Assembly (NCBI GenBank): GCA_963665815.1
Contig: OY762463.1
Location: 96,001-160,000 of the forward strand
Reading direction: 5' to 3'
Origin: Candidatus Cloacimonadales bacterium
Lineage (GTDB): Bacteria > Cloacimonadota > Cloacimonadia > Cloacimonadales > JAIOQZ01
Length of the DNA: 64,000 bases
Made by a program: the position numbers and the translations under genes. How positions within the stretch are numbered: the first letter of the stretch is position 1; each line of letters starts with the position of its first letter. The notes beneath the pieces are model-generated. The model was not told the DNA's origin. It saw only the letters and a list, made by a program, of their open reading frames with translations, and did not search any database. Positions 1 through 64,000 of this stretch are shown in pieces.

Positions 1-285
1 GACAGATGGTGTAGAGAAAATAATCGCAATCCGATCTCTCACAGAATCAGAAGAATCAACAACGATAAAAACAAAGGCTTGAGAATAGAGAGAACTGATA
101 CTGTAATTGAAACTGGCAAAGTTCAATTTCCTGATGGTCAGGATACTCCAACTCTTATCAATCAATTTCTAACTTATCCGGATGGATACGTGGATGGACC
201 CGATGCTCTCGCAGGTTGCCTTGAACGCTTTCCTGAATATGATTGCGGAAGAAACAGAGTCAAAGTAAGGAGTTTTTCCTTTTGA
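1..285 (+). CDS. Phage terminase large subunit, C-terminal nuclease part (5' partial)
   Basis: Frame 1 is open from base 1 (DRWCRENN...); LINQFLTYPDGYVDGPDALAG resembles the terminase C-terminal D-x-x-D-A motif; precedes the minor head gene. Confidence 0.75.
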   Translation, partial: DRWCRENNRNPISHRIRRINNDKNKGLRIERTDTVIETGKVQFPDGQDTPTLINQFLTYPDGYVDGPDALAGCLERFPEYDCGRNRVKVRSFSF

Positions 286-1172
286 ATTATTTTGATCGAT
301 TGATGTTTGAATACTACAGAGTACTCAACAATTCCTGGAAGAAGGAAATCAAAGACTCTGCAAAGCAAGCGATACAGATGCTATCTGATATTCCAAAGTC
401 TGAAAGGCTAAATAAACGTCATATTGATGATATTATGCAAGTAATCAACTCAAACCTTAGCGAAGACTTTTCATCGCTTGTACGGCAGGATACAAAGGCA
501 TTCATACAAAGAAATCTTATGCTTGGTCTCAATGATGTTGAAAAGCAGGTTCCACACAATACTTCAATTGGTTTGTATGGGATAAAAGAAAGAAAGCTTG
601 AAACTCTGATCACAAAGCAGAATCTTTTCTGGATTGGTAACAAATACGGAACTGATATTGAAACCGGATTTAAGCAAACTTTGAAAGAAGCTGTTTCTTC
701 AGGATATACAAGAGAAATGTTAACTGATAAACTAATAGAGCAGTTTCAGCATCTTGGAGAGAAATCACAACATTACTGGCAGGGATTAGCTGAACACACA
801 GCTCTAAGGGTTAGAGAATTTGGAAGATTAGAAGGCTATAACAAAGCTGGAGCGAAAGGCTATAGATTAGTAGTAATTCTGGATGGAAGAACTTCTGAAA
901 TTTGCAGAGCATTAGCAGCTCAGAATAAAGTTTATCCTCTTAATGAGGCAATTGATACGATGCAGGAATTAATGAATATTGATACCCAAAAGCATTCATT
1001 GGAATCCGTAAGAGAAATGACTAAAGAAATGGCACCGTGGGTTTCTGATAAGCAAATAGTAAGAAACTCCAACGGTGCTCCCATTGGAGTTTCTGGAAAT
1101 CATACTCCGTTTCCACCCTTTCACTGGAAGTGTAGGACAACTACGGAGATAAGCTTCAATTTAAATACTTAA
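282..1172 (+). CDS. Phage minor head protein (SPP1 gp7 / Mu gpF-like)
   Basis: DGRTSEIC and PPFHWKCRTT motifs; probable TTG start at 282 after a TAAGGAG RBS (ORF track starts at 243). Confidence 0.85.
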   Translation: MNYFDRLMFEYYRVLNNSWKKEIKDSAKQAIQMLSDIPKSERLNKRHIDDIMQVINSNLSEDFSSLVRQDTKAFIQRNLMLGLNDVEKQVPHNTSIGLYGIKERKLETLITKQNLFWIGNKYGTDIETGFKQTLKEAVSSGYTREMLTDKLIEQFQHLGEKSQHYWQGLAEHTALRVREFGRLEGYNKAGAKGYRLVVILDGRTSEICRALAAQNKVYPLNEAIDTMQELMNIDTQKHSLESVREMTKEMAPWVSDKQIVRNSNGAPIGVSGNHTPFPPFHWKCRTTTEISFNLNT

Positions 1173-1183
1173 TCAATATCATG

Positions 1184-2149
1184 TTATGCTTTGAAATTGA
1201 TACATTTTTGTATTCCTTTCTCTATTGAAGAAAAATGTGTACAAAGTTTATCGTAATACTTCTTAATGCCATGTTCGAGAAAATGGAACGAGATTTCAGG
1301 TACTATTTCCTTAATCAAAGAATTATCTGCTTCAAATTTTTCTACATCATAACTTCTAGCTTCTAAAATATTAATTTTTGATTTTTTCCCCACAATATGT
1401 TCTATTGTTTCAATTAATTTATAAAGAGAACTTGCATTCCCTGGTGCAATATGAAAACACATGGATTTGATTCTTTTAGTATTTACAATTTCTTCTAGTT
1501 TTCTGAATACTAAAAGAAAATCATCAATAAAAGTAAAATCTATTAACTGACCACCACCCTCAATATTAACAATCTGATTATTAAGTATGGATTTCATAAA
1601 TGATGGTACTACTCTACCAGGAATATCATGTATCGAACCATAAATATTTGATAATCTCATAATTAAAAGCTGTGAATTGTAAATTTTTGAATAACTAATC
1701 CATAAATTTTCTGAAATTAATTTTGAGTGACCATAAATATTTATAGGTTCTTTATCGCAATCTTCAGAAACATTTCTTCCTTTTTCCCCATAAACTTCTC
1801 TGCTACTAGCAAAAATAATCCAAGGTGTTTTACTACACGATTTGATAGCATTTATTATGTTCTTAGTTCCTTCAATATTGGTCTGTATACATTTTTCTTT
1901 ATTAAGTTCGGCCTCTACGACTCTTGATACAGCTGCAAGATGAACAACTCCATCAGGATTTAATTTTGGTATAATCGACATACATTGATTGTAGTCACAT
2001 ATATCTAAACTAACAAAATCAGACTTTCTTCTGTTTATTTTTCTTTCTTTAATATCTAAGGAGATATAATTGTTTTCATCACCAAACTTCTGTAAAATTT
2101 CAGTTCCTAAAACACCTTCTCCACCAATTAATAATATTTTCTTTTTCAT
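1184..2149 (-). CDS. NAD-dependent epimerase/dehydratase (extended SDR)
   Basis: GGEGVLG Rossmann motif, HLAA, ASSREVYG, catalytic YGHSK. Confidence 0.9.
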   Translation of the reverse strand: MKKKILLIGGEGVLGTEILQKFGDENNYISLDIKERKINRRKSDFVSLDICDYNQCMSIIPKLNPDGVVHLAAVSRVVEAELNKEKCIQTNIEGTKNIINAIKSCSKTPWIIFASSREVYGEKGRNVSEDCDKEPINIYGHSKLISENLWISYSKIYNSQLLIMRLSNIYGSIHDIPGRVVPSFMKSILNNQIVNIEGGGQLIDFTFIDDFLLVFRKLEEIVNTKRIKSMCFHIAPGNASSLYKLIETIEHIVGKKSKINILEARSYDVEKFEADNSLIKEIVPEISFHFLEHGIKKYYDKLCTHFSSIEKGIQKCINFKA

Positions 2150-5142
2150 TAACCATTAAACTCCGTAATTTTTTCTTGATAAATATGTTCTAATCCATAA
2201 TCAGCTAATACTTGATAAAAATCTCTGTTAATATAATTAATAGCTCGTGAAAAACCTATTGCCAAATCATTTAACAAATCCTTATTATAAGTAGTTTTTT
2301 TTATCTCTGTTTTATAATATTGGACTAATCTTTTAATGCCTTTTTCTGTCGCAAATAAGCCATATACATACGCAATATCTCCTTTTACATGGAGGTGTTC
2401 ATCTGTAAAAAATAATTTTAATAAAAGTTCCGATAATTCTATAAAATTCGTTCTGCTTAGAGCTTTTAACTCTTCTAAAAATAATATAGTGATACACTTA
2501 TGCCATTTAATATTTGATTTTAGTGCCTTTTTTATTGTATTCAAGACTCTTCTTTCATTACTAAGATTTATTATTGGTGTATTTGTACTTTTGTTTAATT
2601 TTTCTAAATATGTGTTTCTTAGTATATCTAAAGATAGATCACTTTTGCAAATCTTTTTCGTACAATTTAGAAGAAAAATAAAATCATCTTCCTGACAATA
2701 TTCTCTATTGATAGATCGTAAAATTCTTGACCATTCGTTCTCTTCAACAAGATCATGTATATGATTCTTCTTCACAAAGAAAACATCAATTTTATCTTTT
2801 AAAGAATCAAGAGTTCTTCTTCTTAGGTAAGAGATTTCTTCGTTTTGTTGCTCCTTTAATAAAGAAACGTATATGCTTTTAAGCATATCTACACTATTAT
2901 TGTCTGTTTGGTATCCCAATGCCAGTACAACTGTAGTTCTTTTCTCTATTGAATAAGTTGAAAATGATGTAAACAAAACTTCTCTTACAATATAAGGAAG
3001 ATTACCTAATGTTGCTGATGTTTTATTACGTGTCCAAATAGAACAATTTTTTAAAAGTTCATTAATCAATTCTTTAAGATTACTTTTTGTATACTTATAT
3101 CCTAGTTGAATTGACTGAGCAGCACAAAATGGATTATTTTTACATAATTTTTGAAATATATCTTCACTTTTCACAAAAATAGTAACGTATTTAGCTATTG
3201 TATACAACCATTCATTATCTCTACTTATAGAAATAATTTCATCAATATCACTTATATAATAATGAAAATAAACGGTAATTAATCGGAAGGCATTTGTATT
3301 ATGTGACACTCGTATTGGTGTATTTCTTCCTCCATCTTGCCTTATAGTTTTGGTTCTAATAAGAATCTTTAAAATTATGGTTAGCAAATCTTTTGTATTA
3401 GCTTCCGGATGCTCTTTTCTTAGAAATTGTTCAATATAAGGTTCATTGAAAGAGAAAGCTCTAAAATCTTTATAAAGCTTAAAAAAAAGTTTTGAAATAA
3501 GGCATAATATGTATAAACTACTTTTGTCATCATTAAAGACTTCACGATCTTTAAAAATAGTGAAAACAGGTTTTAGGAGGCATTGGTTAATTTCATTATT
3601 AAATTTTGATATTTCATCCATAATATTTTTTAAGATAAAGAAATCTATCTCCGAAGTTGATGATGGGAATCTTTTATGTTTATTCTTAAATAATCGAACA
3701 TTATGTATAGAAATTGGGTCTCCAGTTAAATTAAGATCTTTATTTAACTTAAATCTGTTTTCAATTTCAATATCAGAACAGTTATTAATGGAATATGGTT
3801 CTAATAGTAAGACTAATATTGAAGTATCAGTAATAAATCTTTTAATTTTTTCAACATTATCATTTTGACAGAGAGCAATAAATCTAATTTTTAACTCTAC
3901 AAGATCATTCAGTATTTTCTTAAGTAATTCATCGTTGTGAAAATCATCAATGAAGTCTAGGACAATAACTATGGAATGCTTTTTAATAAATTCATCTATT
4001 GTAGCATTACTAATAAAATCAGTAATGAAATAGCGCCATTTTTTTATGTTATTAAAGATAATATTTTGAGATTTATCATATTGCTCAATTTTTTTTACAT
4101 TTAAATAAAACCATATACTTCTTTCTTGTTGACTATTGGCAACAAGCGACAAATACTTTCCTGATATAGTTTTTCCATAGCCATGTTGTGCTGTAATTAT
4201 TATTGATCTTGAATCGTGAATTATGTTCTCTATTTTATAAGGGTGCTGATGAAGAGTTTTAAATGAGGGATACCATACATCATCAACACTTTCTAAAAAA
4301 CTATCTTTCTGAAAACTAACTTTCTCACGATCAATAATTTTGCTTCTAACTGATGCTATATCGATATTTAAAGGGACTGCAAAAAAAGTGTAGTTTTTAC
4401 CTTTTATTGAATATGGATAAATTGATACATTTTCATGGTGAAGTTGAAAATTTGTTTCATTATAAACCTGAACCAAGATTTCAGTAAAGACTTTTTCTAA
4501 TTCTGTTTTTGGATGTCGTGGTTTTACTAAATTAGATTCATTAGTAATAAATTTTGAAAGAGCAATTGAGTACGGTGACTTATCAATATCCTTAAATCCA
4601 CCTTGGGCAAAATTACCATGAGTTGTTGAAGTAACTAACATTAGTGATTCAAAAGCAACTGATTTCCTTTTTAATAATGTCTGTAATGAGTCACGACCTG
4701 CAACTTTTGTTAATAGTTGATTTCTACATACATCGAGAACAATGATTACATTTCCACTATAACTTATTTGTATATTATCAATTACATCAGCTATAGATAT
4801 GCCAGATAATCTGTTACCTTCAGCATAAACAGAATCATCACTTTGAATAAAAATTTCTTCACCTTCAATTCCATATCCATGTCCTACAATATATAGAAAT
4901 ATTAACTCATTACCTGATTGATCGGCATGTCTCGCTGCACTTGATATTAAGTGAATTAAGTCTTCTCTCTTATTAATCAATACTGGATAATCTTCATGGT
5001 AGGTCCACATCGGGAAAAATGAACTTCTTTCTACGCTTTTAAAACTATTGAGAATAATATCAGCACTTGGATAAGCTGAAATCAAGGGCTCGAAGTTATT
5101 TTCATAACTCATTGCAACAAAAAGAGCATATCCTTTTTTCAT
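2149..5142 (-). CDS. Caspase-like (C14) protease fused to a NACHT/STAND-like NTPase and HEAT-like repeats
   Basis: FLYIVGHG (His88) and VLDVCRN (Cys139) dyad; Walker A-like AQHGYGKT (318-325), Walker B-like IVIVLDFIDD; C-terminal RNKTSATLG, RTTVVLALG, KGDIAYVYG helical repeats. Confidence 0.75.
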   Translation of the reverse strand: MKKGYALFVAMSYENNFEPLISAYPSADIILNSFKSVERSSFFPMWTYHEDYPVLINKREDLIHLISSAARHADQSGNELIFLYIVGHGYGIEGEEIFIQSDDSVYAEGNRLSGISIADVIDNIQISYSGNVIIVLDVCRNQLLTKVAGRDSLQTLLKRKSVAFESLMLVTSTTHGNFAQGGFKDIDKSPYSIALSKFITNESNLVKPRHPKTELEKVFTEILVQVYNETNFQLHHENVSIYPYSIKGKNYTFFAVPLNIDIASVRSKIIDREKVSFQKDSFLESVDDVWYPSFKTLHQHPYKIENIIHDSRSIIITAQHGYGKTISGKYLSLVANSQQERSIWFYLNVKKIEQYDKSQNIIFNNIKKWRYFITDFISNATIDEFIKKHSIVIVLDFIDDFHNDELLKKILNDLVELKIRFIALCQNDNVEKIKRFITDTSILVLLLEPYSINNCSDIEIENRFKLNKDLNLTGDPISIHNVRLFKNKHKRFPSSTSEIDFFILKNIMDEISKFNNEINQCLLKPVFTIFKDREVFNDDKSSLYILCLISKLFFKLYKDFRAFSFNEPYIEQFLRKEHPEANTKDLLTIILKILIRTKTIRQDGGRNTPIRVSHNTNAFRLITVYFHYYISDIDEIISISRDNEWLYTIAKYVTIFVKSEDIFQKLCKNNPFCAAQSIQLGYKYTKSNLKELINELLKNCSIWTRNKTSATLGNLPYIVREVLFTSFSTYSIEKRTTVVLALGYQTDNNSVDMLKSIYVSLLKEQQNEEISYLRRRTLDSLKDKIDVFFVKKNHIHDLVEENEWSRILRSINREYCQEDDFIFLLNCTKKICKSDLSLDILRNTYLEKLNKSTNTPIINLSNERRVLNTIKKALKSNIKWHKCITILFLEELKALSRTNFIELSELLLKLFFTDEHLHVKGDIAYVYGLFATEKGIKRLVQYYKTEIKKTTYNKDLLNDLAIGFSRAINYINRDFYQVLADYGLEHIYQEKITEFNG

Positions 5143-5150
5143 ATTAAAAC

Positions 5151-5465
5151 TCAGGAGTTTGTAAATTCAAGTTCAATAGCACCATCAACCTGTCCTGAAA
5201 CTATTACAATCTCACCTTTCATTGAAAACCCTAGTTTTATCGTTACTTTAGATAATTTTCTAGTAGAATTTTTTGTAACATTACTACTTTCAATATTTGC
5301 AATTAATGGAGCAATTAAATCATTTAACTGGTTCTGTATTTCTTCAATCTTGATTTTAACGAATTCATTTTTTTTTCTTCCATACGTTCTTGAAGTCGAG
5401 AAAGTTTCTTGTTTTTCTGTGATATCTGTCTGTATAGCTTTTACAATTATACTCTGATCAGTCAT
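5151..5465 (-). CDS. Pepco/Trypco-like peptidase-co-occurring small protein
   Basis: Helix followed by LSKVTIKLGFSMKGEIVIVSGQVDGAIELEF strands; immediately upstream of a caspase gene. Confidence 0.7.
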   Translation of the reverse strand: MTDQSIIVKAIQTDITEKQETFSTSRTYGRKKNEFVKIKIEEIQNQLNDLIAPLIANIESSNVTKNSTRKLSKVTIKLGFSMKGEIVIVSGQVDGAIELEFTNS

Positions 5466-5499
5466 AATCTTTCCTCCTACTTAGATTGATTTTATTTTG

Positions 5500-6090
5500 C
5501 TACTTAATATATTTTGCTTCTTTTAACAAACAAATTATTGCTTCCATTTGAATGTGACGATATTTATTACAACTATTTGATTCTGTTTTTAATTTACCCG
5601 TAATCGAGTCAAAAGTTATGAAATGAATTTTATTTTTTCTTGCAAATGCTTCAAGAATATGATTTTTTCCCAATAAATCAAACAAGCCAGTTTGATTAGG
5701 ATTAACAAAATCATTATAATAATTATTTTTATTCCTAGTATTTATCCTTTCTATGTTTTTCTCAATATCACTTGATATGCATTTAAAGATTAGGACTTCA
5801 ACTCTTTTTAAGGTTTTCACCAAATCAATGAATCTAGTTTTTGATGATCTAAAATCAAAACATCCATCGAGAACAATGTCTATAGGTAAATTCTTTATTA
5901 GATTTAAGTGTTGAAACAGTAAGTCATACCTATTATATCTTTTAGATTCAATAATATTGCCAGCCATATCATGAGCTTTGCCATACTGGCTAGGAGATAA
6001 ATATAACAAATTAAATCTCGTACTAATCAATTGCGAAATGGATGTTTTGTAGGAACCAGGCATACCATACAACAGAATTATACTATTCAT
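5500..6090 (-). CDS. P-loop small-molecule/nucleotide kinase-like protein (AAA_33-like)
   Basis: IILLYGMPGSYKTS Walker A variant, IVLDGCF, ERINTR lid; likely start MNSII at 6090 overlapping the upstream stop. Confidence 0.7.
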   Translation of the reverse strand: MNSIILLYGMPGSYKTSISQLISTRFNLLYLSPSQYGKAHDMAGNIIESKRYNRYDLLFQHLNLIKNLPIDIVLDGCFDFRSSKTRFIDLVKTLKRVEVLIFKCISSDIEKNIERINTRNKNNYYNDFVNPNQTGLFDLLGKNHILEAFARKNKIHFITFDSITGKLKTESNSCNKYRHIQMEAIICLLKEAKYIK

Positions 6091-6829
6091 TTTTAATAAA
6101 CCTTTGTAACGACCATTTCTGTTCATAAGTTAATATGTTATCTGTTAGCGAAAAAATAACTTTATTTCTGGAATCATTCATTGAGCTAATCAACCAGCTT
6201 GTAAATTCGCGTATTTGAGAAAACTCGTCAGATTTATTAAAATACTCGAAAATATTTATCTTCCTTATATGATAACTTACTTTATTATAATCAAGAACCC
6301 ATTTGCTAGAATTAAATAAAGACTCTATTTCTCTCTCTGTGTATACGCTTTTTCTTAAAGGTTGAATGTGTTTTTTCAGCTTTATCAGTATGTTTTTAGA
6401 GAACTCATCCTCTGGAGAAACAAAATGATGAGATAAAATAACACAATCATTACTTATTGCTAATCTATCTATTTCTTTGAGTAACTCTTCCATCTCAGAG
6501 GGTGTAAAATATTGTAGTAATTGTCTAATTAAAAAAAAAGATGTGGAGTTATCAATAATAGGAATATCCCTGACGTCTGAGCAAATCGATTTCAAATTAT
6601 TATTACTATACCTTTTACACATTTCTGATGAACAGTCAATCCCAATAATATTCTTAGTCTTCAATTTTTTGCTTATGATACCAGTTCCACAACCTAACTC
6701 TAAAATCAAGCCTTTTAAGTCAGGTAACCCATGGATAAAAATATCTAATAACTCTTTATCTTGTCTCCATGATGTTTCAACATCATATTGTTCTGCAAGT
6801 TGGTTAAAATGATTAATAATTTTTTGCAT
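6083..6829 (-). CDS. Class I SAM-dependent methyltransferase
   Basis: ILELGCGTG motif I, IGIDCS motif II. Confidence 0.9.
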   Translation of the reverse strand: MQKIINHFNQLAEQYDVETSWRQDKELLDIFIHGLPDLKGLILELGCGTGIISKKLKTKNIIGIDCSSEMCKRYSNNNLKSICSDVRDIPIIDNSTSFFLIRQLLQYFTPSEMEELLKEIDRLAISNDCVILSHHFVSPEDEFSKNILIKLKKHIQPLRKSVYTEREIESLFNSSKWVLDYNKVSYHIRKINIFEYFNKSDEFSQIREFTSWLISSMNDSRNKVIFSLTDNILTYEQKWSLQRFIKNE

Positions 6830-8084
6830 TTTCTAATATATCCACTGTTGATGATACTGTGCCATCAGTATCTATTTTGAATAAAGGATTATTTGCATTC
6901 TGTTTTACAAAAACAGATGGTGCATTTGATGTTGAGATTCCAGTAAGATTCGCTGATTGCTCGTGAATGACATTAAACGTGAAATAACTCTTTTTATTAA
7001 TTCCCTGAACCATTTCAAAGACTCTTGCTCCTTTAAATAGAATAAGTGTACAACCAAGCAATAAAGCTATCAATTCATCACTGAATTCAAGAGGACTAAT
7101 ACCGCTTCCTTTGGGTCCATTCTTAAAAACATTAAATCTTCCATTAAGCTGTTCTTTTAATTTATTGAAACTATGCATTTCTAGTATATCAATTGCATCA
7201 AAATAAGAAAAATCATTTGCATATTGTCCGTTTCTTGGCACCAGGGTTATCTCAAGTGTTGAGTTAAACTCTAAAAGGTTTAAAATGATTTTCATGTCAA
7301 AAATTGATTCTATATAATCATCTGTAAAAAATACAAGTTTTGTATTAGGTTGTGACACATCATGTAAAAAATCATTAATGTGATCGATAACAAAGTTGTC
7401 GTTCAGTTTTTTTAACATCAAGTCTTCTATTGTAGAGTTAGAAATCTTCTTTCCATTATCAAAAAATTTAATAATGTTATCAGTAGTTAGCTTTGATGGT
7501 ATACAAGATTTATAAGAATTTTTAACATCATATCCAACCGTCCCAGAGATTACAGAGAATCTGATTTGATCTTTTAAGGGTAATGAGTCCATAGTATTTA
7601 ACATATGAAAACATACATTTTTTCCTAACTCATTAAAATCTTTATTAATGTGGATGGGAAAAAATTGATCAGAAAAAAGAACTATCTTAACTATTCTATT
7701 AATAATATCAGTTGTTTGCTGTATAGATGCAATATCTATAACAGAACTATTATATTCAGTAATTTTGTAAGTCAAAATTTCAACAATAAGGTTTCCTAAC
7801 TCATCAGAATCATAATAGTCATAAGCAATTGTCTCTGTATCCAATAGTGAGTTGTAAAAGTCTTTAACCAATGTTACTATCCAAATTTTAAAGTTCTCTT
7901 TATCATCCTTTTCATGCAAATTATTGAATTTATTGCTAACTGTAATTGTACCTGGGAGAAAAAATTCACTAATTAAACTTGTTGATGATGTGTTTTTCTT
8001 ATTATAAATTAGGTAATCATATACTTCTATGGCATATTCTTCGATATTGTTTGATTTACTTTTTATTCTTGCTTTTTGTTTCAT
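6813..8084 (-). CDS. DUF89/ARMT1-like metal-dependent phosphatase with N-terminal extension
   Basis: FFTDDYIESIFD, PRNGQYANDFS and LFKGARVFEM match the DUF89 D-x-x-x-E..D, P..ND and KG..E motifs. Confidence 0.7.
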   Translation of the reverse strand: MKQKARIKSKSNNIEEYAIEVYDYLIYNKKNTSSTSLISEFFLPGTITVSNKFNNLHEKDDKENFKIWIVTLVKDFYNSLLDTETIAYDYYDSDELGNLIVEILTYKITEYNSSVIDIASIQQTTDIINRIVKIVLFSDQFFPIHINKDFNELGKNVCFHMLNTMDSLPLKDQIRFSVISGTVGYDVKNSYKSCIPSKLTTDNIIKFFDNGKKISNSTIEDLMLKKLNDNFVIDHINDFLHDVSQPNTKLVFFTDDYIESIFDMKIILNLLEFNSTLEITLVPRNGQYANDFSYFDAIDILEMHSFNKLKEQLNGRFNVFKNGPKGSGISPLEFSDELIALLLGCTLILFKGARVFEMVQGINKKSYFTFNVIHEQSANLTGISTSNAPSVFVKQNANNPLFKIDTDGTVSSTVDILENAKNY

Positions 8085-8143
8085 AATTTTTAAGCTCCTT
8101 TCCTACAAAATTTCGTTACATATTTATTAGTTACTTATTTTGT

Positions 8144-8824
8144 TCATCTATCACTATAATCACCTGACATTATTATAGGTAAATGTCCCAAATCTCTTAA
8201 ATATTGTACAACTCGATGACCTTCATATTCGACTTCATAAACAGTAACTCCAGAGAATTTTGATATATGTTTGGCATGAATTTGGTCAAGTCTATGGTTA
8301 TTTGATACAAATATAGATATTTCTTTCTTATTGTGCATTGATTCATGAAACAGTGGTTTTAAATCCCAGATTTTCTTCTTGAAAAGACTACATTTATAAG
8401 TATTAATTTTTTGGGTTATCCAGCGTAAATCTTTGTTTTTTATCATTAAGTGTGGAGATAAAAACGTCTGAGGTGAAAATGCAATCACCTTACCCATTTT
8501 CAATAAAAGCGAAAACAAAATTGCTGCATATCCTCCCATAGAATTACCAACAAAGATAACTTCATTTGGGGTTATTGCTTCAATTTGCTTAAATAAAAAT
8601 GCTTTCATTGATTCAATGTCATTTGCAACATCAATAATGCCATTTTGATACCAACATTGTGAAAAATCTCGAATAAATATTTTGTTTTCATCAAGGATTC
8701 TTGAGGCACTATAGAATTCAAATGGTGGCATAGCAATACCAGCATTTAATCCTCCAAAAAAAACAAACAGTTTTTTGCTTTCTTTATGTAACTCAATTTC
8801 AACTGATTTTCTACTATTTTTCAT
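8144..8824 (-). CDS. Alpha/beta hydrolase
   Basis: GNSMGG nucleophile elbow, AFSPQT, candidate Asp (RLD) and His (EGH). Confidence 0.85.
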   Translation of the reverse strand: MKNSRKSVEIELHKESKKLFVFFGGLNAGIAMPPFEFYSASRILDENKIFIRDFSQCWYQNGIIDVANDIESMKAFLFKQIEAITPNEVIFVGNSMGGYAAILFSLLLKMGKVIAFSPQTFLSPHLMIKNKDLRWITQKINTYKCSLFKKKIWDLKPLFHESMHNKKEISIFVSNNHRLDQIHAKHISKFSGVTVYEVEYEGHRVVQYLRDLGHLPIIMSGDYSDR

Positions 8825-8982
8825 TTCTACTTAGTAGTCTCCTTACCTCTCTTAAAATAAAAATTTACGAGTAACTATACTTGTCAATTTATATATTTAT
8901 TGAAATCAATTTCCCATTTTCTCTCTTAACTCTCCACAACTCGGTTTGATCTATTTACCCCGCATAGTTTTATTACCTCATT

Positions 8983-9381
8983 ATGAGAAAAAATAAAAAT
9001 GACGTGTCCGGCTTTATGACGGATTGGAAAGAGATTAACTTCTTTGAAGAGCATGAGTTTGAATGCTCTTGTTGTGGAATAGTAATTATTTCAAAGAAAC
9101 TTGTTTTGATGCTAGATTTAGCTCGTGAGTTATCAGAAACAGCCTTTGTTATTACAAGCGGATACAGATGCAAAAAACACAACAAGGAAGTTGGTGGAGT
9201 TAGGAGTTCATCTCACTTGAAGGGATTTGCCGTAGATATTGCTGTTCCTGATAATATTACTCGTCTTAAAATCCTCAGAGGATTAATCATTGCCGGATTC
9301 CGAAGAATAGGCATTGGAAAAGACTTTATCCATGTAGATATTGATCCTACAAAACCAAATAACATCTGGTTGTACAAATGA
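8983..9381 (+). CDS. Peptidase M15A family endolysin
   Basis: EFECSCCG, TSGYRC..HN..VGG..SSHLKG.AVDI, GIG..FIHVD. Confidence 0.9.
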   Translation: MRKNKNDVSGFMTDWKEINFFEEHEFECSCCGIVIISKKLVLMLDLARELSETAFVITSGYRCKKHNKEVGGVRSSSHLKGFAVDIAVPDNITRLKILRGLIIAGFRRIGIGKDFIHVDIDPTKPNNIWLYK

Positions 9382-9836
9382 TACCTGTAACCACTGAAAC
9401 AACTCTCAAAATCCTCAATCTCAATTCAGATGAAAGAATCCTTTCTCTCTTTGAAGAACATTCTGATATTGTTATGCTTTGGCTAAAAAGGGTAACTGAT
9501 GAATCGATCTGGACAGAAATCAAAGAAGGAACTGCTGAAGCTGATATTCTCAATGTTTATAAGTTTGCCTATTGCTACTATTTACTGTCTTCAACTATAG
9601 AATTTCTCAACTTAAAGACCATCGGAGAAGGCATTATCAAAACAACCGGAATCGATCAGCAATCAACAGAGCTGCTCTCCGGTATTGAGATCAAATCATT
9701 CAAAAATCAATTAGAAATCAAAGCTCTGGAACTCATTTCAGAACATATCAATGCTGATGGATTTGATCGTCTTCGTGAACTGAAACTTGGTACATCCAAG
9801 CTTAAACAAACCAGAACCAGAGCTACTGTAATATGA
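9378..9836 (+). CDS. Phage hypothetical protein, possible head-tail connector
   Basis: ATGA-coupled within the phage late operon; helical, 152 aa. Confidence 0.5.
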   Translation: MIPVTTETTLKILNLNSDERILSLFEEHSDIVMLWLKRVTDESIWTEIKEGTAEADILNVYKFAYCYYLLSSTIEFLNLKTIGEGIIKTTGIDQQSTELLSGIEIKSFKNQLEIKALELISEHINADGFDRLRELKLGTSKLKQTRTRATVI

Positions 9837-10296
9837 GTATCGATACTGAAATCCTCAGAGCAATTTACAAAGCACTGGAAAGCAGACTACATCTTATCGG
9901 TAGCGTTATTGAAGGTGAAGCCAGACGACTTATTCTGGAACGTGATATTAAAGATAAAGGTGACTTCTTTCAAAACACCGGATATGCTATTCAATTCAAC
10001 GATGCATCAATTGATCTCGCTGTAGGTTCTAATGTTGCTCATGAGCAATACGTTCTGGGAGGAAAAGTTCCTTCCTGGACTCCACTCGAACCTTTGAGGC
10101 TTGGGTTGAACGTAAAGGCTTGGATTGGGTAGATAAAAAGACAGGAAAACAACTAACAATTGAGCAAATCGCATATCTGATTCGTGGGAAAATCAAAAGA
10201 GAAGGAATTCCGGAAAGAAACATCTTCGCAGAGATTATCAAGAACAAAGAGCAATGGATTTACCAACAACTTGATTCAATCGAGGTTATAATATGA
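9833..10296 (+). pseudogene. Frameshifted phage neck/tail-completion (HK97 gp10-like) gene
   Basis: Reads ...VGSNVAHEQY...PSWTPLEPL, then continues in another frame from 10099 as AWVERKGLDW...AYLIRGKIKREGIPERNIF... to a TGA at 10294-10296 overlapping the next ATG. Confidence 0.75.
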
Positions 10297-10670
10297 CTTT
10301 TATTGAAAAACGAAATCTTATTACTCAAGCTCTTGTTGCTATTGGAATAGATGGGAAAAACATCAACTACTCAAAAGATATTATCCCAAGATCATTCCCT
10401 GCTGTTCTTGTTGTGCTACAAGGCGAACAAGGTAAGAATCCAACCTCAAGACAATTCTGCTCGTTTGAGTATAATATCGAAGTTTTCCTCATTGCTGATG
10501 TTAATAATTCAAATGATCCGGATACCGTAATTTTAACGCTTTCAGATAAGTTTAAATCCGAATACAGAGAACTAATGAAACAGGATATTCCTCGAATTGA
10601 ATTCTATCCTGCAAGAGCTGATGCCGGAAGAAAAGTCCGCATAGCAAAGGTTTATACGGTATCAGAATGA
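10293..10670 (+). CDS. Phage protein, possible tail terminator
   Basis: 125 aa with FPAVLV and YNIEVFL strand pattern; follows the neck gene. Confidence 0.5.
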   Translation: MTFIEKRNLITQALVAIGIDGKNINYSKDIIPRSFPAVLVVLQGEQGKNPTSRQFCSFEYNIEVFLIADVNNSNDPDTVILTLSDKFKSEYRELMKQDIPRIEFYPARADAGRKVRIAKVYTVSE

Positions 10671-11851
10671 GAGTAAAGAAACTCGGTGGATTCAATATCG
10701 GAATCGTCAGCACTGAAGAGCTACTTTCAAAGAGTTACTCTTCTGAAGCTGTAAATCTGGATTCATACAACTGGGAAGGAAAGCGAAAACTTTCTAAATC
10801 AGCAGAAAAGAAAAAGATGATTCCTGCACCATTCTCAATGGCAAACCTTCTTAAACTTATAGAAAAGGATGAATATCATTCCGGCTGTATTTCCGCTAAG
10901 ATAAATACAACATTGATGCAGGTTGAAGTAAAGAATAGCCAACTCAAAAAGTGGTTTCTGGATGCAGAATATCCGGGCAATGATGATATTATTCTCACTC
11001 TTGGAGAATTGCTCAAATACTTTCTTTCCTGTGGAAATGGTTTCATTATTAAGATGCGAAACTCGGCAGGATTATGGGTTGGTATGGAAAGGCTTCTACC
11101 TACTGAAGTGCAACTACTTGAAAACTATGACGAGTTTGGTTTCTTCAAACCTGACTTTCTGCATGTCAAAAACGGTAAAAAGAAGTTCTTCTCCGGTGAT
11201 GATGTTATCCATTTCAAAAATCCTACTCATAGATCAAATGCTTGGGGTGTTGCCTGTTTACCGGTTGCCATCAATATCGAGATATTAGAGCAGATTAAAA
11301 CCTTTGATTTCAACAACTTCAAAAACGGACTTCTGGTTGATTACTTCATGATAGTAGAAGGTGGAAGCCTTAAAGATGATGTTGTAGAAGATACTGAAGG
11401 AAATGAAGTTCTAAAGGATGCTTTTACAGTAATCGAAGAAACTCTCCAATCCGCTAAAGGCAATAACAAATCACACACTACTGTCTTGATTGAGACTGAG
11501 AATAAAGATGCTAAAATCAGGCTTGAACCACTCAGACAACAAGAAAGAGATGGTGGCTTTATATCTTTAAAGAAAGACCTTAGAGAAGGCATTTTTGCTT
11601 ATCATAGAGTTCCAGCAAGGATAGTGTCTCAGCTCATTCCGGGTCAACTCGGCGGAGACAATAAATCTGACATGCTCATGTTTTATCATTTCGTTATAAA
11701 ACCGCTCCAACACCGTCTAGGGCAGGTGTTAGCAAAGGAGTTTAATAAAGAATACAAGTGGAATTTAACCGCACAGGACTTCGATTTTGGCGATTTGACT
11801 GCCATCTTCGAATCCGCAGACGAGAAGCTCTTTCGAGCAGTTAAAAATTAA
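10667..11851 (+). CDS. Phage portal protein (PBSX/P2-like)
   Basis: CGNGFI, DVIHFKNP...WG, NFKNG, AYHRVP, FVIKPLQ. Confidence 0.88.
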   Translation: MRVKKLGGFNIGIVSTEELLSKSYSSEAVNLDSYNWEGKRKLSKSAEKKKMIPAPFSMANLLKLIEKDEYHSGCISAKINTTLMQVEVKNSQLKKWFLDAEYPGNDDIILTLGELLKYFLSCGNGFIIKMRNSAGLWVGMERLLPTEVQLLENYDEFGFFKPDFLHVKNGKKKFFSGDDVIHFKNPTHRSNAWGVACLPVAINIEILEQIKTFDFNNFKNGLLVDYFMIVEGGSLKDDVVEDTEGNEVLKDAFTVIEETLQSAKGNNKSHTTVLIETENKDAKIRLEPLRQQERDGGFISLKKDLREGIFAYHRVPARIVSQLIPGQLGGDNKSDMLMFYHFVIKPLQHRLGQVLAKEFNKEYKWNLTAQDFDFGDLTAIFESADEKLFRAVKN

Positions 11852-11971
11852 AAATGAAAAATGAAAAATTAAAAGGAAGAAAAAAGATGATACATCGAGG
11901 ATTGAGAGACAGTTACTTAACTTTTGCAAACAACCATCTCTTAATTCTTAATTATTAATTCTTAACTCATT
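11841..11971. repeat. Inverted heptamer tandem arrays between portal and capsid genes
   Basis: TTAAAAA/TGAAAAA x5 (11841-11875) and TCTTAAT-like x4 (11939-11966), approximately reverse complements. Confidence 0.7.
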
Positions 11972-11982
11972 TGGAGGTTGGA

Positions 11983-13719
11983 TTGAAAGCTAAGAAAATC
12001 GTAAAAAAGGGAGAACTTAGAAACGTAGAGGTTGAGCTGGTATCTTTGCTTTTTGATGATATGACTCCTGCAAATCAGAAAGGATTTGTGATCAAATCAG
12101 CAAACGGAAAGAGCTATCGAATTAAAGGAAGCTCCAAGAAGTTTAAAAGTGAAACAAAAGGTTCACAAGGTCGATTATACGTCACTTTGATGGAACCGGA
12201 AGTTGAAGACGCACAGGGTGATTTTTATACTGTAGATGAAATCCAGAAAGCATGTGATTATTTCTCAAAACATGGAATGGTTGGAAAGAATGATATCAAC
12301 CACAATAATCATCCGGTAAATGATTTCACAGTAGCTGAGAACTATATTCTCAAAACTGCTGATGAAGTGCATTTTCCTGATGTCAAAGTCGGCTCATGGG
12401 TTCAAGTTCTCAAGTGTGTTGATCTTACATCTCCACTCTGGAAGAAAGTTGAGAAAGGTGATTTTAACGGTGTTTCCATCTATGGTAGAGCAGATGATTT
12501 GGGAGAAACTTCTGCAGCTCTCAAAGCTATCAAAGATGAGCTTTCAGGATTGAAAGAACTTCAAAAATCAATGCAGGATAAAGAACGTCAGACAGAGCTT
12601 GAAAAAGCGATTACAGAGTTGGAATCCAAGCTTTCTGAACTTGAGAAAAGTCTTGGTGATTCTTCACTTCGGGAGGCAGTCAAAAGCATTGAGAAGTCGC
12701 TTAACAGCTTATCTGTCACAATGAATAAAGCTATTTCTAAATCAATCAAAGGAGAACCATCAGAGTTTGAAGGTGATCGTGAAGTTGTTATCAACGGTGA
12801 GAAAATTTTTGTCAAAGCTGCACATCGTGAAATCTACAAAGGCATTGCTGATGTTGATTCAGGTAAAAAGATGAATATTCTTACCCCAAACACAACATCT
12901 CTTTTCATTGATGAAGTTGTTGGATCAAAACCGGGTGATACTTTAACAGACATCTCAGTAATTCCACTCTTGAAAGATGAAAGCATCGATGTTGGTTTAA
13001 TCGAAGATTTGATCTTTAAGAATCAGCTTGATGGAGCATTATCCGCTCAGGATGTTACTTCAGCCGATATGCAATGCCCAACTGGTATCCTCAATGCTGA
13101 ATTTACTCTCGGAAGAGATATTGTGGAATTTTACAAAGACAAATACGGAGAAGATGCCTTCGGTGCTTATGTTGAACAGCATATTGCTAAGAAAGCAGAA
13201 AAAGCGATCCGTCTTTTACTTTTCAAAGGTGATAGAAGTTCTGCAGCAGCTAAACTAAAGGCTTTAAATGGTGTCATCAAACTAGCAACTGACAATTCAG
13301 ATATCACCACTATAAATCCAACAACTTATGCTGAATGGTCAGAACGCTTTGAACAGACTCTTCTTCTCTTCTCAGATGAGATGCTGGAAGAACAGGAAAA
13401 CTTCAAAATGTATGTATCTCATAAGGACCTGATACGTATCAGAACTGAGCTTGGAAAACGTGAGACCAATAAAGGTGATAAACTACTTCTTGAAGGTGGA
13501 AAAGTGTCATTTGCCGGTATCCCTGTTAAAGCTCGATTAATGCCTGACAATTACATCATCGTTGGTTTGACCAAGTTTATTATAATCGGTTATAGAACCG
13601 ATGCAGAGCTTAAAGTTGAGCATCATGGTTCAGACTGGAAATACCACTGGTATATCAGAATCAGACCGGGCATCACCTACGTTCCAAACTTTGTAAAAAT
13701 CTACCAATTAACCGAATAG
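11983..13719 (+). CDS. XkdF-like prohead protease + coiled-coil scaffold + major capsid fusion
   Basis: EPEVEDAQGDFY..EIQKA, DINH, ENYI, GSWV, W.KV..GDFNGVSIYG; heptad-rich middle; capsid-like C-terminus (LLFKGD...LNGVIKLA); probable TTG start at 11983 after GGAGG. Confidence 0.8.
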   Translation: MKAKKIVKKGELRNVEVELVSLLFDDMTPANQKGFVIKSANGKSYRIKGSSKKFKSETKGSQGRLYVTLMEPEVEDAQGDFYTVDEIQKACDYFSKHGMVGKNDINHNNHPVNDFTVAENYILKTADEVHFPDVKVGSWVQVLKCVDLTSPLWKKVEKGDFNGVSIYGRADDLGETSAALKAIKDELSGLKELQKSMQDKERQTELEKAITELESKLSELEKSLGDSSLREAVKSIEKSLNSLSVTMNKAISKSIKGEPSEFEGDREVVINGEKIFVKAAHREIYKGIADVDSGKKMNILTPNTTSLFIDEVVGSKPGDTLTDISVIPLLKDESIDVGLIEDLIFKNQLDGALSAQDVTSADMQCPTGILNAEFTLGRDIVEFYKDKYGEDAFGAYVEQHIAKKAEKAIRLLLFKGDRSSAAAKLKALNGVIKLATDNSDITTINPTTYAEWSERFEQTLLLFSDEMLEEQENFKMYVSHKDLIRIRTELGKRETNKGDKLLLEGGKVSFAGIPVKARLMPDNYIIVGLTKFIIIGYRTDAELKVEHHGSDWKYHWYIRIRPGITYVPNFVKIYQLTE

Positions 13720-13727
13720 GAGGATAT

Positions 13728-13928
13728 ATGTGGAAATGGATACTGAAACAAGCGTTGAAATCACTCGCTGAACCGATTGTTGATGCAATCATCCTTGCTC
13801 TTGAAAACTTAGCAGCAAGAACAGGCAATACTATTGATGATCAGTTTGTTGCTAAGTTCAAAGAGTTCAAAGAAGCAATAATCGGCTTCATCCTCGCTAA
13901 CTGCGATAAAATCGTCAAATCAAGCTGA
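13728..13928 (+). CDS. Small amphipathic phage protein
   Basis: GGAGG RBS; 66 aa, LAARTGNTIDD. Confidence 0.6.
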   Translation: MWKWILKQALKSLAEPIVDAIILALENLAARTGNTIDDQFVAKFKEFKEAIIGFILANCDKIVKSS

Positions 13929-13938
13929 GGAGTAACCA

Positions 13939-14481
13939 ATGTCACTTACAAAACCAACATTGCCATCCGGTATGAGTTCAGGAGATTTAGCCGATCTCCT
14001 GAACCAGATCGGGAAGGTCGATGTTTATAATATTTATGCTGCAATCGGAAGTATGTCTTCTGCTGAAATTACAGCAATGTTTGCCAATTTGGGTGCAATA
14101 AATGCAGAGTTGACAGCTTCATTTGAAGAAGTGGGAGAGCTTGCAGAGAAACCGTTCAAAGCCGAATCCAAAACAGAAAAATTAAAAACTCGCCACTATC
14201 AATTGGAAGGCAAACGAACAAACGTGGTTACAACTACCATCGTTGGAATTTCTGAAGCGAAAAAGAACTGGTTGGAAGATCAAAGTGCAGGAATGACACA
14301 ACTTACTTTTGTAGCTCTTTCTAAAGATAAAACGCAGGCAATTCTGATTAATGGATGCCGATGGACTGTAGATTGGAGCGGTGAAGCTGATGGCTTATAC
14401 ACTCAGGAAATCACAACTGAATTCACAGGCAAAACTTCTGAGAAGATCGTCTTCTTCAATCAGATAAGTGCGTCTGAATAG
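13939..14481 (+). CDS. Putative major tail tube protein
   Basis: GAGGAG RBS; 180 aa with a beta-rich C-terminal half; follows the capsid gene. Confidence 0.55.
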   Translation: MSLTKPTLPSGMSSGDLADLLNQIGKVDVYNIYAAIGSMSSAEITAMFANLGAINAELTASFEEVGELAEKPFKAESKTEKLKTRHYQLEGKRTNVVTTTIVGISEAKKNWLEDQSAGMTQLTFVALSKDKTQAILINGCRWTVDWSGEADGLYTQEITTEFTGKTSEKIVFFNQISASE

Positions 14482-14489
14482 GAGTTACA

Positions 14490-14642
14490 ATGGATGTTGA
14501 AGTAAAAAAGAAAATCGATGATGTGCATAAAGAAATCTACGGTAACGGCAATTCATCTAATTCAATGGTGACTCGTATTGCAAAGATGGAAAGCACAATC
14601 AAAATTAACTTTCATTTCAATATATCAAATTGTAAAAGTTGA
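14490..14642 (+). pseudogene. Short phage gene, probably 3'-truncated at the cargo junction
   Basis: AGGAG RBS, then MDVEVKKKIDDVHKEIYGNGNSSNSMVTRIAKMESTIKIN, then AT-rich sequence. Confidence 0.5.
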
Positions 14643-14654
14643 GATATTTAAATT

Positions 14655-16121
14655 TTAATGATCAGTAAATACCATGCTGTTCAATAAATCAGAAATTTTT
14701 ATAACAGCTATACCTGAAGTAATATCAGACATAGCATAAGGAATTATAAGTTTATCATTGTGAACCAATCCTCCACAAGAATATATTACGTTTGGAACAT
14801 ATCCTTCACGTTCCTCATCGTTTGGAGTTAACAAAGGTTCCTCTAGTCTAGCTATAATTTTTGAAGGATTGTCAATATCAAGAAGTATTACTCCCAAAGA
14901 ATATTGCCTCATAGGACCAACACCATGCGTAAGCACAAGCCAGCCTTCACTTAACTCAATTGGAGATCCACAGTTTCCTATTTGAACAAACTCCCAAGAC
15001 TCTGTCGGTTCTTGAATTATCTTTGATTCGTACCAGAAATGTAGATTGTCTGAATACATTATACGATTATTTTCACCATCTTGCCTGGAAAGCATTACAT
15101 ATTTTCCATCTATTTTACGAGGAAAAAGTGCCATTCCTTTGTTTTGAACAGCTTCTCCATTTAATGTACTAATATTGAAGGATACAAAATCGGTAGTTTC
15201 TATTAGTTGAGGTAGAATTCCATGACCACTGTAGGCAGTATATGTTGCATAATATGTCACTTCGTTATTATCATCAAAGAATTCAACAAAGCGTGCATCT
15301 TCTATTCCTCTACTCTCATTATCGGAAACAGGAAATATAACTCTTTCTGAAATTTTTGATTTATCATTAAAATTAATCCTGTAGTTTGAATTTGCTAACC
15401 ACTTAATATTATTTATAGTTAGGTTATGATAGTTGAAATCTGGTGTTAAATGTAATTTATTTATACTTTCTTTTAATTGCGAATATGTAAAAATCATAGG
15501 CATAGTTTTCAATATATTACGACTTGTTTCATTCCAAAATTTCATATCTTCAAGTTTAAGACAGAATAAGGATTTATCATATAAAGGATCATGAGAAATA
15601 TCAGGAGTTTCCACATAATCAGAAATTTGATCGAAAAGGAAAGAACCATTACATTCTATAATACCACTTCGAAAGACAATAGATGAAATATGCCCTTCTC
15701 CAGTAGCTCTTAAGCTCATAATAAATCTTAACTGTCCATGCTTAACACCATTTTGATTTGGATGTGGAACTATTGACGGATTAAAAAGAGCAGCAGATTC
15801 AATTGAATATTCCATTGTAAAATATGCACCTATGAGCATTTTCTTTTCTTTACTAATAGTTATATTGGTAGGTATATACTCAGAAACTTTGAAGAAACTA
15901 TGACTAAGTTGTTGCTCAATATTTTTATGTCTATCGTAAAAATTCGCTCGAACTTTCATTAACAGATTACGAGTATCTTTTTCTGATAACCTTATTACTC
16001 GATCAATTATCCTACTTACTCGTAAGTCATTATTTGGTATATGAATTCTAGTAATTACTCTACTAGTATCACGGACAATCCTGATTTGATTCCTTTTAAT
16101 TTTCGATTGAATATTTTCCAT
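14655..16121 (-). CDS. GH130 family glycosidase/phosphorylase, long form
   Basis: AALFNPSIV, GIEDARFV, YATYTAY, NKGMALFPRKI, GYVPNVIYSCG. Confidence 0.9.
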   Translation of the reverse strand: MENIQSKIKRNQIRIVRDTSRVITRIHIPNNDLRVSRIIDRVIRLSEKDTRNLLMKVRANFYDRHKNIEQQLSHSFFKVSEYIPTNITISKEKKMLIGAYFTMEYSIESAALFNPSIVPHPNQNGVKHGQLRFIMSLRATGEGHISSIVFRSGIIECNGSFLFDQISDYVETPDISHDPLYDKSLFCLKLEDMKFWNETSRNILKTMPMIFTYSQLKESINKLHLTPDFNYHNLTINNIKWLANSNYRINFNDKSKISERVIFPVSDNESRGIEDARFVEFFDDNNEVTYYATYTAYSGHGILPQLIETTDFVSFNISTLNGEAVQNKGMALFPRKIDGKYVMLSRQDGENNRIMYSDNLHFWYESKIIQEPTESWEFVQIGNCGSPIELSEGWLVLTHGVGPMRQYSLGVILLDIDNPSKIIARLEEPLLTPNDEEREGYVPNVIYSCGGLVHNDKLIIPYAMSDITSGIAVIKISDLLNSMVFTDH

Positions 16122-16151
16122 TTCCCATTTCCTATTGTTTTAAGCAATAAC

Positions 16152-17165
16152 TCATTTCAAAAGAATCTTGTTATAAACATTTATATAAGCTGTGATCATT
16201 TTTTCACGGCTAAATTTTGATTTTGCCCAATTGTGACAGTTAACTCTATTAATGTATCTAATATTTTTTACTGCAAAAACTGCTTGTGAAATATCATTTA
16301 CAAGAAAACCCGTTTTCGAGTCATCAATTAATTCCGGCATTGAGCCTTTATTAAAAGCTATTACTGGTGTTCCGCAAAGCATTGCTTCTGCTACACTTAA
16401 GCCAAATGGTTCACAAAAATTAATTGGGTGCAATAACGCATAAGCATTTCCCAAGAGTTTATCACGTTCTTTCACTCCTGAATTTCCAACGAATATGATA
16501 TCTTTGTTGTTAATTAATGGTTTTATCTTGTTTTCATAGTACTTTTCATCTTGGATCAAACCTGAAACAACAAGCTTTCTTCCTGATTTTTTAGCAATTT
16601 GAATGGCTTCATAAGTACCCTTTTCAGGGTGAATTCGACCAAAATACAAAAGGTAATCTTTTGCTACTGGTTTAAATGTAAAGTTGGAAGTGTCAATTCC
16701 ATTGTATACAGTTGCAATATAATCCAATTCAGGGCTTCGGTCAGAATTACTGATAGAAACATAATAGTTATCATTATTGTATTTTTTAAAAACAGGAATT
16801 ATTTTTGGAGATGAAAATCCATGAATAGTAGTAACCATTGGAGTTTGTATTAATCTAGAAAAACTAAGAGGTAAAAAATCGAAATTATTATGTATCAAAT
16901 CGAAATCATTCGCCATCTCCATTAAGTTACTTATATGCAAACATTCCCATACTTTAGGTTCAATATTTTGATCTTCTGCATATGCTGTTTCACAAACATA
17001 CTCCAACTTTCCTTTTGTAATAGAATTCCCTGTGGCAAAAAGAGTTACATCAAAACCTTTTTCTACAAGTCCTTCAGCAATATTAGATGTCACCTGCTCC
17101 CAAGGGCCATATTTTATGGGTGGTGTACGCCATGCAATTGGTGATAATACAGCAATTTTCATCAT
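16152..17165 (-). CDS. GT4 glycosyltransferase
   Basis: TPP..YGPWE, GRIHPEKG, EPFGLSVAEAM.CGTPV. Confidence 0.92.
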   Translation of the reverse strand: MMKIAVLSPIAWRTPPIKYGPWEQVTSNIAEGLVEKGFDVTLFATGNSITKGKLEYVCETAYAEDQNIEPKVWECLHISNLMEMANDFDLIHNNFDFLPLSFSRLIQTPMVTTIHGFSSPKIIPVFKKYNNDNYYVSISNSDRSPELDYIATVYNGIDTSNFTFKPVAKDYLLYFGRIHPEKGTYEAIQIAKKSGRKLVVSGLIQDEKYYENKIKPLINNKDIIFVGNSGVKERDKLLGNAYALLHPINFCEPFGLSVAEAMLCGTPVIAFNKGSMPELIDDSKTGFLVNDISQAVFAVKNIRYINRVNCHNWAKSKFSREKMITAYINVYNKILLK

Positions 17166-18088
17166 TATAGAGGACTTCTTGAATTATTTAAGCAATGATC
17201 AACAAGATCATCAATGACTGCTGTCCCAACACACATCACTTTGTCTGCACCACCCCAATAAATTTTTACTGTTCCATCTGGTTCCGGAACTGCTGCACAA
17301 GAAAAAACAACATTATGAACATATCCTGTAATTTCATAATCTTCTTCAGGTTGCAATATCCAGTCATCACCAACTGCAATAATTTTTGAAGGATCAACAA
17401 GATCGTGTAATGCAACTCCAAGGCGGTAGACACACCCATCCATTGTTGGAAATACACCATGATAAATATTCAGCCAACCTCGCAAAGTCTTTATTGGTGG
17501 AGCTCCAGGACCTATTTTCATTTCATCCCAATGATATTGCATTGGTTTCATTATAAGTTTTGCTTGTCCCCAGTACTTAAGATCAGGGGAATATGATATC
17601 CATATTGACCAAGGAGAAATCTCAGAATGAGGTCTGTCTAAACGTGCATATAATCCATTAAATTTTTCAGGGAAGATAACTACATTCCTATAATCAGCTT
17701 CTGTAATAAACGATAACCGCTCAATAAAAATAAAATCTATAGTTTTAGCAAGACCAATGCGCACACCATGTCTAGAATAAGCACTGTAAGTAATAAGATA
17801 CTCACCGTCTATATTTATTATACGTGGATCTTCAATTCCATATTCTTCATAATCTTTGAAAATGCCATCATTCTCTGGAACCATAAATGGTTTCTCATCA
17901 ACCTTAAAATTATAGCCATCAATACTAATGGCTTTTCCTAAAATACTTCGCCCATTTCTTTTGTGTGACCTAAAAATCATAACGTAAGTATTTTCAAATT
18001 TTACAACAGCAGCATTGTGAACAGTAGCAACAGGATAAGGAACATCTTTTTTTGTGAGAATTGGATTGTTTTTATATCGTACTATCAT
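17165..18088 (-). CDS. GH130 family glycosidase/phosphorylase
   Basis: RYKNNPIL, EEYGIEDPRI, KIGPGAPP, GYVHNVVFSC. Confidence 0.92.
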   Translation of the reverse strand: MIVRYKNNPILTKKDVPYPVATVHNAAVVKFENTYVMIFRSHKRNGRSILGKAISIDGYNFKVDEKPFMVPENDGIFKDYEEYGIEDPRIINIDGEYLITYSAYSRHGVRIGLAKTIDFIFIERLSFITEADYRNVVIFPEKFNGLYARLDRPHSEISPWSIWISYSPDLKYWGQAKLIMKPMQYHWDEMKIGPGAPPIKTLRGWLNIYHGVFPTMDGCVYRLGVALHDLVDPSKIIAVGDDWILQPEEDYEITGYVHNVVFSCAAVPEPDGTVKIYWGGADKVMCVGTAVIDDLVDHCLNNSRSPL

Positions 18089-20334
18089 AATTTTGCATCT
18101 TTCAAATCGGATATATGATATTCTTCATAAGCTTGCAAAACAGTGATGTAAGAAATTGTATAGGCTAAAATACTTTCAGCTCCTTGATTTCGATTTACTC
18201 CATAGCTTTCCAATCCATCGCAACAACCTTTTGTTTCGAAATCGTATAAAATAATTCTTAAATCGTTTTCTCCAAGAAACCACATAAATGAGGAAAATAA
18301 TTTTTCAAGATAACCCTTTTCATTGGTAAACTTATATGCCTGATGAAACATTAAGACCATTGCCATAGCATCAATTGGCTGTTGGGCAAATTTCGATACT
18401 TCTTCACCTTTTTTATACCAGTCTTCGTTTCCAATTATGGATAAATAGCCTTCGCTCATTGTAGTATCTGTTAGGAAATGCATTGTTTTCACACCAATAG
18501 TTCTAAAATCATTATCGTTTAAAACTTCTGCTGAATGTAATAATGCTAAAGGTAGAATAGCGTTGTCGTATGCTAGTAGTTCTTCAAACCAAACCCATTT
18601 TTCTGTACAATTATTTTTAAAGCCTTCTGCCAATTTTGTTGCTAATTTCTTAAGTAACTCAATCATCTCATCATCAGAAGGAGAAATGCGTAGATAATAA
18701 CTTAAACCAAGTATAATATTGGCAATACCTCGAATGGATTTTACATTATCAAAATTTGGAACAGCTTTAAAAAATATAGATTTTCCAATTTGAAAATATG
18801 AATCGGATGGAGCATTTGCAATCATATAACCAAGTGCCCAAATTGTCCTTCCAAAAGAATCTTCTGATCCTACTTCATCAAGAAAGCTGCGGTTAAAGCT
18901 CATGAAGTTCCTAAAAGTTCCATTTTCATTTTGCATATAATCTATATAACTAAGATAAATTGGACATAATTCAAGAGCTGTGTAATCTTTCTTTTGATTA
19001 AAAACCATTAAAGCCATGAGTAATGCTCTAGAATTATCATCGATACAATAGCCTTCTTTTAAAAATGGTATCCCATATTTCGCATGTTGTATAATCCCAG
19101 TATCATCTGTCATCCTTTTAATATGAGTTAGTGAAAACGTTGGAAGAAGCATCAAATTAAAAGGAGTTGCTTTCCTTTTCTCGATTACTAAATCCTCTGC
19201 AACAACATTTACCAGTAAATTGTAATATTTTTTACCAATTTTTGGCCAAGTTATTTCTCTTCCATATTTGTAAGCCTTTTTTCTTATAGCCAGTCTCTTT
19301 TGGGGGTTATCAAGTAATTCTATCAAAACCTCTGTGAGTTGGTGCACATCATTGAAATCAAACAACACTCCCTTTTCATCTTCAAGTAATTCAGATGCAT
19401 GCCAATATGGTGTAGAAACAACTGCAGAACCTACTCCTATCGCATAAGAAAGTGTTCCGCTTGTTATTTGAGCTTCATTCAAATAAGGAGTAATATAAAT
19501 ATCTGAAGCATATAAATATTTGAATAGGTCACTTTGATCTACAAACTTATCTAACATGAGAATATGTTTTTCAAGATTGAGATCTTTTATTAGACTAGAA
19601 AGGTAAATTCTATATTCTTCACCTGAGTGGCGAAGCACATTTGGGTGAGTTTTTCCTAAAATGATATACAATGTTTCAGGATGCTTTTCAACAACTTTTG
19701 GCAATGCTTTGATGGCTACTTCAATTCCTTTATTCCTACTTATAAAGCCAAAGGTAAGCAATATATTTTTCTTCTCAAGTTTAAATTCTCTTTTGGTATC
19801 TATTTGAGAATAGTCAAAATCAGGAACACCATGTTCAATACAAACTATTTTATCTTTTGGAGCTTCATAAATATTTACAAGAAGGTCAATTGCCTTCTGA
19901 CTCATTACTACTATTCTATTAGCAATCTTACAAATTTCCTTAAGTATTGATTTTTCAGTATATGAAGGTGATTTTAGAATTGTATGTAAGGTAACGATTA
20001 ATGGGATTTTAAGTCGATATAGAAGAGGGAGTATATATATTCCACTTTGTCCACCATAGATACCAAATTCATGCTCTAGTACACAGCAATCTGCCCCACA
20101 ATGATTTATATATTTTACTGCCGATAAATAATCCTTTTGCGATTCCTGTTTTATTGTCATTTTTACTTCTTCAGGATACACATAATTTTTACCAAAATCA
20201 TTCATAGCTACAACAAAATTTTCACTCATTTCTCCTTTATTCTCAGCGAACCTGACGGCGTTATAAAGGTCTCTAGTAAATGCCCCTATACCGCATTCTC
20301 GAGGAGGATAAGATCCTATATAAACATTTTTCAT
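18085..20334 (-). CDS. GT4 glycosyltransferase fused to a C-terminal alpha/alpha-barrel (glycosidase-like) domain
   Basis: YPPRECGIG, HEFGIYGG, QITSGTL, STPYWHA; C-terminal TDDTGIIQHA...GYC.DDN.RAL...QQPID...NQGAES. Confidence 0.88.
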   Translation of the reverse strand: MKNVYIGSYPPRECGIGAFTRDLYNAVRFAENKGEMSENFVVAMNDFGKNYVYPEEVKMTIKQESQKDYLSAVKYINHCGADCCVLEHEFGIYGGQSGIYILPLLYRLKIPLIVTLHTILKSPSYTEKSILKEICKIANRIVVMSQKAIDLLVNIYEAPKDKIVCIEHGVPDFDYSQIDTKREFKLEKKNILLTFGFISRNKGIEVAIKALPKVVEKHPETLYIILGKTHPNVLRHSGEEYRIYLSSLIKDLNLEKHILMLDKFVDQSDLFKYLYASDIYITPYLNEAQITSGTLSYAIGVGSAVVSTPYWHASELLEDEKGVLFDFNDVHQLTEVLIELLDNPQKRLAIRKKAYKYGREITWPKIGKKYYNLLVNVVAEDLVIEKRKATPFNLMLLPTFSLTHIKRMTDDTGIIQHAKYGIPFLKEGYCIDDNSRALLMALMVFNQKKDYTALELCPIYLSYIDYMQNENGTFRNFMSFNRSFLDEVGSEDSFGRTIWALGYMIANAPSDSYFQIGKSIFFKAVPNFDNVKSIRGIANIILGLSYYLRISPSDDEMIELLKKLATKLAEGFKNNCTEKWVWFEELLAYDNAILPLALLHSAEVLNDNDFRTIGVKTMHFLTDTTMSEGYLSIIGNEDWYKKGEEVSKFAQQPIDAMAMVLMFHQAYKFTNEKGYLEKLFSSFMWFLGENDLRIILYDFETKGCCDGLESYGVNRNQGAESILAYTISYITVLQAYEEYHISDLKDAKL

Positions 20335-20673
20335 AACTTAAAATCCACATCAAAATTATAAAACAAATGTAATCTATTTTTTACAATTACACAACTTCTA
20401 GGTATCATATTAATCTCCTCAAATCAAACAACCAAGGTTTCCAAAAAAGTAAAAAAAAGAGAGTGTACTTATCAACTAATGAAAGCAACTTTTCTATTTT
20501 TTTAACATCACTCAATAAGGTATCAAAGAACTGAAAATCATATTTTTTTAAATAACTTTTTCCATTTAAATTGTACTAAACAATATGCAACCTATAGAAG
20601 TCAAGGTTTTAAAATTCTTAGAGTTAGATTTATTTTAATGTGTTAAATGATTTGCTGCATAAATAGTGGGTGA

Positions 20674-20886
20674 TTCTCCGGACAAACAAGTAAATCCAGA
20701 ACATATTCACATACGTTTCAGCATATCAATTCGCAAATAGAAGAGCGATTAGCATCAGTAGAAACTCAATTAACTATTGCAAATATCATTGATTCATTTG
20801 CTCAAGATACAGATGCATTACAAGCTCTTGCAAATGTTCTTCATTCATCAAATACACTTGCTCAGAAGGTTGTGGAGTTAAGTTAG
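20674..20886 (+). pseudogene. 5'-truncated phage gene remnant
   Basis: 70-codon open frame with no ATG near its 5' end (FSGQTSK...LAQKVVELS*), abutting the next ATG at 20887. Confidence 0.5.
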
Positions 20887-21139
20887 ATGAAGACGATACG
20901 ACAGAATACTTTGTTTGATTTGGTTAATAAGAAAACCAAGCCAACTATCTCGACATATAAGGGATATTGCCTTTGTTAAATCAGTAATCCCAATAGTTGA
21001 TGAGAAAGAGGATTTAGGAATTTTTGATAATAATAAAATTCTGAATGAAGAAACATTTCTAATTCAACCAAATACAGGACAGATGTTTAGGAAAGACAAT
21101 AAATTATACGTTTTTAAGGAGAACAGCGATGACAGCTAA
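20887..21139 (+). pseudogene. Probable frameshifted small phage tail-region gene
   Basis: MKTIRQ...STYK joins DIAFVKSVIPIVD...LYVFKENSDDS if one G of GGG at 20961-20963 is removed. Confidence 0.45.
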
Positions 21140-21278
21140 AGAACTAATTAAAATAAGAAAACATGAACTACAACAGGATTATGATAAACTGAATAAAACT
21201 CTCAAAGAAACTGAAGAGCTGAAGCTCAAGACTGAAGGTGCTTTGTTAATATTAACCAAAATTGAAAAGGAGATATAA
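21129..21278 (+). CDS. Small coiled-coil phage protein (49 aa)
   Basis: AAGGAG RBS; MTAKELIKIRKHELQQDYDKLNKTLKETEELKLKTEGALLILTKIEKEI. Confidence 0.6.
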   Translation: MTAKELIKIRKHELQQDYDKLNKTLKETEELKLKTEGALLILTKIEKEI

Positions 21279-21279
21279 G

Positions 21280-21852
21280 ATGGCAGGAAACTGGGTAGAA
21301 GTATTAGATTCATCAAAACTTGGACAAGCAAATGGAATAGCACAATTGGATGATAAACAAGAACTTGCATCTGCACAAATTCCAACATTACCAGTGAGCA
21401 AACTATCTGGAACACTAAGTGAATCTCAAATACCGAGTTTGCCAGCAACAAAGATTACTTCTGGAACATTTTCATCTTCTAGAATTCCATCGTTAGATGC
21501 TTCGAAAATAACAACCGGAGCTCTTGGAAGTGACAGGATTCCAACCTTATCTCAAAGCAAAATCTCAGGATTATCCACTGCTCTGGCTGGTAAAGTTTCA
21601 ACGTCTATCAAAGTCAATGGACATGCTTTGACAGGCAATGTTAGCGTTACCAAAACCGATATTGGTTTGTCAAATGTGGAAAACAAATCTTCAGCAACAA
21701 TAAGAAATGAGATCACAAAAGTTAATATTACAAATACAGGAGTCAATACATCAGATTTAATCAAAGGTGTTAGAGAATTGCCAACATCAGGAACAGATGG
21801 AGAAATGGTGAAGTTCAACGATGCCTTATATGTTTGGAAGGATTCTGTATAA
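21280..21852 (+). CDS. Tail-fibre-like protein with IPSLxxSKITSGT repeats
   Basis: About four 17-18 aa repeats; KVNGHALTGNVSVTKTDIGLSNVEN; ATG at 21280 after AAGGAG. Confidence 0.75.
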   Translation: MAGNWVEVLDSSKLGQANGIAQLDDKQELASAQIPTLPVSKLSGTLSESQIPSLPATKITSGTFSSSRIPSLDASKITTGALGSDRIPTLSQSKISGLSTALAGKVSTSIKVNGHALTGNVSVTKTDIGLSNVENKSSATIRNEITKVNITNTGVNTSDLIKGVRELPTSGTDGEMVKFNDALYVWKDSV

Positions 21853-22517
21853 TGTGGCAGAAATTGGTTCAAAACAATGATATCAAGGACAACTTTTTAT
21901 TAGAATCGCAGATTTATGAATATACCCTTGGCGAGCCACTACCAGATAAACCTGACTATTCTTGTTCTGATGGTGGAATCCTTATCCGAGTACTTGTTCC
22001 TACCTTATTATATGAGTGGGAAACATCAATCAAAGAAATTGGAACACCGCTATTCCAAATTTTCAAATATGAAGCAAATTTTGATACAAGAGCCAGGCTA
22101 TATCATGAAGAATACATCAAGCATTTATCGGTTGGTAATAACAGAGTTCGAGCGAATATCTATCTTAGTCCCGGTAGATATTATCTGCGAGTATCGAAAG
22201 CTGATTTTACGATAAGCAGAACGCTATCATTTAATCCTGAAAACAAGTTCATTCAATTTAATGATTCTTGCCAGATTAAGAAGGACGAACCATATCCAAC
22301 TTGGAGAGATACTCCAACAACGGATGTATGGTTTTGTATTTTCTCTTTGAAATTTAAGATTAGAAAATCAGATTTGTATCTCGGATTTGAACACAGAATG
22401 TTTGATGACCGTCACTTGCTTTATGGAGCTTTTTATCATGCTCCTGACCCAGATGGAATTTTAAGAACATTTATCTTTGATGGCAGAGGACAAGTCGTTG
22501 AAGGAATGAAAATTTGA
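21852..22517 (+). CDS. Hypothetical phage protein, last gene of the late operon
   Basis: TAATG-coupled to the fibre gene; followed by a terminator. Confidence 0.6.
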   Translation: MWQKLVQNNDIKDNFLLESQIYEYTLGEPLPDKPDYSCSDGGILIRVLVPTLLYEWETSIKEIGTPLFQIFKYEANFDTRARLYHEEYIKHLSVGNNRVRANIYLSPGRYYLRVSKADFTISRTLSFNPENKFIQFNDSCQIKKDEPYPTWRDTPTTDVWFCIFSLKFKIRKSDLYLGFEHRMFDDRHLLYGAFYHAPDPDGILRTFIFDGRGQVVEGMKI

Positions 22518-22527
22518 GCAAAGAAAT

Positions 22528-22560
22528 AGCCCATCTCGTTTTGAAATGGGCTTTATTTTT
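22528..22560. terminator. Intrinsic terminator between convergent genes, probably bidirectional
   Basis: AGCCCAT...ATGGGCT stem with an A-rich left flank and T-rich right flank. Confidence 0.75.
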
Positions 22561-22932
22561 TTACCATTCTCGCCATTGAAATGTAATATCCTGATTGTTA
22601 TAACTACTCAAATCAATTTGAACAGCCTTTGCAATGCTGATAAAAAGTAAGCATAAATCGTCTCGTTCGCCTGTTTCAATTAAGGTTTCATCTATTTCAG
22701 CATTTAATATATTCAATTCTATTACAGCAGTCTTAAATTTTTCAACCATCTTATCTTCGTTAGCTTTGCTTCCCATTTCTATGAGTTCATCAATTAATTT
22801 AATAAATATAGCATCAACTTTCAGGAGATTCTTTTCTGTATATTGGTATAAACCAAGTGCAAAAAGATTACTCCATTTTTTTTTAAACAAACCTCTCTCT
22901 TTAATATTATTCAAAGTTCTAATATCAATCAT
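22561..22932 (-). CDS. Small helical hypothetical protein, immunity-protein-like
   Basis: AAGGAG RBS before ATG 22932; LIETGERDDLC and terminal DITFQWREW. Confidence 0.6.
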   Translation of the reverse strand: MIDIRTLNNIKERGLFKKKWSNLFALGLYQYTEKNLLKVDAIFIKLIDELIEMGSKANEDKMVEKFKTAVIELNILNAEIDETLIETGERDDLCLLFISIAKAVQIDLSSYNNQDITFQWREW

Positions 22933-23080
22933 TCTTAACTCCTTTTTATGTATCACTTTATGTCTCCAATATAGAGACTTACCATTATACAGTCAAGTAG
23001 ATAAGAATATGTTTGCGACAAAGTTTATTTATTGAATTGCAACGATTTAACTGTGGTATAAATCAATTTTTAAATACTTT

Positions 23081-23478
23081 GTGACGCAGGTTTTTCCTTA
23101 AGGAAAATACGGTGTCACTTTTTTTCGGGAAGGATTTTCTGTAATTGTATATAAAGCAATCAAATAACAAGTCGCAAAACTTGAATGGCAAAAGTGACGT
23201 CATAATTTCCTTACCGAGTGGTAAGGAAAAACCGGTGTCACAAATTTTTAGGACAGAAAAGAGGTAACTCTTTATTTTTCAACGTCTCGCCAAAAGTGAC
23301 TGCACTTTTTCCTTAATTTGGGCAAAAAATGAAGAATGGAAGAATTGCCGTCACTTGCAGTCTGATGGAATCAATAGAGTTATTTGTTTATTTTTAAATG
23401 AGTTATGAATTATGAAGAGATTTAAGATTGCAAAATTAAGGAAATTATGGTGTCACAAGTGGCAAAAACCGGTGTCAC
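23081..23478. repeat. Array of eight 20-bp motifs (best copy TAAGGAAAAACCGGTGTCAC) in both orientations
   Basis: Copies start at 23081(-), 23099(+), 23194(-), 23222(+), 23296(-), 23335(+, degenerate), 23437(+), 23459(+). Confidence 0.9.
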
Positions 23479-23503
23479 TTTATACTTTATATCTACATTA
23501 CAT

Positions 23504-23573
23504 AAAAAAATCGGCTTCACACAAGCTTCGCCGAATCAGTCTTCCTTTTTCACTTCGTTCAAAACGAAGACTG
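23504..23573 (-). terminator. Two hairpins plus U-tract downstream of tmRNA
   Basis: CAGTCTTC/GAAGACTG (23537-23573) and TCGGC/GCCGA (23511-23534), then A7 on + (U7 on -). Confidence 0.65.
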
Positions 23574-23920
23574 GTGGAGGTGGCGGGAATCGAACCCGCG
23601 TCCAAAGATATACCAGAAACTGAATCTACATGTTTAGGCATTCCAAATCTTATGCATGAACAGGAAATGCTCAAACTGAGTCATGCACCAGCCCCAAAAT
23701 CTTAGTTGCGTGCAAGAGGCAGGACACGCAAAGCAGCTCTGGAAACATCGCTCGTTGTAAAACCCAAAGCAAATTTTACAGGAGCGTAGCTACGTTATTA
23801 TGCAGCTAAAGCGTAATTTTCGTTTGCATTTAATTTAAGTATCACCGTGATTAACGGGTAGGTAATCTCCCCGACATGCATCAGCAACCAATTCTATCCC
23901 TGTCGAAACCAGTCACCCCC
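23572..23920 (-). ncRNA. ssrA: tmRNA
   Basis: 5' GGGGGTGACTGGTTTCGAC; 3' GGTTCGATTCCCGCCACCTCCACCA; tag ANENYALAA followed by two stops at 23827-23795. Confidence 0.97.
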
Positions 23921-24089
23921 ATATAACATGTTATAATGCGGTTGGTACGAAGAATTCATGCCTTAAAGTCAAATTACTGACCTTTGTATTTCGCGCAACT
24001 TATTTTTACAGCAATTTCTGCTCATGCCCTTATTATAACATAATTGATTTACAAAATAAGACATTTTTCTAAAAAAGATCTGAGGAAAA

Positions 24090-24755
24090 ATGGAAAATAT
24101 TAAGTTTAAACTTGATGAAGAAACGATCGAAATCGTACTTGAAAAGAAAAAGATAAAACGCCTTTATCTCAAGGTTAAGAAAGACGGTACAATCCTGATC
24201 AGTGCTCCCGTAAATGCGAGTATGGACTATATTATGGATTTTCTGGACTCCAGGAAAAAATGGCTGAAAGACAAGCTCCAGCATGTGTCCGGTATCAGAG
24301 ATAAAAACAGAAAGGTTTACTTTCTGGGGGAAGAGATCGATCATACCTATACATATTCTGTAGAGTATAGTATATTGTTTCGGGATAAGATTCTGATGCT
24401 TACTGGTCCGCAGTGGAACGACGAGATATTCGAACACATGAAAACTGCATGGTATAAACAGCAGGCAAGAAGGATACTCCCTGAAATAGCGAGAGAAGTA
24501 GTGATGAAATACAACTTTCCGCAAGATGTTGTGTTTAATGTCCGAAAAATGAAATCACGTCTCGGAACATGCTATTCAAACAGAAGGATGATCAATCTTA
24601 ACTCGGAGCTGATAAAGATGGAAATTCCTGTCATAGAATTTATTATCTTACATGAGCTGTGCCACCTTAAGCAACCTAACCATGGAAAGAGATTCTATAA
24701 TCTACTGACAATGTTAATGCCTGATTGGAAGAAACGTAAGAAAAGAATCTTCTGA
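24090..24755 (+). CDS. YgjP/DUF45-like zinc metalloprotease-fold protein
   Basis: VRKMKSRLGTC, HELCHL..NHGKRFY. Confidence 0.9.
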   Translation: MENIKFKLDEETIEIVLEKKKIKRLYLKVKKDGTILISAPVNASMDYIMDFLDSRKKWLKDKLQHVSGIRDKNRKVYFLGEEIDHTYTYSVEYSILFRDKILMLTGPQWNDEIFEHMKTAWYKQQARRILPEIAREVVMKYNFPQDVVFNVRKMKSRLGTCYSNRRMINLNSELIKMEIPVIEFIILHELCHLKQPNHGKRFYNLLTMLMPDWKKRKKRIF

Positions 24756-24756
24756 A

Positions 24757-25122
24757 TCAGTTTGTCAGTTCCTGAGCAATTATAAGTGAGTTGCCGTCCG
24801 GATCTCTCAATGAACATGATTTGATATTACCGGCAGTATTAATCTCCTCAATCACTGTTCCACCTGAAATTACAGCAGCCTGATAAGATTTTATAATGTT
24901 TTCTACGAAGAAACTGAGCTGAATATTATTTTCGTCAGCGGATATACCTGCAACATCCTTCGGGCATAATATTATGTTAATATCACCAATTGCCGAGCCA
25001 TAAATAAAGTCGTTGCCCAGATTATACTCTTCAAATTCTATTCCGAAAACTTTACTGTAAAAATCTATGCATTCCTCAACATTATCAATAGCTATGGTTA
25101 TTTGAAAGATTGAATTGCTCAT
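24757..25122 (-). CDS. VOC/glyoxalase family protein
   Basis: FYSKVFG and LRDPDGN. Confidence 0.85.
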   Translation of the reverse strand: MSNSIFQITIAIDNVEECIDFYSKVFGIEFEEYNLGNDFIYGSAIGDINIILCPKDVAGISADENNIQLSFFVENIIKSYQAAVISGGTVIEEINTAGNIKSCSLRDPDGNSLIIAQELTN

Positions 25123-25235
25123 ATCGACTCCTGATGTTTTATTGTAAGATTTACAATGAGTTTGTTTTTGTCAAAATATTTCTAACTTGACACAATAACT
25201 ACATACTTCTATGTAAAGACAAGATCGGAGGAAAT

Positions 25236-25646
25236 ATGAAAAGAAAAGTGCTTCTAATTTTGTTTATTGCAGCAGTACTCACTCTTACTGCTATTCCCAA
25301 GAAAGTGCTATACAACAGAATATTGAAAGAGAGAGAGCTTCAGGTTGAAGTGTTAAGAACTTCCTGCAACGAACAGAAAGTTGTTTCACTGCATAGAACT
25401 ACTGCAGATTCACTGTACAGACAAGTAAAAGTTCTCAAAGAGAAGAAAAAGGATGATGACCTCAGAAAACTTCTCGAAAAGCTTTTCATTCTTTATCGTG
25501 TAGCTCTTGCTAAACATGATTTCGAGAATAGTGAGCAGCGAATAGTCAATCAGACACAGTCACTATCAATCGCAAAGGAACAGCTTCAGTATGCTATGCA
25601 GCGTCTGCAATACCTCAGAAAGGAGATTGCAAATGAAAAGAAATAA
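25236..25646 (+). CDS. Secreted coiled-coil hypothetical protein
   Basis: Signal peptide, GGAGG RBS, overlaps the OmpA gene start. Confidence 0.7.
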   Translation: MKRKVLLILFIAAVLTLTAIPKKVLYNRILKERELQVEVLRTSCNEQKVVSLHRTTADSLYRQVKVLKEKKKDDDLRKLLEKLFILYRVALAKHDFENSEQRIVNQTQSLSIAKEQLQYAMQRLQYLRKEIANEKK

Positions 25647-26478
25647 ACTGATACTGTTACTCTTATTGATTCCTGTTCTTGTAATGGCAACCAGTTATGA
25701 AGATGAAATGCTGTCTCTTAAAACAGGTAAAGAAAGGCTGGAAAAATCTTACGAAGCCTATTTAAAATCAGGTGTAACTCGTGAGGTTGACTTATATCCT
25801 CTCGCACTTGCCAGGATTGAAACTGTAATGAGCCTGCCGCAGAGAGACTTCGGAACAATAGAGTTTCAGGACGAAATAGATGTTACATTGTATCTTATAG
25901 AAGCAGCAAATCTGCAGATGACTTCTGCCAAAAACTATAGTCTGATCATGGATTTACGTATAGAAAGTGAAGATACATATCGCCGTATAAGTAAGATCCA
26001 GAAAGAGATTAATGAACTTGAAAAAAATGTTGCCCAATTACGTGAAGAAAGACTGATGCGGGAGATGGAAGCACGTCTAAGTAAGCTCCAGAGTGAACTT
26101 ATCAGTGTTCGTTCCACTGCAAAAGGTACAATCATTTCCATGTCCGATATCCTGTTCAGCACCGGCAAGTCAGATCTGACAACTGACCTGAAAATCAGTC
26201 TGGCACGAATATCCGGTATATTGTCATTCTATTCTGACTTCAATATCATTGTGGAAGGTCACACCGACAATCACGGAAGCAAAAAACTCAACGACAAGCT
26301 CTCACTTGACAGAGCTAAAAGCGTAAAATCATTCCTTATTGATATGGGGGTCGAGAAAACTCGTCTAACAGCAAAAGGACTCGGCTTCAGTGCTCCTGTA
26401 GCATCCAATGATACGAAAGCCGGCAGAGCAAAAAACAGACGTGTTGACCTGATTATTGTAGATAAACATAACAAATAG
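25633..26478 (+). CDS. OmpA-family peptidoglycan-binding protein
   Basis: VEGHTDN.G....N..LS..RA..V...NRRV; signal peptide from ATG 25633. Confidence 0.9.
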   Translation: MKRNKLILLLLLIPVLVMATSYEDEMLSLKTGKERLEKSYEAYLKSGVTREVDLYPLALARIETVMSLPQRDFGTIEFQDEIDVTLYLIEAANLQMTSAKNYSLIMDLRIESEDTYRRISKIQKEINELEKNVAQLREERLMREMEARLSKLQSELISVRSTAKGTIISMSDILFSTGKSDLTTDLKISLARISGILSFYSDFNIIVEGHTDNHGSKKLNDKLSLDRAKSVKSFLIDMGVEKTRLTAKGLGFSAPVASNDTKAGRAKNRRVDLIIVDKHNK

Positions 26479-26504
26479 TATTTTCATTACTTATATAATA
26501 TACG

Positions 26505-26537
26505 AAAGGCTGCAGTGTAATACTGTGGTCTTTTTTT
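26505..26537 (+). terminator. Intrinsic terminator
   Basis: AGGCTGCAGTG/TACTGTGGTCT stem (with G-U pairs) followed by a T-run. Confidence 0.6.
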
Positions 26538-26581
26538 GTTTCACAGGGAGAGGAAAAGAAGCAGTTGCCAGGATAGTAGGA

Positions 26582-27892
26582 TTATTCCCTTATTCTCTTA
26601 TCCTTTGTGTCAAAGAAAATTGGTACATCAGCAGTATATATTTTGACATATCCTTTTCTGGACTTTTTTCTGAATATATTGAATTTATTGTATTTCTTGA
26701 AAATGTTGAATACTTTGGTGCCCCTATACTTTGTTGGCAATGGCAAGTAATAGTGGAGTCTCAAAAACTTCTGTCTGGATTCAATGAACTCAAAATTTTC
26801 CGAATAACAAGCTTCCCAATATTCCTCATCTTCTGATGTAAAATTTTTATCTCCAATCGAACCATACATAAATCCGGAGTGGAAGGAAAGATACATTTTG
26901 CCATAAATATCAATATCAACTAAAGACAGATTTGTTATTCTTTCGGTAATTATTTTTCGCTCAAATATTTTATTGCCTTCTAAATCAATTTTAGCTAAAT
27001 GTAAATTACCAGTATATGAGCTTTCATGAGCTGAAAACACATACAAAAGACTGTCAGGTCCCATAATGAACTGTGAATTAATATTACTTACTACAGGATA
27101 AGATTTTTCCCATTCTAGATTTCCATCTTGGTCAAATCTGCTAATTTTCTTAGTTTTACTCGTTTCCCTTCCATAAAGATATTCCTTGGAAGATTCTCTG
27201 TAAACAGTATATGAAGTATATATATTCCCATTATTATCAATTAGACATGTAAGGTTTATATCATTAGTATTTGAATCAAACTTTTGTTCCCATATCTGTT
27301 GAAAATCCGAAGTCATCTTCAATAATATTATTTCTGAATCTTCAAATGCTTTTACATAATAGTCACCTAAGAAATCATAATTGTAACCTAAAAAAACATA
27401 ATTACCATCATGATCAATTTTCATGTCGCGTATTTCTAAAATATTATCAGTCAAGTTCTTAACTAATTGGATATTAAGTTTATCATCCGTCTTCAGCAAA
27501 AGGCAATTTCCTGATACTTTATTGTTATGCATTTTTACTGTAAGTGTATCATTTAGTATGAGATCACGGGAATATTGTATACTAAAGTAATAACTATCCG
27601 GATCGGACTCATCCCTGAAACAGTTTATATCAGCAGGATAGCTTGAATGAATTGACATTTTCCTGTGCTTCCAACCTTTATCAAGACTGATCGTATACTT
27701 AAAATGAGGATCATTAGTTTGCTTCTTATCATAAAGCCTATCAATTTTACTGCATATTATTCCACTATCATCTGTAAGTAGTACATTAAATCCGTAGTTT
27801 GAGTTAACATTATGTATTTTCTTTTCCAAATCAGTATAGCGCCAGGAAAATAATAGTGATATGATTGAAACTGAGACGTAAATGAAATTCAT
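26582..27892 (-). CDS. Exported hypothetical protein, beta-propeller-like repeats
   Basis: N-terminal hydrophobic segment; repeated D..GN..W/F motifs (FDQDGNLEW, IDLEGNKIF). Confidence 0.55.
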   Translation of the reverse strand: MNFIYVSVSIISLLFSWRYTDLEKKIHNVNSNYGFNVLLTDDSGIICSKIDRLYDKKQTNDPHFKYTISLDKGWKHRKMSIHSSYPADINCFRDESDPDSYYFSIQYSRDLILNDTLTVKMHNNKVSGNCLLLKTDDKLNIQLVKNLTDNILEIRDMKIDHDGNYVFLGYNYDFLGDYYVKAFEDSEIILLKMTSDFQQIWEQKFDSNTNDINLTCLIDNNGNIYTSYTVYRESSKEYLYGRETSKTKKISRFDQDGNLEWEKSYPVVSNINSQFIMGPDSLLYVFSAHESSYTGNLHLAKIDLEGNKIFERKIITERITNLSLVDIDIYGKMYLSFHSGFMYGSIGDKNFTSEDEEYWEACYSENFEFIESRQKFLRLHYYLPLPTKYRGTKVFNIFKKYNKFNIFRKKSRKGYVKIYTADVPIFFDTKDKRIRE

Positions 27893-28017
27893 TAATTCAA
27901 CTCCCTTTTCTAAAGTTTGAGACATACTTCTTTAAACTAATTTGAACTATATTCGTCAATATTTCTGTGTTATTTCTTGAGAGCAAAGAAAAGCCTGCAT
28001 GTGGCAGGCTGAAAAAT

Positions 28018-29463
28018 CTATTTTTTCGTTATTTTGAACTTTTCCAAATCTTCCTCGTAAAGGATATAGTCTGTCCCTTCTTTAATGCAATACAAAACAC
28101 AGTTGTTAGTAAAATCAAGCTTTAGATAGTCTATATTATCGTCTGTAACCTCAAAAGGAACCTCGTATATCTCCTGTAAAACTCCCAGTGTATCTAATAC
28201 TGCTCCATATCGATAACCTTTTTTAAGTTTATATCCTTTATAAAAAATATTCTCTCGAATAAACAGATTTATACAGAGTTTATCTTTTTCATTTTCATCA
28301 AAAAAAGAATATTGAACATCTGGCAATTCTTTTTCCCATTTTATATCACCGGTATGACTATCAAGGCAAATGATTCTACTTTCAAAAAAATTTGATGGTA
28401 ATCTTTTCAGATCATCCTTATCCAAAACACCTTGATAATGAGTAGAATCAGCTTTGTATAAAACGATTACATCACCCGAATTGAGTAGATTTATACTAAA
28501 AATTCTTTCAGGAAATGCATCCTGTACTTTCTTCATCCAAGCTATATTCCCTAAATTATCATATTTTGCAACAAAATCACAACCCTTCATAGGATAAATT
28601 TCCCTTCCTTTGTCAACATTGAGATATTCTTTCTCATAGATTATTGAGCTATTTGAAGTACCGCCCACGGATATTTCCCCACTGTCATTGAGTACTGATC
28701 TTCTTATGATAATTCCCTTTACTCCAGCATATGTCTTTTTGATTATAGACTCACCTTTTTCATTAAATTTCTCAAATGCTATTTGTTTATTTTCGTTAAT
28801 ATTCAACTTATTCTTTATATTCATATCATTTTTACAAATGATTGATAACCAGTCTTTTTTCTCAACAGTAGTCAAATAAATCTCATTTCCAGTTAAGAAA
28901 TTAATATCTACTAAGCTTCCTTCATTTTCAAGTTTTCTTACCCACTTTAACTCACACTTATTATTAATCAACATTATGCCAGGAAGATAATTAACTAATG
29001 TATTGGGTTCTGGTATAATGTTCCGAAATTGTATACTTTTTACATCACCAGCCCAAATAGCTGTATTTCCATTCTTATCATCAATAAACACATAGGGATA
29101 ATAATCATCTGAATCAATTTGAAAATTCCATTTAATTCTACTTTTTGAGTCAATGCAAAGTCCAAGTAAGCCATATTTTGTATGAAACTCAAAATCCTGT
29201 TTATTTATCATTAGATTAATTTCTTCTTTCTCAAGTTTTGTCCCTCCTTGATTTTCTGATAAATCAATAGTCATATCTCTCTTTGTAATACTCTCATTGG
29301 TAATTACGGCAGATATCTGATAATCTCCAGTATCTGTCTTTGAGATATTGTTCAAGAATTGTTCATAAATCATCTCGTCAATTTCTATTTTAAGGATTTC
29401 ACTTTTTGAATATAGGAAACTGAAAATGGATATCATTGCAATAGTAGCTATATAAATTTTCAT
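28018..29463 (-). CDS. Exported hypothetical protein, beta-propeller-like repeats
   Basis: Signal peptide; FVAKYDNLGNIAW, CLDSHTGDIKW. Confidence 0.55.
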   Translation of the reverse strand: MKIYIATIAMISIFSFLYSKSEILKIEIDEMIYEQFLNNISKTDTGDYQISAVITNESITKRDMTIDLSENQGGTKLEKEEINLMINKQDFEFHTKYGLLGLCIDSKSRIKWNFQIDSDDYYPYVFIDDKNGNTAIWAGDVKSIQFRNIIPEPNTLVNYLPGIMLINNKCELKWVRKLENEGSLVDINFLTGNEIYLTTVEKKDWLSIICKNDMNIKNKLNINENKQIAFEKFNEKGESIIKKTYAGVKGIIIRRSVLNDSGEISVGGTSNSSIIYEKEYLNVDKGREIYPMKGCDFVAKYDNLGNIAWMKKVQDAFPERIFSINLLNSGDVIVLYKADSTHYQGVLDKDDLKRLPSNFFESRIICLDSHTGDIKWEKELPDVQYSFFDENEKDKLCINLFIRENIFYKGYKLKKGYRYGAVLDTLGVLQEIYEVPFEVTDDNIDYLKLDFTNNCVLYCIKEGTDYILYEEDLEKFKITKK

Positions 29464-29644
29464 TATTTCTCCTTAATTATTGTATTCTATATCATAACAG
29501 TCAGGTGTATTTGGGATATATCTAATTTTGTAGGTCTCAGGATTTCTATATGGTCGTATTAATTCATAAAGTCCATTAAAAAATAATTCCCCTCTCTGCA
29601 CAATAATCAGTCAAGGAAAATATCCGAGGGGTTCAGCAAGTAAA

Positions 29645-29670
29645 AAAGGCTGCAGTGTACACTACAGCCT
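29645..29670 (-). terminator. Terminator after the FadL-like gene
   Basis: AGGCTGCAGTGT/ACACTACAGCCT stem with an A-run on +. Confidence 0.7.
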
Positions 29671-29691
29671 GTATATAAAATTATTTTTTGT

Positions 29692-31200
29692 TTAGAAGTG
29701 GTATGTCAATCCGAAGTGCAGAGCTGTCTCAGCAAGACTGCTTGTTGAATCGTCATATTCATTGGCAATAACGCTGGTATCAACGTTGTCTTCCTTCTCC
29801 ATATTTATTTCGAATGCTACATCTGCTTCGAATCTATCGCTAATTTTATAACCTGTACCAAGAGTTACATGGTGTTCTACGATTGCAGGGAAGATAGGTA
29901 TCAGGGTTTCTGCCGGAACAGGATTACTCGCATAGTTGTAGCCGGCTCTTAAGGCAACTTTATCGTTCAGGTGGTACTCTGTACCAAGTGCAATTACAAC
30001 CTGGTTTTCCCATTCTAACGGCATTTCCAGATTAACATCTTTAGAGCCCATCATTGTGTTAATATTTGCATTGTTTCCATCTGTAAATTTCATTGAGAAC
30101 TTGTCCATCGCGTCTTCCCAGCTTATGTATTTAACATCCATTCCAAGAAGCAGTTTATCAGTAGCCATGAATGCAACTCCAAAGCCTATTTCCTGAGGCC
30201 AGGACATCTCAACTTCTACATCATAATCGGATATCATACCAAGCTGCATATTAATACCCATGCCGGCAAGCTGGGTATTTACTCCCAGTCGAGCTGTATC
30301 AAGATCAGCACCTTGTTGCATAGCTCCACCGACCATTCTTTCAAATGCCTGCCCAAACTGAGAGTCCATATCCATACTGGCTTCTCCTTCAAAAGTCAGG
30401 GTTGAAGGCATTGTATAGGAGAATCCGAATGAGACCTTATCGCTCATTTTGTAGGAAAGTCCCATTGTTCCGCCAAATCCGATCGCTGTTACAGCATCTC
30501 CCATATCTGCATAAGCAGTAACTTCTTCATAACCCAGTCCACCGTCAGTTGGGGCGGCTGCAAACATTTGACCGAATGTCATACCTGTTCCCGGAGCAGC
30601 AACACCTTCCATTTTCATAGGATCAATAGAATAAGGCATTTTCATTTCCAGCATAGCATAGCCAAAACTTGGTGCTAAACCTATTGCAAATTGTTCATTG
30701 AAATTATAGGAAATACTTGGGATAAACTTAATGTATCCGATTTTTGAATGATATTCCAGATCAGTCATAAGAGCATCGCTCTGTGTGGTTGGGTCAGCAT
30801 CATATTGTCTGAATACATCGTGTTTCATATCTTTGTAGGTTGCTCCCATTCCACCTTGTGAGTACATGCCAAAACCGAATGTGAACTTATCACTCAGCTT
30901 TTGCCCATAAGCAACATTTGGCAGCATGAAAACAGCACTTTCAGCTTCCTTGTCATTCATGTCATTCTTAAATGTTACTGCAGGGAAGAGAAGTCCTGTT
31001 CCAAGCTTAAGCTGTTTTCCCTCAATTCTGCTGATTCCTGCCGGGTTAGTATTTATAGAGTTCACATCACCTGTAAGACCAAGGCTTATACCGCCCATTG
31101 CGGAAGAGCGTGGTCCGTATCCAATCATATTCATACCATTTGTAGAGTATAAAGAAATTGTGAGTATGATTAACATACTGAGTATTGTAAGTTTTTTCAT
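29692..31200 (-). CDS. OmpP1/FadL/TodX outer-membrane transporter
   Basis: TNGMNMIGYG..S.AMGG, NPAG, LRAGYNY, C-terminal YHF. Confidence 0.9.
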   Translation of the reverse strand: MKKLTILSMLIILTISLYSTNGMNMIGYGPRSSAMGGISLGLTGDVNSINTNPAGISRIEGKQLKLGTGLLFPAVTFKNDMNDKEAESAVFMLPNVAYGQKLSDKFTFGFGMYSQGGMGATYKDMKHDVFRQYDADPTTQSDALMTDLEYHSKIGYIKFIPSISYNFNEQFAIGLAPSFGYAMLEMKMPYSIDPMKMEGVAAPGTGMTFGQMFAAAPTDGGLGYEEVTAYADMGDAVTAIGFGGTMGLSYKMSDKVSFGFSYTMPSTLTFEGEASMDMDSQFGQAFERMVGGAMQQGADLDTARLGVNTQLAGMGINMQLGMISDYDVEVEMSWPQEIGFGVAFMATDKLLLGMDVKYISWEDAMDKFSMKFTDGNNANINTMMGSKDVNLEMPLEWENQVVIALGTEYHLNDKVALRAGYNYASNPVPAETLIPIFPAIVEHHVTLGTGYKISDRFEADVAFEINMEKEDNVDTSVIANEYDDSTSSLAETALHFGLTYHF

Positions 31201-31414
31201 ATTTACCTTTCCTATGTTTTATTTTACATAAAGTATAGTAAAATAATGAGAAAAAGCAAGTAAGTAATTAGTTGCTATGTAAGAAACAGTATGAAGATAA
31301 CTTTACAATGAAAATCTGTTCAAGAAATGGAGATATGAACATTTGGATAGTAATAAGATATCTTTGATGTATATTTCTAATGAGGAAATTAATCTGATTG
31401 AAAGATTTGTATTA

Positions 31415-32155
31415 TTAAACAAGTATCTTCTCACATATTTCTTGAAGTATTTCTTTCTTATCAACATAGTTCATCTTCTGGTCAATACAGACGAGATTTA
31501 ACAGAAGTGTATGAAGATCAGGACTTACTTCTGCAATGTCAGTTTGAAAGCGCTTAAGCGGGGGCATAAACAGTTTTCTGTGAGATGCATAGAAAGCCTT
31601 GGCAATATGCTCAAGTATATCCTGAAGTGAAAATGCAAAATGATAGCTATTCTTGAATCCCCAGTCTTCTATGAATTCACTCCTGAGATAATTCAGGGAA
31701 TCCTTGACAGTCTCCTGTGCTAACTCAGGAGGGTAAGAACCAACATTTTCTTTGAGATTGAAGAAAATTCTCTCAGGATCGTGAACAGGATCTGTTTCCA
31801 CAAGCTTATGCTGAATAAATGATTGCCATTTCAATAGCGTTTCTTTGGAGCTGAACAGATTACTTGCAGTCTTCTTATACCAATCTTCATTATAGATACA
31901 GAAGCAAACTTCCTTGTCTTCGTACTTGAAATGAGGTACTTCATGGAAGTATTTTTCAAACTCAAACATTGCTTTCAATTTCGATTCAACTTGCTGAATT
32001 GCATTATCAGAATCAACAATAATTACGAAATCAATATCGGAAGTATCGGTCTGTCTGTTGACAGCATAACTTCCATTTAGGGCAATAGCTTTTATGCAGC
32101 TATTTTCAATTGATAAATCTAATAATATTTTTTTTAATGTTTTTACAATATTCAT
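31415..32155 (-). CDS. Pol-beta-type nucleotidyltransferase with a helical C-terminal domain
   Basis: LNGSYA...SDIDF. Confidence 0.75.
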   Translation of the reverse strand: MNIVKTLKKILLDLSIENSCIKAIALNGSYAVNRQTDTSDIDFVIIVDSDNAIQQVESKLKAMFEFEKYFHEVPHFKYEDKEVCFCIYNEDWYKKTASNLFSSKETLLKWQSFIQHKLVETDPVHDPERIFFNLKENVGSYPPELAQETVKDSLNYLRSEFIEDWGFKNSYHFAFSLQDILEHIAKAFYASHRKLFMPPLKRFQTDIAEVSPDLHTLLLNLVCIDQKMNYVDKKEILQEICEKILV

Positions 32156-32284
32156 GAGACTATCTCATTTTATAATTGTGATTCTGTCAACAATCATATC
32201 TTTTCATGTATACTGCATAATAACACATTCCCGGAAGAATATTTCTTGCTAAATAATATTGCTTCAGATTTGATGCTTTTCACT

Positions 32285-33376
32285 ATGATTAAAGTATTAT
32301 TCGATGTAAAACAGCTTTATTACTGGGCTATGATGAAGCCAATTTATGACAGACTCTCTCAAGATGATAAATATCAACTCGCAGTTAGAGTGGGGGAGAA
32401 CCACACAAGATTTCTCGGTATTTTCCTTGTCTCAGATAAGAAGAAGATTGAAGAACAGCTCAGGAAAGATGGATATATCATTTCCAATAACACTGATGGC
32501 TATTATTTTGTATTTTGCGGAGATACCCTGAAGAATCCTGAAGAATATGGAAAGGCGATTCTCTGTCATGTGGATCATTCCATAAGCATTAAAAGTCAAA
32601 GGTATAGAAGTCTTGCCAGACAGAGCAATGTACGCTATCTGCGTTTTGTTGAAGGACAGTACCGAGTAGATATGTTTAAGAAAATGGGACTGAGTGATAA
32701 CATCGAACTGCATGTTGTAGGCACTCCCAAGCTGGATGCCTATTTCATGGGTAATTACTCCAGTAAAGATTTTCTACTCAATCTTGGTCTTGATCCGGCC
32801 AAAAAAACAATATTATACGGTCCTTCATATAAACCGACATCGATTTTCGATCTTGGTAAGCAGATTACTTCAAAAAGCCTCACAGATAAATATAATGTCA
32901 TCATTAAGCTGCACCCATACAGCTGGGCAGGAAAATATGCATCCCATAAGCAACACAAGTATATTCAGAAATGCGTTAAAGCGAATCCAAATGTTGTTCT
33001 TGTTCCCAAATCTGATCACAATATCGTACCTTATCTGTTTGCGGCAGATACACTAATCAGTGATGCATCCGGTGTTATCAATGAGTTTCTTGTACTGGAA
33101 AAATGCGGTGTCATTTTTGATAAAGGATTCAGCGATATTTCTCATTCCGATGGCGAACCGGTACTTGTAGAGAATCTTCAAGATTGGCTTGCAGATATTT
33201 TTGTATACATCAATAAACCTGAGCAACTCGAATCAGCAATAGAGACGGCAATTAATCCCGACAGTGCAAGAAAGAAAAAGCTGCTGGATAAAAAGAACTA
33301 TCTCTGCAATCTGACTGATGGAAAGGCAACAGATAGAATCAAAGTTATATTAGAAGAAAAGGTTAAGAATAGATGA
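32285..33376 (+). CDS. CDP-glycerol glycerophosphotransferase (TagF-like) family protein
   Basis: VGTPKLD, ILYGPSY, IKLHP, LISDASGV..EF. Confidence 0.85.
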   Translation: MIKVLFDVKQLYYWAMMKPIYDRLSQDDKYQLAVRVGENHTRFLGIFLVSDKKKIEEQLRKDGYIISNNTDGYYFVFCGDTLKNPEEYGKAILCHVDHSISIKSQRYRSLARQSNVRYLRFVEGQYRVDMFKKMGLSDNIELHVVGTPKLDAYFMGNYSSKDFLLNLGLDPAKKTILYGPSYKPTSIFDLGKQITSKSLTDKYNVIIKLHPYSWAGKYASHKQHKYIQKCVKANPNVVLVPKSDHNIVPYLFAADTLISDASGVINEFLVLEKCGVIFDKGFSDISHSDGEPVLVENLQDWLADIFVYINKPEQLESAIETAINPDSARKKKLLDKKNYLCNLTDGKATDRIKVILEEKVKNR

Positions 33377-33876
33377 TAAAACTCATACCTTACTCAACCC
33401 TGAAACTCAGAACTCGATATTCCGAGAATGATGTCCTCTATAAACTTGGGCAGATTCTTGAGCCAAAGAACTATTTCAGATATTTCTGGACGTTGAAGTT
33501 TATGGAAATTGAGATGAAATACGAAGGCTCGATGCAGAACAATAGATTCAAAATGAACAGGATTACTCCCAATAACAAGTCTTTTGTTACTGTTTTTGAA
33601 GGTATGGTGAACCAGAGAAAATCTCAGACTGATGTCTCTATAACAGTAAGACCCAGTATCGCAACGCTTGTACATTTAATAATCGGGACGTTACTCTTTT
33701 CGCTGTTTTCTATAGGATATCTAATGGGGATGATAAATGTACCCGTTGAACCTGAGTTTCTGGTGTGGGTAATTCCCTTTATGTTGTATTCAATTTACAT
33801 GATGTATTATAATTATGAATTCTATAAATCAAGGAACTTTCTTTCTCAGTACTTGAATGCTGTAGTACATGAGTAA
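33373..33876 (+). CDS. Hypothetical membrane protein
   Basis: Two C-terminal hydrophobic segments; ATGA-type overlap with the upstream gene. Confidence 0.65.
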   Translation: MIKLIPYSTLKLRTRYSENDVLYKLGQILEPKNYFRYFWTLKFMEIEMKYEGSMQNNRFKMNRITPNNKSFVTVFEGMVNQRKSQTDVSITVRPSIATLVHLIIGTLLFSLFSIGYLMGMINVPVEPEFLVWVIPFMLYSIYMMYYNYEFYKSRNFLSQYLNAVVHE

Positions 33877-33914
33877 AAAAAGGCTGCCAGAGACAGCCCA
33901 TAAATTCTGATTGT

Positions 33915-34172
33915 TTATTCCGATAAATCAACTACCATTATGTCATCATTATCATCTTCAATAATGAAATATCCGTCACCGGCCAAATCTTCAAGAATTA
34001 CTGCGGTAGTCCAGTCAACATCTGTTCTGCTAACAACTTTGTAATCAACTCCATCATGAAGTACGTTGCGGATTTCAGTTTCATACTTAGGACACTCATT
34101 AATCAGTTCATTCATAGTTATTGCTGAAAGAAATACAGGTAACAGTAATAATAGTAAAAATATTTTTTTCAT
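33915..34172 (-). CDS. Small secreted hypothetical protein
   Basis: Signal peptide, AAGGAG RBS. Confidence 0.7.
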   Translation of the reverse strand: MKKIFLLLLLLPVFLSAITMNELINECPKYETEIRNVLHDGVDYKVVSRTDVDWTTAVILEDLAGDGYFIIEDDNDDIMVVDLSE

Positions 34173-34189
34173 ACTTTCTCCTTGTTAAT

Positions 34190-34663
34190 TTATATAAGAG
34201 TTCTTAACTCTTTGAGAATTCTCTCGGCATGCCCTTTCGCTCTCACATTATGCCAATGTTTAATGACGTTTCCATCAGGATCAATCAGTATTGTGGATCG
34301 TATTACACCTTCATACTCTTTACCGTAGTTTTTCTTTAAGCCCCAGGCTTTGTAAGCCTTCATTACAACAATATCCGGATCGGAGAGCAAATCTATTCCC
34401 AACTCCTGCTTTGCAATAAAGTTCTTGTGGGATTTTATGCTGTCTTTACTCACTCCGGCAAGTTTTACATCCAGTTTTTCAAACTCATCTTTCAGACATG
34501 TAAAGTCTTTGGATTCCAGAGTACACCCCGGAGTGTTATCTTTTGGGTAAAAATAGAGCAGCAGATAGCTGCCTTCGTAGTCTTTCAGAGAAACGTCTAT
34601 ATTGTCCTGATTCTTTAATGTGAAATCAGGGGCTTTTTCGCCTTTTTGGAATAATTCAGCCAT
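34190..34663 (-). CDS. bcp: Peroxiredoxin Bcp
   Basis: YFYPKDNTPGCTLE, RST. Confidence 0.92.
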   Translation of the reverse strand: MAELFQKGEKAPDFTLKNQDNIDVSLKDYEGSYLLLYFYPKDNTPGCTLESKDFTCLKDEFEKLDVKLAGVSKDSIKSHKNFIAKQELGIDLLSDPDIVVMKAYKAWGLKKNYGKEYEGVIRSTILIDPDGNVIKHWHNVRAKGHAERILKELRTLI

Positions 34664-34824
34664 AATAAACTCCTTTTTGAATCTACTGAGGTATTATAGG
34701 TTTGAAGTCAAGAATTTAATATTACATATCTGCAATAAGCAGTATCTGTTGAAAAATCATTGACAAATATTCAGCAACAGAAAGATTAAAAAATATCATA
34801 GGTAAGTTATGGAGGAACATTGCA

Positions 34825-35061
34825 ATGATGAGTACAAAAGATAAAGATCCGTTTACAGTAATAAATTTTACACGCTCAAGTGCGTTTGCCGCAATTGCCG
34901 GATTACTACTTTCTCTATGTGGCTTCGTCTGGATTATTGAATTCTGTGATCCGCATACCAGTATATTTAAATGCCCGGGCTTAGCATTTATAGCTGCAGG
35001 CTTTTTGATTATATGGTTAGTTGACAAATCAGTCAGGAAAGACGTTAACAAGAAGAATTAG
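34825..35061 (+). CDS. Small two-TM membrane protein
   Basis: GGAGG RBS; two hydrophobic helices. Confidence 0.6.
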   Translation: MMSTKDKDPFTVINFTRSSAFAAIAGLLLSLCGFVWIIEFCDPHTSIFKCPGLAFIAAGFLIIWLVDKSVRKDVNKKN

Positions 35062-35070
35062 TGATATATA

Positions 35071-35577
35071 CTATTGTAATCTACTTCTCATTTTCTTTAT
35101 AGCATCGGCAGAACCTTCGATATTAAATTCGAAATGTACAATACCTTCGCAGTCCCAATTCAATTCAATTAATACTTTTTTACTGGACTCGATGTTTTTT
35201 ATTGCACTGACAGGATCTTTGAAGAATAAAAAATTCGATCCCTCTGGTTGAAAAAGAAGTACGTTTTCAGTTTTCTTATCCCAGGTGATTTTAGCAGTGA
35301 ACAACTTGAAATTATCCACAACTTCCGGATTCTGCAATACTGGCTCTTCCGTAAAAGCAAAACAAATGTATTCTTCGCTACCTGTGTTGCTGACCTGAAT
35401 CAGAGACTTTATTCCAACATAAGGGAATTCCATAGGTTTTACAGGATTAACAATATCAGATTGAATATAAGATGTGCTGCTACCTGTTTCTTCATCCTTT
35501 TCGAATCTCACCTGCCATTCTGCAATCAGCGATGAAAGAAACAGATGTAATAAAATAATATAGAATAGTTTTTTCAT
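35071..35577 (-). CDS. Secreted hypothetical protein
   Basis: Signal peptide; 168 aa. Confidence 0.7.
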   Translation of the reverse strand: MKKLFYIILLHLFLSSLIAEWQVRFEKDEETGSSTSYIQSDIVNPVKPMEFPYVGIKSLIQVSNTGSEEYICFAFTEEPVLQNPEVVDNFKLFTAKITWDKKTENVLLFQPEGSNFLFFKDPVSAIKNIESSKKVLIELNWDCEGIVHFEFNIEGSADAIKKMRSRLQ

Positions 35578-35607
35578 TAGTACTACCTTTAAGTGCTTAT
35601 ATGAGTG

Positions 35608-35991
35608 TCAGGAGTTTTCTATCAGCCATTCAACAGCATCTCCACGATTCTTAAACATCTTTATCTTCCAACCTTGATTGAAGCAAGTATTATAGTAGTC
35701 GTTTACAATCTGTTTAACACTGGGGATATCTGAGTCGATCAGAGCAATGATTTTCTTTCTGCTGATATTTTTTTTCTTATAATAGTTCTGAGGAATAAAA
35801 TGCACATCAGTGATACTTGCAATAGAGTCAGTTACTTCAAGTGTATTGATAAGTGACTTCAAAGCATTGTTTTTAACTTGAGTTTCAACACTTTCTGCAA
35901 CAGCTTTTCGAATATCCTCTCCCGTAACCTGACCGTAATAAAAGACTTCAACGATACTATTTTCTTCAATATAAATAATCTTATATGGCAT
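35608..35991 (-). CDS. STAS/SpoIIAA-like small protein (paralog 1)
   Basis: MPYKI...YYGQVT...F.N.GW.IK.F.NRGDAVEWL. Confidence 0.7.
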   Translation of the reverse strand: MPYKIIYIEENSIVEVFYYGQVTGEDIRKAVAESVETQVKNNALKSLINTLEVTDSIASITDVHFIPQNYYKKKNISRKKIIALIDSDIPSVKQIVNDYYNTCFNQGWKIKMFKNRGDAVEWLIENS

Positions 35992-36109
35992 TATTTTCCT
36001 CTGAAACTGTTTTGCACTGTTTATGAAAGGGGAAAAGCAAGTTGTCAATTAAAAATTGAATGATACTCATAAAAAAGATCAATATATGCAGATGATGTGT
36101 GATTATATG

Positions 36110-36499
36110 TTACTTACTTTCAAATTGTAATAACCATTCCAGAGCATCTTGACGAGTTTTAAATTTTTTAATTCGCCACCCTCTGTTATAGCAGGAATTA
36201 AAGTAATCATTTATTAGCAACTTTATAGTTGGAATATTAGATTCCAATATGGCAATAACTTTTTTTCTTGTATCTGCACTTTGCTTGTAAAACTTTTCAG
36301 GTATAAGGTGAACATCAATAATGTTTGCTGTTGTTTCAGTCATTTCTAATGTATTTACAAGTGTTAACTTAGTGTTTTTTTTATTCTGGGTTTCAAGACT
36401 TTTTCTTGTCGCGTTGTATATATCATCACTGGTAACATGACCAAAATATAACAGTTCAACAATATTCAAATCTTCCAGATAGCTTATTCTAAATGGCAT
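36110..36499 (-). CDS. STAS/SpoIIAA-like small protein (paralog 2)
   Basis: MPFRI...YFGHVT...NRGWRIKKFKTRQDALEWL. Confidence 0.7.
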   Translation of the reverse strand: MPFRISYLEDLNIVELLYFGHVTSDDIYNATRKSLETQNKKNTKLTLVNTLEMTETTANIIDVHLIPEKFYKQSADTRKKVIAILESNIPTIKLLINDYFNSCYNRGWRIKKFKTRQDALEWLLQFESK

Positions 36500-36546
36500 A
36501 TTATCTCTCTAATTTTGTTTCCTTAATAGTATAAAAGCAAGTTAAC

Positions 36547-37380
36547 TCAATTGCAAGATAAAATTTTTTCAGTGTTCTCAACTGCATAGTCAATAAAATC
36601 CATTGTTTCCAGAAGATCACTTTGCTCTGCACGCTGTCTTATCTTCTTACAGAATCTGACACCTTTTCGTTCTTCCCATGCATCTGAGATTAGTTTGTGC
36701 CAGGTTGAATCGAGTTGCTGTAATCCCCATTTCATTCCGGACAGTTTTGATTTAACAACACCTGTAGAGATTGTCTCGAGAAACCTACAGGCACACAGAA
36801 CTGAGTATGATTGCCCAAAACGAGTATTACAGAAATCAAGGGGACCGTTTAACTCATCTTTGAAAAATTTTTGCAGCATTTGAAGAGTTAACTTTGTCTC
36901 TTCAATTATATTTTCTGGTGGGACAGGAGAGAGAAATGAATCCGGCTTTTCTCCACACAATATAACTGCTTTTTCTCTTAGTATCCAGCGTACATGCCAT
37001 TTGTTGTCATGATCGGATTGCTGAAGAGTAATGTCTCCGTTTTCCAGATACCAGACAGGTTCATCAATTCTGGAGTAATCCGAAATCAATTCTTTACTGA
37101 TGTAAGAACCCTCAAGATGTTCTGCAGGATAGTATCCAATTTTATGAATTTCGGAATGCATTAAGTTTAGTTCTTCAACATCTGCTTCATTAATATCTCT
37201 TTGAGTTATCACAAGAAAATCAATATCACTGTCCAGATCAAAATCTCCTGTAGCGAGAGATCCTATCATATATATTCCTGTAATATTATCGAATAGTATG
37301 CTTTTAAGTCCTCCAACAAAAATAGACAAAACTTCTGGTAATTCAGGATAAATCTCAACTCCAATATTAATTTGGTTCAT
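36547..37380 (-). CDS. Aminoglycoside adenylyltransferase-like nucleotidyltransferase (DUF4111-type C-terminus)
   Basis: GIYMIGSLATGDF..DSDIDFL, LEGSY, VL..CR...T..G.V.SK...W. Confidence 0.8.
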   Translation of the reverse strand: MNQINIGVEIYPELPEVLSIFVGGLKSILFDNITGIYMIGSLATGDFDLDSDIDFLVITQRDINEADVEELNLMHSEIHKIGYYPAEHLEGSYISKELISDYSRIDEPVWYLENGDITLQQSDHDNKWHVRWILREKAVILCGEKPDSFLSPVPPENIIEETKLTLQMLQKFFKDELNGPLDFCNTRFGQSYSVLCACRFLETISTGVVKSKLSGMKWGLQQLDSTWHKLISDAWEERKGVRFCKKIRQRAEQSDLLETMDFIDYAVENTEKILSCN

Positions 37381-37553
37381 AATAAACCTCCGAATGATTT
37401 AATACAATCAATAAGACAAAACCACTTGAGTATGTCAACAATTTGCGTTGTAAGTGATGTATTCTATATAAAAGACATTTTGTGTTGATACAAAATTCAA
37501 TTATATTATCTGTAAATGTAATTTTCTGTACTTACAGACTCTCAGGAGCATAA

Positions 37554-38711
37554 ATGAGAAATTATATCTTTTCTCTCTTTAAACTTACATATATACTCTT
37601 TATTTGTATAGTAATATTTTTTCCAATAAATCTATCTGCGAACTTCAAGCCGGATACACTTGTCGTAACAAATTCAGTTTCCTGGGCTCCATTTTCTTAC
37701 ATTAATCATCAAGGAGACCCCGATGGATTACTAATAGAATTCTGGAGAATGTTCGGAATATATAATAATGTTGAGATAAAATATGATTTAACATCTTGGA
37801 ATGAAAGTCTTAAGAGAATCAAAAAAGGTAAAGCTGACTGCCATGGAGGGCTGTTTCGTAATTCTGAGCGGGAAGAATACATGCTGTTCTCAAATCCTCT
37901 CAATATGTCTTTGGAAACCAGACTGTTTACAAAGAAGGATGTATCTTTTGAAGATCTTGTTACCTCAAATAGTGTTGCTGTAGGAATAGTAAAAGGAGAT
38001 TTCATCGAATCATATCTTCGAGATCATTATCCCAATCTTCAGCTGCACACATTCCAGACAAGCAGAGATGTAATTCTTGCTGCGGTTTACGGGAAAATCA
38101 GTACTTTTGCTTTGGATTTCCCAACTGTATCATATAATATGGTAAAATTTCCACAACTGAATGATTTCCATAGTGCCAGTACATTAAACAGAGATTACAT
38201 GAGAATTGGAGTTCAGAAAGGAAATACAAAACTCTTGAGATTTATTAATGAAGGTATTGATAGAATTCCGGAAGAAAGACTGAGGCAGATTGTTGGCAAA
38301 AGGATTCAATATGAGGAAAAAACACCTGATTGGCTGTTATCATTTATCATTTTGATTGTTTCACTTAGTGTAGTGATTATAATTGTTGTATACATTTCTT
38401 TGCTTAAAAAAAATGAAAAGACTCTGAGATATCTGGTAAAAGCTAAAACGAGTGAATTAGAAGAAAAAAACAGTGAACTTACAAAAGCTCTGGATGAAGT
38501 GAAGAAGCTCAGTGGAATTCTGCCGATTTGCTCGAGTTGCAAGAAAATCAAAGATAGTAAAGGTTACTGGAATCAGGTTGAAACATATATTACGACACAT
38601 TCCGATGCTCAATTCAGTCATGGATTATGCGAATCCTGTGCTGAAAAAATATACGGAAAAGAAGACTGGTACAAAGAGATGAAAGATGAGGAAAAGAAAA
38701 CTGATGATTGA
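37554..38711 (+). CDS. Periplasmic substrate-binding sensor + TM + C-terminal Cys/His domain
   Basis: WAPFSY...DG SBP_bac_3-like domain; TM helix; LPICSSCKKI...YW...HGLCESC. Confidence 0.8.
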   Translation: MRNYIFSLFKLTYILFICIVIFFPINLSANFKPDTLVVTNSVSWAPFSYINHQGDPDGLLIEFWRMFGIYNNVEIKYDLTSWNESLKRIKKGKADCHGGLFRNSEREEYMLFSNPLNMSLETRLFTKKDVSFEDLVTSNSVAVGIVKGDFIESYLRDHYPNLQLHTFQTSRDVILAAVYGKISTFALDFPTVSYNMVKFPQLNDFHSASTLNRDYMRIGVQKGNTKLLRFINEGIDRIPEERLRQIVGKRIQYEEKTPDWLLSFIILIVSLSVVIIIVVYISLLKKNEKTLRYLVKAKTSELEEKNSELTKALDEVKKLSGILPICSSCKKIKDSKGYWNQVETYITTHSDAQFSHGLCESCAEKIYGKEDWYKEMKDEEKKTDD

Positions 38712-38738
38712 AAAAGCCATGGGAATTCCACGGCTTTT
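38711..38738. terminator. Bidirectional terminator
   Basis: AAAAGCCATGG...CCACGGCTTTT between convergent genes. Confidence 0.7.
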
Positions 38739-38764
38739 AATATATTGAAATTTTCTAATTTTTT

Positions 38765-39544
38765 TTATCTTGCTTTACAAATTCCTCTATGTGAGTTTTT
38801 CACAAAATCAACGAATACCTGGGCTTCAGGAGTAACATCATTCATCAGCAACACTTCTTCTAATGCCTGTGTAACATTCATTCCTGAATTATAAAACAAT
38901 TTGTAGATTTTTCTGATATTGGCGATAGCTTCTTCAGAAAAGCCTTTTCTTTGAAGACCTACGCTGTTTATTCCTGCAACTTTATAAGGCATTCCTTCAC
39001 CTCGAGTATATGGAGGTACATCTTTTTTCACACCGGAAGCTCCACCGACAAAAGTATTTCTGCCAATCTGTACGAATTGATGAATAGCTGTCATTCCGCC
39101 AATGCTAGCGTAGTCATTTATAACAACATGTCCGGCAATCTGCACAGCATTTGCAATTATAATATTGTTACCTATTTGACAATTATGAGCAACATGTACA
39201 TACGCCATAATAAGATTATTGCTGCCGATATTTACGTCTTCATCCATTGTTGCAGATTTGTTCAGAGTAGCAAATTCTCGTATACTGTTGTTATTACCAA
39301 TTCTAAGTTTTGTTGGTTCTCCGTTGTATTTCAGGTCCTGAGGAACGGTTCCAAGAACAGCGGAATGAAAAACTTTATTATCAGATCCAAGTATAGTATC
39401 TCCATCAACTACAACATTTGATTGAAGATATGTTCTGTCACCAATCTGTACATCTTCTCCGATAATACAGTATGGTCCAATCTCGACATCATTTCCAAGT
39501 TTCGCACCGGGTGCTACAATTGCAGAAGGATGAATTTTTACCAT
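38765..39544 (-). CDS. lpxA: UDP-GlcNAc acyltransferase
   Basis: Hexapeptide repeats, PQDLKY, HVAHNC, IHQF. Confidence 0.95.
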   Translation of the reverse strand: MVKIHPSAIVAPGAKLGNDVEIGPYCIIGEDVQIGDRTYLQSNVVVDGDTILGSDNKVFHSAVLGTVPQDLKYNGEPTKLRIGNNNSIREFATLNKSATMDEDVNIGSNNLIMAYVHVAHNCQIGNNIIIANAVQIAGHVVINDYASIGGMTAIHQFVQIGRNTFVGGASGVKKDVPPYTRGEGMPYKVAGINSVGLQRKGFSEEAIANIRKIYKLFYNSGMNVTQALEEVLLMNDVTPEAQVFVDFVKNSHRGICKAR

Positions 39545-39553
39545 GTCAGTCTC

Positions 39554-40945
39554 CTATTTCTCCATTACTTTAGCCATGAAATCAGCTTCACAGACTTTGA
39601 CTGAACCAACATAGGCATCGCCATGCATTTTACATAAGCTTCGCTTCATGGAGATAACTTTCAGTTCGAATCTTAGTGTATCTCCCGGTAACACCGGTTT
39701 TCTGAATTTAACATTGTCAATTGAGGCAAAGTATGCAACATAATTCTGCGGATCAGGATAAGAGTTCAACAGCATAATACCGCCTGTTTGTGCCATAGCT
39801 TCTACAGTAAGAACTCCTGGCATAACAGGATGATCCGGGAAGTGTCCCTGGAAGAATGGTTCATTAATCGTAACATTCTTAATACCTGTAATACTTTCAC
39901 CATTTTTGAAATCAACAATTTTATCTACAAGAAGGAATGGATATCTGTGAGGAAGTATTTTAAGAATAGCATTGATGTCGAACACAACATCTTTAGTCTG
40001 TTTCTCTGTAAAAATCTTTTGCAGTTCCTGTTTCTTGTGTAATTGACGAAGTTTTTTCACCAGAGCAACGTTTGTTTTATGACCTGATCTCGCTGCAAGG
40101 ATATGACCTTTAATCGGAACACCGAGTAAAGCAATATCGCCTACAAGATCAAGAACTTTATGACGTACAAACTCGTTGTAATATCTAAGCTCTGTGTTGT
40201 TAAGAAGTCCGTTCTCGTTTATTTCGATTTCGTCTTTATAGTTAAACAATTCTCTAAGGTGATCTATCTCCTCCTTAGAAATGTCCGGTTCGGATATTAC
40301 AATAGCATTTTCAAGAGAACCACCCTTGATAAGCCCTGCTTCTTTAAGCTGAACAATTTCATTCAGGAAACAGAAAGTTCTGGAGGCAGCAAATTCTTTC
40401 TCAAAATAGCTCATATTTGGAAGCCATGTATATTGTGTTCCAAGATATTTATGTTTATAATCTACGAGGAAAGTTATTTTTAATTCATTAGCAGGAACAA
40501 TTACAATATCAACACCATCTTTTTCAGCAGAGAAATTTATTGGTTCATCAAACTCAAAGTATTCTCTTACACTGTTTTGGGTAACAATGTTTACTTTCTT
40601 CAGAAGATTCATGTAGGGGAGAGCTGAACCGTCGGCAACAGGAACTTCCGGACCATCAACTTCAACTCGGATGTTATCGATATCCAGTCCTTTGATTGCA
40701 GCCATGATATGCTCAATAGTTGCTATTGTAGCTTTTTTAATACCTATTGTGGTTCCTCGAGATATATCAATAACATGATCGATATCGGCGGGGATTTCAG
40801 GACATTCAGGAAGGTCTGATCTGACAAAAATAATGCCATCGTCAGGTCCTGCCGGTTTAAAAGTTACAGTTGAAATCTGTCCATAATGAAGTCCTACACC
40901 GGTATAAGTTACCATTCCTCCAATAGTTTTTTTAAATTCTTTCAT
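39554..40945 (-). CDS. lpxC-fabZ: Bifunctional LpxC / FabZ
   Basis: GVGLH, TIEH, HKVLDLVGD; LPHRYPFLLVD, GHFP..PVMPGVL. Confidence 0.95.
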   Translation of the reverse strand: MKEFKKTIGGMVTYTGVGLHYGQISTVTFKPAGPDDGIIFVRSDLPECPEIPADIDHVIDISRGTTIGIKKATIATIEHIMAAIKGLDIDNIRVEVDGPEVPVADGSALPYMNLLKKVNIVTQNSVREYFEFDEPINFSAEKDGVDIVIVPANELKITFLVDYKHKYLGTQYTWLPNMSYFEKEFAASRTFCFLNEIVQLKEAGLIKGGSLENAIVISEPDISKEEIDHLRELFNYKDEIEINENGLLNNTELRYYNEFVRHKVLDLVGDIALLGVPIKGHILAARSGHKTNVALVKKLRQLHKKQELQKIFTEKQTKDVVFDINAILKILPHRYPFLLVDKIVDFKNGESITGIKNVTINEPFFQGHFPDHPVMPGVLTVEAMAQTGGIMLLNSYPDPQNYVAYFASIDNVKFRKPVLPGDTLRFELKVISMKRSLCKMHGDAYVGSVKVCEADFMAKVMEK

Positions 40946-40949
40946 AATC

Positions 40950-41969
40950 TTAACTCTTTATTTTTTTCATTTTTTTAACAAGTTCGGGAAGTCTTTTCAT
41001 TGCAACAATAACTCTTTTCTGCTGCATTGCATCAATAGCAGGTGTTCCGAAATATTTCATGTTACTTTCCAGATTTCCGGCTATACCGGATTGAGCTCCT
41101 ACCATAACATTATCACCGACTTTTAAGTGACCGCCGGCTCCAACCTGTCCGGCAAGATAAACATTATTACCTATGCCTGTTGAACCGGCAAGTCCAACCT
41201 GAGCACAGACAATTGTGTCTTCACCAATTGTACAATTATGCCCAATCTGGACAAGGTTATCTATTTTTGTACCACGAGATATTCTGGTTGTTCCAAGTGT
41301 AGCTCTGTCAATACAGGAATTTGCTCCGATTTCAACATCATCCTCCAGAACAACATTACCAACCTGTGGAATCTTCTCCTGTTTCTTATCCCATTCAAGA
41401 TAACCAAAACCATCTGCACCAATAACAGTACCGGAATGAAGTATCACTCTGTCTCCGACTGCACAATCATGATAGATATTGACATTCGGATAGAAATGAC
41501 AGTTACTGCCGATTTTTGTATTTTCACCAATAGAGCTGTTAGCATCGATTCTGGTATTGTCCCCGATTTCTGCTCCTCTGGCAACAACAACATTAGCTCC
41601 CAGACTTACATTACTACCAAGTTTAACATCTTTAGCAACAATTGCTGAAGGGTGTATTACTGCCTCAATAACTGATTCATCAAGCTTGAGCCATTCTCTT
41701 ACGAGAAACATAAACATGAAGTAGGGTTTAGGTGTGTAGATAACATTTCTGTCTTCGAACTTGAAGTTCGGAGTTGAAATCAGAAGACCGGCATTGGATT
41801 GCTCAGCCTGCTCAAGAAACTTTGGGTTTTCTATAAAACAAATTGAGCTTGAATTGGCCTCTGCAAGTTCAGCGACATTATCAAATTCGCAATCGTTGAG
41901 AATTCTAAAATCGCCCTGAATTTTTGTCTTAAGTATATCTGTATTTATTTTAAGCTTGAATTTTTTCAT
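40950..41969 (-). CDS. lpxD: UDP-3-O-acylglucosamine N-acyltransferase
   Basis: GADGFG, KIPQVG, IDNLVQIGHN. Confidence 0.95.
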   Translation of the reverse strand: MKKFKLKINTDILKTKIQGDFRILNDCEFDNVAELAEANSSSICFIENPKFLEQAEQSNAGLLISTPNFKFEDRNVIYTPKPYFMFMFLVREWLKLDESVIEAVIHPSAIVAKDVKLGSNVSLGANVVVARGAEIGDNTRIDANSSIGENTKIGSNCHFYPNVNIYHDCAVGDRVILHSGTVIGADGFGYLEWDKKQEKIPQVGNVVLEDDVEIGANSCIDRATLGTTRISRGTKIDNLVQIGHNCTIGEDTIVCAQVGLAGSTGIGNNVYLAGQVGAGGHLKVGDNVMVGAQSGIAGNLESNMKYFGTPAIDAMQQKRVIVAMKRLPELVKKMKKIKS

Positions 41970-41977
41970 TTACTTCC

Positions 41978-42640
41978 TCATTTACCTGCTTTAGGTGGCT
42001 CAGGAGCTTTAAACTCTTCCTTATCGAAAGGATCGTGAGTTTCATTTTTCTTATCATCCTGCTTCTTGTCATCTTCTTTTGGTCTATCAAATGGATCGCT
42101 GCTTTCATCTGATTCATTGGTGATAATCTGTCCTTCACTGTCCAGTTCATCAATAACAAGTTGTGTAATATCTATTCCGGGTACAGCATATACAACAGTT
42201 CCACCGGAAGCATCCAGTACTATCGAATAATTATTCTGGTCAGCAACTCTTTTGATTGCTTCCTGAAGTTTAACAAGAATCGGTTCAAGGAGCTCATTGT
42301 TTCTCTGAGCTGCCAGACCATTTTCACCAAAAATGCTTTCGATAAAGTCATTAAGCTCTTTTTCTTTTTCTTCGATAAGCTTTTCGGCTTCTTCTCTACC
42401 TGAATCAGTAAGAATTACTTTTTTAGCTTCGTAATCATTTTTCAATTGAGTAATGGCTGCTTTTTTCTCGTTGATCTGCTTATCCCAATTCTGCTGATAA
42501 TTACTGAATTCCGTTTTAGCATCAACGATGTCTTTTGCTTTATTCATTATTTCCTGAGTATCTATATAGGCAGCTTTAAATTCTACTGCACTGCATAATA
42601 TTACAATTAAAAGCATAGCTGCAATTATTATTTTTTTCAT
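41978..42640 (-). CDS. skp: OmpH/Skp periplasmic chaperone
   Basis: Signal peptide, AYID, coiled coil, YSIVLD...DIT; upstream of lpxD. Confidence 0.88.
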   Translation of the reverse strand: MKKIIIAAMLLIVILCSAVEFKAAYIDTQEIMNKAKDIVDAKTEFSNYQQNWDKQINEKKAAITQLKNDYEAKKVILTDSGREEAEKLIEEKEKELNDFIESIFGENGLAAQRNNELLEPILVKLQEAIKRVADQNNYSIVLDASGGTVVYAVPGIDITQLVIDELDSEGQIITNESDESSDPFDRPKEDDKKQDDKKNETHDPFDKEEFKAPEPPKAGK

Positions 42641-42713
42641 TGTATCCTCCAATAAAAATCTGACTATCAAAAATTATTATCTGAAAATTTGAGTCAACAA
42701 AAACGTACTTCAA

Positions 42714-45245
42714 TTACAATTTATCAATAATTTTCTTTTTTAACTCCTTAACTCCCTCAAACTCAGAATCAAGTTCAATAATCTTGTCAAGAATCTGCAT
42801 TGCTTCTCCATATGACCCTTTTTCATATAAGACTCCACCCAAAACAAAATTCATGTCAATATTTTCCGGTTGAAGTTTTATGAACTTTTTCAAAGGTTCC
42901 TCTATAATTTCATAATTACCTGTACGGTATGCAATAGGTAACAAAGACTGCAATGCTTTTGTAAATTGTGGATTTATCTCAAGAGCACCAAGATAATATC
43001 TGACAGCATCATCTGTCAATCCATTGCTTTCTGAGATTATTCCTTTGCCCAGAATAGCATTAACATTTTCTCTGTTTAAATCCAATGCCCGGTTCAAATG
43101 ACTCTCAGCACTTGATATGTCAGAAAACATAAGATAGTAAGTTGCATAAGTAACATGTATTTCATCATTATCAGGATCACTATCCAAGGCTTTTTTTAGA
43201 AGATGTTCAGCTTCGAAAGCTCTTTCCAGTTTTATGAGAAGCAGAGCTTTCTGATTCAATATTTCTGCTTTGAGAGCTGAGTTGTGCACATCGTCAATTG
43301 CTATTCTATTGATTTTATTGTATGCTTCCTGTATCATATTCTGTTTCTGAAGAGCTATACATGATTTAAGTAGTACATCAGGATCATCCGGAATCATTTC
43401 CTGGTAAACATCTACCATTTCATAATCACCATTGAGATAATAAAGATCGATCAGTTCTTTGATTAAATCCGTATTACCCGGATCCTCAGCAATTCTTGAC
43501 TTAACAAACTCAATTTTGTCGTCCATATCTGCATCATCAGGAATTGAAGGAACTGCTATTTCTCCGGAGGAAGCAGTGCTCCTATTGTCTGGAGATAATG
43601 TATTATCCGGATTACTCTGATTTTCAACCTTATAAATAAATGTATCAAAAGCACAGATGAGTCTTCTTCCCATTCTCGCACATTGAAGAATAAGCTCCAG
43701 CCAGTTTGTGTGAAAGTTTGATTGTGTTAGTTCGGCTTGCATGAGTATATCTTTTCTTACTGCGAACACGGGAGATTTTGCATATTCAAGCTCACAGGAC
43801 TGTCCGGTCATTGAGTATGTTAACTGCAAAGCTTTTGTTGATGGATGCATTTGCTGTTTAAAGTCAATGTAATTCCTGTAGTATAAGTTATCTCCCGGAA
43901 TCTGTTCATTTTTGAGAGGGAGAATAATACCGACATTTTCGGAAACAGCAAAATGATTTTCCATAAATATCGGCATCACTGGGGACATATGGAAGTCTGA
44001 GTCACAAAACAGTACAATCTCAGCACGTGAATCTTCCGCTGCTTTCTGAGCCTGTTGTAAAATGTTTTCCCGATCAGGTCCGTTATAGCTGAAGAATAAG
44101 TCACTTTTATTGCTGTATTTATTGATAAATTCAGTCTTTTCGTTATCATTTGAAGTATTTACAGCAAGAAGAATCTTCCTTTCTGAATCTGTATCAAGCA
44201 GTTTAAGCGCTTCTTCAATAACCAGTTTTGAGGAATTTCCGTTTCTTTCTGACACAAAAGATTGAGCTGATTCAGCAGATTTATCTGAATTCAATGGAGT
44301 CATCAGAGACTTATAAAGAAGATCTTTCAGTTTGTTGACATCCGAAAACCTGTAGCCAATATCACGGAATCTGTATTCCAGATCATCAGGATGATAGTTG
44401 ATGTAGTTTTCGATTGTAGGGCTATCAAAAAGAAGAACAGGTTTTTTGCAGGCTGCAAACTCAAATATAACTGAAGAAACATCTGAAATAAGAATGTCTC
44501 CGGCAATAAAGCACTCAGCAATATCCTGAGCTTCTGAATAGAAAACGTTGCTGTGCATACTTGCCAGACTGCTGTATTTTCTTCGCCATTCTTCAGGGGC
44601 AGCACCGTGCAGTTTTATGATAATATTAAAATAATCCGGAACCAACTCAGGGATTCTATCTTCAATATGAGGCACTATACTGAATTCAGGATTAAATGTC
44701 GGGGCAAACAGTACAGTTTTCTTTTCAGGATCAAGTTTCATTTTTTTAAGAATCTCTTTCTGTTTATGAAGATTCATGAAAACATGATCAAGTTTGGGCA
44801 TTCCTGTTACTACAATTTTCGTTCTTACCAGTTTTTCCAGTGTAGATTTATGGATTTCACCAGGAACACAAAGAAGATCCGCACAGTTTTCCCTGAGGGA
44901 AATTAAGCGATCCGTGAAGAACCAGCCTTTGGAGATTGTGCCATGACCGATGTTGACTATTTTGCCAAGTCCTTCTGTATACTGGTAACTGAAGTCAGCC
45001 ATGAAAGTAATATCCGGACTGTAAGCATATGGATCAGTGATTACTCTGTAGGGTACTTCAATATTGGCTTTCAGAAAATCTTCTCTTATCCCATATCCGG
45101 GATTACCATATGAAGATGGAATGAAAGATTGGCAAAATATACCTGTTTCTCCAAGTTTATTTTCATGGATATGTTTCATCAGATTGTGAAGCAGGGGAAG
45201 ATGTAATTCGCGCTCTAAAAAAAATAGGAATTTTACTTCGGGCAT
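42714..45245 (-). CDS. TagF-like glycerophosphotransferase domain + C-terminal TPR repeats
   Basis: HG.ISKG, TGMPKLD, LFAPTFN, IKLH, ISDVSSV.FEF; TPR-type helices. Confidence 0.82.
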   Translation of the reverse strand: MPEVKFLFFLERELHLPLLHNLMKHIHENKLGETGIFCQSFIPSSYGNPGYGIREDFLKANIEVPYRVITDPYAYSPDITFMADFSYQYTEGLGKIVNIGHGTISKGWFFTDRLISLRENCADLLCVPGEIHKSTLEKLVRTKIVVTGMPKLDHVFMNLHKQKEILKKMKLDPEKKTVLFAPTFNPEFSIVPHIEDRIPELVPDYFNIIIKLHGAAPEEWRRKYSSLASMHSNVFYSEAQDIAECFIAGDILISDVSSVIFEFAACKKPVLLFDSPTIENYINYHPDDLEYRFRDIGYRFSDVNKLKDLLYKSLMTPLNSDKSAESAQSFVSERNGNSSKLVIEEALKLLDTDSERKILLAVNTSNDNEKTEFINKYSNKSDLFFSYNGPDRENILQQAQKAAEDSRAEIVLFCDSDFHMSPVMPIFMENHFAVSENVGIILPLKNEQIPGDNLYYRNYIDFKQQMHPSTKALQLTYSMTGQSCELEYAKSPVFAVRKDILMQAELTQSNFHTNWLELILQCARMGRRLICAFDTFIYKVENQSNPDNTLSPDNRSTASSGEIAVPSIPDDADMDDKIEFVKSRIAEDPGNTDLIKELIDLYYLNGDYEMVDVYQEMIPDDPDVLLKSCIALQKQNMIQEAYNKINRIAIDDVHNSALKAEILNQKALLLIKLERAFEAEHLLKKALDSDPDNDEIHVTYATYYLMFSDISSAESHLNRALDLNRENVNAILGKGIISESNGLTDDAVRYYLGALEINPQFTKALQSLLPIAYRTGNYEIIEEPLKKFIKLQPENIDMNFVLGGVLYEKGSYGEAMQILDKIIELDSEFEGVKELKKKIIDKL

Positions 45246-45314
45246 AATGTCTCCGGAATTATAAAAGAGTGATAGAAAATAAAGAGACCTGAATTAACAG
45301 GTCTCAAAGCTTAT

Positions 45315-48296
45315 TTATTCAGTAATGCTGAAATTTTCAATCAGCATGTCTACTTGTTCTTTATTATGATATGGCTTAACTGTTTCCAGCGCTTTTATTG
45401 CTATATCTTTGTTCTTAGTATTATTATAATACCTGATAATCATTCTCAGCATTTTTTTATATTGAGGATCTACTTCTACAACTTTTTCAAGAAGATTACT
45501 TGCCTCGTCCTTATACTTTTGTTTATCTGTAGTATTTTCCAGATTGGCAATATAAAGTTTCATCTGAATATTAAGGTCATAATAGTCACCGGTTCCGGGA
45601 TTAAGAGAAAGACCTTTTGCAAGAATTTCTTCAGCTTTTTCGAATTCTCCTGTTCTTTTGTAGTGATCTATTGCAAGTTTATAGAGTTGGATGATATTAT
45701 CAAGAATTGATGATTTGTTCTGGATGAATTTAAATCCTTCTTCCATATAGTGTACGGCTTTTTCATAATCATTTATTGTAAGATAATACTGTGATAATCT
45801 GGTAATGTATGAAGCTCCGTAGTTATTAACAAGTCGAGTAATATTATCATCTTTATAAACAGAATCATCGAATATGCTTTTGTATGTATATACTTCTGTA
45901 ACATTCTTCTCAAGTCGTTCAATATTGAAATCTGCATTAAGGATTGAAGATGTTCTACCGTATTGGTACAGCATGGAAGAAAATTCTGCATCAGGATCCG
46001 GTATCTGTTTTCCATCAACTTCATATACATAATTGTATATAGCAGGGCGCAGAGCAATTTCTTTTCTCCAGATACCGTCTTTACCCTTTTCCATTGGAAT
46101 TGGTTTCCAGTTATTCATATCTCCAAATATAGCAACATTTTTTGCCTTAGGAGCATCCAGTTTAAATTCATATTTGTTTACAGCAACCAGTCTGTCTACC
46201 ATTCCTTCATTTCTCAGGTATTTGTTGATACCAAGTTTGCGAATAAAGTCATCCGGAATGGTTACAGCGAAATATATGGGACGTTTTCCAAAATTATCTT
46301 TGATAATCTGAATTACTGCCAGATCTCTGGTATAAAGTACTTCTTTTTCATTAAGATGTACTGCGATGTTTTGTCCCGGACGCTGACCTTCTATATTAAT
46401 ATAGCCGGAGCGTCTGTTCATTCTCGGAAACAATACGTTTCCGGGGGTTTCCGGTTCAATCTGCTTATCAGGAATTGTGAATTCAACAGCTTCTTTATCT
46501 CGAATCTGTTTTATATACCAGCCTGTATTGAGCAGACTTAGGTTGGCAATGGAAACATCTTTTCTTATACCCTTACACTGCTCGTTCTTATATGCAATTG
46601 CATCGGCTATTTTAGCTTTCATGTTTTCATCAGGATAAACATCTTCTGCTGGATAAATATGTTCTTCAGCTTCCGGATCATGTACAGCTTGAGCATACCA
46701 TAATGGGAAAGTATCATTGTCTCCATTTGTGAAGATAATTGCATTTTCTTCAAGAGAGTTCAGGAAGTTTTGTCCATAACCAATTGCAACAAACTCTTTG
46801 GATCTGTCATGGATATGGTAGTGAGATGCAAGATGAAGTACAGGTAATGCGGCAAAAAGTATCAGAGCTACATAACTTAAAGGTCTGATATTGTTCCAGA
46901 GTAATTTGATAATACCAACGCATCCGATAGCCATCCAGATGGTCCAGAGGTAATAGGCGTTTGTAAAGAAATACTCTCTGTCTCTTACTTCTTCTGTAGA
47001 AAGGTTACTCACAAGAATCATAGCAAATGAACTCATAAAATAGAATGCCATGAAATACGCAAAAGAGTGTCGGTTCTTTCTTATCTGGTATACAATTCCA
47101 GTAAAACCTAATGGTAATACAATAAGGATATTAAAGAAGTTCTTTACTAATCTCACCGGCAGGTTTACCCATTCAGCTATAGTATCTGCATTAAAAAACT
47201 GCCATTGGAAATAACGCCAGAAATGATAATCTAACTGATAAAATAATGTAGCTCTTCTTTCAAGGAAAGAAACATTGCCATATTGACGTCTTAATATATA
47301 GTTAGTGAATAATTCCCAGTTATGTGGGTGACCTTCATTCATGAATGGTCTGAGAGCTGATCTTATCCAGAGATATATGTGTGGAGAAAATCCGATTCCA
47401 ATAAATATTAATGCCAGAATCCAGGTTCTTTTGCTTATATCTTTTCTTAAATGGAATACAATCATTGCAATAGCAAGAAATGCGAACATCCATTTTCCAA
47501 GGCTTGGGAATTGTACTTTTTCAGCAATACCATTGAATATTGCATAAACAACCATTAATAATACAATGTAAACAACGGTGCGTACCCAGAATGATGAAGT
47601 CCTGAAACTTTTACTGATTTGCGGGTAAAATACTATGAATAGTAAAGCAGGTGCAAGTTGAAGTGATGTCTGGTGAATACTGAATCCGAGAAAAAATACA
47701 TAGATAATCAGCATCAGGATATTCTGATGAGACATGTTTCTGTGTTTCTCAACCCAGAGAAGAGTGAGCCAGATTACCAGATTAAGGATAAGTGCAAGCC
47801 CTGCATAAACCTCAGCTTCCACTGCGTTGTTCCAGAATGTGTAGGAAAATGCAGTATAAACTGAAGCTGCAATTCCTGCAAAAACAATCAGCCATGGTTT
47901 TTTCTCAAACATAGAAATCAATTGAACTGTAATGAGATAAATCAGCATTACCGCAAGAGCGGACATCAACGCTGAAATAAAAGCTACAACCTGAGCATGG
48001 GGAAGACCAAAATCAAATATCGTGAAGAAGCGCCCCAATATGATGTAGAATGGGTTGCCGGGAGGGTGTGGAACACCGAGAATACTACTTGAAGTAATGT
48101 ATTCTCCACAATCCCAGAAAGATAATGATCTTGCCTGAGTCAGGAAGTAAATTAAAAGTGAGAATGCAAACACAGCCGTCGCAGTAATCCTGTTTACTAA
48201 GTTCGGGACTATTCGTTGCGGTCTGGTTACATCATGACTTGAAAGTGAAGACTTTATAATATCTGTATGTCCTGTTTCTTTCATTAATTTCTCCAT
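45315..48296 (-). CDS. DUF2723 (TMEM260-like GT-C) membrane protein with an inserted CBM48-like domain and TPRs
   Basis: SFWDCGEY...HPPGNP, EAEVY, EVRDREY, FTNGDNDTFPLWY; insert APKAKNVAIFGDMNNW...DG.W...Y.Y.VDG...PDP. Confidence 0.88.
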   Translation of the reverse strand: MEKLMKETGHTDIIKSSLSSHDVTRPQRIVPNLVNRITATAVFAFSLLIYFLTQARSLSFWDCGEYITSSSILGVPHPPGNPFYIILGRFFTIFDFGLPHAQVVAFISALMSALAVMLIYLITVQLISMFEKKPWLIVFAGIAASVYTAFSYTFWNNAVEAEVYAGLALILNLVIWLTLLWVEKHRNMSHQNILMLIIYVFFLGFSIHQTSLQLAPALLFIVFYPQISKSFRTSSFWVRTVVYIVLLMVVYAIFNGIAEKVQFPSLGKWMFAFLAIAMIVFHLRKDISKRTWILALIFIGIGFSPHIYLWIRSALRPFMNEGHPHNWELFTNYILRRQYGNVSFLERRATLFYQLDYHFWRYFQWQFFNADTIAEWVNLPVRLVKNFFNILIVLPLGFTGIVYQIRKNRHSFAYFMAFYFMSSFAMILVSNLSTEEVRDREYFFTNAYYLWTIWMAIGCVGIIKLLWNNIRPLSYVALILFAALPVLHLASHYHIHDRSKEFVAIGYGQNFLNSLEENAIIFTNGDNDTFPLWYAQAVHDPEAEEHIYPAEDVYPDENMKAKIADAIAYKNEQCKGIRKDVSIANLSLLNTGWYIKQIRDKEAVEFTIPDKQIEPETPGNVLFPRMNRRSGYINIEGQRPGQNIAVHLNEKEVLYTRDLAVIQIIKDNFGKRPIYFAVTIPDDFIRKLGINKYLRNEGMVDRLVAVNKYEFKLDAPKAKNVAIFGDMNNWKPIPMEKGKDGIWRKEIALRPAIYNYVYEVDGKQIPDPDAEFSSMLYQYGRTSSILNADFNIERLEKNVTEVYTYKSIFDDSVYKDDNITRLVNNYGASYITRLSQYYLTINDYEKAVHYMEEGFKFIQNKSSILDNIIQLYKLAIDHYKRTGEFEKAEEILAKGLSLNPGTGDYYDLNIQMKLYIANLENTTDKQKYKDEASNLLEKVVEVDPQYKKMLRMIIRYYNNTKNKDIAIKALETVKPYHNKEQVDMLIENFSITE

Positions 48297-48407
48297 AAAA
48301 TATAATTATTTTTAAAATTCATTTATAATATCATTGAGTCAAGCAAATAAATTAGAGATAATACTATTACAGCAAAATCTACCGCTCTAAGTATGCTGAC
48401 CCACTAA

Positions 48408-49235
48408 TCAGATTTTGTTTTCGAACAGGGCTGATAGATAACCCACAACCTCTCGGTTATCTCCGGTAACTTTCCCTGAATGAGTATAGGAAACAATAAC
48501 TGGTGGGTTTGTTTCCAGTTTGTCTGCTATATGCATTATTGTCATTACAGTTCCAAAACCACATGCCTCAGTATCTCGATATGCAAGTTTATTCTGCATG
48601 CTGTCAATATCCATATTCTTTAGAAGATCAATGAATAAACTGTCTTTAATCTCCGCTGTAGCAGCATTATGGAAATGAGATAAATCCGTGCTGGCAACAA
48701 ACAGAGTGTTCTCCATATCATTGATTGCTTCTGACAGAATTTTTCCGAGCAGTCTACTGTTGTGTTTCTGTTGATTGCTTATAACAATCGGAACAAGAAG
48801 AAAATCACCCAAAAAGTATTTCAGTAGAGGCAGTTGTACTTCGAGAGAATGTTCAGCCTCAAATGCCTGAGGAATGAATTCGCAATGCTCAGATTCCAGA
48901 AGTTTCGTTATCACAGTTTTATCAGTTTTGATGTTGCCATTGGGAGTTTCAAACTTATCGAAGTTTCCTATGGAAAAATCAAAACCACCTAATCTGTGAC
49001 TCGGGGCTATTACAACAACACGCTTATAATCGAACTGTCTCAATTGTCTGATGCAGTCAACAGCACATTGTCCGGAATAAACATAACCAGCATGTGGTAA
49101 AATTACACATGCCGGTTTGTTAATCTTTATGTTCTTATCAGATTCTTCATCCATAATTTTTATTGTTTTCAATAATGCTTCTGCATTACCCGGATAGAAA
49201 GAACCTGCAAACTTAGTTTTCTTTGTTTTGCTCAT
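48408..49235 (-). CDS. amrB: AmmeMemoRadiSam protein B (MEMO1 family)
   Basis: AGSFYP, PHAGYVYSG, EHSLEVQLP, STDLSH, ACG, VVGY. Confidence 0.93.
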   Translation of the reverse strand: MSKTKKTKFAGSFYPGNAEALLKTIKIMDEESDKNIKINKPACVILPHAGYVYSGQCAVDCIRQLRQFDYKRVVVIAPSHRLGGFDFSIGNFDKFETPNGNIKTDKTVITKLLESEHCEFIPQAFEAEHSLEVQLPLLKYFLGDFLLVPIVISNQQKHNSRLLGKILSEAINDMENTLFVASTDLSHFHNAATAEIKDSLFIDLLKNMDIDSMQNKLAYRDTEACGFGTVMTIMHIADKLETNPPVIVSYTHSGKVTGDNREVVGYLSALFENKI

Positions 49236-49269
49236 CTCACTCCCTTAACGAATGAAAACTGTATTCATG

Positions 49270-50871
49270 TCATTTTTTTTTATTCTTTTTTGCTGCTTTT
49301 ATGAAACTTGCAAAAATAGGGTGCGGTGTATTAGGTCTGGATTTGAATTCAGGATGAAACTGAACACCAATATAGAATGGGTGGTCCTTAATCTCTACAA
49401 TCTCTACAAGCAAATCGTCAGGAGATTTACCTGTAATCATCATACCGTTTTCAGTAAGTACATCTCTGTATCTGTTATTAAACTCATATCTATGTCTGTG
49501 TCTTTCTGAAATAGTTTTGTTGTCGTATATGCTTCTCGCTAATGATCCTTCCATAAGAGAACATTCATATGATCCAAGTCTCATATTTCCACCGTATTGA
49601 TCGATATAGCTATGGTCTTCCATTAAATCTATAATAGGGTTTTCACAATGTTCATCGAATTCTGTACTGTATACATCAGGTACATTACAAACATGTTTAG
49701 CATACTCAACAACGGCAATCTGCATACCAAGGCATATTCCAAAGAAAGGTATTTTGTTCTCTCTGGCATATTTAGCAATGCTGATTTTACCGTTAATTCC
49801 TCTGACTCCGAATCCACCGGGAACAAGGATACCATCAACCCCGTCGAGTTCCTTTTCTATTACATCTGCAGTGTCTGTTCGCTCTGAATCAATCCACCTT
49901 ATGTTCAGTTTGACTTTATTTTCAGCTGAAGCGTGTATCAATGCCTGTTCAACGCTTTTGTATGCATCCTGATGAATAACGTATTTTCCACAGACAGCGA
50001 TTGTGACTTCTTCGGTGCTTGTTCTGAGGTTTGTCAGATATGTCTCCCAGTCGGAGAAATCACTTTGTTTATAATTAAGATCAAGCAGATCGCAAAGTAC
50101 TTTATCCAGACCGGCTTCTTTATATACAAGTGGTACGGAATAAACAGAATCTACATCAATTGCATTTATAACATGATCTTTCTTAACATTTGTAAATAGA
50201 GCAATTTTTGATTTGATATCATCATCAAACTTCTTTTCTGATCGGCAGAGAAGAATGTCCGGTTGAATACCAATTCCTCTAAGCGTATGAACACTGTGCT
50301 GGGTTGGTTTTGTTTTCAATTCTCCTGCAGCCTTGACAAGTGGTACATAAGTAAGGAATACATATATACCGTTTTTTTCGCCAAGTTCCAGTTTAAATTG
50401 TCTAATTGCTTCCAGAAAAGGTAAACTTTCTATATCACCGATTGTTCCACCTACTTCCACAAGAACGATATCATTTTCTTTTTCGATTTTTCTGATATTG
50501 TAAATAATTTCATTGGTGATGTGTGGAACTACCTGAACTGTTTTTCCAAGATAATCACCGCGACGTTCTTTTCTGATAACGCTATCATAAATTTGACCGG
50601 ATGTCGTGTTAGAGTGTTTCCCCATGTTTTTGTCGATGAATCTCTCGTAGTGTCCAAGATCAAGGTCTGCCTCAGCTCCATCATCTGTTACAAAAACTTC
50701 TCCGTGCTGGAAAGGACTCATTGTTCCCGGATCTACATTAAGATATGGATCAAGTTTAATCATTCCGATTGAATAACCCATTTTTTTAAGAAGCAGCCCT
50801 ATTGAAGAAGAGGCTATTCCTTTACCAAGTGAAGATACAACTCCGCCCATAACAAAAATATACTTTGTCAT
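49270..50871 (-). CDS. pyrG: CTP synthase
   Basis: GGVVSSLGKG, DPYLNVDPGTMSP, KTKPTQ, GICLG, QFHPEF. Confidence 0.98.
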   Translation of the reverse strand: MTKYIFVMGGVVSSLGKGIASSSIGLLLKKMGYSIGMIKLDPYLNVDPGTMSPFQHGEVFVTDDGAEADLDLGHYERFIDKNMGKHSNTTSGQIYDSVIRKERRGDYLGKTVQVVPHITNEIIYNIRKIEKENDIVLVEVGGTIGDIESLPFLEAIRQFKLELGEKNGIYVFLTYVPLVKAAGELKTKPTQHSVHTLRGIGIQPDILLCRSEKKFDDDIKSKIALFTNVKKDHVINAIDVDSVYSVPLVYKEAGLDKVLCDLLDLNYKQSDFSDWETYLTNLRTSTEEVTIAVCGKYVIHQDAYKSVEQALIHASAENKVKLNIRWIDSERTDTADVIEKELDGVDGILVPGGFGVRGINGKISIAKYARENKIPFFGICLGMQIAVVEYAKHVCNVPDVYSTEFDEHCENPIIDLMEDHSYIDQYGGNMRLGSYECSLMEGSLARSIYDNKTISERHRHRYEFNNRYRDVLTENGMMITGKSPDDLLVEIVEIKDHPFYIGVQFHPEFKSRPNTPHPIFASFIKAAKKNKKK

Positions 50872-50883
50872 TATTTCTCCTGT

Positions 50884-51969
50884 TTATCTTTCATTTAATA
50901 TATCTGATATGTATGTAGAATTTTCGACAGATTCCATTTCTGCACAGCAATTGCTGATTGTAATAGTCTCAGAATTCATGTCTTCAAATTCGATGGATAT
51001 GTTGCGGTAAGCGCATTTGTCAAACTGCTCGTATCCGATAGGTTTAATTTTACTGTTAATTCCGATGTTTAATATTGGGGATGAATCAAGCTTGAGATTA
51101 TGCAGAGCATTTTGAAGATGAACATTACCTTTTGCTTCATCTCCGAATCTTACCAGACTTACGCTGCCATTCTTCAACATTAGTTCAACATTTGAATATA
51201 CTCTGTTTCTGAAATAGACTTTATCTGCTGAGAATGTCCCGTTCAGAGTTGTTGTTATAATTCTCTGCGATATTTTTCCTGCCGGAAGGTAAATGGATTC
51301 ATTGCTGAATAATCCGTTCTTCAGACTGTCAGGTGTTTCCAGTTGAAAATAAAGATATTCTTTTCCTGAAACCAGTTTGATGTTTCTTTGATCAATCAGC
51401 CAGGTAACAATATTTTCATGGATATTCTCAAGCCTGTTGTAATCACAATTAAGACTTTCAAAATAAGTGTAACGCAGATCCTGTAAATCTACATTGTAAT
51501 ATTCTGCAAGAGCAGCTGTCGGGAAACCAAGATAAACCGTTTTCTTATGTTTCTTCTCTATAATCTCTCTTACTTCCTCAGTAGATTTTTTCATCTTATT
51601 GAATTTAACATCAGGGATACTTTCATATAGCTGAGGATTACTTCTCCAGCCCAGATCAATAATACAGTCTACTTTCTCAATCAGACTTGTATAATAAGTG
51701 AAAGGAGTGTCATATACTTCCTCACTTACTTCACTGAAGAATCTTTCTTTCAGGCGTTCTGTGGAAATCTCAAGCAGAGGAAATGCTTTTTTCTTTCTGA
51801 TTGCCATAGCGAGTTCTTCTATGAATGGTATTTGCTCCAGAGTTTCAGAACTGTCGGTAGCAGAACCATTTCGAATTTCTCCGTTAATAGAAATAACTTG
51901 TCCTGCTCGTACTCGAACAATTTGATTAATAATTTTAAATGCGGTTACAGTATAATCTTTAATCATCAA
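50884..51969 (-). CDS. Aminopeptidase M29-like protein, catalytic motifs degenerate
   Basis: N-terminal layout and FPTAALA...Y...LN.DY resemble M29; YLPAGKI and ILNIGIN lack the usual Glu residues. Confidence 0.6.
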   Translation of the reverse strand: MMIKDYTVTAFKIINQIVRVRAGQVISINGEIRNGSATDSSETLEQIPFIEELAMAIRKKKAFPLLEISTERLKERFFSEVSEEVYDTPFTYYTSLIEKVDCIIDLGWRSNPQLYESIPDVKFNKMKKSTEEVREIIEKKHKKTVYLGFPTAALAEYYNVDLQDLRYTYFESLNCDYNRLENIHENIVTWLIDQRNIKLVSGKEYLYFQLETPDSLKNGLFSNESIYLPAGKISQRIITTTLNGTFSADKVYFRNRVYSNVELMLKNGSVSLVRFGDEAKGNVHLQNALHNLKLDSSPILNIGINSKIKPIGYEQFDKCAYRNISIEFEDMNSETITISNCCAEMESVENSTYISDILNER

Positions 51970-51979
51970 TAAAACTCCG

Positions 51980-52807
51980 TTATATGTTTCTTGAATCCAG
52001 ATACCAGGTTTCTCCCAGTTTAACTTTATTCAATGTATTGATATCGCTTCCTAATATTCTTTCGGCAATCATCTTGAATTTTGCTTCATTATCGCTGACA
52101 AAGAAAGAATCCTTACCTTTAGTTTCTGTTTCCGGAAAGGGGAGAATGTCTTTAAGACGAGAAGCCACAGCCTCTGCACTGTCTACAAGCGAAACATCAT
52201 TGCTCATGTATTTCTGTATTGTTTTCTTTAAAATTGGATAGTGAGTACAGCCAAGTACAAGTGTATCGATTTCATTATGTATCATATCGGAAAGATATTC
52301 TTTAACAATCAGCTCCGTAATTTCATGGTTTTCCCAGCCTTCTTCCACCAGAGGGACAAAGAGTGGACATGATCTGGAAAAAATTGATGCTGCGGGTTGC
52401 AGTTCTTTTATTGCTTCCTCGTATGCTTTACTGTTAATTGTTCCTTCCGTTCCCGTAACACCTATTCTGCTGTTTCTTGTTTTCTGAACTGCTGTAAATG
52501 CTCCGGGGTTTATCACATCAACTATTGAAACCGGAAACATCTTTTTAAGGGTGGGAATAGCGGCTGCAGATGCAGTATTACAGGCGACCACAATTATTTT
52601 TGCATTAAACTGCATTAGGAATCTGGTGTTTTGAACAGAGTAATCTATTATTGTGGATTTTGATTTCGGACCATATGGAACTCTAGCTGTATCACCAAAA
52701 TAAACGATGTCTTCATAGGGAAAGTTCTTTCTTATTTCCTTATAAACAGTCAATCCGCCAATACCGGAATCGAATATTCCGATAGGCTGTTTCTTTTGAT
52801 TGCTCAT
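51980..52807 (-). CDS. murI: Glutamate racemase
   Basis: IGIFDSGIGGLTV, PYGPK, ACNTAS, LGCTHYP. Confidence 0.97.
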   Translation of the reverse strand: MSNQKKQPIGIFDSGIGGLTVYKEIRKNFPYEDIVYFGDTARVPYGPKSKSTIIDYSVQNTRFLMQFNAKIIVVACNTASAAAIPTLKKMFPVSIVDVINPGAFTAVQKTRNSRIGVTGTEGTINSKAYEEAIKELQPAASIFSRSCPLFVPLVEEGWENHEITELIVKEYLSDMIHNEIDTLVLGCTHYPILKKTIQKYMSNDVSLVDSAEAVASRLKDILPFPETETKGKDSFFVSDNEAKFKMIAERILGSDINTLNKVKLGETWYLDSRNI

Positions 52808-52810
52808 GAA

Positions 52811-53878
52811 CTAAAACTCCAGAATATCATTGAGGGTCTGTCTTGTGAATTTCCGGCATATTGCTTTCATTAACTCCACGAGGTTCTTATAGTCACTCAT
52901 ATCAATCATTCCGTGATGACTGTGAGCATACCTGACGGGAACTCCAAGCACTATTGAAGGAATTCCATTGTGTGTCAAATGAATTTTACCTGCGTCTGTT
53001 CCACCTTTTCTTCTCACTGTTGGCTGAACAGGAATTCCAAATTCAGCTGCTGTATCCATTACGAATTTGCTGAGTCCCGGATGAGCAAGCATAGTAGGGT
53101 CGTATAGTCGAAGATGAACACCCTTTCCTAATGCTGTCTGAGGGGCTGTGCTTCCTAATGTGTCATCTGCAGGAGGTCCTTCAACAACAAAGACAACATC
53201 CGGTTTAATCATATTAGTATAAACCTGAGCTCCTCTCGTGCCTACTTCTTCCTGCACTGTTGCACCACAGTATACATTTGAATGCAGCTCTATAGAATCA
53301 AGAGCTTGACCAAGTTCAATGGCAGATGCAACTCCGATTCTATTGTCAAAAGCTTTGGAAATAACTCTGTCTGTCTGCTTAATATGCTTAAAGTTCGATA
53401 CAGGAGTAACAGGATTTCCCAGATTAACTCCGAATTTATCTATAACTTCTTCTTTTGATTTTGCTCCAATATCAATTGTGAGATTCTCAATTTTCATCTG
53501 ACTATATTGGTTACTCAGAAAATGAACCGGAATTGATGAAAAAATTCCGAATACGGATTCTTTGTTGTTATTACGGATCTCCACAGGAGAAGATAATAAT
53601 GTAAGAGGACTCCATCCACCAATATTCTGTACTTTGATAAGTCCATTACCAGTAATTTCAGCAACAATGAAACCTACTTCGTCCATGTGAGCTACAAAGG
53701 CTATATCAGGTGCTTCTGTATCTTTGGAGTTATACTTAAATGCAACAGATCCCATTCTGTCAGAGATTGGATTCGTATTATTTCCGAGATGCTGACACAT
53801 TATTTTTTTAATATTTTTCTCGTATCCGGAGATGCCGGGAGTAGTGGTGAGTTGTTCGATTAATTTGATTGAATCCAT
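52811..53878 (-). CDS. M42 family aminopeptidase
   Basis: AHMDEVG, KAFDNR.G, QEEVG.RGA, GGTDAG, RYAHS. Confidence 0.93.
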   Translation of the reverse strand: MDSIKLIEQLTTTPGISGYEKNIKKIMCQHLGNNTNPISDRMGSVAFKYNSKDTEAPDIAFVAHMDEVGFIVAEITGNGLIKVQNIGGWSPLTLLSSPVEIRNNNKESVFGIFSSIPVHFLSNQYSQMKIENLTIDIGAKSKEEVIDKFGVNLGNPVTPVSNFKHIKQTDRVISKAFDNRIGVASAIELGQALDSIELHSNVYCGATVQEEVGTRGAQVYTNMIKPDVVFVVEGPPADDTLGSTAPQTALGKGVHLRLYDPTMLAHPGLSKFVMDTAAEFGIPVQPTVRRKGGTDAGKIHLTHNGIPSIVLGVPVRYAHSHHGMIDMSDYKNLVELMKAICRKFTRQTLNDILEF

Positions 53879-54037
53879 ATTTTTTTTCCTTTATGGTTTT
53901 TGCAAATTTCAGAGCTGGTCACATGATGTCAAGTTATAAAAACAGCAATTAGTATTCCCTGATTTCCTAAATATTTACATAGCAGAATAAAAAAAAGTTG
54001 AGAGTTTTTAGCTTCGACTCTAATAGAGAAAGCAGGA

Positions 54038-54823
54038 TCAGGGTATCTCAGGGAGTTTTATATAAGTGTCATTATCTGATGTTTTCTGGATGAACAGCAT
54101 AACTCCTCGGTAGCATCCATCTTTAGTAAATCTTGTATATATGTGGTTGATATTGAGTTTATGCAGAGTTCTGAAGACCATGTTAAGGGGATAGTTATAC
54201 ATTTCCATGTATGGAGTGTCTATCTTTCTCCCATTCATGATATTTGCAAACTCAATTGCAAACGGAATTTTAGATTTTGTCCACTCAATGAATTTTCTAA
54301 GTATTGTAATGTCGCTTTCATACACGAAATGGATCATTGCAACTCCATTTACAGAAAGTTTGTTAATCAACCTCCAGAATATTGATAATCCCTGTTCAAC
54401 AGGAATATGCTGAAAAACATATATTGAATGTATGAAATCAAATTTTCCATGAAGCTGGGAGAGTTTTTCATCACTCAGGAATAAACTGATGTTTTTCTTC
54501 TGTTTTTTCTCTATATGCTTATCGGTAATGTCCAGGAGACTTGGGGATACATCGAGACCTACTGCTTGATCAACTAAATCTGATAAAGGTAAAAGTACTC
54601 TTCCTGCTCCACATCCGAAATCCAGAGCTCTTTTGGGTGAGAAATTGCTATCCAATCTATTTCTTATTATTTGAAAAACGTTTCTGATATAATCGTTACC
54701 TTCTTGAAAAAAAAGATTAAGTGATTCCGTATCCCTGATATTTTTGAATTTATCATTTGTTGTAACCCAGAAGTACGGATCCTCTCTGGCAAACTTTTCC
54801 CAATAAATCTCAGTTTTATTCAT
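54038..54823 (-). CDS. Class I SAM-dependent methyltransferase
   Basis: ALDFGCGAGR, GLDVS, VFQH. Confidence 0.9.
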   Translation of the reverse strand: MNKTEIYWEKFAREDPYFWVTTNDKFKNIRDTESLNLFFQEGNDYIRNVFQIIRNRLDSNFSPKRALDFGCGAGRVLLPLSDLVDQAVGLDVSPSLLDITDKHIEKKQKKNISLFLSDEKLSQLHGKFDFIHSIYVFQHIPVEQGLSIFWRLINKLSVNGVAMIHFVYESDITILRKFIEWTKSKIPFAIEFANIMNGRKIDTPYMEMYNYPLNMVFRTLHKLNINHIYTRFTKDGCYRGVMLFIQKTSDNDTYIKLPEIP

Positions 54824-54916
54824 AATTAATCCTTTATAAAAATCTATAAAAAAGTCTATTCTCTTACAAGATTTTTTATAATTAATTCTGCGTGCTCAGT
54901 TACCATATATAATTTA

Positions 54917-55528
54917 TTAATTTTCTGGCTCAGATTTAACTCCGTTAATAAAAATACCATCATCATTTAGAACGATTCCTGAAAATTCAGGGATTTTGCC
55001 ATAACAAATACTGTTTACATATAATGTGTCATTTTCAATGACTATCGTCTTATCACCTGTAATAAAATCATGTCTTTCCAGGTTATTCTCATTTGTCATT
55101 GTGTACATACTAATTGCACTTATTGTGTGAACTGCCACAAAATGGCTTCCCATTTTCTGGATTGCAAAATCCTCTGACTGATCCAGAAACATCTGCATTG
55201 CTTCTGAAACAGGAGCTCCACTTTTGGGTTTGTTATTTACAAATACGGTACCATCAGTGATGGATATTTTGTCAGTATCATTTAGTTTTCCGTAAGAGAG
55301 TTTGTTAAATACCATTTCGTTCTGCCATACATAAAGAGTATTTTCGTCGAAGCATAATATATGCAAATCCTGACCTGATATTTCTTTTGTAGATTTTGAG
55401 ACATTCTTCGGGAAAGGATCAATTGCTATCTTAATATCTCCGAGAGGGAAGACTAAATCCTCAGATGCAAAAACGAGGTTAACTGATACCACAATAATTA
55501 TTATCCAGAAAATATTGAATTTAGACAT
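54917..55528 (-). CDS. Secreted hypothetical protein
   Basis: Signal peptide from ATG 55528 after AAGGAG; internal duplication (L..N..SYGKL / LYVNSICYGKI). Confidence 0.65.
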   Translation of the reverse strand: MSKFNIFWIIIIVVSVNLVFASEDLVFPLGDIKIAIDPFPKNVSKSTKEISGQDLHILCFDENTLYVWQNEMVFNKLSYGKLNDTDKISITDGTVFVNNKPKSGAPVSEAMQMFLDQSEDFAIQKMGSHFVAVHTISAISMYTMTNENNLERHDFITGDKTIVIENDTLYVNSICYGKIPEFSGIVLNDDGIFINGVKSEPEN

Positions 55529-55871
55529 AAATTTCTCCTTAAACAAAAAGATGAAGAAAACAGTTCTCAACTGTCAAGAATATTATATATTATCAATATA
55601 TTCAGAAATATAGGATGTTAATTATGTTGAGAGATCTGCAAAATGATAAATCTAGCAATCTACGTATAATGAGACAAAATAAAAACTATAGATGAGATTA
55701 ATGACACACCTGGTAGGGCAGTCATGCTTTGTATTTATAAGTATTGAGTCAACTGCCACAATAATGCAAAGGTCTCATGTTGCAAAAAAAAGAATCAGAA
55801 AAAGTTATATGAGATTAACTTTGGATTTTGGTTGACAACAAACTCTCAGAATTATTCTTTAAGGAAATATT

Positions 55872-58800
55872 ATGAAAATAGAGGATCTAATGAAACTAAG
55901 AACATTTTTAATTATCGTATCTCTAATGTTATCAACACTTTTTGCGTATGAACCACATTTTATGGAAGATCCGGCAATTTCTCCTGATGGAGAACTCATC
56001 AGCTTTATTTATGATGATGATATCTGGACAGTTCCATTCGATGGGGGAGAAGCAAGAAGATTAACTTCAACTCACTCCAGGGAGTATTCTCCGATTTTCT
56101 CACCTGATGGTAAATGGATTGCTTACGGAAGCAATAAATCAGGTCAGAACAATATTTATATTATACCTGTAAACGGTGGAAAAGCAGAAATGATTTGCGA
56201 TCAGAACCTTATGGTTGTAGACTGGTATCCGGATGGTAAATCAATTCTTACAGTTGGAAGTGTTACAATTAAACGTTCAGGGCTATTCAAATGGAAACTG
56301 AACAAAAATCCTCAGGAAATGAAAACTCAGCGTCCTGAACTTGTTTCTGAAATGGGAGATTTCTTCTCAGTATTGTCTCCTGATCTTAAAAAAATTGTAT
56401 TTCCGAGAAGAGGTGATGCTTACCGTGAGAAATATAAAGGATCAAAGAACGGTGAGTTATGGGAATTTGATACAGAAACAGGAAAATACACTCAACTCAC
56501 TTTTACAGAGACTACAGAACGTTATCCTGTTTTCTCTCACACAAAAAACTCAATTTATTATGGTGGATCAGACGGTGAAAATTTCCAGCTTTGCAGAGTT
56601 GATAATGATAATTACCAAAAACCTGTATACCTGACTAAGTTCAAACAGTGGGCTGTAAGAGATTTGAGTATTGCCAGAGAGAATGACAGAATAGTTTTCG
56701 AAAAATTCGACGAACTATGGGTGTACAATCCGGATAATAACAAATCAGAAAAGGTAAACATAGAAATTAAAGAAGATACTTATGATGAAAGTCTTGTAGT
56801 AAACGAGGCATACAATACTTTTGACAAATATGATGTTTCTCCTGACGGAAAATTTATTGTATTCTCATATAAATTTGATCTTTTTGCCATTCCTGCAAAA
56901 GGTGGAGATGTAAGACAGCTTACTTTTGATCAACCGGGAATTGAAAACATTGCTATTTTGAATGATAACAAGACGATCTTTTTCTCTAAGCATGTTAAAG
57001 GTCATCCTGAACTGTATAAAACAAGTATAGATACTCCTGGTAAAGATGATGCAATTTCATGGGGTAAAGGAAGATATATAGACGGAATTTTCCTGGATCA
57101 GAAGAACAATGTAGTTATCAGACATTCCAAGGGAGAAAAAAGATACATGACTTCCATCTTTGACAGTACAGGAACCAGGAAGAAATTTGATATTCCTGGA
57201 GATGTCAACTGGGGTGGTTTTGATCTCTCAGACGATGAAAGGTTCATGGTGTTCTCAAGAGTTCATAAGGAAAACTACTCTTATGATATGGTGATATTAG
57301 ATCTTGAGAATGATAAAGAACATCTAATCATGACAAAGAACAAATATGTTGGTGGTTATGAGTTCAGTCCCGACATGACTTGTCTGTTCTATACTTATGA
57401 GGGTGATATTCACAGGTTGGATTTCGAACCTAAATCAGATTTTTATCTGGAAAAAGATAACTGGGATGCAATTCTGAAAGATAAAGAATCGGATAAAGAG
57501 GATAAACCCAAAGAAGAAAAAGCTGATAAAGTAAATCTTGCTGAAATTCTTAAGTCTACAGACAGGTTTGATGTAAAAGAAACAAGAATTGTAAAACAAG
57601 TTGGCAGAAACTTCATTTTCCATATGATTGATGATACAACTTTTTACTATAAAAACTCAAATGGTCCGAAGGAAACATTAAGAAAAGCTAACTTCAAAGG
57701 TGAGAATGACGAAGTAGTCAAAGAATTCAATGGAAAAGTTGAAAACATTTATACTCCTGATGGAAATACTGTATATTTCAAAAAGGGAACAAAGCTCTAT
57801 ACAATGAGTCTGAGATCCAAACATCCAGAGATGCTTAAAAATTACATCAAATATGAATATGATAAGAAAAAGCTGAATCGTAAAGTATTTGAACAGGTAT
57901 GGGCTGAATTCGGTCTTGGATTTTATGACAAAGACATGCATGGATTCAACTGGAGTAAAGCTTACAAAACATTCAGTAAGGAAATGGAAAAAGCTGAAAG
58001 TGTAAGCGACCTGGAAAAAGTTGTTCGAGAAATGATTGGAGATGTGAATGCTTCACATACAGGTTTCTACCCAAGAAAAGAAAAGAACTACAGATATATT
58101 AGAAACACATACCTTGGATTGGAATATGATTACTCGGATTATCCTCGTAAAGGTATCAAGATTGCCAAAGTATATATGACTGGCGTCCTCAGCAACAATT
58201 ACGGTATTCGTAAAGGTGATATTCTTTTATCTGTGAATGGTGAAGAAATAACTACTGAGCAACCATTGAACAAAATGTTGTTTGATAAGCAGGATAAGAA
58301 AATTGAACTTATTTTCTTAAGGGGAAAAGAAAGGATAGAAGCTGCAATCAAAGGTCTTTCCTGGACACAACAGAGAAATATGCAGTATGACAGTTGGGTT
58401 CTTGAAAGAGAGGAAATGGTTGATGAACTTTCCAAGGGTAAACTCGGATATCTTCACATAAAGGAGATGAATGGTGAAGCTTATGAAAAGTTCATTAAAG
58501 ATTTATATTCAGAAAATTATTTCAAAGATGGTCTTATCATTGATGTAAGAGGAAACGGCGGTGGTAATATCCATGAAAGACTGATCGAAGTACTTACAAA
58601 GAAATCTTATGCTATGTCTACAACAATTAAACGAAACGAGTATTACAAGACTCCAAGAGATGCCTATGAAAAACCGCTTGTACTACTTATAGATCAGGAT
58701 TCTTTCTCAGATGCTGAAATATTCCCACAAATATTCAAATATCTTGAGCTGGGAGTGATTGTTGGTATGCCAACATCCGGCTCAGTAATCGGAACTGTTC

Positions 58801-58988
58801 CTTTTAAACTTTTTGACGGATCCAGTATGAGAATGCCAAGATCAGGCTGGTTTACAAAAGACGGAAAGAACATGGAAGGAAATGGTGCACAACCTCATAT
58901 TAAAATAGATATGACACCTGAAAACATAATTAATGATAATGATGTGCAGTTGAAGAAAGCTGTATCGGAATTGTTGAAAAAAGTATAA
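55872..58988 (+). CDS. Tricorn-like S41 protease (PD40 propellers + PDZ + S41)
   Basis: PAISPDG/FSPDGK repeats, NASHTG, IDVRGNGGG, SFSDAE, EGNG..P. Confidence 0.93.
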   Translation: MKIEDLMKLRTFLIIVSLMLSTLFAYEPHFMEDPAISPDGELISFIYDDDIWTVPFDGGEARRLTSTHSREYSPIFSPDGKWIAYGSNKSGQNNIYIIPVNGGKAEMICDQNLMVVDWYPDGKSILTVGSVTIKRSGLFKWKLNKNPQEMKTQRPELVSEMGDFFSVLSPDLKKIVFPRRGDAYREKYKGSKNGELWEFDTETGKYTQLTFTETTERYPVFSHTKNSIYYGGSDGENFQLCRVDNDNYQKPVYLTKFKQWAVRDLSIARENDRIVFEKFDELWVYNPDNNKSEKVNIEIKEDTYDESLVVNEAYNTFDKYDVSPDGKFIVFSYKFDLFAIPAKGGDVRQLTFDQPGIENIAILNDNKTIFFSKHVKGHPELYKTSIDTPGKDDAISWGKGRYIDGIFLDQKNNVVIRHSKGEKRYMTSIFDSTGTRKKFDIPGDVNWGGFDLSDDERFMVFSRVHKENYSYDMVILDLENDKEHLIMTKNKYVGGYEFSPDMTCLFYTYEGDIHRLDFEPKSDFYLEKDNWDAILKDKESDKEDKPKEEKADKVNLAEILKSTDRFDVKETRIVKQVGRNFIFHMIDDTTFYYKNSNGPKETLRKANFKGENDEVVKEFNGKVENIYTPDGNTVYFKKGTKLYTMSLRSKHPEMLKNYIKYEYDKKKLNRKVFEQVWAEFGLGFYDKDMHGFNWSKAYKTFSKEMEKAESVSDLEKVVREMIGDVNASHTGFYPRKEKNYRYIRNTYLGLEYDYSDYPRKGIKIAKVYMTGVLSNNYGIRKGDILLSVNGEEITTEQPLNKMLFDKQDKKIELIFLRGKERIEAAIKGLSWTQQRNMQYDSWVLEREEMVDELSKGKLGYLHIKEMNGEAYEKFIKDLYSENYFKDGLIIDVRGNGGGNIHERLIEVLTKKSYAMSTTIKRNEYYKTPRDAYEKPLVLLIDQDSFSDAEIFPQIFKYLELGVIVGMPTSGSVIGTVPFKLFDGSSMRMPRSGWFTKDGKNMEGNGAQPHIKIDMTPENIINDNDVQLKKAVSELLKKV

Positions 58989-58996
58989 AACCTGAC

Positions 58997-59023
58997 GGGC
59001 TGGCTGAAATGCCGGCCCTTTTT
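58997..59023 (+). terminator. Intrinsic terminator
   Basis: GGGCTGGC...GCCGGCCC followed by TTTTT. Confidence 0.75.
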
Positions 59024-59030
59024 GCATGTT

Positions 59031-60287
59031 ATGAAGGAAATCGAACTATATAAAATCTGGGTGGATCAAAAATTTGATGATTCTCTGATTACAACAGACG
59101 GAAAAGAAGTTAAGGTTATATTCCCGGGAACAAGGAATAAACTTGAGGGACCGGATTTCAATAACGCTTTTATTCAGATAGACGGTATATCTTATAAAGG
59201 TGATATTGAAATTCATGTTCATACATCAGACTGGTATAAACATAATCACAATTTTGACAATAACTACAATAATGTGGTTCTTCATGTTGTTTACAAACAT
59301 GATTATAAGTACAAGCGTGTGGTGAATGAGAAGAAAAAAGGAATCTTTACACTTGAGCTCAAAGACAAAATCCAGCCTATCCGCGGAAGAAGGAAGGAGA
59401 ACTACTGTATTGTTTCAGGAATAAGAGATAGAAGCAGACTTGAAGAGTTTTTGATTGTCAAAGGACTTGAAAAATTCTATAGCAAATCTGATAAATATCG
59501 TGAATTGATGCATTCAACAAGTAAAAACCAGATGTTATATATGGCAATGCTGGATAGCTTTGGTTATTCCAGAAACAGAGAACCAATGAAAAAATTGTCT
59601 CAGGTTGTGTCATATTCTTACCTGAATTTCCTTTTTTCTAACTATTCAAGTGAGGCTGTTACGGGGTTTCTTCTGTATGTCTGCGATTTGTTCGGACATA
59701 TTCCGATTTCAGTTTCAATGAACAAAGTAATAAAATATCGAAATGCTTATCAAAAAGAATTTCGCAGCTGTCTAACAGTTAAAAAGCTAAATATTGACTG
59801 GAATATGTTCAGAGTACGTCCTGTAAATCATCCGGTACTGAGAATTGTGCAGATAGTAAACCTTTTCAGTACAAATGAAGACTTCTATTCTCAGATTTCA
59901 GATGTTTTCAAAAGTTGTTCTGAAAAAACGAGTGGGGCAATGTTATACAGGAAAATGTTCTGTAATGCTGATGATACTTATGCAATTAGCAGATCTATGT
60001 TTGATAAGGCTATGATTAACGTGTTACTGCCTTTGCTGTATGCAGATTATTCAATGAGAGAAGACGATCCCGAGTCAGAAAATATGAAAGACAAATGTAT
60101 TGCTCTTTTTTTGAGATACAATCAACTGGAAAAAAATCATGTTGAGACAAAAGCTCTTAACAATCTCACAAAAGGACGAAAACCGGAATTTAAAATGAAA
60201 GCAGTTCATCAGCAGGGATTGAACTATCTATATAAAAACTACTGTAAAAACAGACTATGCGAGTTATGTTTCTCAGATTATAAGTAA
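59031..60287 (+). CDS. DUF2851 family protein
   Basis: GPDF, GDIEIH...DW..H.H..D..Y..VVLHVV, RP.NHP..RI, QQG....Y...C....C..C. Confidence 0.88.
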   Translation: MKEIELYKIWVDQKFDDSLITTDGKEVKVIFPGTRNKLEGPDFNNAFIQIDGISYKGDIEIHVHTSDWYKHNHNFDNNYNNVVLHVVYKHDYKYKRVVNEKKKGIFTLELKDKIQPIRGRRKENYCIVSGIRDRSRLEEFLIVKGLEKFYSKSDKYRELMHSTSKNQMLYMAMLDSFGYSRNREPMKKLSQVVSYSYLNFLFSNYSSEAVTGFLLYVCDLFGHIPISVSMNKVIKYRNAYQKEFRSCLTVKKLNIDWNMFRVRPVNHPVLRIVQIVNLFSTNEDFYSQISDVFKSCSEKTSGAMLYRKMFCNADDTYAISRSMFDKAMINVLLPLLYADYSMREDDPESENMKDKCIALFLRYNQLEKNHVETKALNNLTKGRKPEFKMKAVHQQGLNYLYKNYCKNRLCELCFSDYK

Positions 60288-60288
60288 T

Positions 60289-60304
60289 TGGCACGCAATT
60301 TTCT
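60289..60304 (+). promoter_or_regulatory. Possible sigma-54 (-24/-12) promoter
   Basis: TGGCACG-CAAT-TTTCT versus consensus TGGCACG-N4-TTGCW; one mismatch at the key -12 GC. Confidence 0.35.
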
Positions 60305-60511
60305 AATTAAAGATGTAGATATGATGTTATAAGGAATTTATTTCCATATATTTTTATTGAGAATGCTGGATAATGTCGGTTTCAAGGGAATGAAACTTCA
60401 GAACACATGGATGTGAATGGGAACTCAATAGTTTAAATCCATACAATCCATTGAAGCTTCCATAACGAAGCACAGTGTTTGTATGGATTTTTTTGATTAA
60501 AGGAACGTATT

Positions 60512-62167
60512 ATGAATGATGGATTTAAAGGCTCAGAAAGTTCTCACTTTCAGAAAGGCCTTCAGTACTTCAGAAAGAATGCTCTTGATAAAGCTGTAGA
60601 GCATTGGGAGAAGGCTACTGAGCAGGAAACAGTTAATGCGGAAATATTTTCCGTGCTTGGTGGAGCATATAAGCTGTTGAATGAGTTTGATAAGAGTAGT
60701 CTTGCTTTGAAAAGAGCTCTTGATCTTGAACCTGATAATTTTAAATACATATATAATTATGGTCTTATTCTCTTTGAACAGAAACGTTATAGAGAAGCTC
60801 TGGAAAAACTGAACTATGCTCTGCAACTTCATCCCGATAATTTTGAGCTGATAAATGACATTGCCGTAATGTATTTCAATTTGAAAAATTATCCCAAGGC
60901 AGAAGAATATTTGATTAGAGCAACTGAGCTGAATCCTGATTATTACTTTGCACTGGTTAATCTTGGTTACGTTTATCTTTATACTGAAAGAATGGATGAG
61001 GCTGTGAAAGTAATGAAACGGTTGGATATGGCTAATCTTCACAATATCGAAGTTGCTGATTTCCGACAGCAGCTTAAAACAATGCAGAATAATGACGATA
61101 TGTCTGAAATTGATCCACATCTCGAGATGTCTGAGAAGACTTATGAGATTGAGCCTATCCATCTGATAAAAGACTTTGAGTTTGAATCTGTTGGTGACAG
61201 AATTGATCTTTCAATAGTTGTACCGATAATGAATGAAGAGGGTAATATCCAGATTCTGTACGATAAGATACAGGATGTGATGAAATCTTTAAAACAGTCA
61301 TTCGAAATAATCTTTATTGATGACGGATCAAGAGATAAATCTTTATCTATAATGAAAGAGATAGCTTCGAAAGATTCAAATGTCAGGGTAATTCAGTTCA
61401 GACGGAACTACGGACAGACTGCAGCAATTAGTGCCGGATTCAAATATGCCCACGGTGCAGTGATTATTACAATGGACGGAGATCTTCAAAACGATCCTGC
61501 TGATATTCCCAGGCTTCTGGAAAAAATGTCTGAAGGATATGATCTGGTCAGTGGTTGGCGTAAAGATCGAAAAGATAAGGCATTAACAAGAAAAGTACCG
61601 TCTAAGGTTGCTAATGCCCTGATAAATAAACTGATTGCCGGTACAGGTATTCAGCTTCATGATTTCGGATGTACTCTGAAGGCTTACAAACGGGGAATTG
61701 TTAAGAACATAAATCTTTATGGGGAAATGCACAGATTTATCCCTGTGTTTGCTGCCTGGATTGGTGTAAAAGTTACAGAAATCCCGGTTAAACACCATCC
61801 CCGAATTCATGGTTACGCCAAGTATAATCTCTCAAGAGTAACGAGAGTGATTTTTGACCTGCTGGTTGTCAGATTCTTCTCTGATTATATGACAAGACCG
61901 ATTCAGTTTTTCGGTAAGATAGCCAAAAAAATACTCTTTACAGGAACAGGAATACTGATTGCTTCCGGTATTGTTAAAGCATTTCTGCCATTTCCATTTA
62001 CCTGGGATACTTTACTGATTCTGTTCGGGATACTCTGTGTTTCCAGTTTTCAGATTGTGATTATGGGACTTCTCGGAGAAATGATAATAAGACACTATTT
62101 TGAAGGACAAAAGAAAGATTACTACATTGTTGAGAATATACACAGCAAAGATACAGGAATAAATTAA
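60512..62167 (+). CDS. TPR + GT2 polyprenol-phosphate glycosyltransferase (ArnC/DPM1-like)
   Basis: N-terminal TPRs; SIVVP..NEE, DDGS.D, RNYGQTAA, MDGDLQNDP, GEMHRFIP; two C-terminal TM helices. Confidence 0.9.
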   Translation: MNDGFKGSESSHFQKGLQYFRKNALDKAVEHWEKATEQETVNAEIFSVLGGAYKLLNEFDKSSLALKRALDLEPDNFKYIYNYGLILFEQKRYREALEKLNYALQLHPDNFELINDIAVMYFNLKNYPKAEEYLIRATELNPDYYFALVNLGYVYLYTERMDEAVKVMKRLDMANLHNIEVADFRQQLKTMQNNDDMSEIDPHLEMSEKTYEIEPIHLIKDFEFESVGDRIDLSIVVPIMNEEGNIQILYDKIQDVMKSLKQSFEIIFIDDGSRDKSLSIMKEIASKDSNVRVIQFRRNYGQTAAISAGFKYAHGAVIITMDGDLQNDPADIPRLLEKMSEGYDLVSGWRKDRKDKALTRKVPSKVANALINKLIAGTGIQLHDFGCTLKAYKRGIVKNINLYGEMHRFIPVFAAWIGVKVTEIPVKHHPRIHGYAKYNLSRVTRVIFDLLVVRFFSDYMTRPIQFFGKIAKKILFTGTGILIASGIVKAFLPFPFTWDTLLILFGILCVSSFQIVIMGLLGEMIIRHYFEGQKKDYYIVENIHSKDTGIN

Positions 62168-64000
62168 TGTGTGGGATAACCGGATATTTATCCAGGGATA
62201 AATTTGATATACAACTGCTGAAGAACATGACTGATACTCTCTTTCATAGAGGACCGGACAGCAGCGGATATGAGATGTTAAAAGATGGTTCTGAGAAATG
62301 GTGTGTCGGTTTTGGTCACAGAAGATTGAGTATTCTGGACTTATCAGATAAAGGGCATCAACCGATGACAACATCTGACGGCAGGTTATGGATTACATTC
62401 AACGGAGAAATTTATAATTTTGCAGAGATAAAAAGTGATCTGCTGAATAGAGGGTATGTGTTTGATTCCATGACAGATACTGAAGTGATTCTGTATGGAT
62501 ACAGGGAATATGGTGATGAAATCTTTTCCAGAATGAACGGAATGTTTGCACTGGCTATCTGGGATACAGTAAATTCAGAGCTGACAATTGCACGAGACCG
62601 TTTTGGACAAAAGCCGTTATTTTATTATCATGACGAGAGGAATTTTGCTTTCAGTTCTGAGCTGAAAGCTATACAATCATTAGATCATCTGGATTTTTCT
62701 ATAGATATTAACAGTATTGCCCAGTATTTCCTTTTCGAGTATCTTCCTGCTCCAATGACTGTGTATAAGTCGATTCATAAGCTCGAGCAGGGACATGTTC
62801 TGAAATGGAGAGACAATAAAATCAATATTGATCGGTTCTGGGATGTATCTTTCGATAAGCATGACTCAGCAGGGATTTCTGAACTTGAAGCTGAAGAAAA
62901 GGTAATTGAGCTTCTGAAGGAATCTGTGAAAAAGCGTATGCTGTCGGATGTACCACTTGGTGTATTTCTCAGCGGAGGCATAGACTCCAGTGCTCTTGTA
63001 AGTTTAATGAGCGAAATAGTTCCATCCAGAAACATTAAGACATTCTCAATTGGATTCAAGGAAGCTTCATTTGATGAAACAACTTATGCAGATCAGGTCG
63101 CCAGACTTTATAGGACAGATCATCATCACAAGATACTGTCAGCTGATAAAATGCTGAGTATTCTGCCGGATCTGCTGAATAAACTTGATGAGCCATTTGC
63201 AGACTCTTCCATTATTCCGACATATCTGCTTTCTGAATTCACGAGAGAACATGTAACAGTTGCTTTGGGTGGAGATGGGGGAGATGAGCTGTTTGCAGGT
63301 TATGACCCGTTTCTTGCTCATAGATTTGCAGAGATGTATCAATTAATGCCTGAAGCAATGCATAAGTTTTTGTATAACTTTATAATTAAAAAACTGCCAG
63401 TATCCAGTAAAAATCTGAGTTTTGATTTTAAATTGAAACAGTTCAGTAAGGGACTTTATTCCGACTCGGTAATAAGAAACCAGAAATGGCTGGGAGCATT
63501 TACCGATTCAGAGTTAAAGGGCTTGTTTACATCCGGGGCTGAAGAGAGCATAGACTTTACTCAACCTTACAGTCAGGTTCTGCAACATAAAGCACAGTTG
63601 GGAGATAAGTCTTTCTGGAACAATTTGCTTTATCAATACCAGAAGCTGTATCTTGCAGATGATATTCTTGTTAAAATTGACAGAGCTTCCATGATGCACT
63701 CGCTTGAAGCCAGATCTCCATTTCTGGATCATGAATTAGCTGAATTCGTGAATTCACTGCCATTCAATTTCAAGATGAGAAGACTTACCCGTAAATACGT
63801 ACTAAAAAAATCACTTGAATCCAGATTACCGGAAAACATCCTCTACAGAAAGAAAAAAGGATTCGGAATTCCTCTTACTGCCTGGATAAAAGATAAGCTG
63901 AATGATGAAATATCTTCAACAATTCTGGATGACAGCTTGTACAAAAGCGGTATTTTCAACAGAAAGCACGTGAAACAGCTTTTTGATGATCATATTAAGG
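62167..64000 (+). CDS. asnB: Asparagine synthase (glutamine-hydrolysing) family amidotransferase, 3' partial
   Basis: MCGITG, HRGPD, GHRRLSILDLS..GHQPM, FNGEIYNF, FLSGGIDSS, GDGGDELFAGY; open to the window end, hence missing from the ORF track. Confidence 0.95.
   Translation, partial: MCGITGYLSRDKFDIQLLKNMTDTLFHRGPDSSGYEMLKDGSEKWCVGFGHRRLSILDLSDKGHQPMTTSDGRLWITFNGEIYNFAEIKSDLLNRGYVFDSMTDTEVILYGYREYGDEIFSRMNGMFALAIWDTVNSELTIARDRFGQKPLFYYHDERNFAFSSELKAIQSLDHLDFSIDINSIAQYFLFEYLPAPMTVYKSIHKLEQGHVLKWRDNKINIDRFWDVSFDKHDSAGISELEAEEKVIELLKESVKKRMLSDVPLGVFLSGGIDSSALVSLMSEIVPSRNIKTFSIGFKEASFDETTYADQVARLYRTDHHHKILSADKMLSILPDLLNKLDEPFADSSIIPTYLLSEFTREHVTVALGGDGGDELFAGYDPFLAHRFAEMYQLMPEAMHKFLYNFIIKKLPVSSKNLSFDFKLKQFSKGLYSDSVIRNQKWLGAFTDSELKGLFTSGAEESIDFTQPYSQVLQHKAQLGDKSFWNNLLYQYQKLYLADDILVKIDRASMMHSLEARSPFLDHELAEFVNSLPFNFKMRRLTRKYVLKKSLESRLPENILYRKKKGFGIPLTAWIKDKLNDEISSTILDDSLYKSGIFNRKHVKQLFDDHIK

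Follow-up and report, generated by a model that had tools for sequence, protein, structure and literature searches.

Within the window, the whole stretch of 64,000 nucleotides analysed here, a minus-strand block of seven close-set open reading frames (1184..8824) was found whose core, a small Pepco-family protein and a caspase-NACHT-HEAT protein, very probably makes up an abortive-infection module with two genes, a type that has been described before. The five remaining genes encode enzymes, and whether these belong with the Pepco-caspase pair to a single system, as its accessory arm, we consider to be about evenly balanced. In the explanation that we put forward, to which we give an even chance, the block would be a single cargo operon, acquired horizontally and transcribed as a unit, in a defence hotspot of a Mu-like prophage, with the enzymes within the same system. 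The coordinates used are those of a preliminary description, based on a list of open reading frames and translations, in which the block was proposed to be an undescribed defence operon. The features of the region are as follows.

243..1172, plus strand: MuF-like head morphogenesis gene, left border of the cargo slot (Pfam Phage_Mu_F; PHROG head morphogenesis)
1062..1094, minus strand: candidate terminator-like hairpin, 14-pair stem with 6 GC pairs, 90 nt beyond the SDR stop
1184..2149, minus strand: extended SDR, NDP-sugar epimerase/reductase-like (gene 7), 321 aa, Epimerase E 7e-35
2149..5142, minus strand: caspase-NACHT-HEAT protein (gene 6), 997 aa, Peptidase_C14 27.8 bits (cut-off 21.4) and nSTAND3/AAA_22
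5151..5465, minus strand: Pepco-family small protein (gene 5), 104 aa, Pfam Pepco E 3.8e-5, 24.6 bits (cut-off 27)
5500..6126, minus strand: P-loop small-molecule-kinase-like protein (gene 4), 208 aa, alternative start 6090, PADLOC VakA E 6.9e-6
6083..6829, minus strand: class I SAM-dependent methyltransferase (gene 3), 248 aa, Methyltransf_25 and Methyltransf_11 above cut-off
6813..8084, minus strand: DUF89/ARMT1-type metal-dependent phosphatase (gene 2), 423 aa, PF01937 47.7 bits (cut-off 25)
8144..8824, minus strand: alpha/beta-hydrolase-fold esterase-like protein (gene 1), 226 aa, UPF0227 E 7.9e-4 and Hydrolase_4 E 2e-3
8825..8982, no strand assigned: divergent intergenic region between the hydrolase and endolysin genes (sequence read)
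8983..9381, plus strand: M15 peptidase endolysin, right border of the cargo slot (Peptidase_M15_3 E 2.9e-16; PHROG endolysin E 1e-28)

The preliminary description had placed seven AT-rich genes antisense between a minor head gene and an endolysin gene, and this is the arrangement that we found, in the transcription order alpha/beta-hydrolase, DUF89, SAM methyltransferase, P-loop kinase, Pepco, caspase-NACHT-HEAT and SDR. The GC content of the seven genes was 27-30% and GC3 17-27%, compared with a GC content of 36-41% in the phage backbone genes. The overlaps were also as described: the DUF89 and methyltransferase genes share 17 nt (6813-6829), the methyltransferase and kinase genes share 44 nt (6083-6126), or 8 nt if the kinase starts at its second Met at 6090, and the sensor stop and the SDR ATG share the TAATG at 2149. 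The other junctions are gaps of 59 nt (hydrolase-DUF89, the maximum), 34 nt (kinase-Pepco) and 8 nt (Pepco-sensor). In the terminator scan no minus-strand terminator-like site was detected within the block. The closest one, the hairpin at 1094-1062, falls within the 3' end of the convergent MuF-like gene and is weak evidence for a terminator, because three such sites were observed region-wide against 2.2 expected. The intergenic region at 8825..8982 is likely the promoter region of the operon; the promoter scan gave 52 sites against 55.5 expected and is uninformative in such AT-rich DNA.

The 997-aa sensor protein comprises a caspase domain (residues 1-258), a NACHT-type STAND NTPase (about 300-640) and helical HEAT-like repeats (about 640-997). 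The motifs GHG 87-89, DVCR 137-140 and GYGKT 321-325 were identified, and the H88/C139 dyad, the Walker A G321-T325, the Walker B and D396 were invariant across 8 homologues. When residues 1-258 of the AF2 model (pLDDT 75.6 for the sensor) were compared with known structures, the MALT1 paracaspase was matched with Z 20.3 and an rmsd of 3.4 A over 221 aligned residues, and caspase-3/7 with about Z 18.5. Foldseek matched the sensor to NLRC4, NOD2, NLRP3 and Avs4 with E 2.5e-8 to 1e-6, with Avs3 also among the matches; the sequence identity to the matched structures was 9-13%. The NACHT profile was matched by 7 of 8 family members and HEAT_2 by 3 of 8. The family is tiny: the search of 1.84 billion representatives yielded 8 relatives, of full or partial length. 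The order effector, STAND NTPase and repeat sensor is that of bacterial NLR-like/Avs proteins; unlike Avs, the sensor matched no PADLOC Avs model or other system model at E 0.01 or better.

In the window, as in a Parabeggiatoa MAG, the Pepco gene is the immediate upstream neighbour of the protease gene and is separated from it by 8 nt; in the MAG, the small ORF upstream of the caspase-STAND homologue is 46% identical to the window protein. The Pfam Pepco model was matched by all four family members and Trypco1 by three of them. The window protein and the Pfam model end at the same point, and the protein therefore has no additional C-terminal tail past the model. We presume that the gene product is a protease-activated pore former. 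The predicted complex of the caspase domain with Pepco scored 0.40 against 0.01 for the best control; of 80 solved complexes 58 passed the score mark, as did 2 of 110 mismatched pairs, with passing scores of 0.60 or lower coming from just 7 of the 80 solved complexes plus both passing mismatched pairs. Among the runs the contact agreement was at least 84% and the partner pLDDT at least 64. The prediction lends weak support to an interaction between the two.

A protease-activated Pepco pore module has been described and partly characterised, the characterised example in the available text of the source being SsPepco-SsAvs4 from Streptomyces subrutilus (Evans et al., bioRxiv 2025, PMC12642450). 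As in SsPepco-SsAvs4, so far as it is presented there, the small Pepco gene of the window is immediately upstream of a fusion of protease and STAND NTPase, the catalytic residues are intact and the genomic context is defence-like. The window pair differs in that the protease is of a caspase-like cysteine type whereas that of SsAvs4 is of a trypsin-like serine type, the sensor terminates in HEAT-like repeats, the Pepco is under the Pfam cut-off and lacks a tail past the model end, and the pair is set within an operon with five small-molecule enzymes.

Among the enzymes, the hydrolase carries a GNSMG nucleophile elbow at residue 93. Its two Pfam signals were both under the Pfam cut-offs, a PHROG esterase/lipase match had E 3e-4, the NCBIfam XcbB/CpsF match (E 2.6e-5) reached 23.7 bits, far under the 125-bit cut-off, and no relative under E 0.65 was found among PDB sequences. 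The DUF89 protein belongs to a divergent subfamily with the motifs DD255-256, ND290-291 and K351; canonical DUF89 enzymes have Asp-Asn at the position of DD255-256, according to the available part of the source (PMC9062747). The kinase, which had no match in Pfam or NCBIfam, has a deviant Walker A (GMPGSYKT), and its nearest atlas clusters were AAA_33/Zeta_toxin/SKI at 0.95, which serves as a lead only. Because of this deviant Walker A and the Asp-Asp of the DUF89 protein, either enzyme could be catalytically altered. The methyltransferase has ELGCGTG at residue 44, and its top NCBIfam likenesses, CmoA/BioC/UbiE, were all far under cut-off. In the SDR, GxxGxxG 9-15 and YxxxK 139-143 were present and the PHROG nucleotide-sugar epimerase was matched with E 5e-51.

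Prokaryotic viperin (pVip) systems have associated kinases, and their enzymes make a modified nucleotide as a chemical defence. The PADLOC model VakA matched by the window kinase is presumably the viperin-associated kinase; a literature search for the word VakA found no paper. In the Parabeggiatoa locus a radical SAM protein matched the pVip models with E 3.6e-16, over the N-terminal radical-SAM core only (residues 9-105). The likeness to pVip systems is possibly one of logic; unlike these, the window lacks a radical SAM gene and the Parabeggiatoa radical SAM protein has a SPASM domain.

Of the 41 relatives' genomes, 19 contain homologues of the MuF-like gene, a single genome having as many as 8 matches, and the endolysin gene is collinear in related element copies. 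Both borders were reached in 16 of 21 related copies, in which the slot between them spans 0.7 to 12.3 kb; in the remaining 5 it was longer than the sequence examined. Recognised defence genes, by their Pfam names, were present in the slot of 14 of the 21 copies (RM, BREX-like, GmrSD, OLD/UvrD (Gabija-like), ABC-3C, Abi_C, Schlafen-helicase and CAP12-TIR). Such slots often stack unrelated systems in the same orientation, as the Gabija-like and type I RM systems in L035. Since the slot varies in size across the 21 copies and holds defence genes in 14 of them, the genomic context is strongly defence-like. The fixed backbone position with variable, mostly antisense, defence-rich cargo resembles the moron slots and defence hotspots of temperate phages; unlike typical hotspots, the host is a multi-copy Mu-like element in a small phylum with type IX secretion signals, and the slot also holds secreted beta-helix/T9SS proteins. 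A second low-GC cargo block (14655-20334; GC 31-35%), with two GT4-type glycosyltransferases and two GH130 phosphorylases, occupies a separate slot 5.8 kb downstream.

Just one of the 41 relatives' genomes and one of 232 phylum genomes had the caspase-STAND protein, and the DUF89 protein was present in 1 of 232, in each case the window's own genome. This bears out the earlier view of the block as foreign prophage cargo, as the slot contents do for its defence setting. The earlier domain calls were likewise essentially right by Pfam, structure and family profile matches, with only weak signals for the hydrolase; they include the caspase-NLR-like protein, the Pepco-like protein and the positions of H88, C139 and the Walker A.

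One independent comparison locus was read, as L003, L004 and L005 represent one sequence (L003/L004 99.99% identical). Downstream of the Pepco and caspase-STAND pair in this Parabeggiatoa locus come, in order, genes for a carbamoyltransferase (4-nt overlap), a radical SAM/SPASM protein and a NUDIX protein; the pair and these genes share one island of 26-31% GC with flanks of 37-42% GC. By BLASTP against the window proteins only Pepco and the caspase protein had matches under E 0.07, and the enzyme sets are therefore non-homologous. In 5.8 billion clusters a single DUF89 homologue was found (P0022, 51% identity, 97% coverage). Its JGI contig has exactly the same length, 11,344 nt, as that of a Pepco homologue (P0019, 51% identity); that the two are one contig is assumed from the equal size. 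The caspase-STAND homologue searches returned none from any 11,344-nt contig.

In the proposed mechanism the C-terminal HEAT-like repeats would sense an infection cue. The NACHT ATPase, whose motifs are present, would turn the sensor on and then activate the N-terminal caspase-like protease, which has the His88/Cys139 dyad and the caspase fold. By analogy with SsPepco-SsAvs4, the protease would cleave the adjacent Pepco, a pre-assembled beta-barrel would become a membrane pore, and the pore would kill the cell ahead of phage release. The enzyme arm may make, edit or remove a phosphorylated or methylated nucleotide or nucleotide-sugar, and this molecule could be an antiviral metabolite released with the pore, or a ligand or buffer setting the sensor threshold.

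That the seven genes form a single system is a close call. It is possible, if rather doubtful, that unrelated cargo units were stacked in the hotspot, an autonomous Pepco and caspase-STAND pair merely sharing a promoter with separate enzymes of unspecified purpose, which might be a metabolic moron or a further unit of defence or counter-defence. Characterised Pepco-protease pairs, in the available text of PMC12642450, are two-gene systems that act without enzymes, several neighbouring systems share the antisense orientation in related slots, and the non-homologous enzyme sets, from very few independent loci, disfavour the linkage as well. What favours it over such stacking are the three overlaps, the maximum gap of 59 nt (just 34 nt from kinase to Pepco), the absence of an internal minus-strand terminator-like site and the uniform GC content of 27-30%. 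The pair is moreover embedded between enzyme genes rather than beside them, with the SDR start overlapping the sensor stop, and the DUF89 and Pepco homologues came from contigs of identical size. Parabeggiatoa couples the same pair to other enzymes, likewise translationally coupled and sharing the composition of one low-GC island.

The enzymes could instead belong to a surface-glycan or nucleotide-sugar modification pathway of the prophage, for serotype conversion or superinfection exclusion, into which the defence pair was inserted. The nearest likenesses of the SDR are NDP-sugar epimerases and dehydratases, the hydrolase shows a weak resemblance to capsule proteins of the XcbB/CpsF type, and the GT4/GH130 block lies downstream, but that block is in another slot with a different GC range, and in the seven-gene block no glycosyltransferase, flippase, polymerase or acyltransferase was detected with Pfam and NCBIfam. 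Insertion hardly explains the tight SDR-sensor coupling, the Parabeggiatoa enzymes are likewise no glycan pathway, and we regard this reading as improbable. Least probable of all is that one or more enzymes, above all the hydrolase, are latent zymogen effectors activated by caspase cleavage. The available text of PMC12642450 describes alpha/beta-hydrolases as one class of death effectors that caspases activate, the operon encodes both a hydrolase and a caspase-like protease, as LcHydrolase-LcCaspase does, and the hydrolase gene is the first of the operon. However, it is four genes away from the caspase gene rather than adjacent, its product is smaller (226 aa, with the three LcHydrolase fragments totalling about 32.6 kDa) and has no Arg-Gly dipeptide, the cleavage sites described in that text being R|G, and the Parabeggiatoa locus has no hydrolase.

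The preliminary description knew of no named system with this composition. This is true only of the seven-gene composition, for which no description was found in the literature searched, because the core belongs to the kind of protease-activated Pepco pore module already described, at least in outline, in PMC12642450. It had also recommended a PADLOC search, in which the kinase matched VakA and the caspase-STAND, Pepco, DUF89, SDR and hydrolase proteins matched no known-system model. We concluded that the novelty is confined to the seven-gene composition: the Pepco-caspase core is a known type of bacterial suicide switch, so far as that source describes it, and the related loci suggest that the enzymes may act with this switch.

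The preliminary description had claimed seven minus-strand open reading frames, and all of them were present at the positions it gave. In transcription order they are as follows.

Genes of the seven-gene block, with their Pfam support
8824-8144, minus strand: alpha/beta-hydrolase-like protein; matches below cut-off
8084-6813, minus strand: DUF89/ARMT1 protein; 47.7 bits against a 25-bit cut-off
6829-6083, minus strand: class I SAM methyltransferase; above cut-off
6126-5500, minus strand: P-loop kinase-like protein; without any match
5465-5151, minus strand: Pepco-like protein; 24.6 bits against a 27-bit cut-off
5142-2149, minus strand: caspase-STAND protein, 997 aa; caspase domain above cut-off
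2149-1184, minus strand: extended SDR; above cut-off

Neighbouring genes overlapped by 17 nt, 44 nt (8 nt if the second Met is the start) and 1 nt (TAATG), and the gaps between the others measured 59, 34 and 8 nt. A hairpin scan of the minus strand detected no terminator-like hairpin within the block. The seven genes had a GC content of 27–30% (GC3 17–27%), compared with 36–41% for the flanking phage genes. Strong Shine-Dalgarno-like motifs (AGGAGG, AAGGAG and TAAGGAG) were seen upstream of the Pepco, DUF89 and hydrolase genes (5466-5499, 8085-8143 and 8825-8850, minus strand).

A HMMER search of 1.84 billion representative sequences with the 997-aa caspase-STAND protein, the putative sensor, returned eight full- or part-length relatives (P0002-P0009) at 25–30% identity; the other matches were one 62-aa fragment and sequences covering the caspase domain only. 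In the eight-sequence alignment C139, the histidine of the GHG motif (87-89; H88), the Walker A motif and D396 were invariant. The motif positions reported earlier, H88, C139 and the Walker A lysine K324, were confirmed, the last within GYGKT at 321-325. Peptidase_C14 matched the window's protein with 27.8 bits, above the Pfam cut-off of 21.4 bits, and its NTPase part matched only nSTAND3/AAA_22, below cut-off. Across the family, NACHT was matched in seven of eight members (best E 1.5e-8), HEAT_2 in 3/8 and Peptidase_C14 in 3/8. In the AlphaFold model (mean pLDDT 75.6) residues 1-258 resembled the MALT1 paracaspase (Z 20.3, rmsd 3.4 Å, 221 residues aligned) as well as caspase-3/7 (Z about 18.5), and the last ~350 residues formed an all-helical repeat. 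With the whole model, Foldseek returned NLRC4, NOD2, NLRP3, SAMD9, Avs4 and Avs3 at E values from 2.5e-8 to about 1e-6. Judged from the model, the N-terminus is a caspase fold with a His-Cys dyad and the protein is a NACHT-type STAND NTPase with an NLR-like fold; by its sequence motifs, a protease with a predicted intact active site is fused to the sensor. Because the family profile matches and the structure matches agree, the earlier reading of this protein as caspase-NLR-like with HEAT repeats was correct. At E ≤ 0.01 it matched no PADLOC family, the Avs profiles included, in the 2023 release of PADLOC-DB, which is older than the newer Avs families described in the consulted part of 10.64898/2026.01.04.697583.

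The caspase-STAND protein was found in one of the 41 genomes of relatives and in one of 232 genomes of the phylum, both times the window's own, and the DUF89 protein likewise in only that genome of the 232. The block is foreign DNA. Profile searches detected a full-length caspase-STAND protein in one of 55 genomes of the order of genome G041, where two further genomes had caspase-only matches, and in one of 400 scored genomes of its class, one more genome being unscored; whole-genome profile searches of this order and class and of the window's phylum gave no additional member of the family. Against plasmids, tblastn with the caspase-STAND protein gave two Shinella matches only, to the caspase domain alone, and with the DUF89 protein no match. 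A viral contig scan with alignment A1, viral contig scans with the DUF89 protein or its homologue P0022 and a metagenome scan with alignment A2 all returned nothing, and megablast of the block DNA found no match among phage records. A contig scan of genomes with the closer subgroup alignment A3 led to L003, a locus on a contig of a Candidatus Parabeggiatoa MAG.

The Pepco and Trypco domains were introduced in papers reportedly including Kaur et al. 2020. The window's protein matched Pfam Pepco with an E value of 3.8e-5 and 24.6 bits (23.8 bits in the genome search), below the 27-bit cut-off. Three relatives were found, P0019, P0020 and the Parabeggiatoa ORF, and in the set of four that they form with the window's protein the Pepco model matched every member and Trypco1 three. 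The AF2 monomer model was poor (pLDDT 59). The Pepco gene is separated from the caspase gene by 8 nt; in L003 a Pepco gene, with a product 46% identical to the window's, lies in the same order, again 8 nt upstream, beside the gene of a 996-aa sensor homologue. The pairing of Pepco with an adjoining protease is conserved. Complex prediction for the caspase domain with Pepco scored 0.40 (best control 0.01), which is a weak pass: of the solved complexes 58 of 80 came up to the mark and of the mismatched pairs 2 of 110, and passing scores of 0.60 or less came from 7 of these 80 complexes and from both passing mismatches. Contact agreement in the prediction runs was at least 84% and the partner pLDDT at least 64.

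In the consulted part of the preprint of Evans et al. (bioRxiv 2025; PMC12642450) Pepco is paired with proteases of the serine or cysteine type that are fused to a STAND sensor, and in one Streptomyces pair it is present as a pre-assembled beta-barrel, turning into a toxic pore after a C-terminal cut by the protease. In Pepco proteins linked to a serine protease, the C-terminal tail that follows a conserved Ile is removable. The window's Pepco ends at residue 104, its Pfam match extends to position 111 of the 112 in the profile, and conservation within the family is highest at the C-terminus; as the protein and the Pfam model stop at the same point, no predicted cleavage site could be located. 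We file the pair as a further member of the Pepco-protease kind already described, with the caveats that the Pepco match is below cut-off and the cleavage site unplaced. By analogy with the Streptomyces pair, the protease would probably cut Pepco and so give rise to a pore.

The preliminary description had also held that no named system has this composition. For the pair of Pepco and caspase-STAND protein the claim failed, as the pair is described in PMC12642450 in the part consulted; for the seven genes together it stood, with no matching system in PADLOC. Neither was the seven-gene composition found in the literature searched; related neighbourhoods may be shown in the Evans preprint's figures and supplements, which lay outside this scope. 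Among the papers listed, the preprint was the only work on Pepco and VakA as a word was not found, and the searches gave no paper linking DUF89 to phage defence. The pair being known in kind, it is the seven-gene composition that appears to be new.

Among the five enzymes, the kinase had as its nearest clusters in the Atlas small-molecule kinases of the AAA_33, zeta-toxin and shikimate-kinase type (0.95), which we treat as a lead. It matched PADLOC VakA weakly (E 6.9e-6), and its Walker A motif is deviant (GMPGSYKT). The DUF89 protein retains ND290-291 and K351; its nucleophile motif is Asp-Asp (255-256) and not Asp-Asn, as is also the case in P0022. In the part of PMC9062747 consulted, the nucleophile/metal pair of fission-yeast Duf8901 is Asp248-Asn249. 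The SDR matched Epimerase with an E value of 7e-35 and contains GGEGVLG at 9-15 (the GxxGxxG NAD site), SS at 115-116 and YGHSK at 139-143. By this NAD site and the Ser, Tyr and Lys residues it is a predicted extended SDR (NDP-sugar epimerase/dehydratase), and it reached no NCBIfam equivalog cut-off. Sequence searches of the PDB with the kinase, the DUF89 protein and the hydrolase gave nothing significant.

The hydrolase was also considered as a caspase-activated zymogen of the LcHydrolase type. In the consulted part of PMC12642450 that type adjoins its caspase gene and has two R|G cleavage sites, whereas the window's hydrolase lies four genes away from the caspase gene and contains no RG dipeptide, and this reading was rejected. 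Nor does the block qualify as a polysaccharide or O-antigen cluster, as the seven proteins include no glycosyltransferase and no export or polymerisation protein; the window's glycosyltransferase and GH130 genes occupy a separate slot (14655-20334) outside the block. A prokaryotic viperin system was rejected on the same seven proteins, which include no radical SAM protein and only the weak VakA match of the kinase. The PADLOC pVip matches of the Parabeggiatoa radical SAM protein span its N-terminal core only (residues 9-105) and are not enough to call it a viperin.

The block sits within a Mu-like transposable element of prophage type, seen at 243-14481 of the window and in the stretch upstream, L002 (G000:C1:76001-96000). 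Upstream of its MuF-like gene we found an S24/CI-type repressor, a Mu-type transposase, a MuB-like ATPase, DUF3164, a GemA-like protein and the small and large terminase subunits; from there the order in the window is MuF-like gene, block, M15 endolysin, portal, protease-capsid fusion and a tail-fibre-like ORF. Apart from the latter (21262-21852), nothing in the window was recognised as a tail module. In the upstream stretch L002 the Mu-type transposase ORF (13701-15727) has 380 aa and covers positions 303-599 of the 696-position PHROG profile, and a separate 210-aa ORF lies upstream of it; the transposase is possibly split or truncated, and therefore this copy of the element may be defective. 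Just beyond the repressor end of the element (L002 9102-12567; G000:C1:85102-88567) two genes, for an OLD-family AAA_15 + TOPRIM nuclease of 576 aa and an HNH_5 endonuclease of 410 aa, look like an additional defence-type pair. Near the phage-like region's right-hand end lies a tmRNA gene (23572-23920, minus strand; tag ANENYALAA), and a 97-aa ORF overlapping it (23412-23705) is probably spurious.

MuF-like homologues occurred in 19 of the 41 genomes of relatives, and a single genome had as many as 8 matches. We compared 21 related copies of the element (L022-L042), in which the backbone was collinear: MuF, variable slot, endolysin or o9378, o9833, o10293, portal, protease-capsid and o13939. 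The element is multi-copy in the relatives, with a fixed hypervariable slot after the MuF-like gene. Sixteen of the 21 copies were covered as far as a backbone gene beyond the slot, and in these MuF and the conserved backbone gene next to it lie between 0.7 kb (L042) and 12.3 kb (L038) apart; in the other five the slot was longer than the stretch retrieved, and in the window it measures 7.8 kb. The cargo of the related copies, mostly antisense to the backbone, was scanned with Pfam (14 + 92 ORFs of at least 90 aa, by greedy choice; for L022-L024 the 14 large ORFs only), and defence labels are our reading of the Pfam family names. On this reading recognised defence-type genes were present in the slots of 14 of the 21 copies, namely BrxL/PAPS-reductase (BREX-like), GmrSD, type I and III RM, Dcm/Vsr/HNH, OLD + UvrD (Gabija-like), ABC-3C, Abi_C, Schlafen-type helicase and CAP12-type TIR genes. 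Three copies had ambiguous cargo (L032, L033, L041), and no defence-type gene was found in four: L024 and L029 (secreted T9SS/beta-helix proteins), L039 (IS) and L042 (nearly empty). Large T9SS-sorted secreted proteins are also part of the slot cargo. Although copies from one genome and from kin genomes are not independent of each other, the character of the slot as a defence hotspot is clear. None of the cargo ORFs scanned in the 21 copies was a caspase, Pepco or DUF89 gene.

Another antisense cargo block of low GC content (14655-20334, minus strand; 31–35% GC) occupies a further variable slot, which lies between o13939 and the tail-fibre-like ORF at 21262, and has genes for a GH130 phosphorylase, a GT4-type glycosyltransferase, a GH130 protein and a 749-aa glycosyltransferase. 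It was not seen in the 21 related copies retrieved and may be a surface-glycan modification moron.

Whether the five enzymes are functionally coupled to the pair is, in our judgement, about evenly balanced. The compact predicted operon counts for a linkage, with the pair embedded in it: four of the enzyme genes are upstream of the pair, the kinase gene stands only 34 nt from Pepco, and the SDR ATG overlaps the sensor stop. A homologue search, which among the five enzymes covered DUF89 only, returned P0022 alone from 5.8 billion clusters (51% identity, 97% coverage). P0022 was seen on one contig only, and so was the Pepco relative P0019 (51% identity); each of these contigs measures exactly 11,344 nt, and their source type is the same. 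From this equality in length it appears that the two known members of the DUF89 subfamily travel together with the Pepco subfamily. No caspase-STAND homologue from an 11,344-nt contig was among the homologues returned, and its gene may be cut at the contig end, lie inside the 50% cluster of the query, or be absent.

The one independent comparison locus examined is L003, as L004 and L005 repeat its sequence (99.99% identity between L003 and L004) and a metagenome scan with the Pepco alignment found the Parabeggiatoa sequence only, twice (L004/L005). There, a carbamoyltransferase gene overlaps the sensor stop by 4 nt and is followed by radical SAM/SPASM and NUDIX genes; the five-gene stretch from Pepco to NUDIX forms an island of 26–31% GC between flanks of 37–42% GC. 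At L003 2637-3367 and 13290-14524 the island is adjoined by a PIN-domain gene and a Septu PtuA-like ATPase gene, the latter split into two ORFs, which makes this locus also defence-island-like. The enzymes of the window and of Parabeggiatoa share no detectable homology, and this argues against a linkage, as does the very small number of independent loci. So do the characterised Pepco pairs, which need no enzymes according to the part of PMC12642450 consulted, and the related hotspot slots, which stack unrelated systems.

Modification of a nucleotide or nucleotide-sugar may, from the predicted enzyme families, be the theme common to both sets. A bolder reading, which we consider rather unlikely, is that the rare caspase-NACHT-HEAT clade would be a metabolite-coupled immune receptor, each member being accompanied by an exchangeable cassette of enzymes, particular to it, that modify nucleotides or sugars. 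The window's cassette would then consist of kinase, DUF89 phosphatase, methyltransferase, esterase and SDR, and that of Parabeggiatoa of carbamoyltransferase, radical SAM protein and NUDIX; the product would be either a ligand read or buffered by the sensor, or a chemical-defence molecule deployed alongside the Pepco pore.

Pepco-protease modules have until now been described as self-contained sensor-protease-pore cassettes. To our knowledge, bacterial immune sensing or death has been linked to small molecules in TIR, CBASS and viperin-type systems, and in no STAND-protease module. If the enzyme cassettes are functional partners of the pair, NLR-like sensing and pore-forming death would be tied to small-molecule chemistry, be it the metabolism of a signal or ligand or an antiviral metabolite, and DUF89 phosphatases and a zeta-like kinase would gain a role in immunity. 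The metabolite-coupled reading, if true, would mean a bacterial NLR-like system that owns a dedicated small-molecule pathway. Independently of the linkage, the multi-copy Mu-like element offers a well-defined defence hotspot in a poorly studied phylum, which is practical for mining new systems.

Follow-up and report, generated by a model that had tools for sequence, protein, structure and literature searches.

Pepco is a constitutive, denaturation-resistant beta-barrel of nine to ten subunits. Among the protease-effector pairs of bacterial immunity, modules which combine it with a protease rank with the most abundant. So far a single one of these modules has been dissected, and its protease is a serine protease. 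According to the preprint by Evans et al. 2025 (bioRxiv 10.1101/2025.11.14.688446), Pepco represents a pre-assembled pore which is switched on by a neighbouring protease, this logic of sensor, protease and pore having been shown experimentally for the Pepco-Avs4 pair of Streptomyces subrutilus (SsPepco-SsAvs4). Pepcos of this serine-protease-linked type have a conserved isoleucine at P1, and the C-terminal tail behind it, which is charged, rich in proline and about 20 residues long, is cut off. Licensing of a neighbouring effector by a caspase-like cysteine protease is described for LcHydrolase-LcCaspase of Lysobacter capsici and for the caspase/alpha-beta-hydrolase pairs compiled by Kaur et al. 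2020. PMC13581612 (Nature 2026), which counts 589 STAND clades, covers defence STANDs with caspase-like proteases at the N-terminus, among them bacterial Apaf-1-like proteins.

Within the window, i.e. the whole stretch of 64,000 nucleotides which was analysed, two ORFs on the minus strand are separated by 8 nt, exactly as the initial annotation had it when it described a Pepco-like gene next to one for a caspase-NACHT-like-HEAT protein. The upstream ORF (5151-5465) encodes the Pepco-like protein of 104 residues and is preceded, as read from the sequence, by the Shine-Dalgarno motif AGGAGG (5473-5478, minus strand) 7 nt before its ATG, while the downstream ORF (2149-5142) encodes the caspase-NACHT-HEAT protein of 997 residues. 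The pair shares with SsPepco-SsAvs4 the position of a small Pepco-type gene immediately upstream of a gene for a protease fused to a STAND sensor and, by analogy, may share the modular progression from sensor to protease to latent pore. In contrast to SsAvs4, whose protease is trypsin-like and which has an Avs4 portal sensor, the present protein combines a caspase/paracaspase fold with a NACHT-like NTPase and HEAT-type repeats. With the STANDs covered in PMC13581612 it has in common that effector, STAND NTPase and repeat sensor reside in a single polypeptide, yet those carry WD40 beta-propeller sensors and NB-ARC-like modules in place of the NACHT-like module and HEAT-like repeats observed here. 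With LcHydrolase-LcCaspase it shares the caspase-like cysteine protease adjacent to a candidate effector, the conserved neighbour being, however, the Pepco-like protein. Since Evans et al. 2025 showed a Pepco pore to be activated by its neighbouring protease, the pair belongs to a described kind; it is probably a rare and divergent example of such an anti-phage cell-suicide switch.

We regard it as fairly probable that the pair is a Pepco-type protease-effector immune module which is carried as prophage cargo and operates as follows. The HEAT-like repeats of the NLR-like 997-residue sensor would recognise a signal of infection, most likely a phage protein, and the NACHT module would oligomerise in an NTP-dependent manner, thereby bringing together and activating the N-terminal paracaspase-like domains. 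The activated protease would cut the co-expressed Pepco-like protein, and this cut may convert the latent beta-barrel oligomer to a pore which would permeabilise the membrane and so kill or arrest the infected cell ahead of phage maturation. We infer the defence role, the cleavage of the small protein and the formation of a pore by analogy with the described systems. The same analogy supports the logic put forward in the initial annotation, namely repeats acting as sensor, an NTPase which oligomerises, a protease activated in this way and a small protein whose suggested roles included those of substrate and of pore-former.

Domains of the 997-residue protein

The N-terminal domain (residues 1-259; 4366-5142, minus strand) adopts a caspase/paracaspase fold. 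Pfam assigns Peptidase_C14 to residues 58-230 with 27.8 bits (curated cut-off 21.4 bits; E 2.5e-6), and the profile of the large-protein family matches MALT1 with an E of 7.9e-7. The catalytic motifs G87-H88-G89 and D137-x-C139-R140 (His88 codon 4879-4881, Cys139 codon 4726-4728, minus strand) align with GHGY and LDMCRK of MALT1. C139 is invariant in all eight members of the family, and GHG is present in all seven which cover the respective column. Structural comparison of the model of residues 1-259 by VIA-align places MALT1 first (Z 20.1, 222 residues aligned, rmsd 3.5), followed by caspase-8 (Z 18.3), caspase-9 (Z 18.0) and metacaspase-4 (Z 16.8); PADLOC matched the caspase gene with an E of 0.046 at best. 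The acidic residue two positions ahead of the catalytic cysteine, which is common to MALT1, suggests that cleavage takes place after Arg or Lys. Cutting after Arg is likewise expected for an active site of the LcCaspase type.

Residues about 260-740 (2923-4365, minus strand) constitute a NACHT-type STAND NTPase module, as indicated by motifs, structure matches and the Pfam NACHT family, which is found in seven of the eight family members. In the 997-residue protein itself the Pfam thresholds for NACHT and HEAT are not reached (for HEAT there is no match at E<=0.1), and both nSTAND3 (20.7 bits) and AAA_22 (21 bits) score below threshold. Its P-loop AQHGYGKT (Walker A, 4168-4191, minus strand) conforms to [AG]xxxxGK[ST], and G321, G323, K324 and T325 are invariant in the family, as is Asp396 of Walker B (3955-3957, minus strand). 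In the alignment-based AlphaFold2 model of the entire protein (mean pLDDT 75.6), residues 259-727 most closely resemble the NACHT module of NLRP3 (VIA-align Z 16.9, 381 residues aligned), followed by those of NLRC4 (Z 16.1) and NOD2 (Z 15.1), and a Foldseek search with the model yields SAMD9, NLRC4, Avs4, NLRP9, NOD2 and NLRP3 among its top matches. Both the Walker motifs and the NLR-like module of NBD, helical and winged-helix domains which define the NACHT clade of STAND NTPases are present.

The C-terminal part (residues about 741-997 plus stop codon; 2149-2922, minus strand) consists of helical repeats which are probably HEAT/ARM-like and presumably form the sensor of the protein. The family profile matches designed HEAT-like alphaRep proteins with an E of 1.8e-18 at profile positions 856-932, and HEAT_2 is found in two of the eight family members. 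Superimposition of residues 832-997 on HEAT/ARM proteins by VIA-align gives Z values of 10-11.5, which are below the caution level of the program for helical repeats.

The initial annotation had postulated an intact dyad of His88 (GHG) and Cys139 (DVCR), a C14 fold of residues 1-260, a divergent P-loop AQHGYGKT, a STAND/NACHT fold of residues ~300-480 and a C-terminus made of helical repeats. Each of these assignments agrees with the present data, the last one being confirmed by the AlphaFold2 model together with VIA-align. Although MALT1 and NLRP3/NLRC4 are the best structural matches of the protease and NTPase parts, and GHG and LDxCR motifs are shared with MALT1, sequence identities amount to 9-15% only. 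In contrast to these animal proteins, protease and NLR are fused in one chain and death-fold adaptor domains are absent.

The Pepco-like protein

The matches of the large protein are far above chance, while those of the small protein are modest one by one and consistent over all eight homologues. Homologues of the small protein were found at 40-52% identity. The top Pfam family of the 104-residue protein is Pepco (PF24393; 24.6 bits, E 3.8e-5, curated cut-off 27 bits), Trypco1 being matched with an E of 0.032. Pepco is the best Pfam family of every one of the eight subfamily members (each at E<=0.05), and the four members scored individually reach 24.6, 17.8, 18.9 and 16.6 bits, all below 27. 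The three top clusters of an ESM Atlas language-model search are all Pepco (scores 0.92, 0.92 and 0.90; 213, 214 and 208 of 256 features shared with the small protein). When an HMM is derived from three bona fide Pepcos, it runs collinear with residues 11-97 (18.5 bits), and in the reverse search the subfamily HMM finds these three with an E of 0.08 at best. A small profile-profile test, in which hhalign compared the subfamily with the same proteins, does not point to Pepco (E 0.26, printed probability 0.23). PADLOC returned zero matches for the small protein. The similarity to Pepco claimed in the initial annotation is real, though under the Pfam cut-off, and recurs in all eight homologues.

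At its N-terminus the protein comprises a strand and an acidic stretch with invariant Q19-E20, followed by a linker rich in Gly/Ser and basic residues. An amphipathic helix (~40-55) and an amphipathic beta-hairpin (~70-102) ensue, and the chain terminates in ...AIELEFTNS. As a crude sequence measure, the hydrophobic moment peaks in all eight members at residues 40-50 in helical and at 73-83 and 91-101 in strand periodicity. The predicted helix and hairpin of alternating polar and hydrophobic residues correspond to a characteristic feature of Pepco and are shared with SsPepco. Also present, both here and at a second locus (see below), is the typical Pepco arrangement of a small gene of ~100-120 codons directly beside that of a serine or cysteine protease fused to a sensor.

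A conspicuous difference concerns the C-terminus. All eight subfamily members stop one to five residues after ...IELEFT and carry Thr at the position of the conserved Ile of serine-protease-linked Pepcos. Neither the P1 Ile nor a C-terminal tail of ~20 residues of the SsPepco type is present in any of them. Bona fide Pepcos also end short at two loci (L007 and L008), while one at a further locus (L004) possesses an 18-residue tail; a cleavable tail is therefore not universal in Pepco. With just one to five residues in its place, the activation step of SsPepco is not directly transferable to the small protein. A preference for Arg or Lys would fit the basic cluster at residues ~25-33, which separates the N-terminal segment from the helix. 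The nearly absent tail and the missing Ile make the pair a convenient case in which to study the licensing of Pepcos linked to cysteine proteases.

The initial annotation had proposed a multimer prediction of the pair. Run with the caspase domain, it yields a complex which stands above the controls (score 0.49; best of three controls 0.00) but whose score lies in the weak band, with a partner pLDDT of 66. The runs agreed in at least 87% of the contacts. The mark applied to such scores is reached by 58 of 80 solved complexes and by two of 110 mismatched pairs; a score of at most 0.60 with the mark reached is found for seven of the 80 solved complexes and for both passing mismatches. Binding of the small protein by the caspase domain is thus weakly indicated by the model.

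Such weak predicted binding would suit an adaptor as well as a substrate. In a rival reading, the small protein would be an adaptor, an inhibitor or a chaperone of the caspase-NLR, and the activated protease itself would kill by cutting host proteins. According to PMC13581612, caspase-like proteases of type IV Thoeris cleave EF-Tu in such a manner, and both the sub-threshold Pepco assignment and the lack of a long cleavable tail and of the conserved Ile would be in line with this alternative. The amphipathic helix and hairpin as well as the Pepco-type feature profile, however, suit a pore former, and deletion of Pepco abolished toxicity in the relative tested by Evans et al. 2025. We consider an adaptor-like role unlikely and prefer the small protein as substrate and pore.

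Homologous pairs and genomic setting

The large-protein family is very rare, with 17 matches among 1.84 billion representatives, and Pepco is scarce in the phylum of the host (two of 232 genomes at E<=0.001). A second pair with the same gene order and the same 8-nt gap is present in a distant genome, a Candidatus Parabeggiatoa MAG (locus L002). Its small protein (103 residues) shares 46% identity over 74 residues with the present one (E 1e-22), its large protein (996 residues) 28% end to end (E 2e-64). A small protein (P0024) and pieces of a large one (P0010/P0012) from a common source, for which an identical length of the longest contig is listed (16,689), probably make up a third linked pair. 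The pair widens the Pepco kind by a fused caspase-NACHT-HEAT receptor, by a Pepco-poor phylum and by a prophage cargo slot.

The present pair is part of an island of seven genes on the minus strand (1184-8824), described here by ORF spacing, GC content and Pfam/NCBIfam names. In order, it encodes an alpha/beta-hydrolase, an ARMT1/DUF89-like protein, a SAM methyltransferase, a P-loop kinase-like protein, the Pepco-like protein, the caspase-NACHT-HEAT protein and an NAD-dependent epimerase/dehydratase. Its ORFs lie close together, overlapping by up to 44 nt or separated by at most 59 nt, and the GC content of its genes (0.271-0.298) is below that of the flanking phage genes (0.358-0.385). The five enzyme genes are context of the pair, and we do not claim a functional link to it. 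The dense packing on one strand and the uniformly low GC would agree with a single system of seven genes, whose enzymes would synthesise, alter or degrade a small molecule of nucleotide-sugar type which is sensed by the NLR or acts beside the pore, or some of which would be further substrates of the caspase. The stop codon of the caspase-NLR gene and the start of the epimerase gene have 1 nt in common, and at L002 the caspase-NLR gene shares 4 nt with a carbamoyltransferase gene, behind which radical-SAM and NUDIX genes follow. In addition, caspase-superfamily domains in the ternary systems of Kaur et al. 2020 are reported to be always paired with a neighbouring alpha/beta-hydrolase, and according to Evans et al. 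2025 such a hydrolase acts as an effector upon activation by a caspase. The present island, too, contains an alpha/beta-hydrolase gene (8144-8824, minus strand). In contrast to LcHydrolase, however, it is located four genes from the caspase gene, among the NCBIfam families it matches XcbB/CpsF, a family of capsular-polysaccharide proteins, best (E 2.6e-5), which suits separate surface-glycan conversion cargo, its sequence is devoid of Arg-Gly, the motif at which the published cleavage occurs, and L002 has no counterpart. Moreover, comparison of the gene neighbourhood at these two loci reveals no common enzyme family besides the pair itself. A seven-gene system is quite improbable in our view. 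There is similarly little prospect for a more specific version of the mechanism with a licensing step other than that of the published Pepco, in which the Arg/Lys-directed paracaspase-like domain would cut the basic cluster before the helix and free the nearly tail-less barrel protein of its N-terminal strand and acidic segment, and in which the module would be wired to small-molecule tailoring enzymes (at both loci whose neighbourhood was compared, the gene of such an enzyme overlaps that of the caspase-NLR), the sensor responding to, or the protease acting on, a pathway of nucleotide-sugar type and not solely a phage protein.

The island occupies a variable cargo slot of a Mu-like prophage, beside other genes of defence type; genes for an OLD-family nuclease and for an HNH protein are located nearby. 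The pair is flanked by genes for head morphogenesis, with the endolysin gene diverging from it, a position which might hint at a role in the prophage's own cycle, e.g. in the timing or licensing of lysis and release, instead of defence against other phages; PMC13236601 reports a CARD-NLR-like system which controls the release of gene transfer agents. Such a role appears very unlikely, as the slots of the homologous prophages in two further genomes (G007 and G006) do not contain any gene of the island and are filled with different cargo, e.g. a D12 DNA methyltransferase, and no phage genes surround the pair at L002. Defence by a protease-activated pore remains the preferred reading. The alternative of a defunct remnant left by horizontal transfer, for which the foreign composition of the module and its singleton status in the lineage (the large protein is found in none of 60 relatives) could be adduced, is hardly credible in the face of two intact frames, full conservation of the catalytic and NTP-binding residues and a strong ribosome-binding site before the small gene.

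As a side observation, the 997-residue protein unites the protease and NLR folds of animal innate immunity in one compact bacterial chain.

Domain architecture of the large protein

ORF calling places the gene pair on the minus strand at 2149..5465, exactly as the initial annotation had described it. A Pepco-like ORF of 104 amino acids (5151-5465), whose ATG is preceded at a distance of 7 nt by a ribosome-binding site, AGGAGG, read from the sequence, is separated by 8 nt from the caspase-NACHT-HEAT ORF of 997 amino acids (2149-5142) that follows it. Within the larger product Pfam recognises a Peptidase_C14 domain at residues 58-230 (27.8 bits, cut-off 21.4), which is the only one in the genome, as well as nSTAND3 and AAA_22 below threshold at residues 304-416. 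The top NCBIfam match, the EACC1-associated caspase domain, remains far under its cut-off (31.5 vs 140 bits). When 5.8 billion clusters were searched by word index, nothing but the protein itself came back, and phmmer gave no match to the PDB at E<=1. By means of HMMER, 17 proteins at E<=0.001 were retrieved from 1.84 billion representatives, with six at E<=1e-30 including the protein itself. Eight of these 17 matches, full-length or nearly so, constitute the alignment A2, in which C139, G321, G323, K324, T325 and D396 are invariant while the GHG motif is present in all seven sequences covering that column. Accordingly, both the intact His88 (GHG)/Cys139 dyad and the divergent P-loop noticed from the sequence alone prove to be real. 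When scanned singly, seven of the eight A2 members match Pfam NACHT, three match C14 and two HEAT_2. Used as a profile, A2 finds designed HEAT-like alphaRep proteins (E 1.8e-18) and the paracaspase MALT1 (E 7.9e-7). In addition, a very small profile of only two sequences aligns GHGY and LDxCR to the GHGY and LDMCRK motifs of MALT1 with E 0.16.

An AlphaFold2 model calculated from the single sequence turned out to be uninformative (pLDDT 36.0) and was superseded by a model based on A2, which reaches a mean pLDDT of 75.6. The leading PDB matches returned by Foldseek for the large protein include SAMD9, NLRC4, Avs4, NLRP9, NOD2 and NLRP3 (E 2.5e-8 and weaker). In a structural search against representatives, residues 1-259 superimpose with the caspase domain of MALT1 (Z 20.1, 222 aligned residues, rmsd 3.5) and also with caspase-8 (Z 18.3), caspase-9 (Z 18.0) and metacaspase-4 (Z 16.8), while residues 259-727 correspond to the NACHT module of NLRP3 (Z 16.9, 381 aligned residues), NLRC4 (Z 16.1) and NOD2 (Z 15.1). 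The similarity of residues 832-997 to HEAT/ARM proteins amounts to Z 10-11.5, which is under the caution level of the tool for helical repeats, so that the assignment of the repeats leans mainly on the sequence profile. The proposed parsing is thus borne out for the caspase and NACHT blocks and probable for the HEAT-type block, the N-terminal region being predicted to adopt a C14 fold and the following segment a STAND/NACHT fold.

The Pepco-like protein and its pairing with the protease

Pepco is the top Pfam family of the 104-aa protein (24.6 bits, cut-off 27; E 3.8e-5), followed by Trypco1 (E 0.032); PADLOC yields no match for it. Seven homologues, plus one in L002, a locus of a Candidatus Parabeggiatoa MAG, share 40-52% identity with the window copy. 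Matches to Pepco at E<=0.05 are obtained for all eight members of the subfamily, three of which match Trypco1 too, and the individual Pepco scores of all four members examined lie under the Pfam cut-off. In a language-model feature search the top three clusters are Pepco (scores 0.92, 0.92 and 0.90). Three bona fide Pepcos, which themselves score 41-63 bits against Pfam, were combined into an HMM that is collinear with residues 11-97 of the protein (18.5 bits). The reverse search with the subfamily HMM against these three gives a best E of 0.08, and hhalign, comparing them with the subfamily alignment A5, only E 0.26 for two small alignments. Hence, the Pepco/Trypco similarity originally claimed stands as far as the best family and its recurrence in every member are concerned, but it stays under the cut-off and is faint in hhalign. 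On these sequence comparisons we file the protein as a putative divergent Pepco-like subfamily and not as a threshold-passing Pepco member. The Pepco-type strand pattern ascribed to it is present in the whole subfamily, since two strands (residues 73-83 and 91-101) with strict polar/hydrophobic alternation recur in the sequences of all eight members, as does an amphipathic helix at residues about 40-55. Helix and alternating strands agree with SsPepco, the Pepco of the tested Streptomyces subrutilus pair SsPepco-SsAvs4, as described in Evans et al. 2025.

The same arrangement of genes is found in L002. The gene of a homologue of 103 aa (46% identity over 74 aa, E 1e-22) is followed there after 8 nt by that of a 996-aa protein which resembles the large protein of the window from end to end (28% identity, E 2e-64). 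L002 was located with the closer sub-alignment A3 and, as this was the only alignment to give a locus, co-occurrence is directly visible in just two loci. A third linked pair is suggested by P0024, a small-protein homologue, and by P0010 and P0012, which are fragments of a large one; all three come from one source, with an identical longest-contig figure of 16,689. Ahead of the pair, L002 carries a PIN-domain gene and, upstream of it, a small partner gene (2637-3367), the two together resembling a toxin-antitoxin pair.

When the caspase domain and the small protein were modelled as a complex, the score was 0.49, the best of three controls reaching 0.00, with a pLDDT of 66 for the partner and at least 87% of the contacts agreeing between runs. 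In the benchmark of this score, 58 out of 80 solved complexes attained the mark, as did two of 110 mismatched pairs, yet just seven of the 80 solved complexes, together with both passing mismatches, attained it at a score of 0.60 or less. The multimer check proposed for the pair therefore separates it from the controls but falls into the range of weak support, and the predicted contact between caspase domain and small protein is weakly backed by it.

Prophage setting, distribution and neighbouring enzyme genes

The pair is carried by an island of seven genes on the same strand (1184-8824), whose neighbours overlap by up to 44 nt or lie up to 59 nt apart and whose GC content (0.271-0.298; GC3 0.172-0.265) is lower than that of the phage genes on both sides (0.358-0.385). 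At the borders of the island, neither direct nor inverted repeats were convincing. Promoter-like sites (50 vs 54.1 expected) and terminator-like sites (3 vs 2.1 expected) are at chance level, so that transcription units are not definable from them, and none of the four island proteins tested (997, 104, 208 and 423 aa) has a PHROGs family. Immediately upstream, a Mu-like transposable prophage, single-copy in this genome, occupies positions 9102-18748 of L005 (G000:C1:76001-96000) and 1-1172 of the window. Its genes in L005 comprise a CI/S24 repressor, a Mu transposase C-terminal domain, a MuB/TniB-like ATPase, DUF3164, GemA and the small terminase; ahead of them lie an OLD-family ATPase-TOPRIM nuclease and an HNH gene. 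In the window, the Mu F-like head gene (243-1172) precedes the island, after which come an endolysin, a portal and a protease-capsid gene, the last being a 582-aa ORF (11971-13719, plus strand) in which a phage serine protease domain of the XkdF type (residues 57-176) is fused to a virion structural/capsid-like C-terminal part. In the homologous prophages of the related genomes G007 and G006 the Mu F gene is followed by a homologue of ORF 9378-9836 after 0.7 kb and 2.5 kb, respectively. The G007 slot (L014, G007:C19:587500-594000) holds a 180-aa zinc-ribbon protein at 2235-2777, and that of G006 (L015, G006:C3:857500-866500) a D12 N6-adenine DNA methyltransferase and an uncharacterised 473-aa protein at 3986-6266. 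Because both slots lack all seven island genes, the island is cargo in a variable prophage slot. Slots of this kind are a typical home of defence genes, and the interval from Mu F to the homologue of ORF 9378 resembles a hot spot for cargo or defence genes.

Genomes of the related genus g3 (G005, G003, G006) contain this prophage type in several copies; in G005 the portal region is matched at at least five places with 64-73% DNA identity. Directly after the phage protease-capsid gene, two GH130 (mannoside phosphorylase-like) and two glycosyltransferase genes (14655-20334, minus strand) with a low GC3 of 0.196-0.225 may represent further glycan-related cargo. A tmRNA gene (23572-23920, minus strand; tag peptide ANENYALAA), about 10 kb past the phage structural genes, is a possible integration landmark.

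A search of 60 relatives did not find the large protein. No relatives emerged from metagenome scans with the alignments A1 and A2 or from a genome-contig scan with A1, and neither three viral-contig scans nor tblastn against plasmid and phage collections gave a match. Of the 232 genomes searched from the class and phylum of the window, two match Pfam Pepco at E<=0.001, one of them through the sub-threshold copy of the window. Around G232, the genome containing L002, the A5 subfamily profile was searched in 401 genomes at class level and 55 at order level, and in each set it hits G232 alone. In the phylum of the window, only one Pepco passes the threshold (41 bits). It is encoded in L004 (G024:C67, 1441-3122, minus strand) directly downstream of a 443-aa ORF, with a 4-nt overlap; outside that ORF, no protease was identified in this 3.2-kb locus.

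The five further island genes encode an XcbB/CpsF-like alpha/beta-hydrolase (E 2.6e-5), an ARMT1/DUF89-like protein, a SAM methyltransferase, an NAD-dependent epimerase/dehydratase and, directly upstream of the Pepco-like gene, a P-loop kinase-like protein of 208 aa (5500-6126, minus strand). The latter shows a weak PADLOC match to 'VakA' (E 6.9e-6), a name which we could not trace in the literature, and neither the kinase-like nor the ARMT1-like protein had a match below E 0.08 when searched against PDB sequences. Judged by these family matches, the five genes resemble a set for tailoring glycans or nucleotide sugars. That they are functionally tied to the pair is a minority reading, to which the overlap of the caspase-NLR gene with the following enzyme gene in both loci lends some weight (1 nt with the epimerase gene in the window, 4 nt with a carbamoyltransferase gene in L002), as does the link between caspase domains and neighbouring alpha/beta-hydrolases reported by Kaur et al. 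2020. The island hydrolase, however, is encoded four genes away from the caspase-NLR gene and lacks an Arg-Gly motif. Moreover, L002, where carbamoyltransferase, radical-SAM/SPASM and NUDIX-domain genes follow the pair (7310-11817), has no enzyme family in common with the window locus.

Proposed mechanism and licensing cut

Trypco-protease pairs (Kaur et al. 2020), a Pepco-protease mechanism (Evans et al. 2025) and caspase-STAND fusions (PMC13581612) are already described, and the pair is a rare, divergent example of this known kind. In our literature search this clade did not come up in any paper; the supplementary catalogues of those papers may list it. While the initial observation is confirmed and its interpretation supported, the interest of the pair is modest and arises mainly from the licensing cut of cysteine-protease-linked Pepcos. 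According to Evans et al. 2025, the neighbours of Pepco are serine or cysteine proteases that carry various fused sensors, and its 9-10-mer beta-barrels form in advance; the trypsin-like domain of Avs4 then cuts after a conserved Ile, and removal of the ~2 kDa C-terminal tail renders Pepco toxic. A caspase-like protease is described there to cleave its alpha/beta-hydrolase partner after Arg. By analogy, the HEAT-like repeats would bind a trigger, upon which the NACHT module would oligomerise and the paracaspase-like domains become active; the Pepco-like protein would be cut and the membrane permeabilised.

All eight members of the subfamily end with IELEFT plus one to five residues, which puts Thr at the position of the Ile conserved in the Pepco of Evans et al. 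2025. From these sequences, it cannot be assumed that the published cut simply carries over to the subfamily. A nearly absent tail was considered as a feature unique to the subfamily and dropped, since the bona fide Pepcos of the loci L007 and L008 also end soon after the last strand. The Asp two residues before Cys139 is common to MALT1. MALT1 cleaves after Arg, and its equivalent Asp lines the S1 pocket. If, in view of this shared residue, a MALT1-like specificity for Arg holds, the basic cluster present at residues about 25-33 of the small protein in all eight members becomes a candidate cut site.
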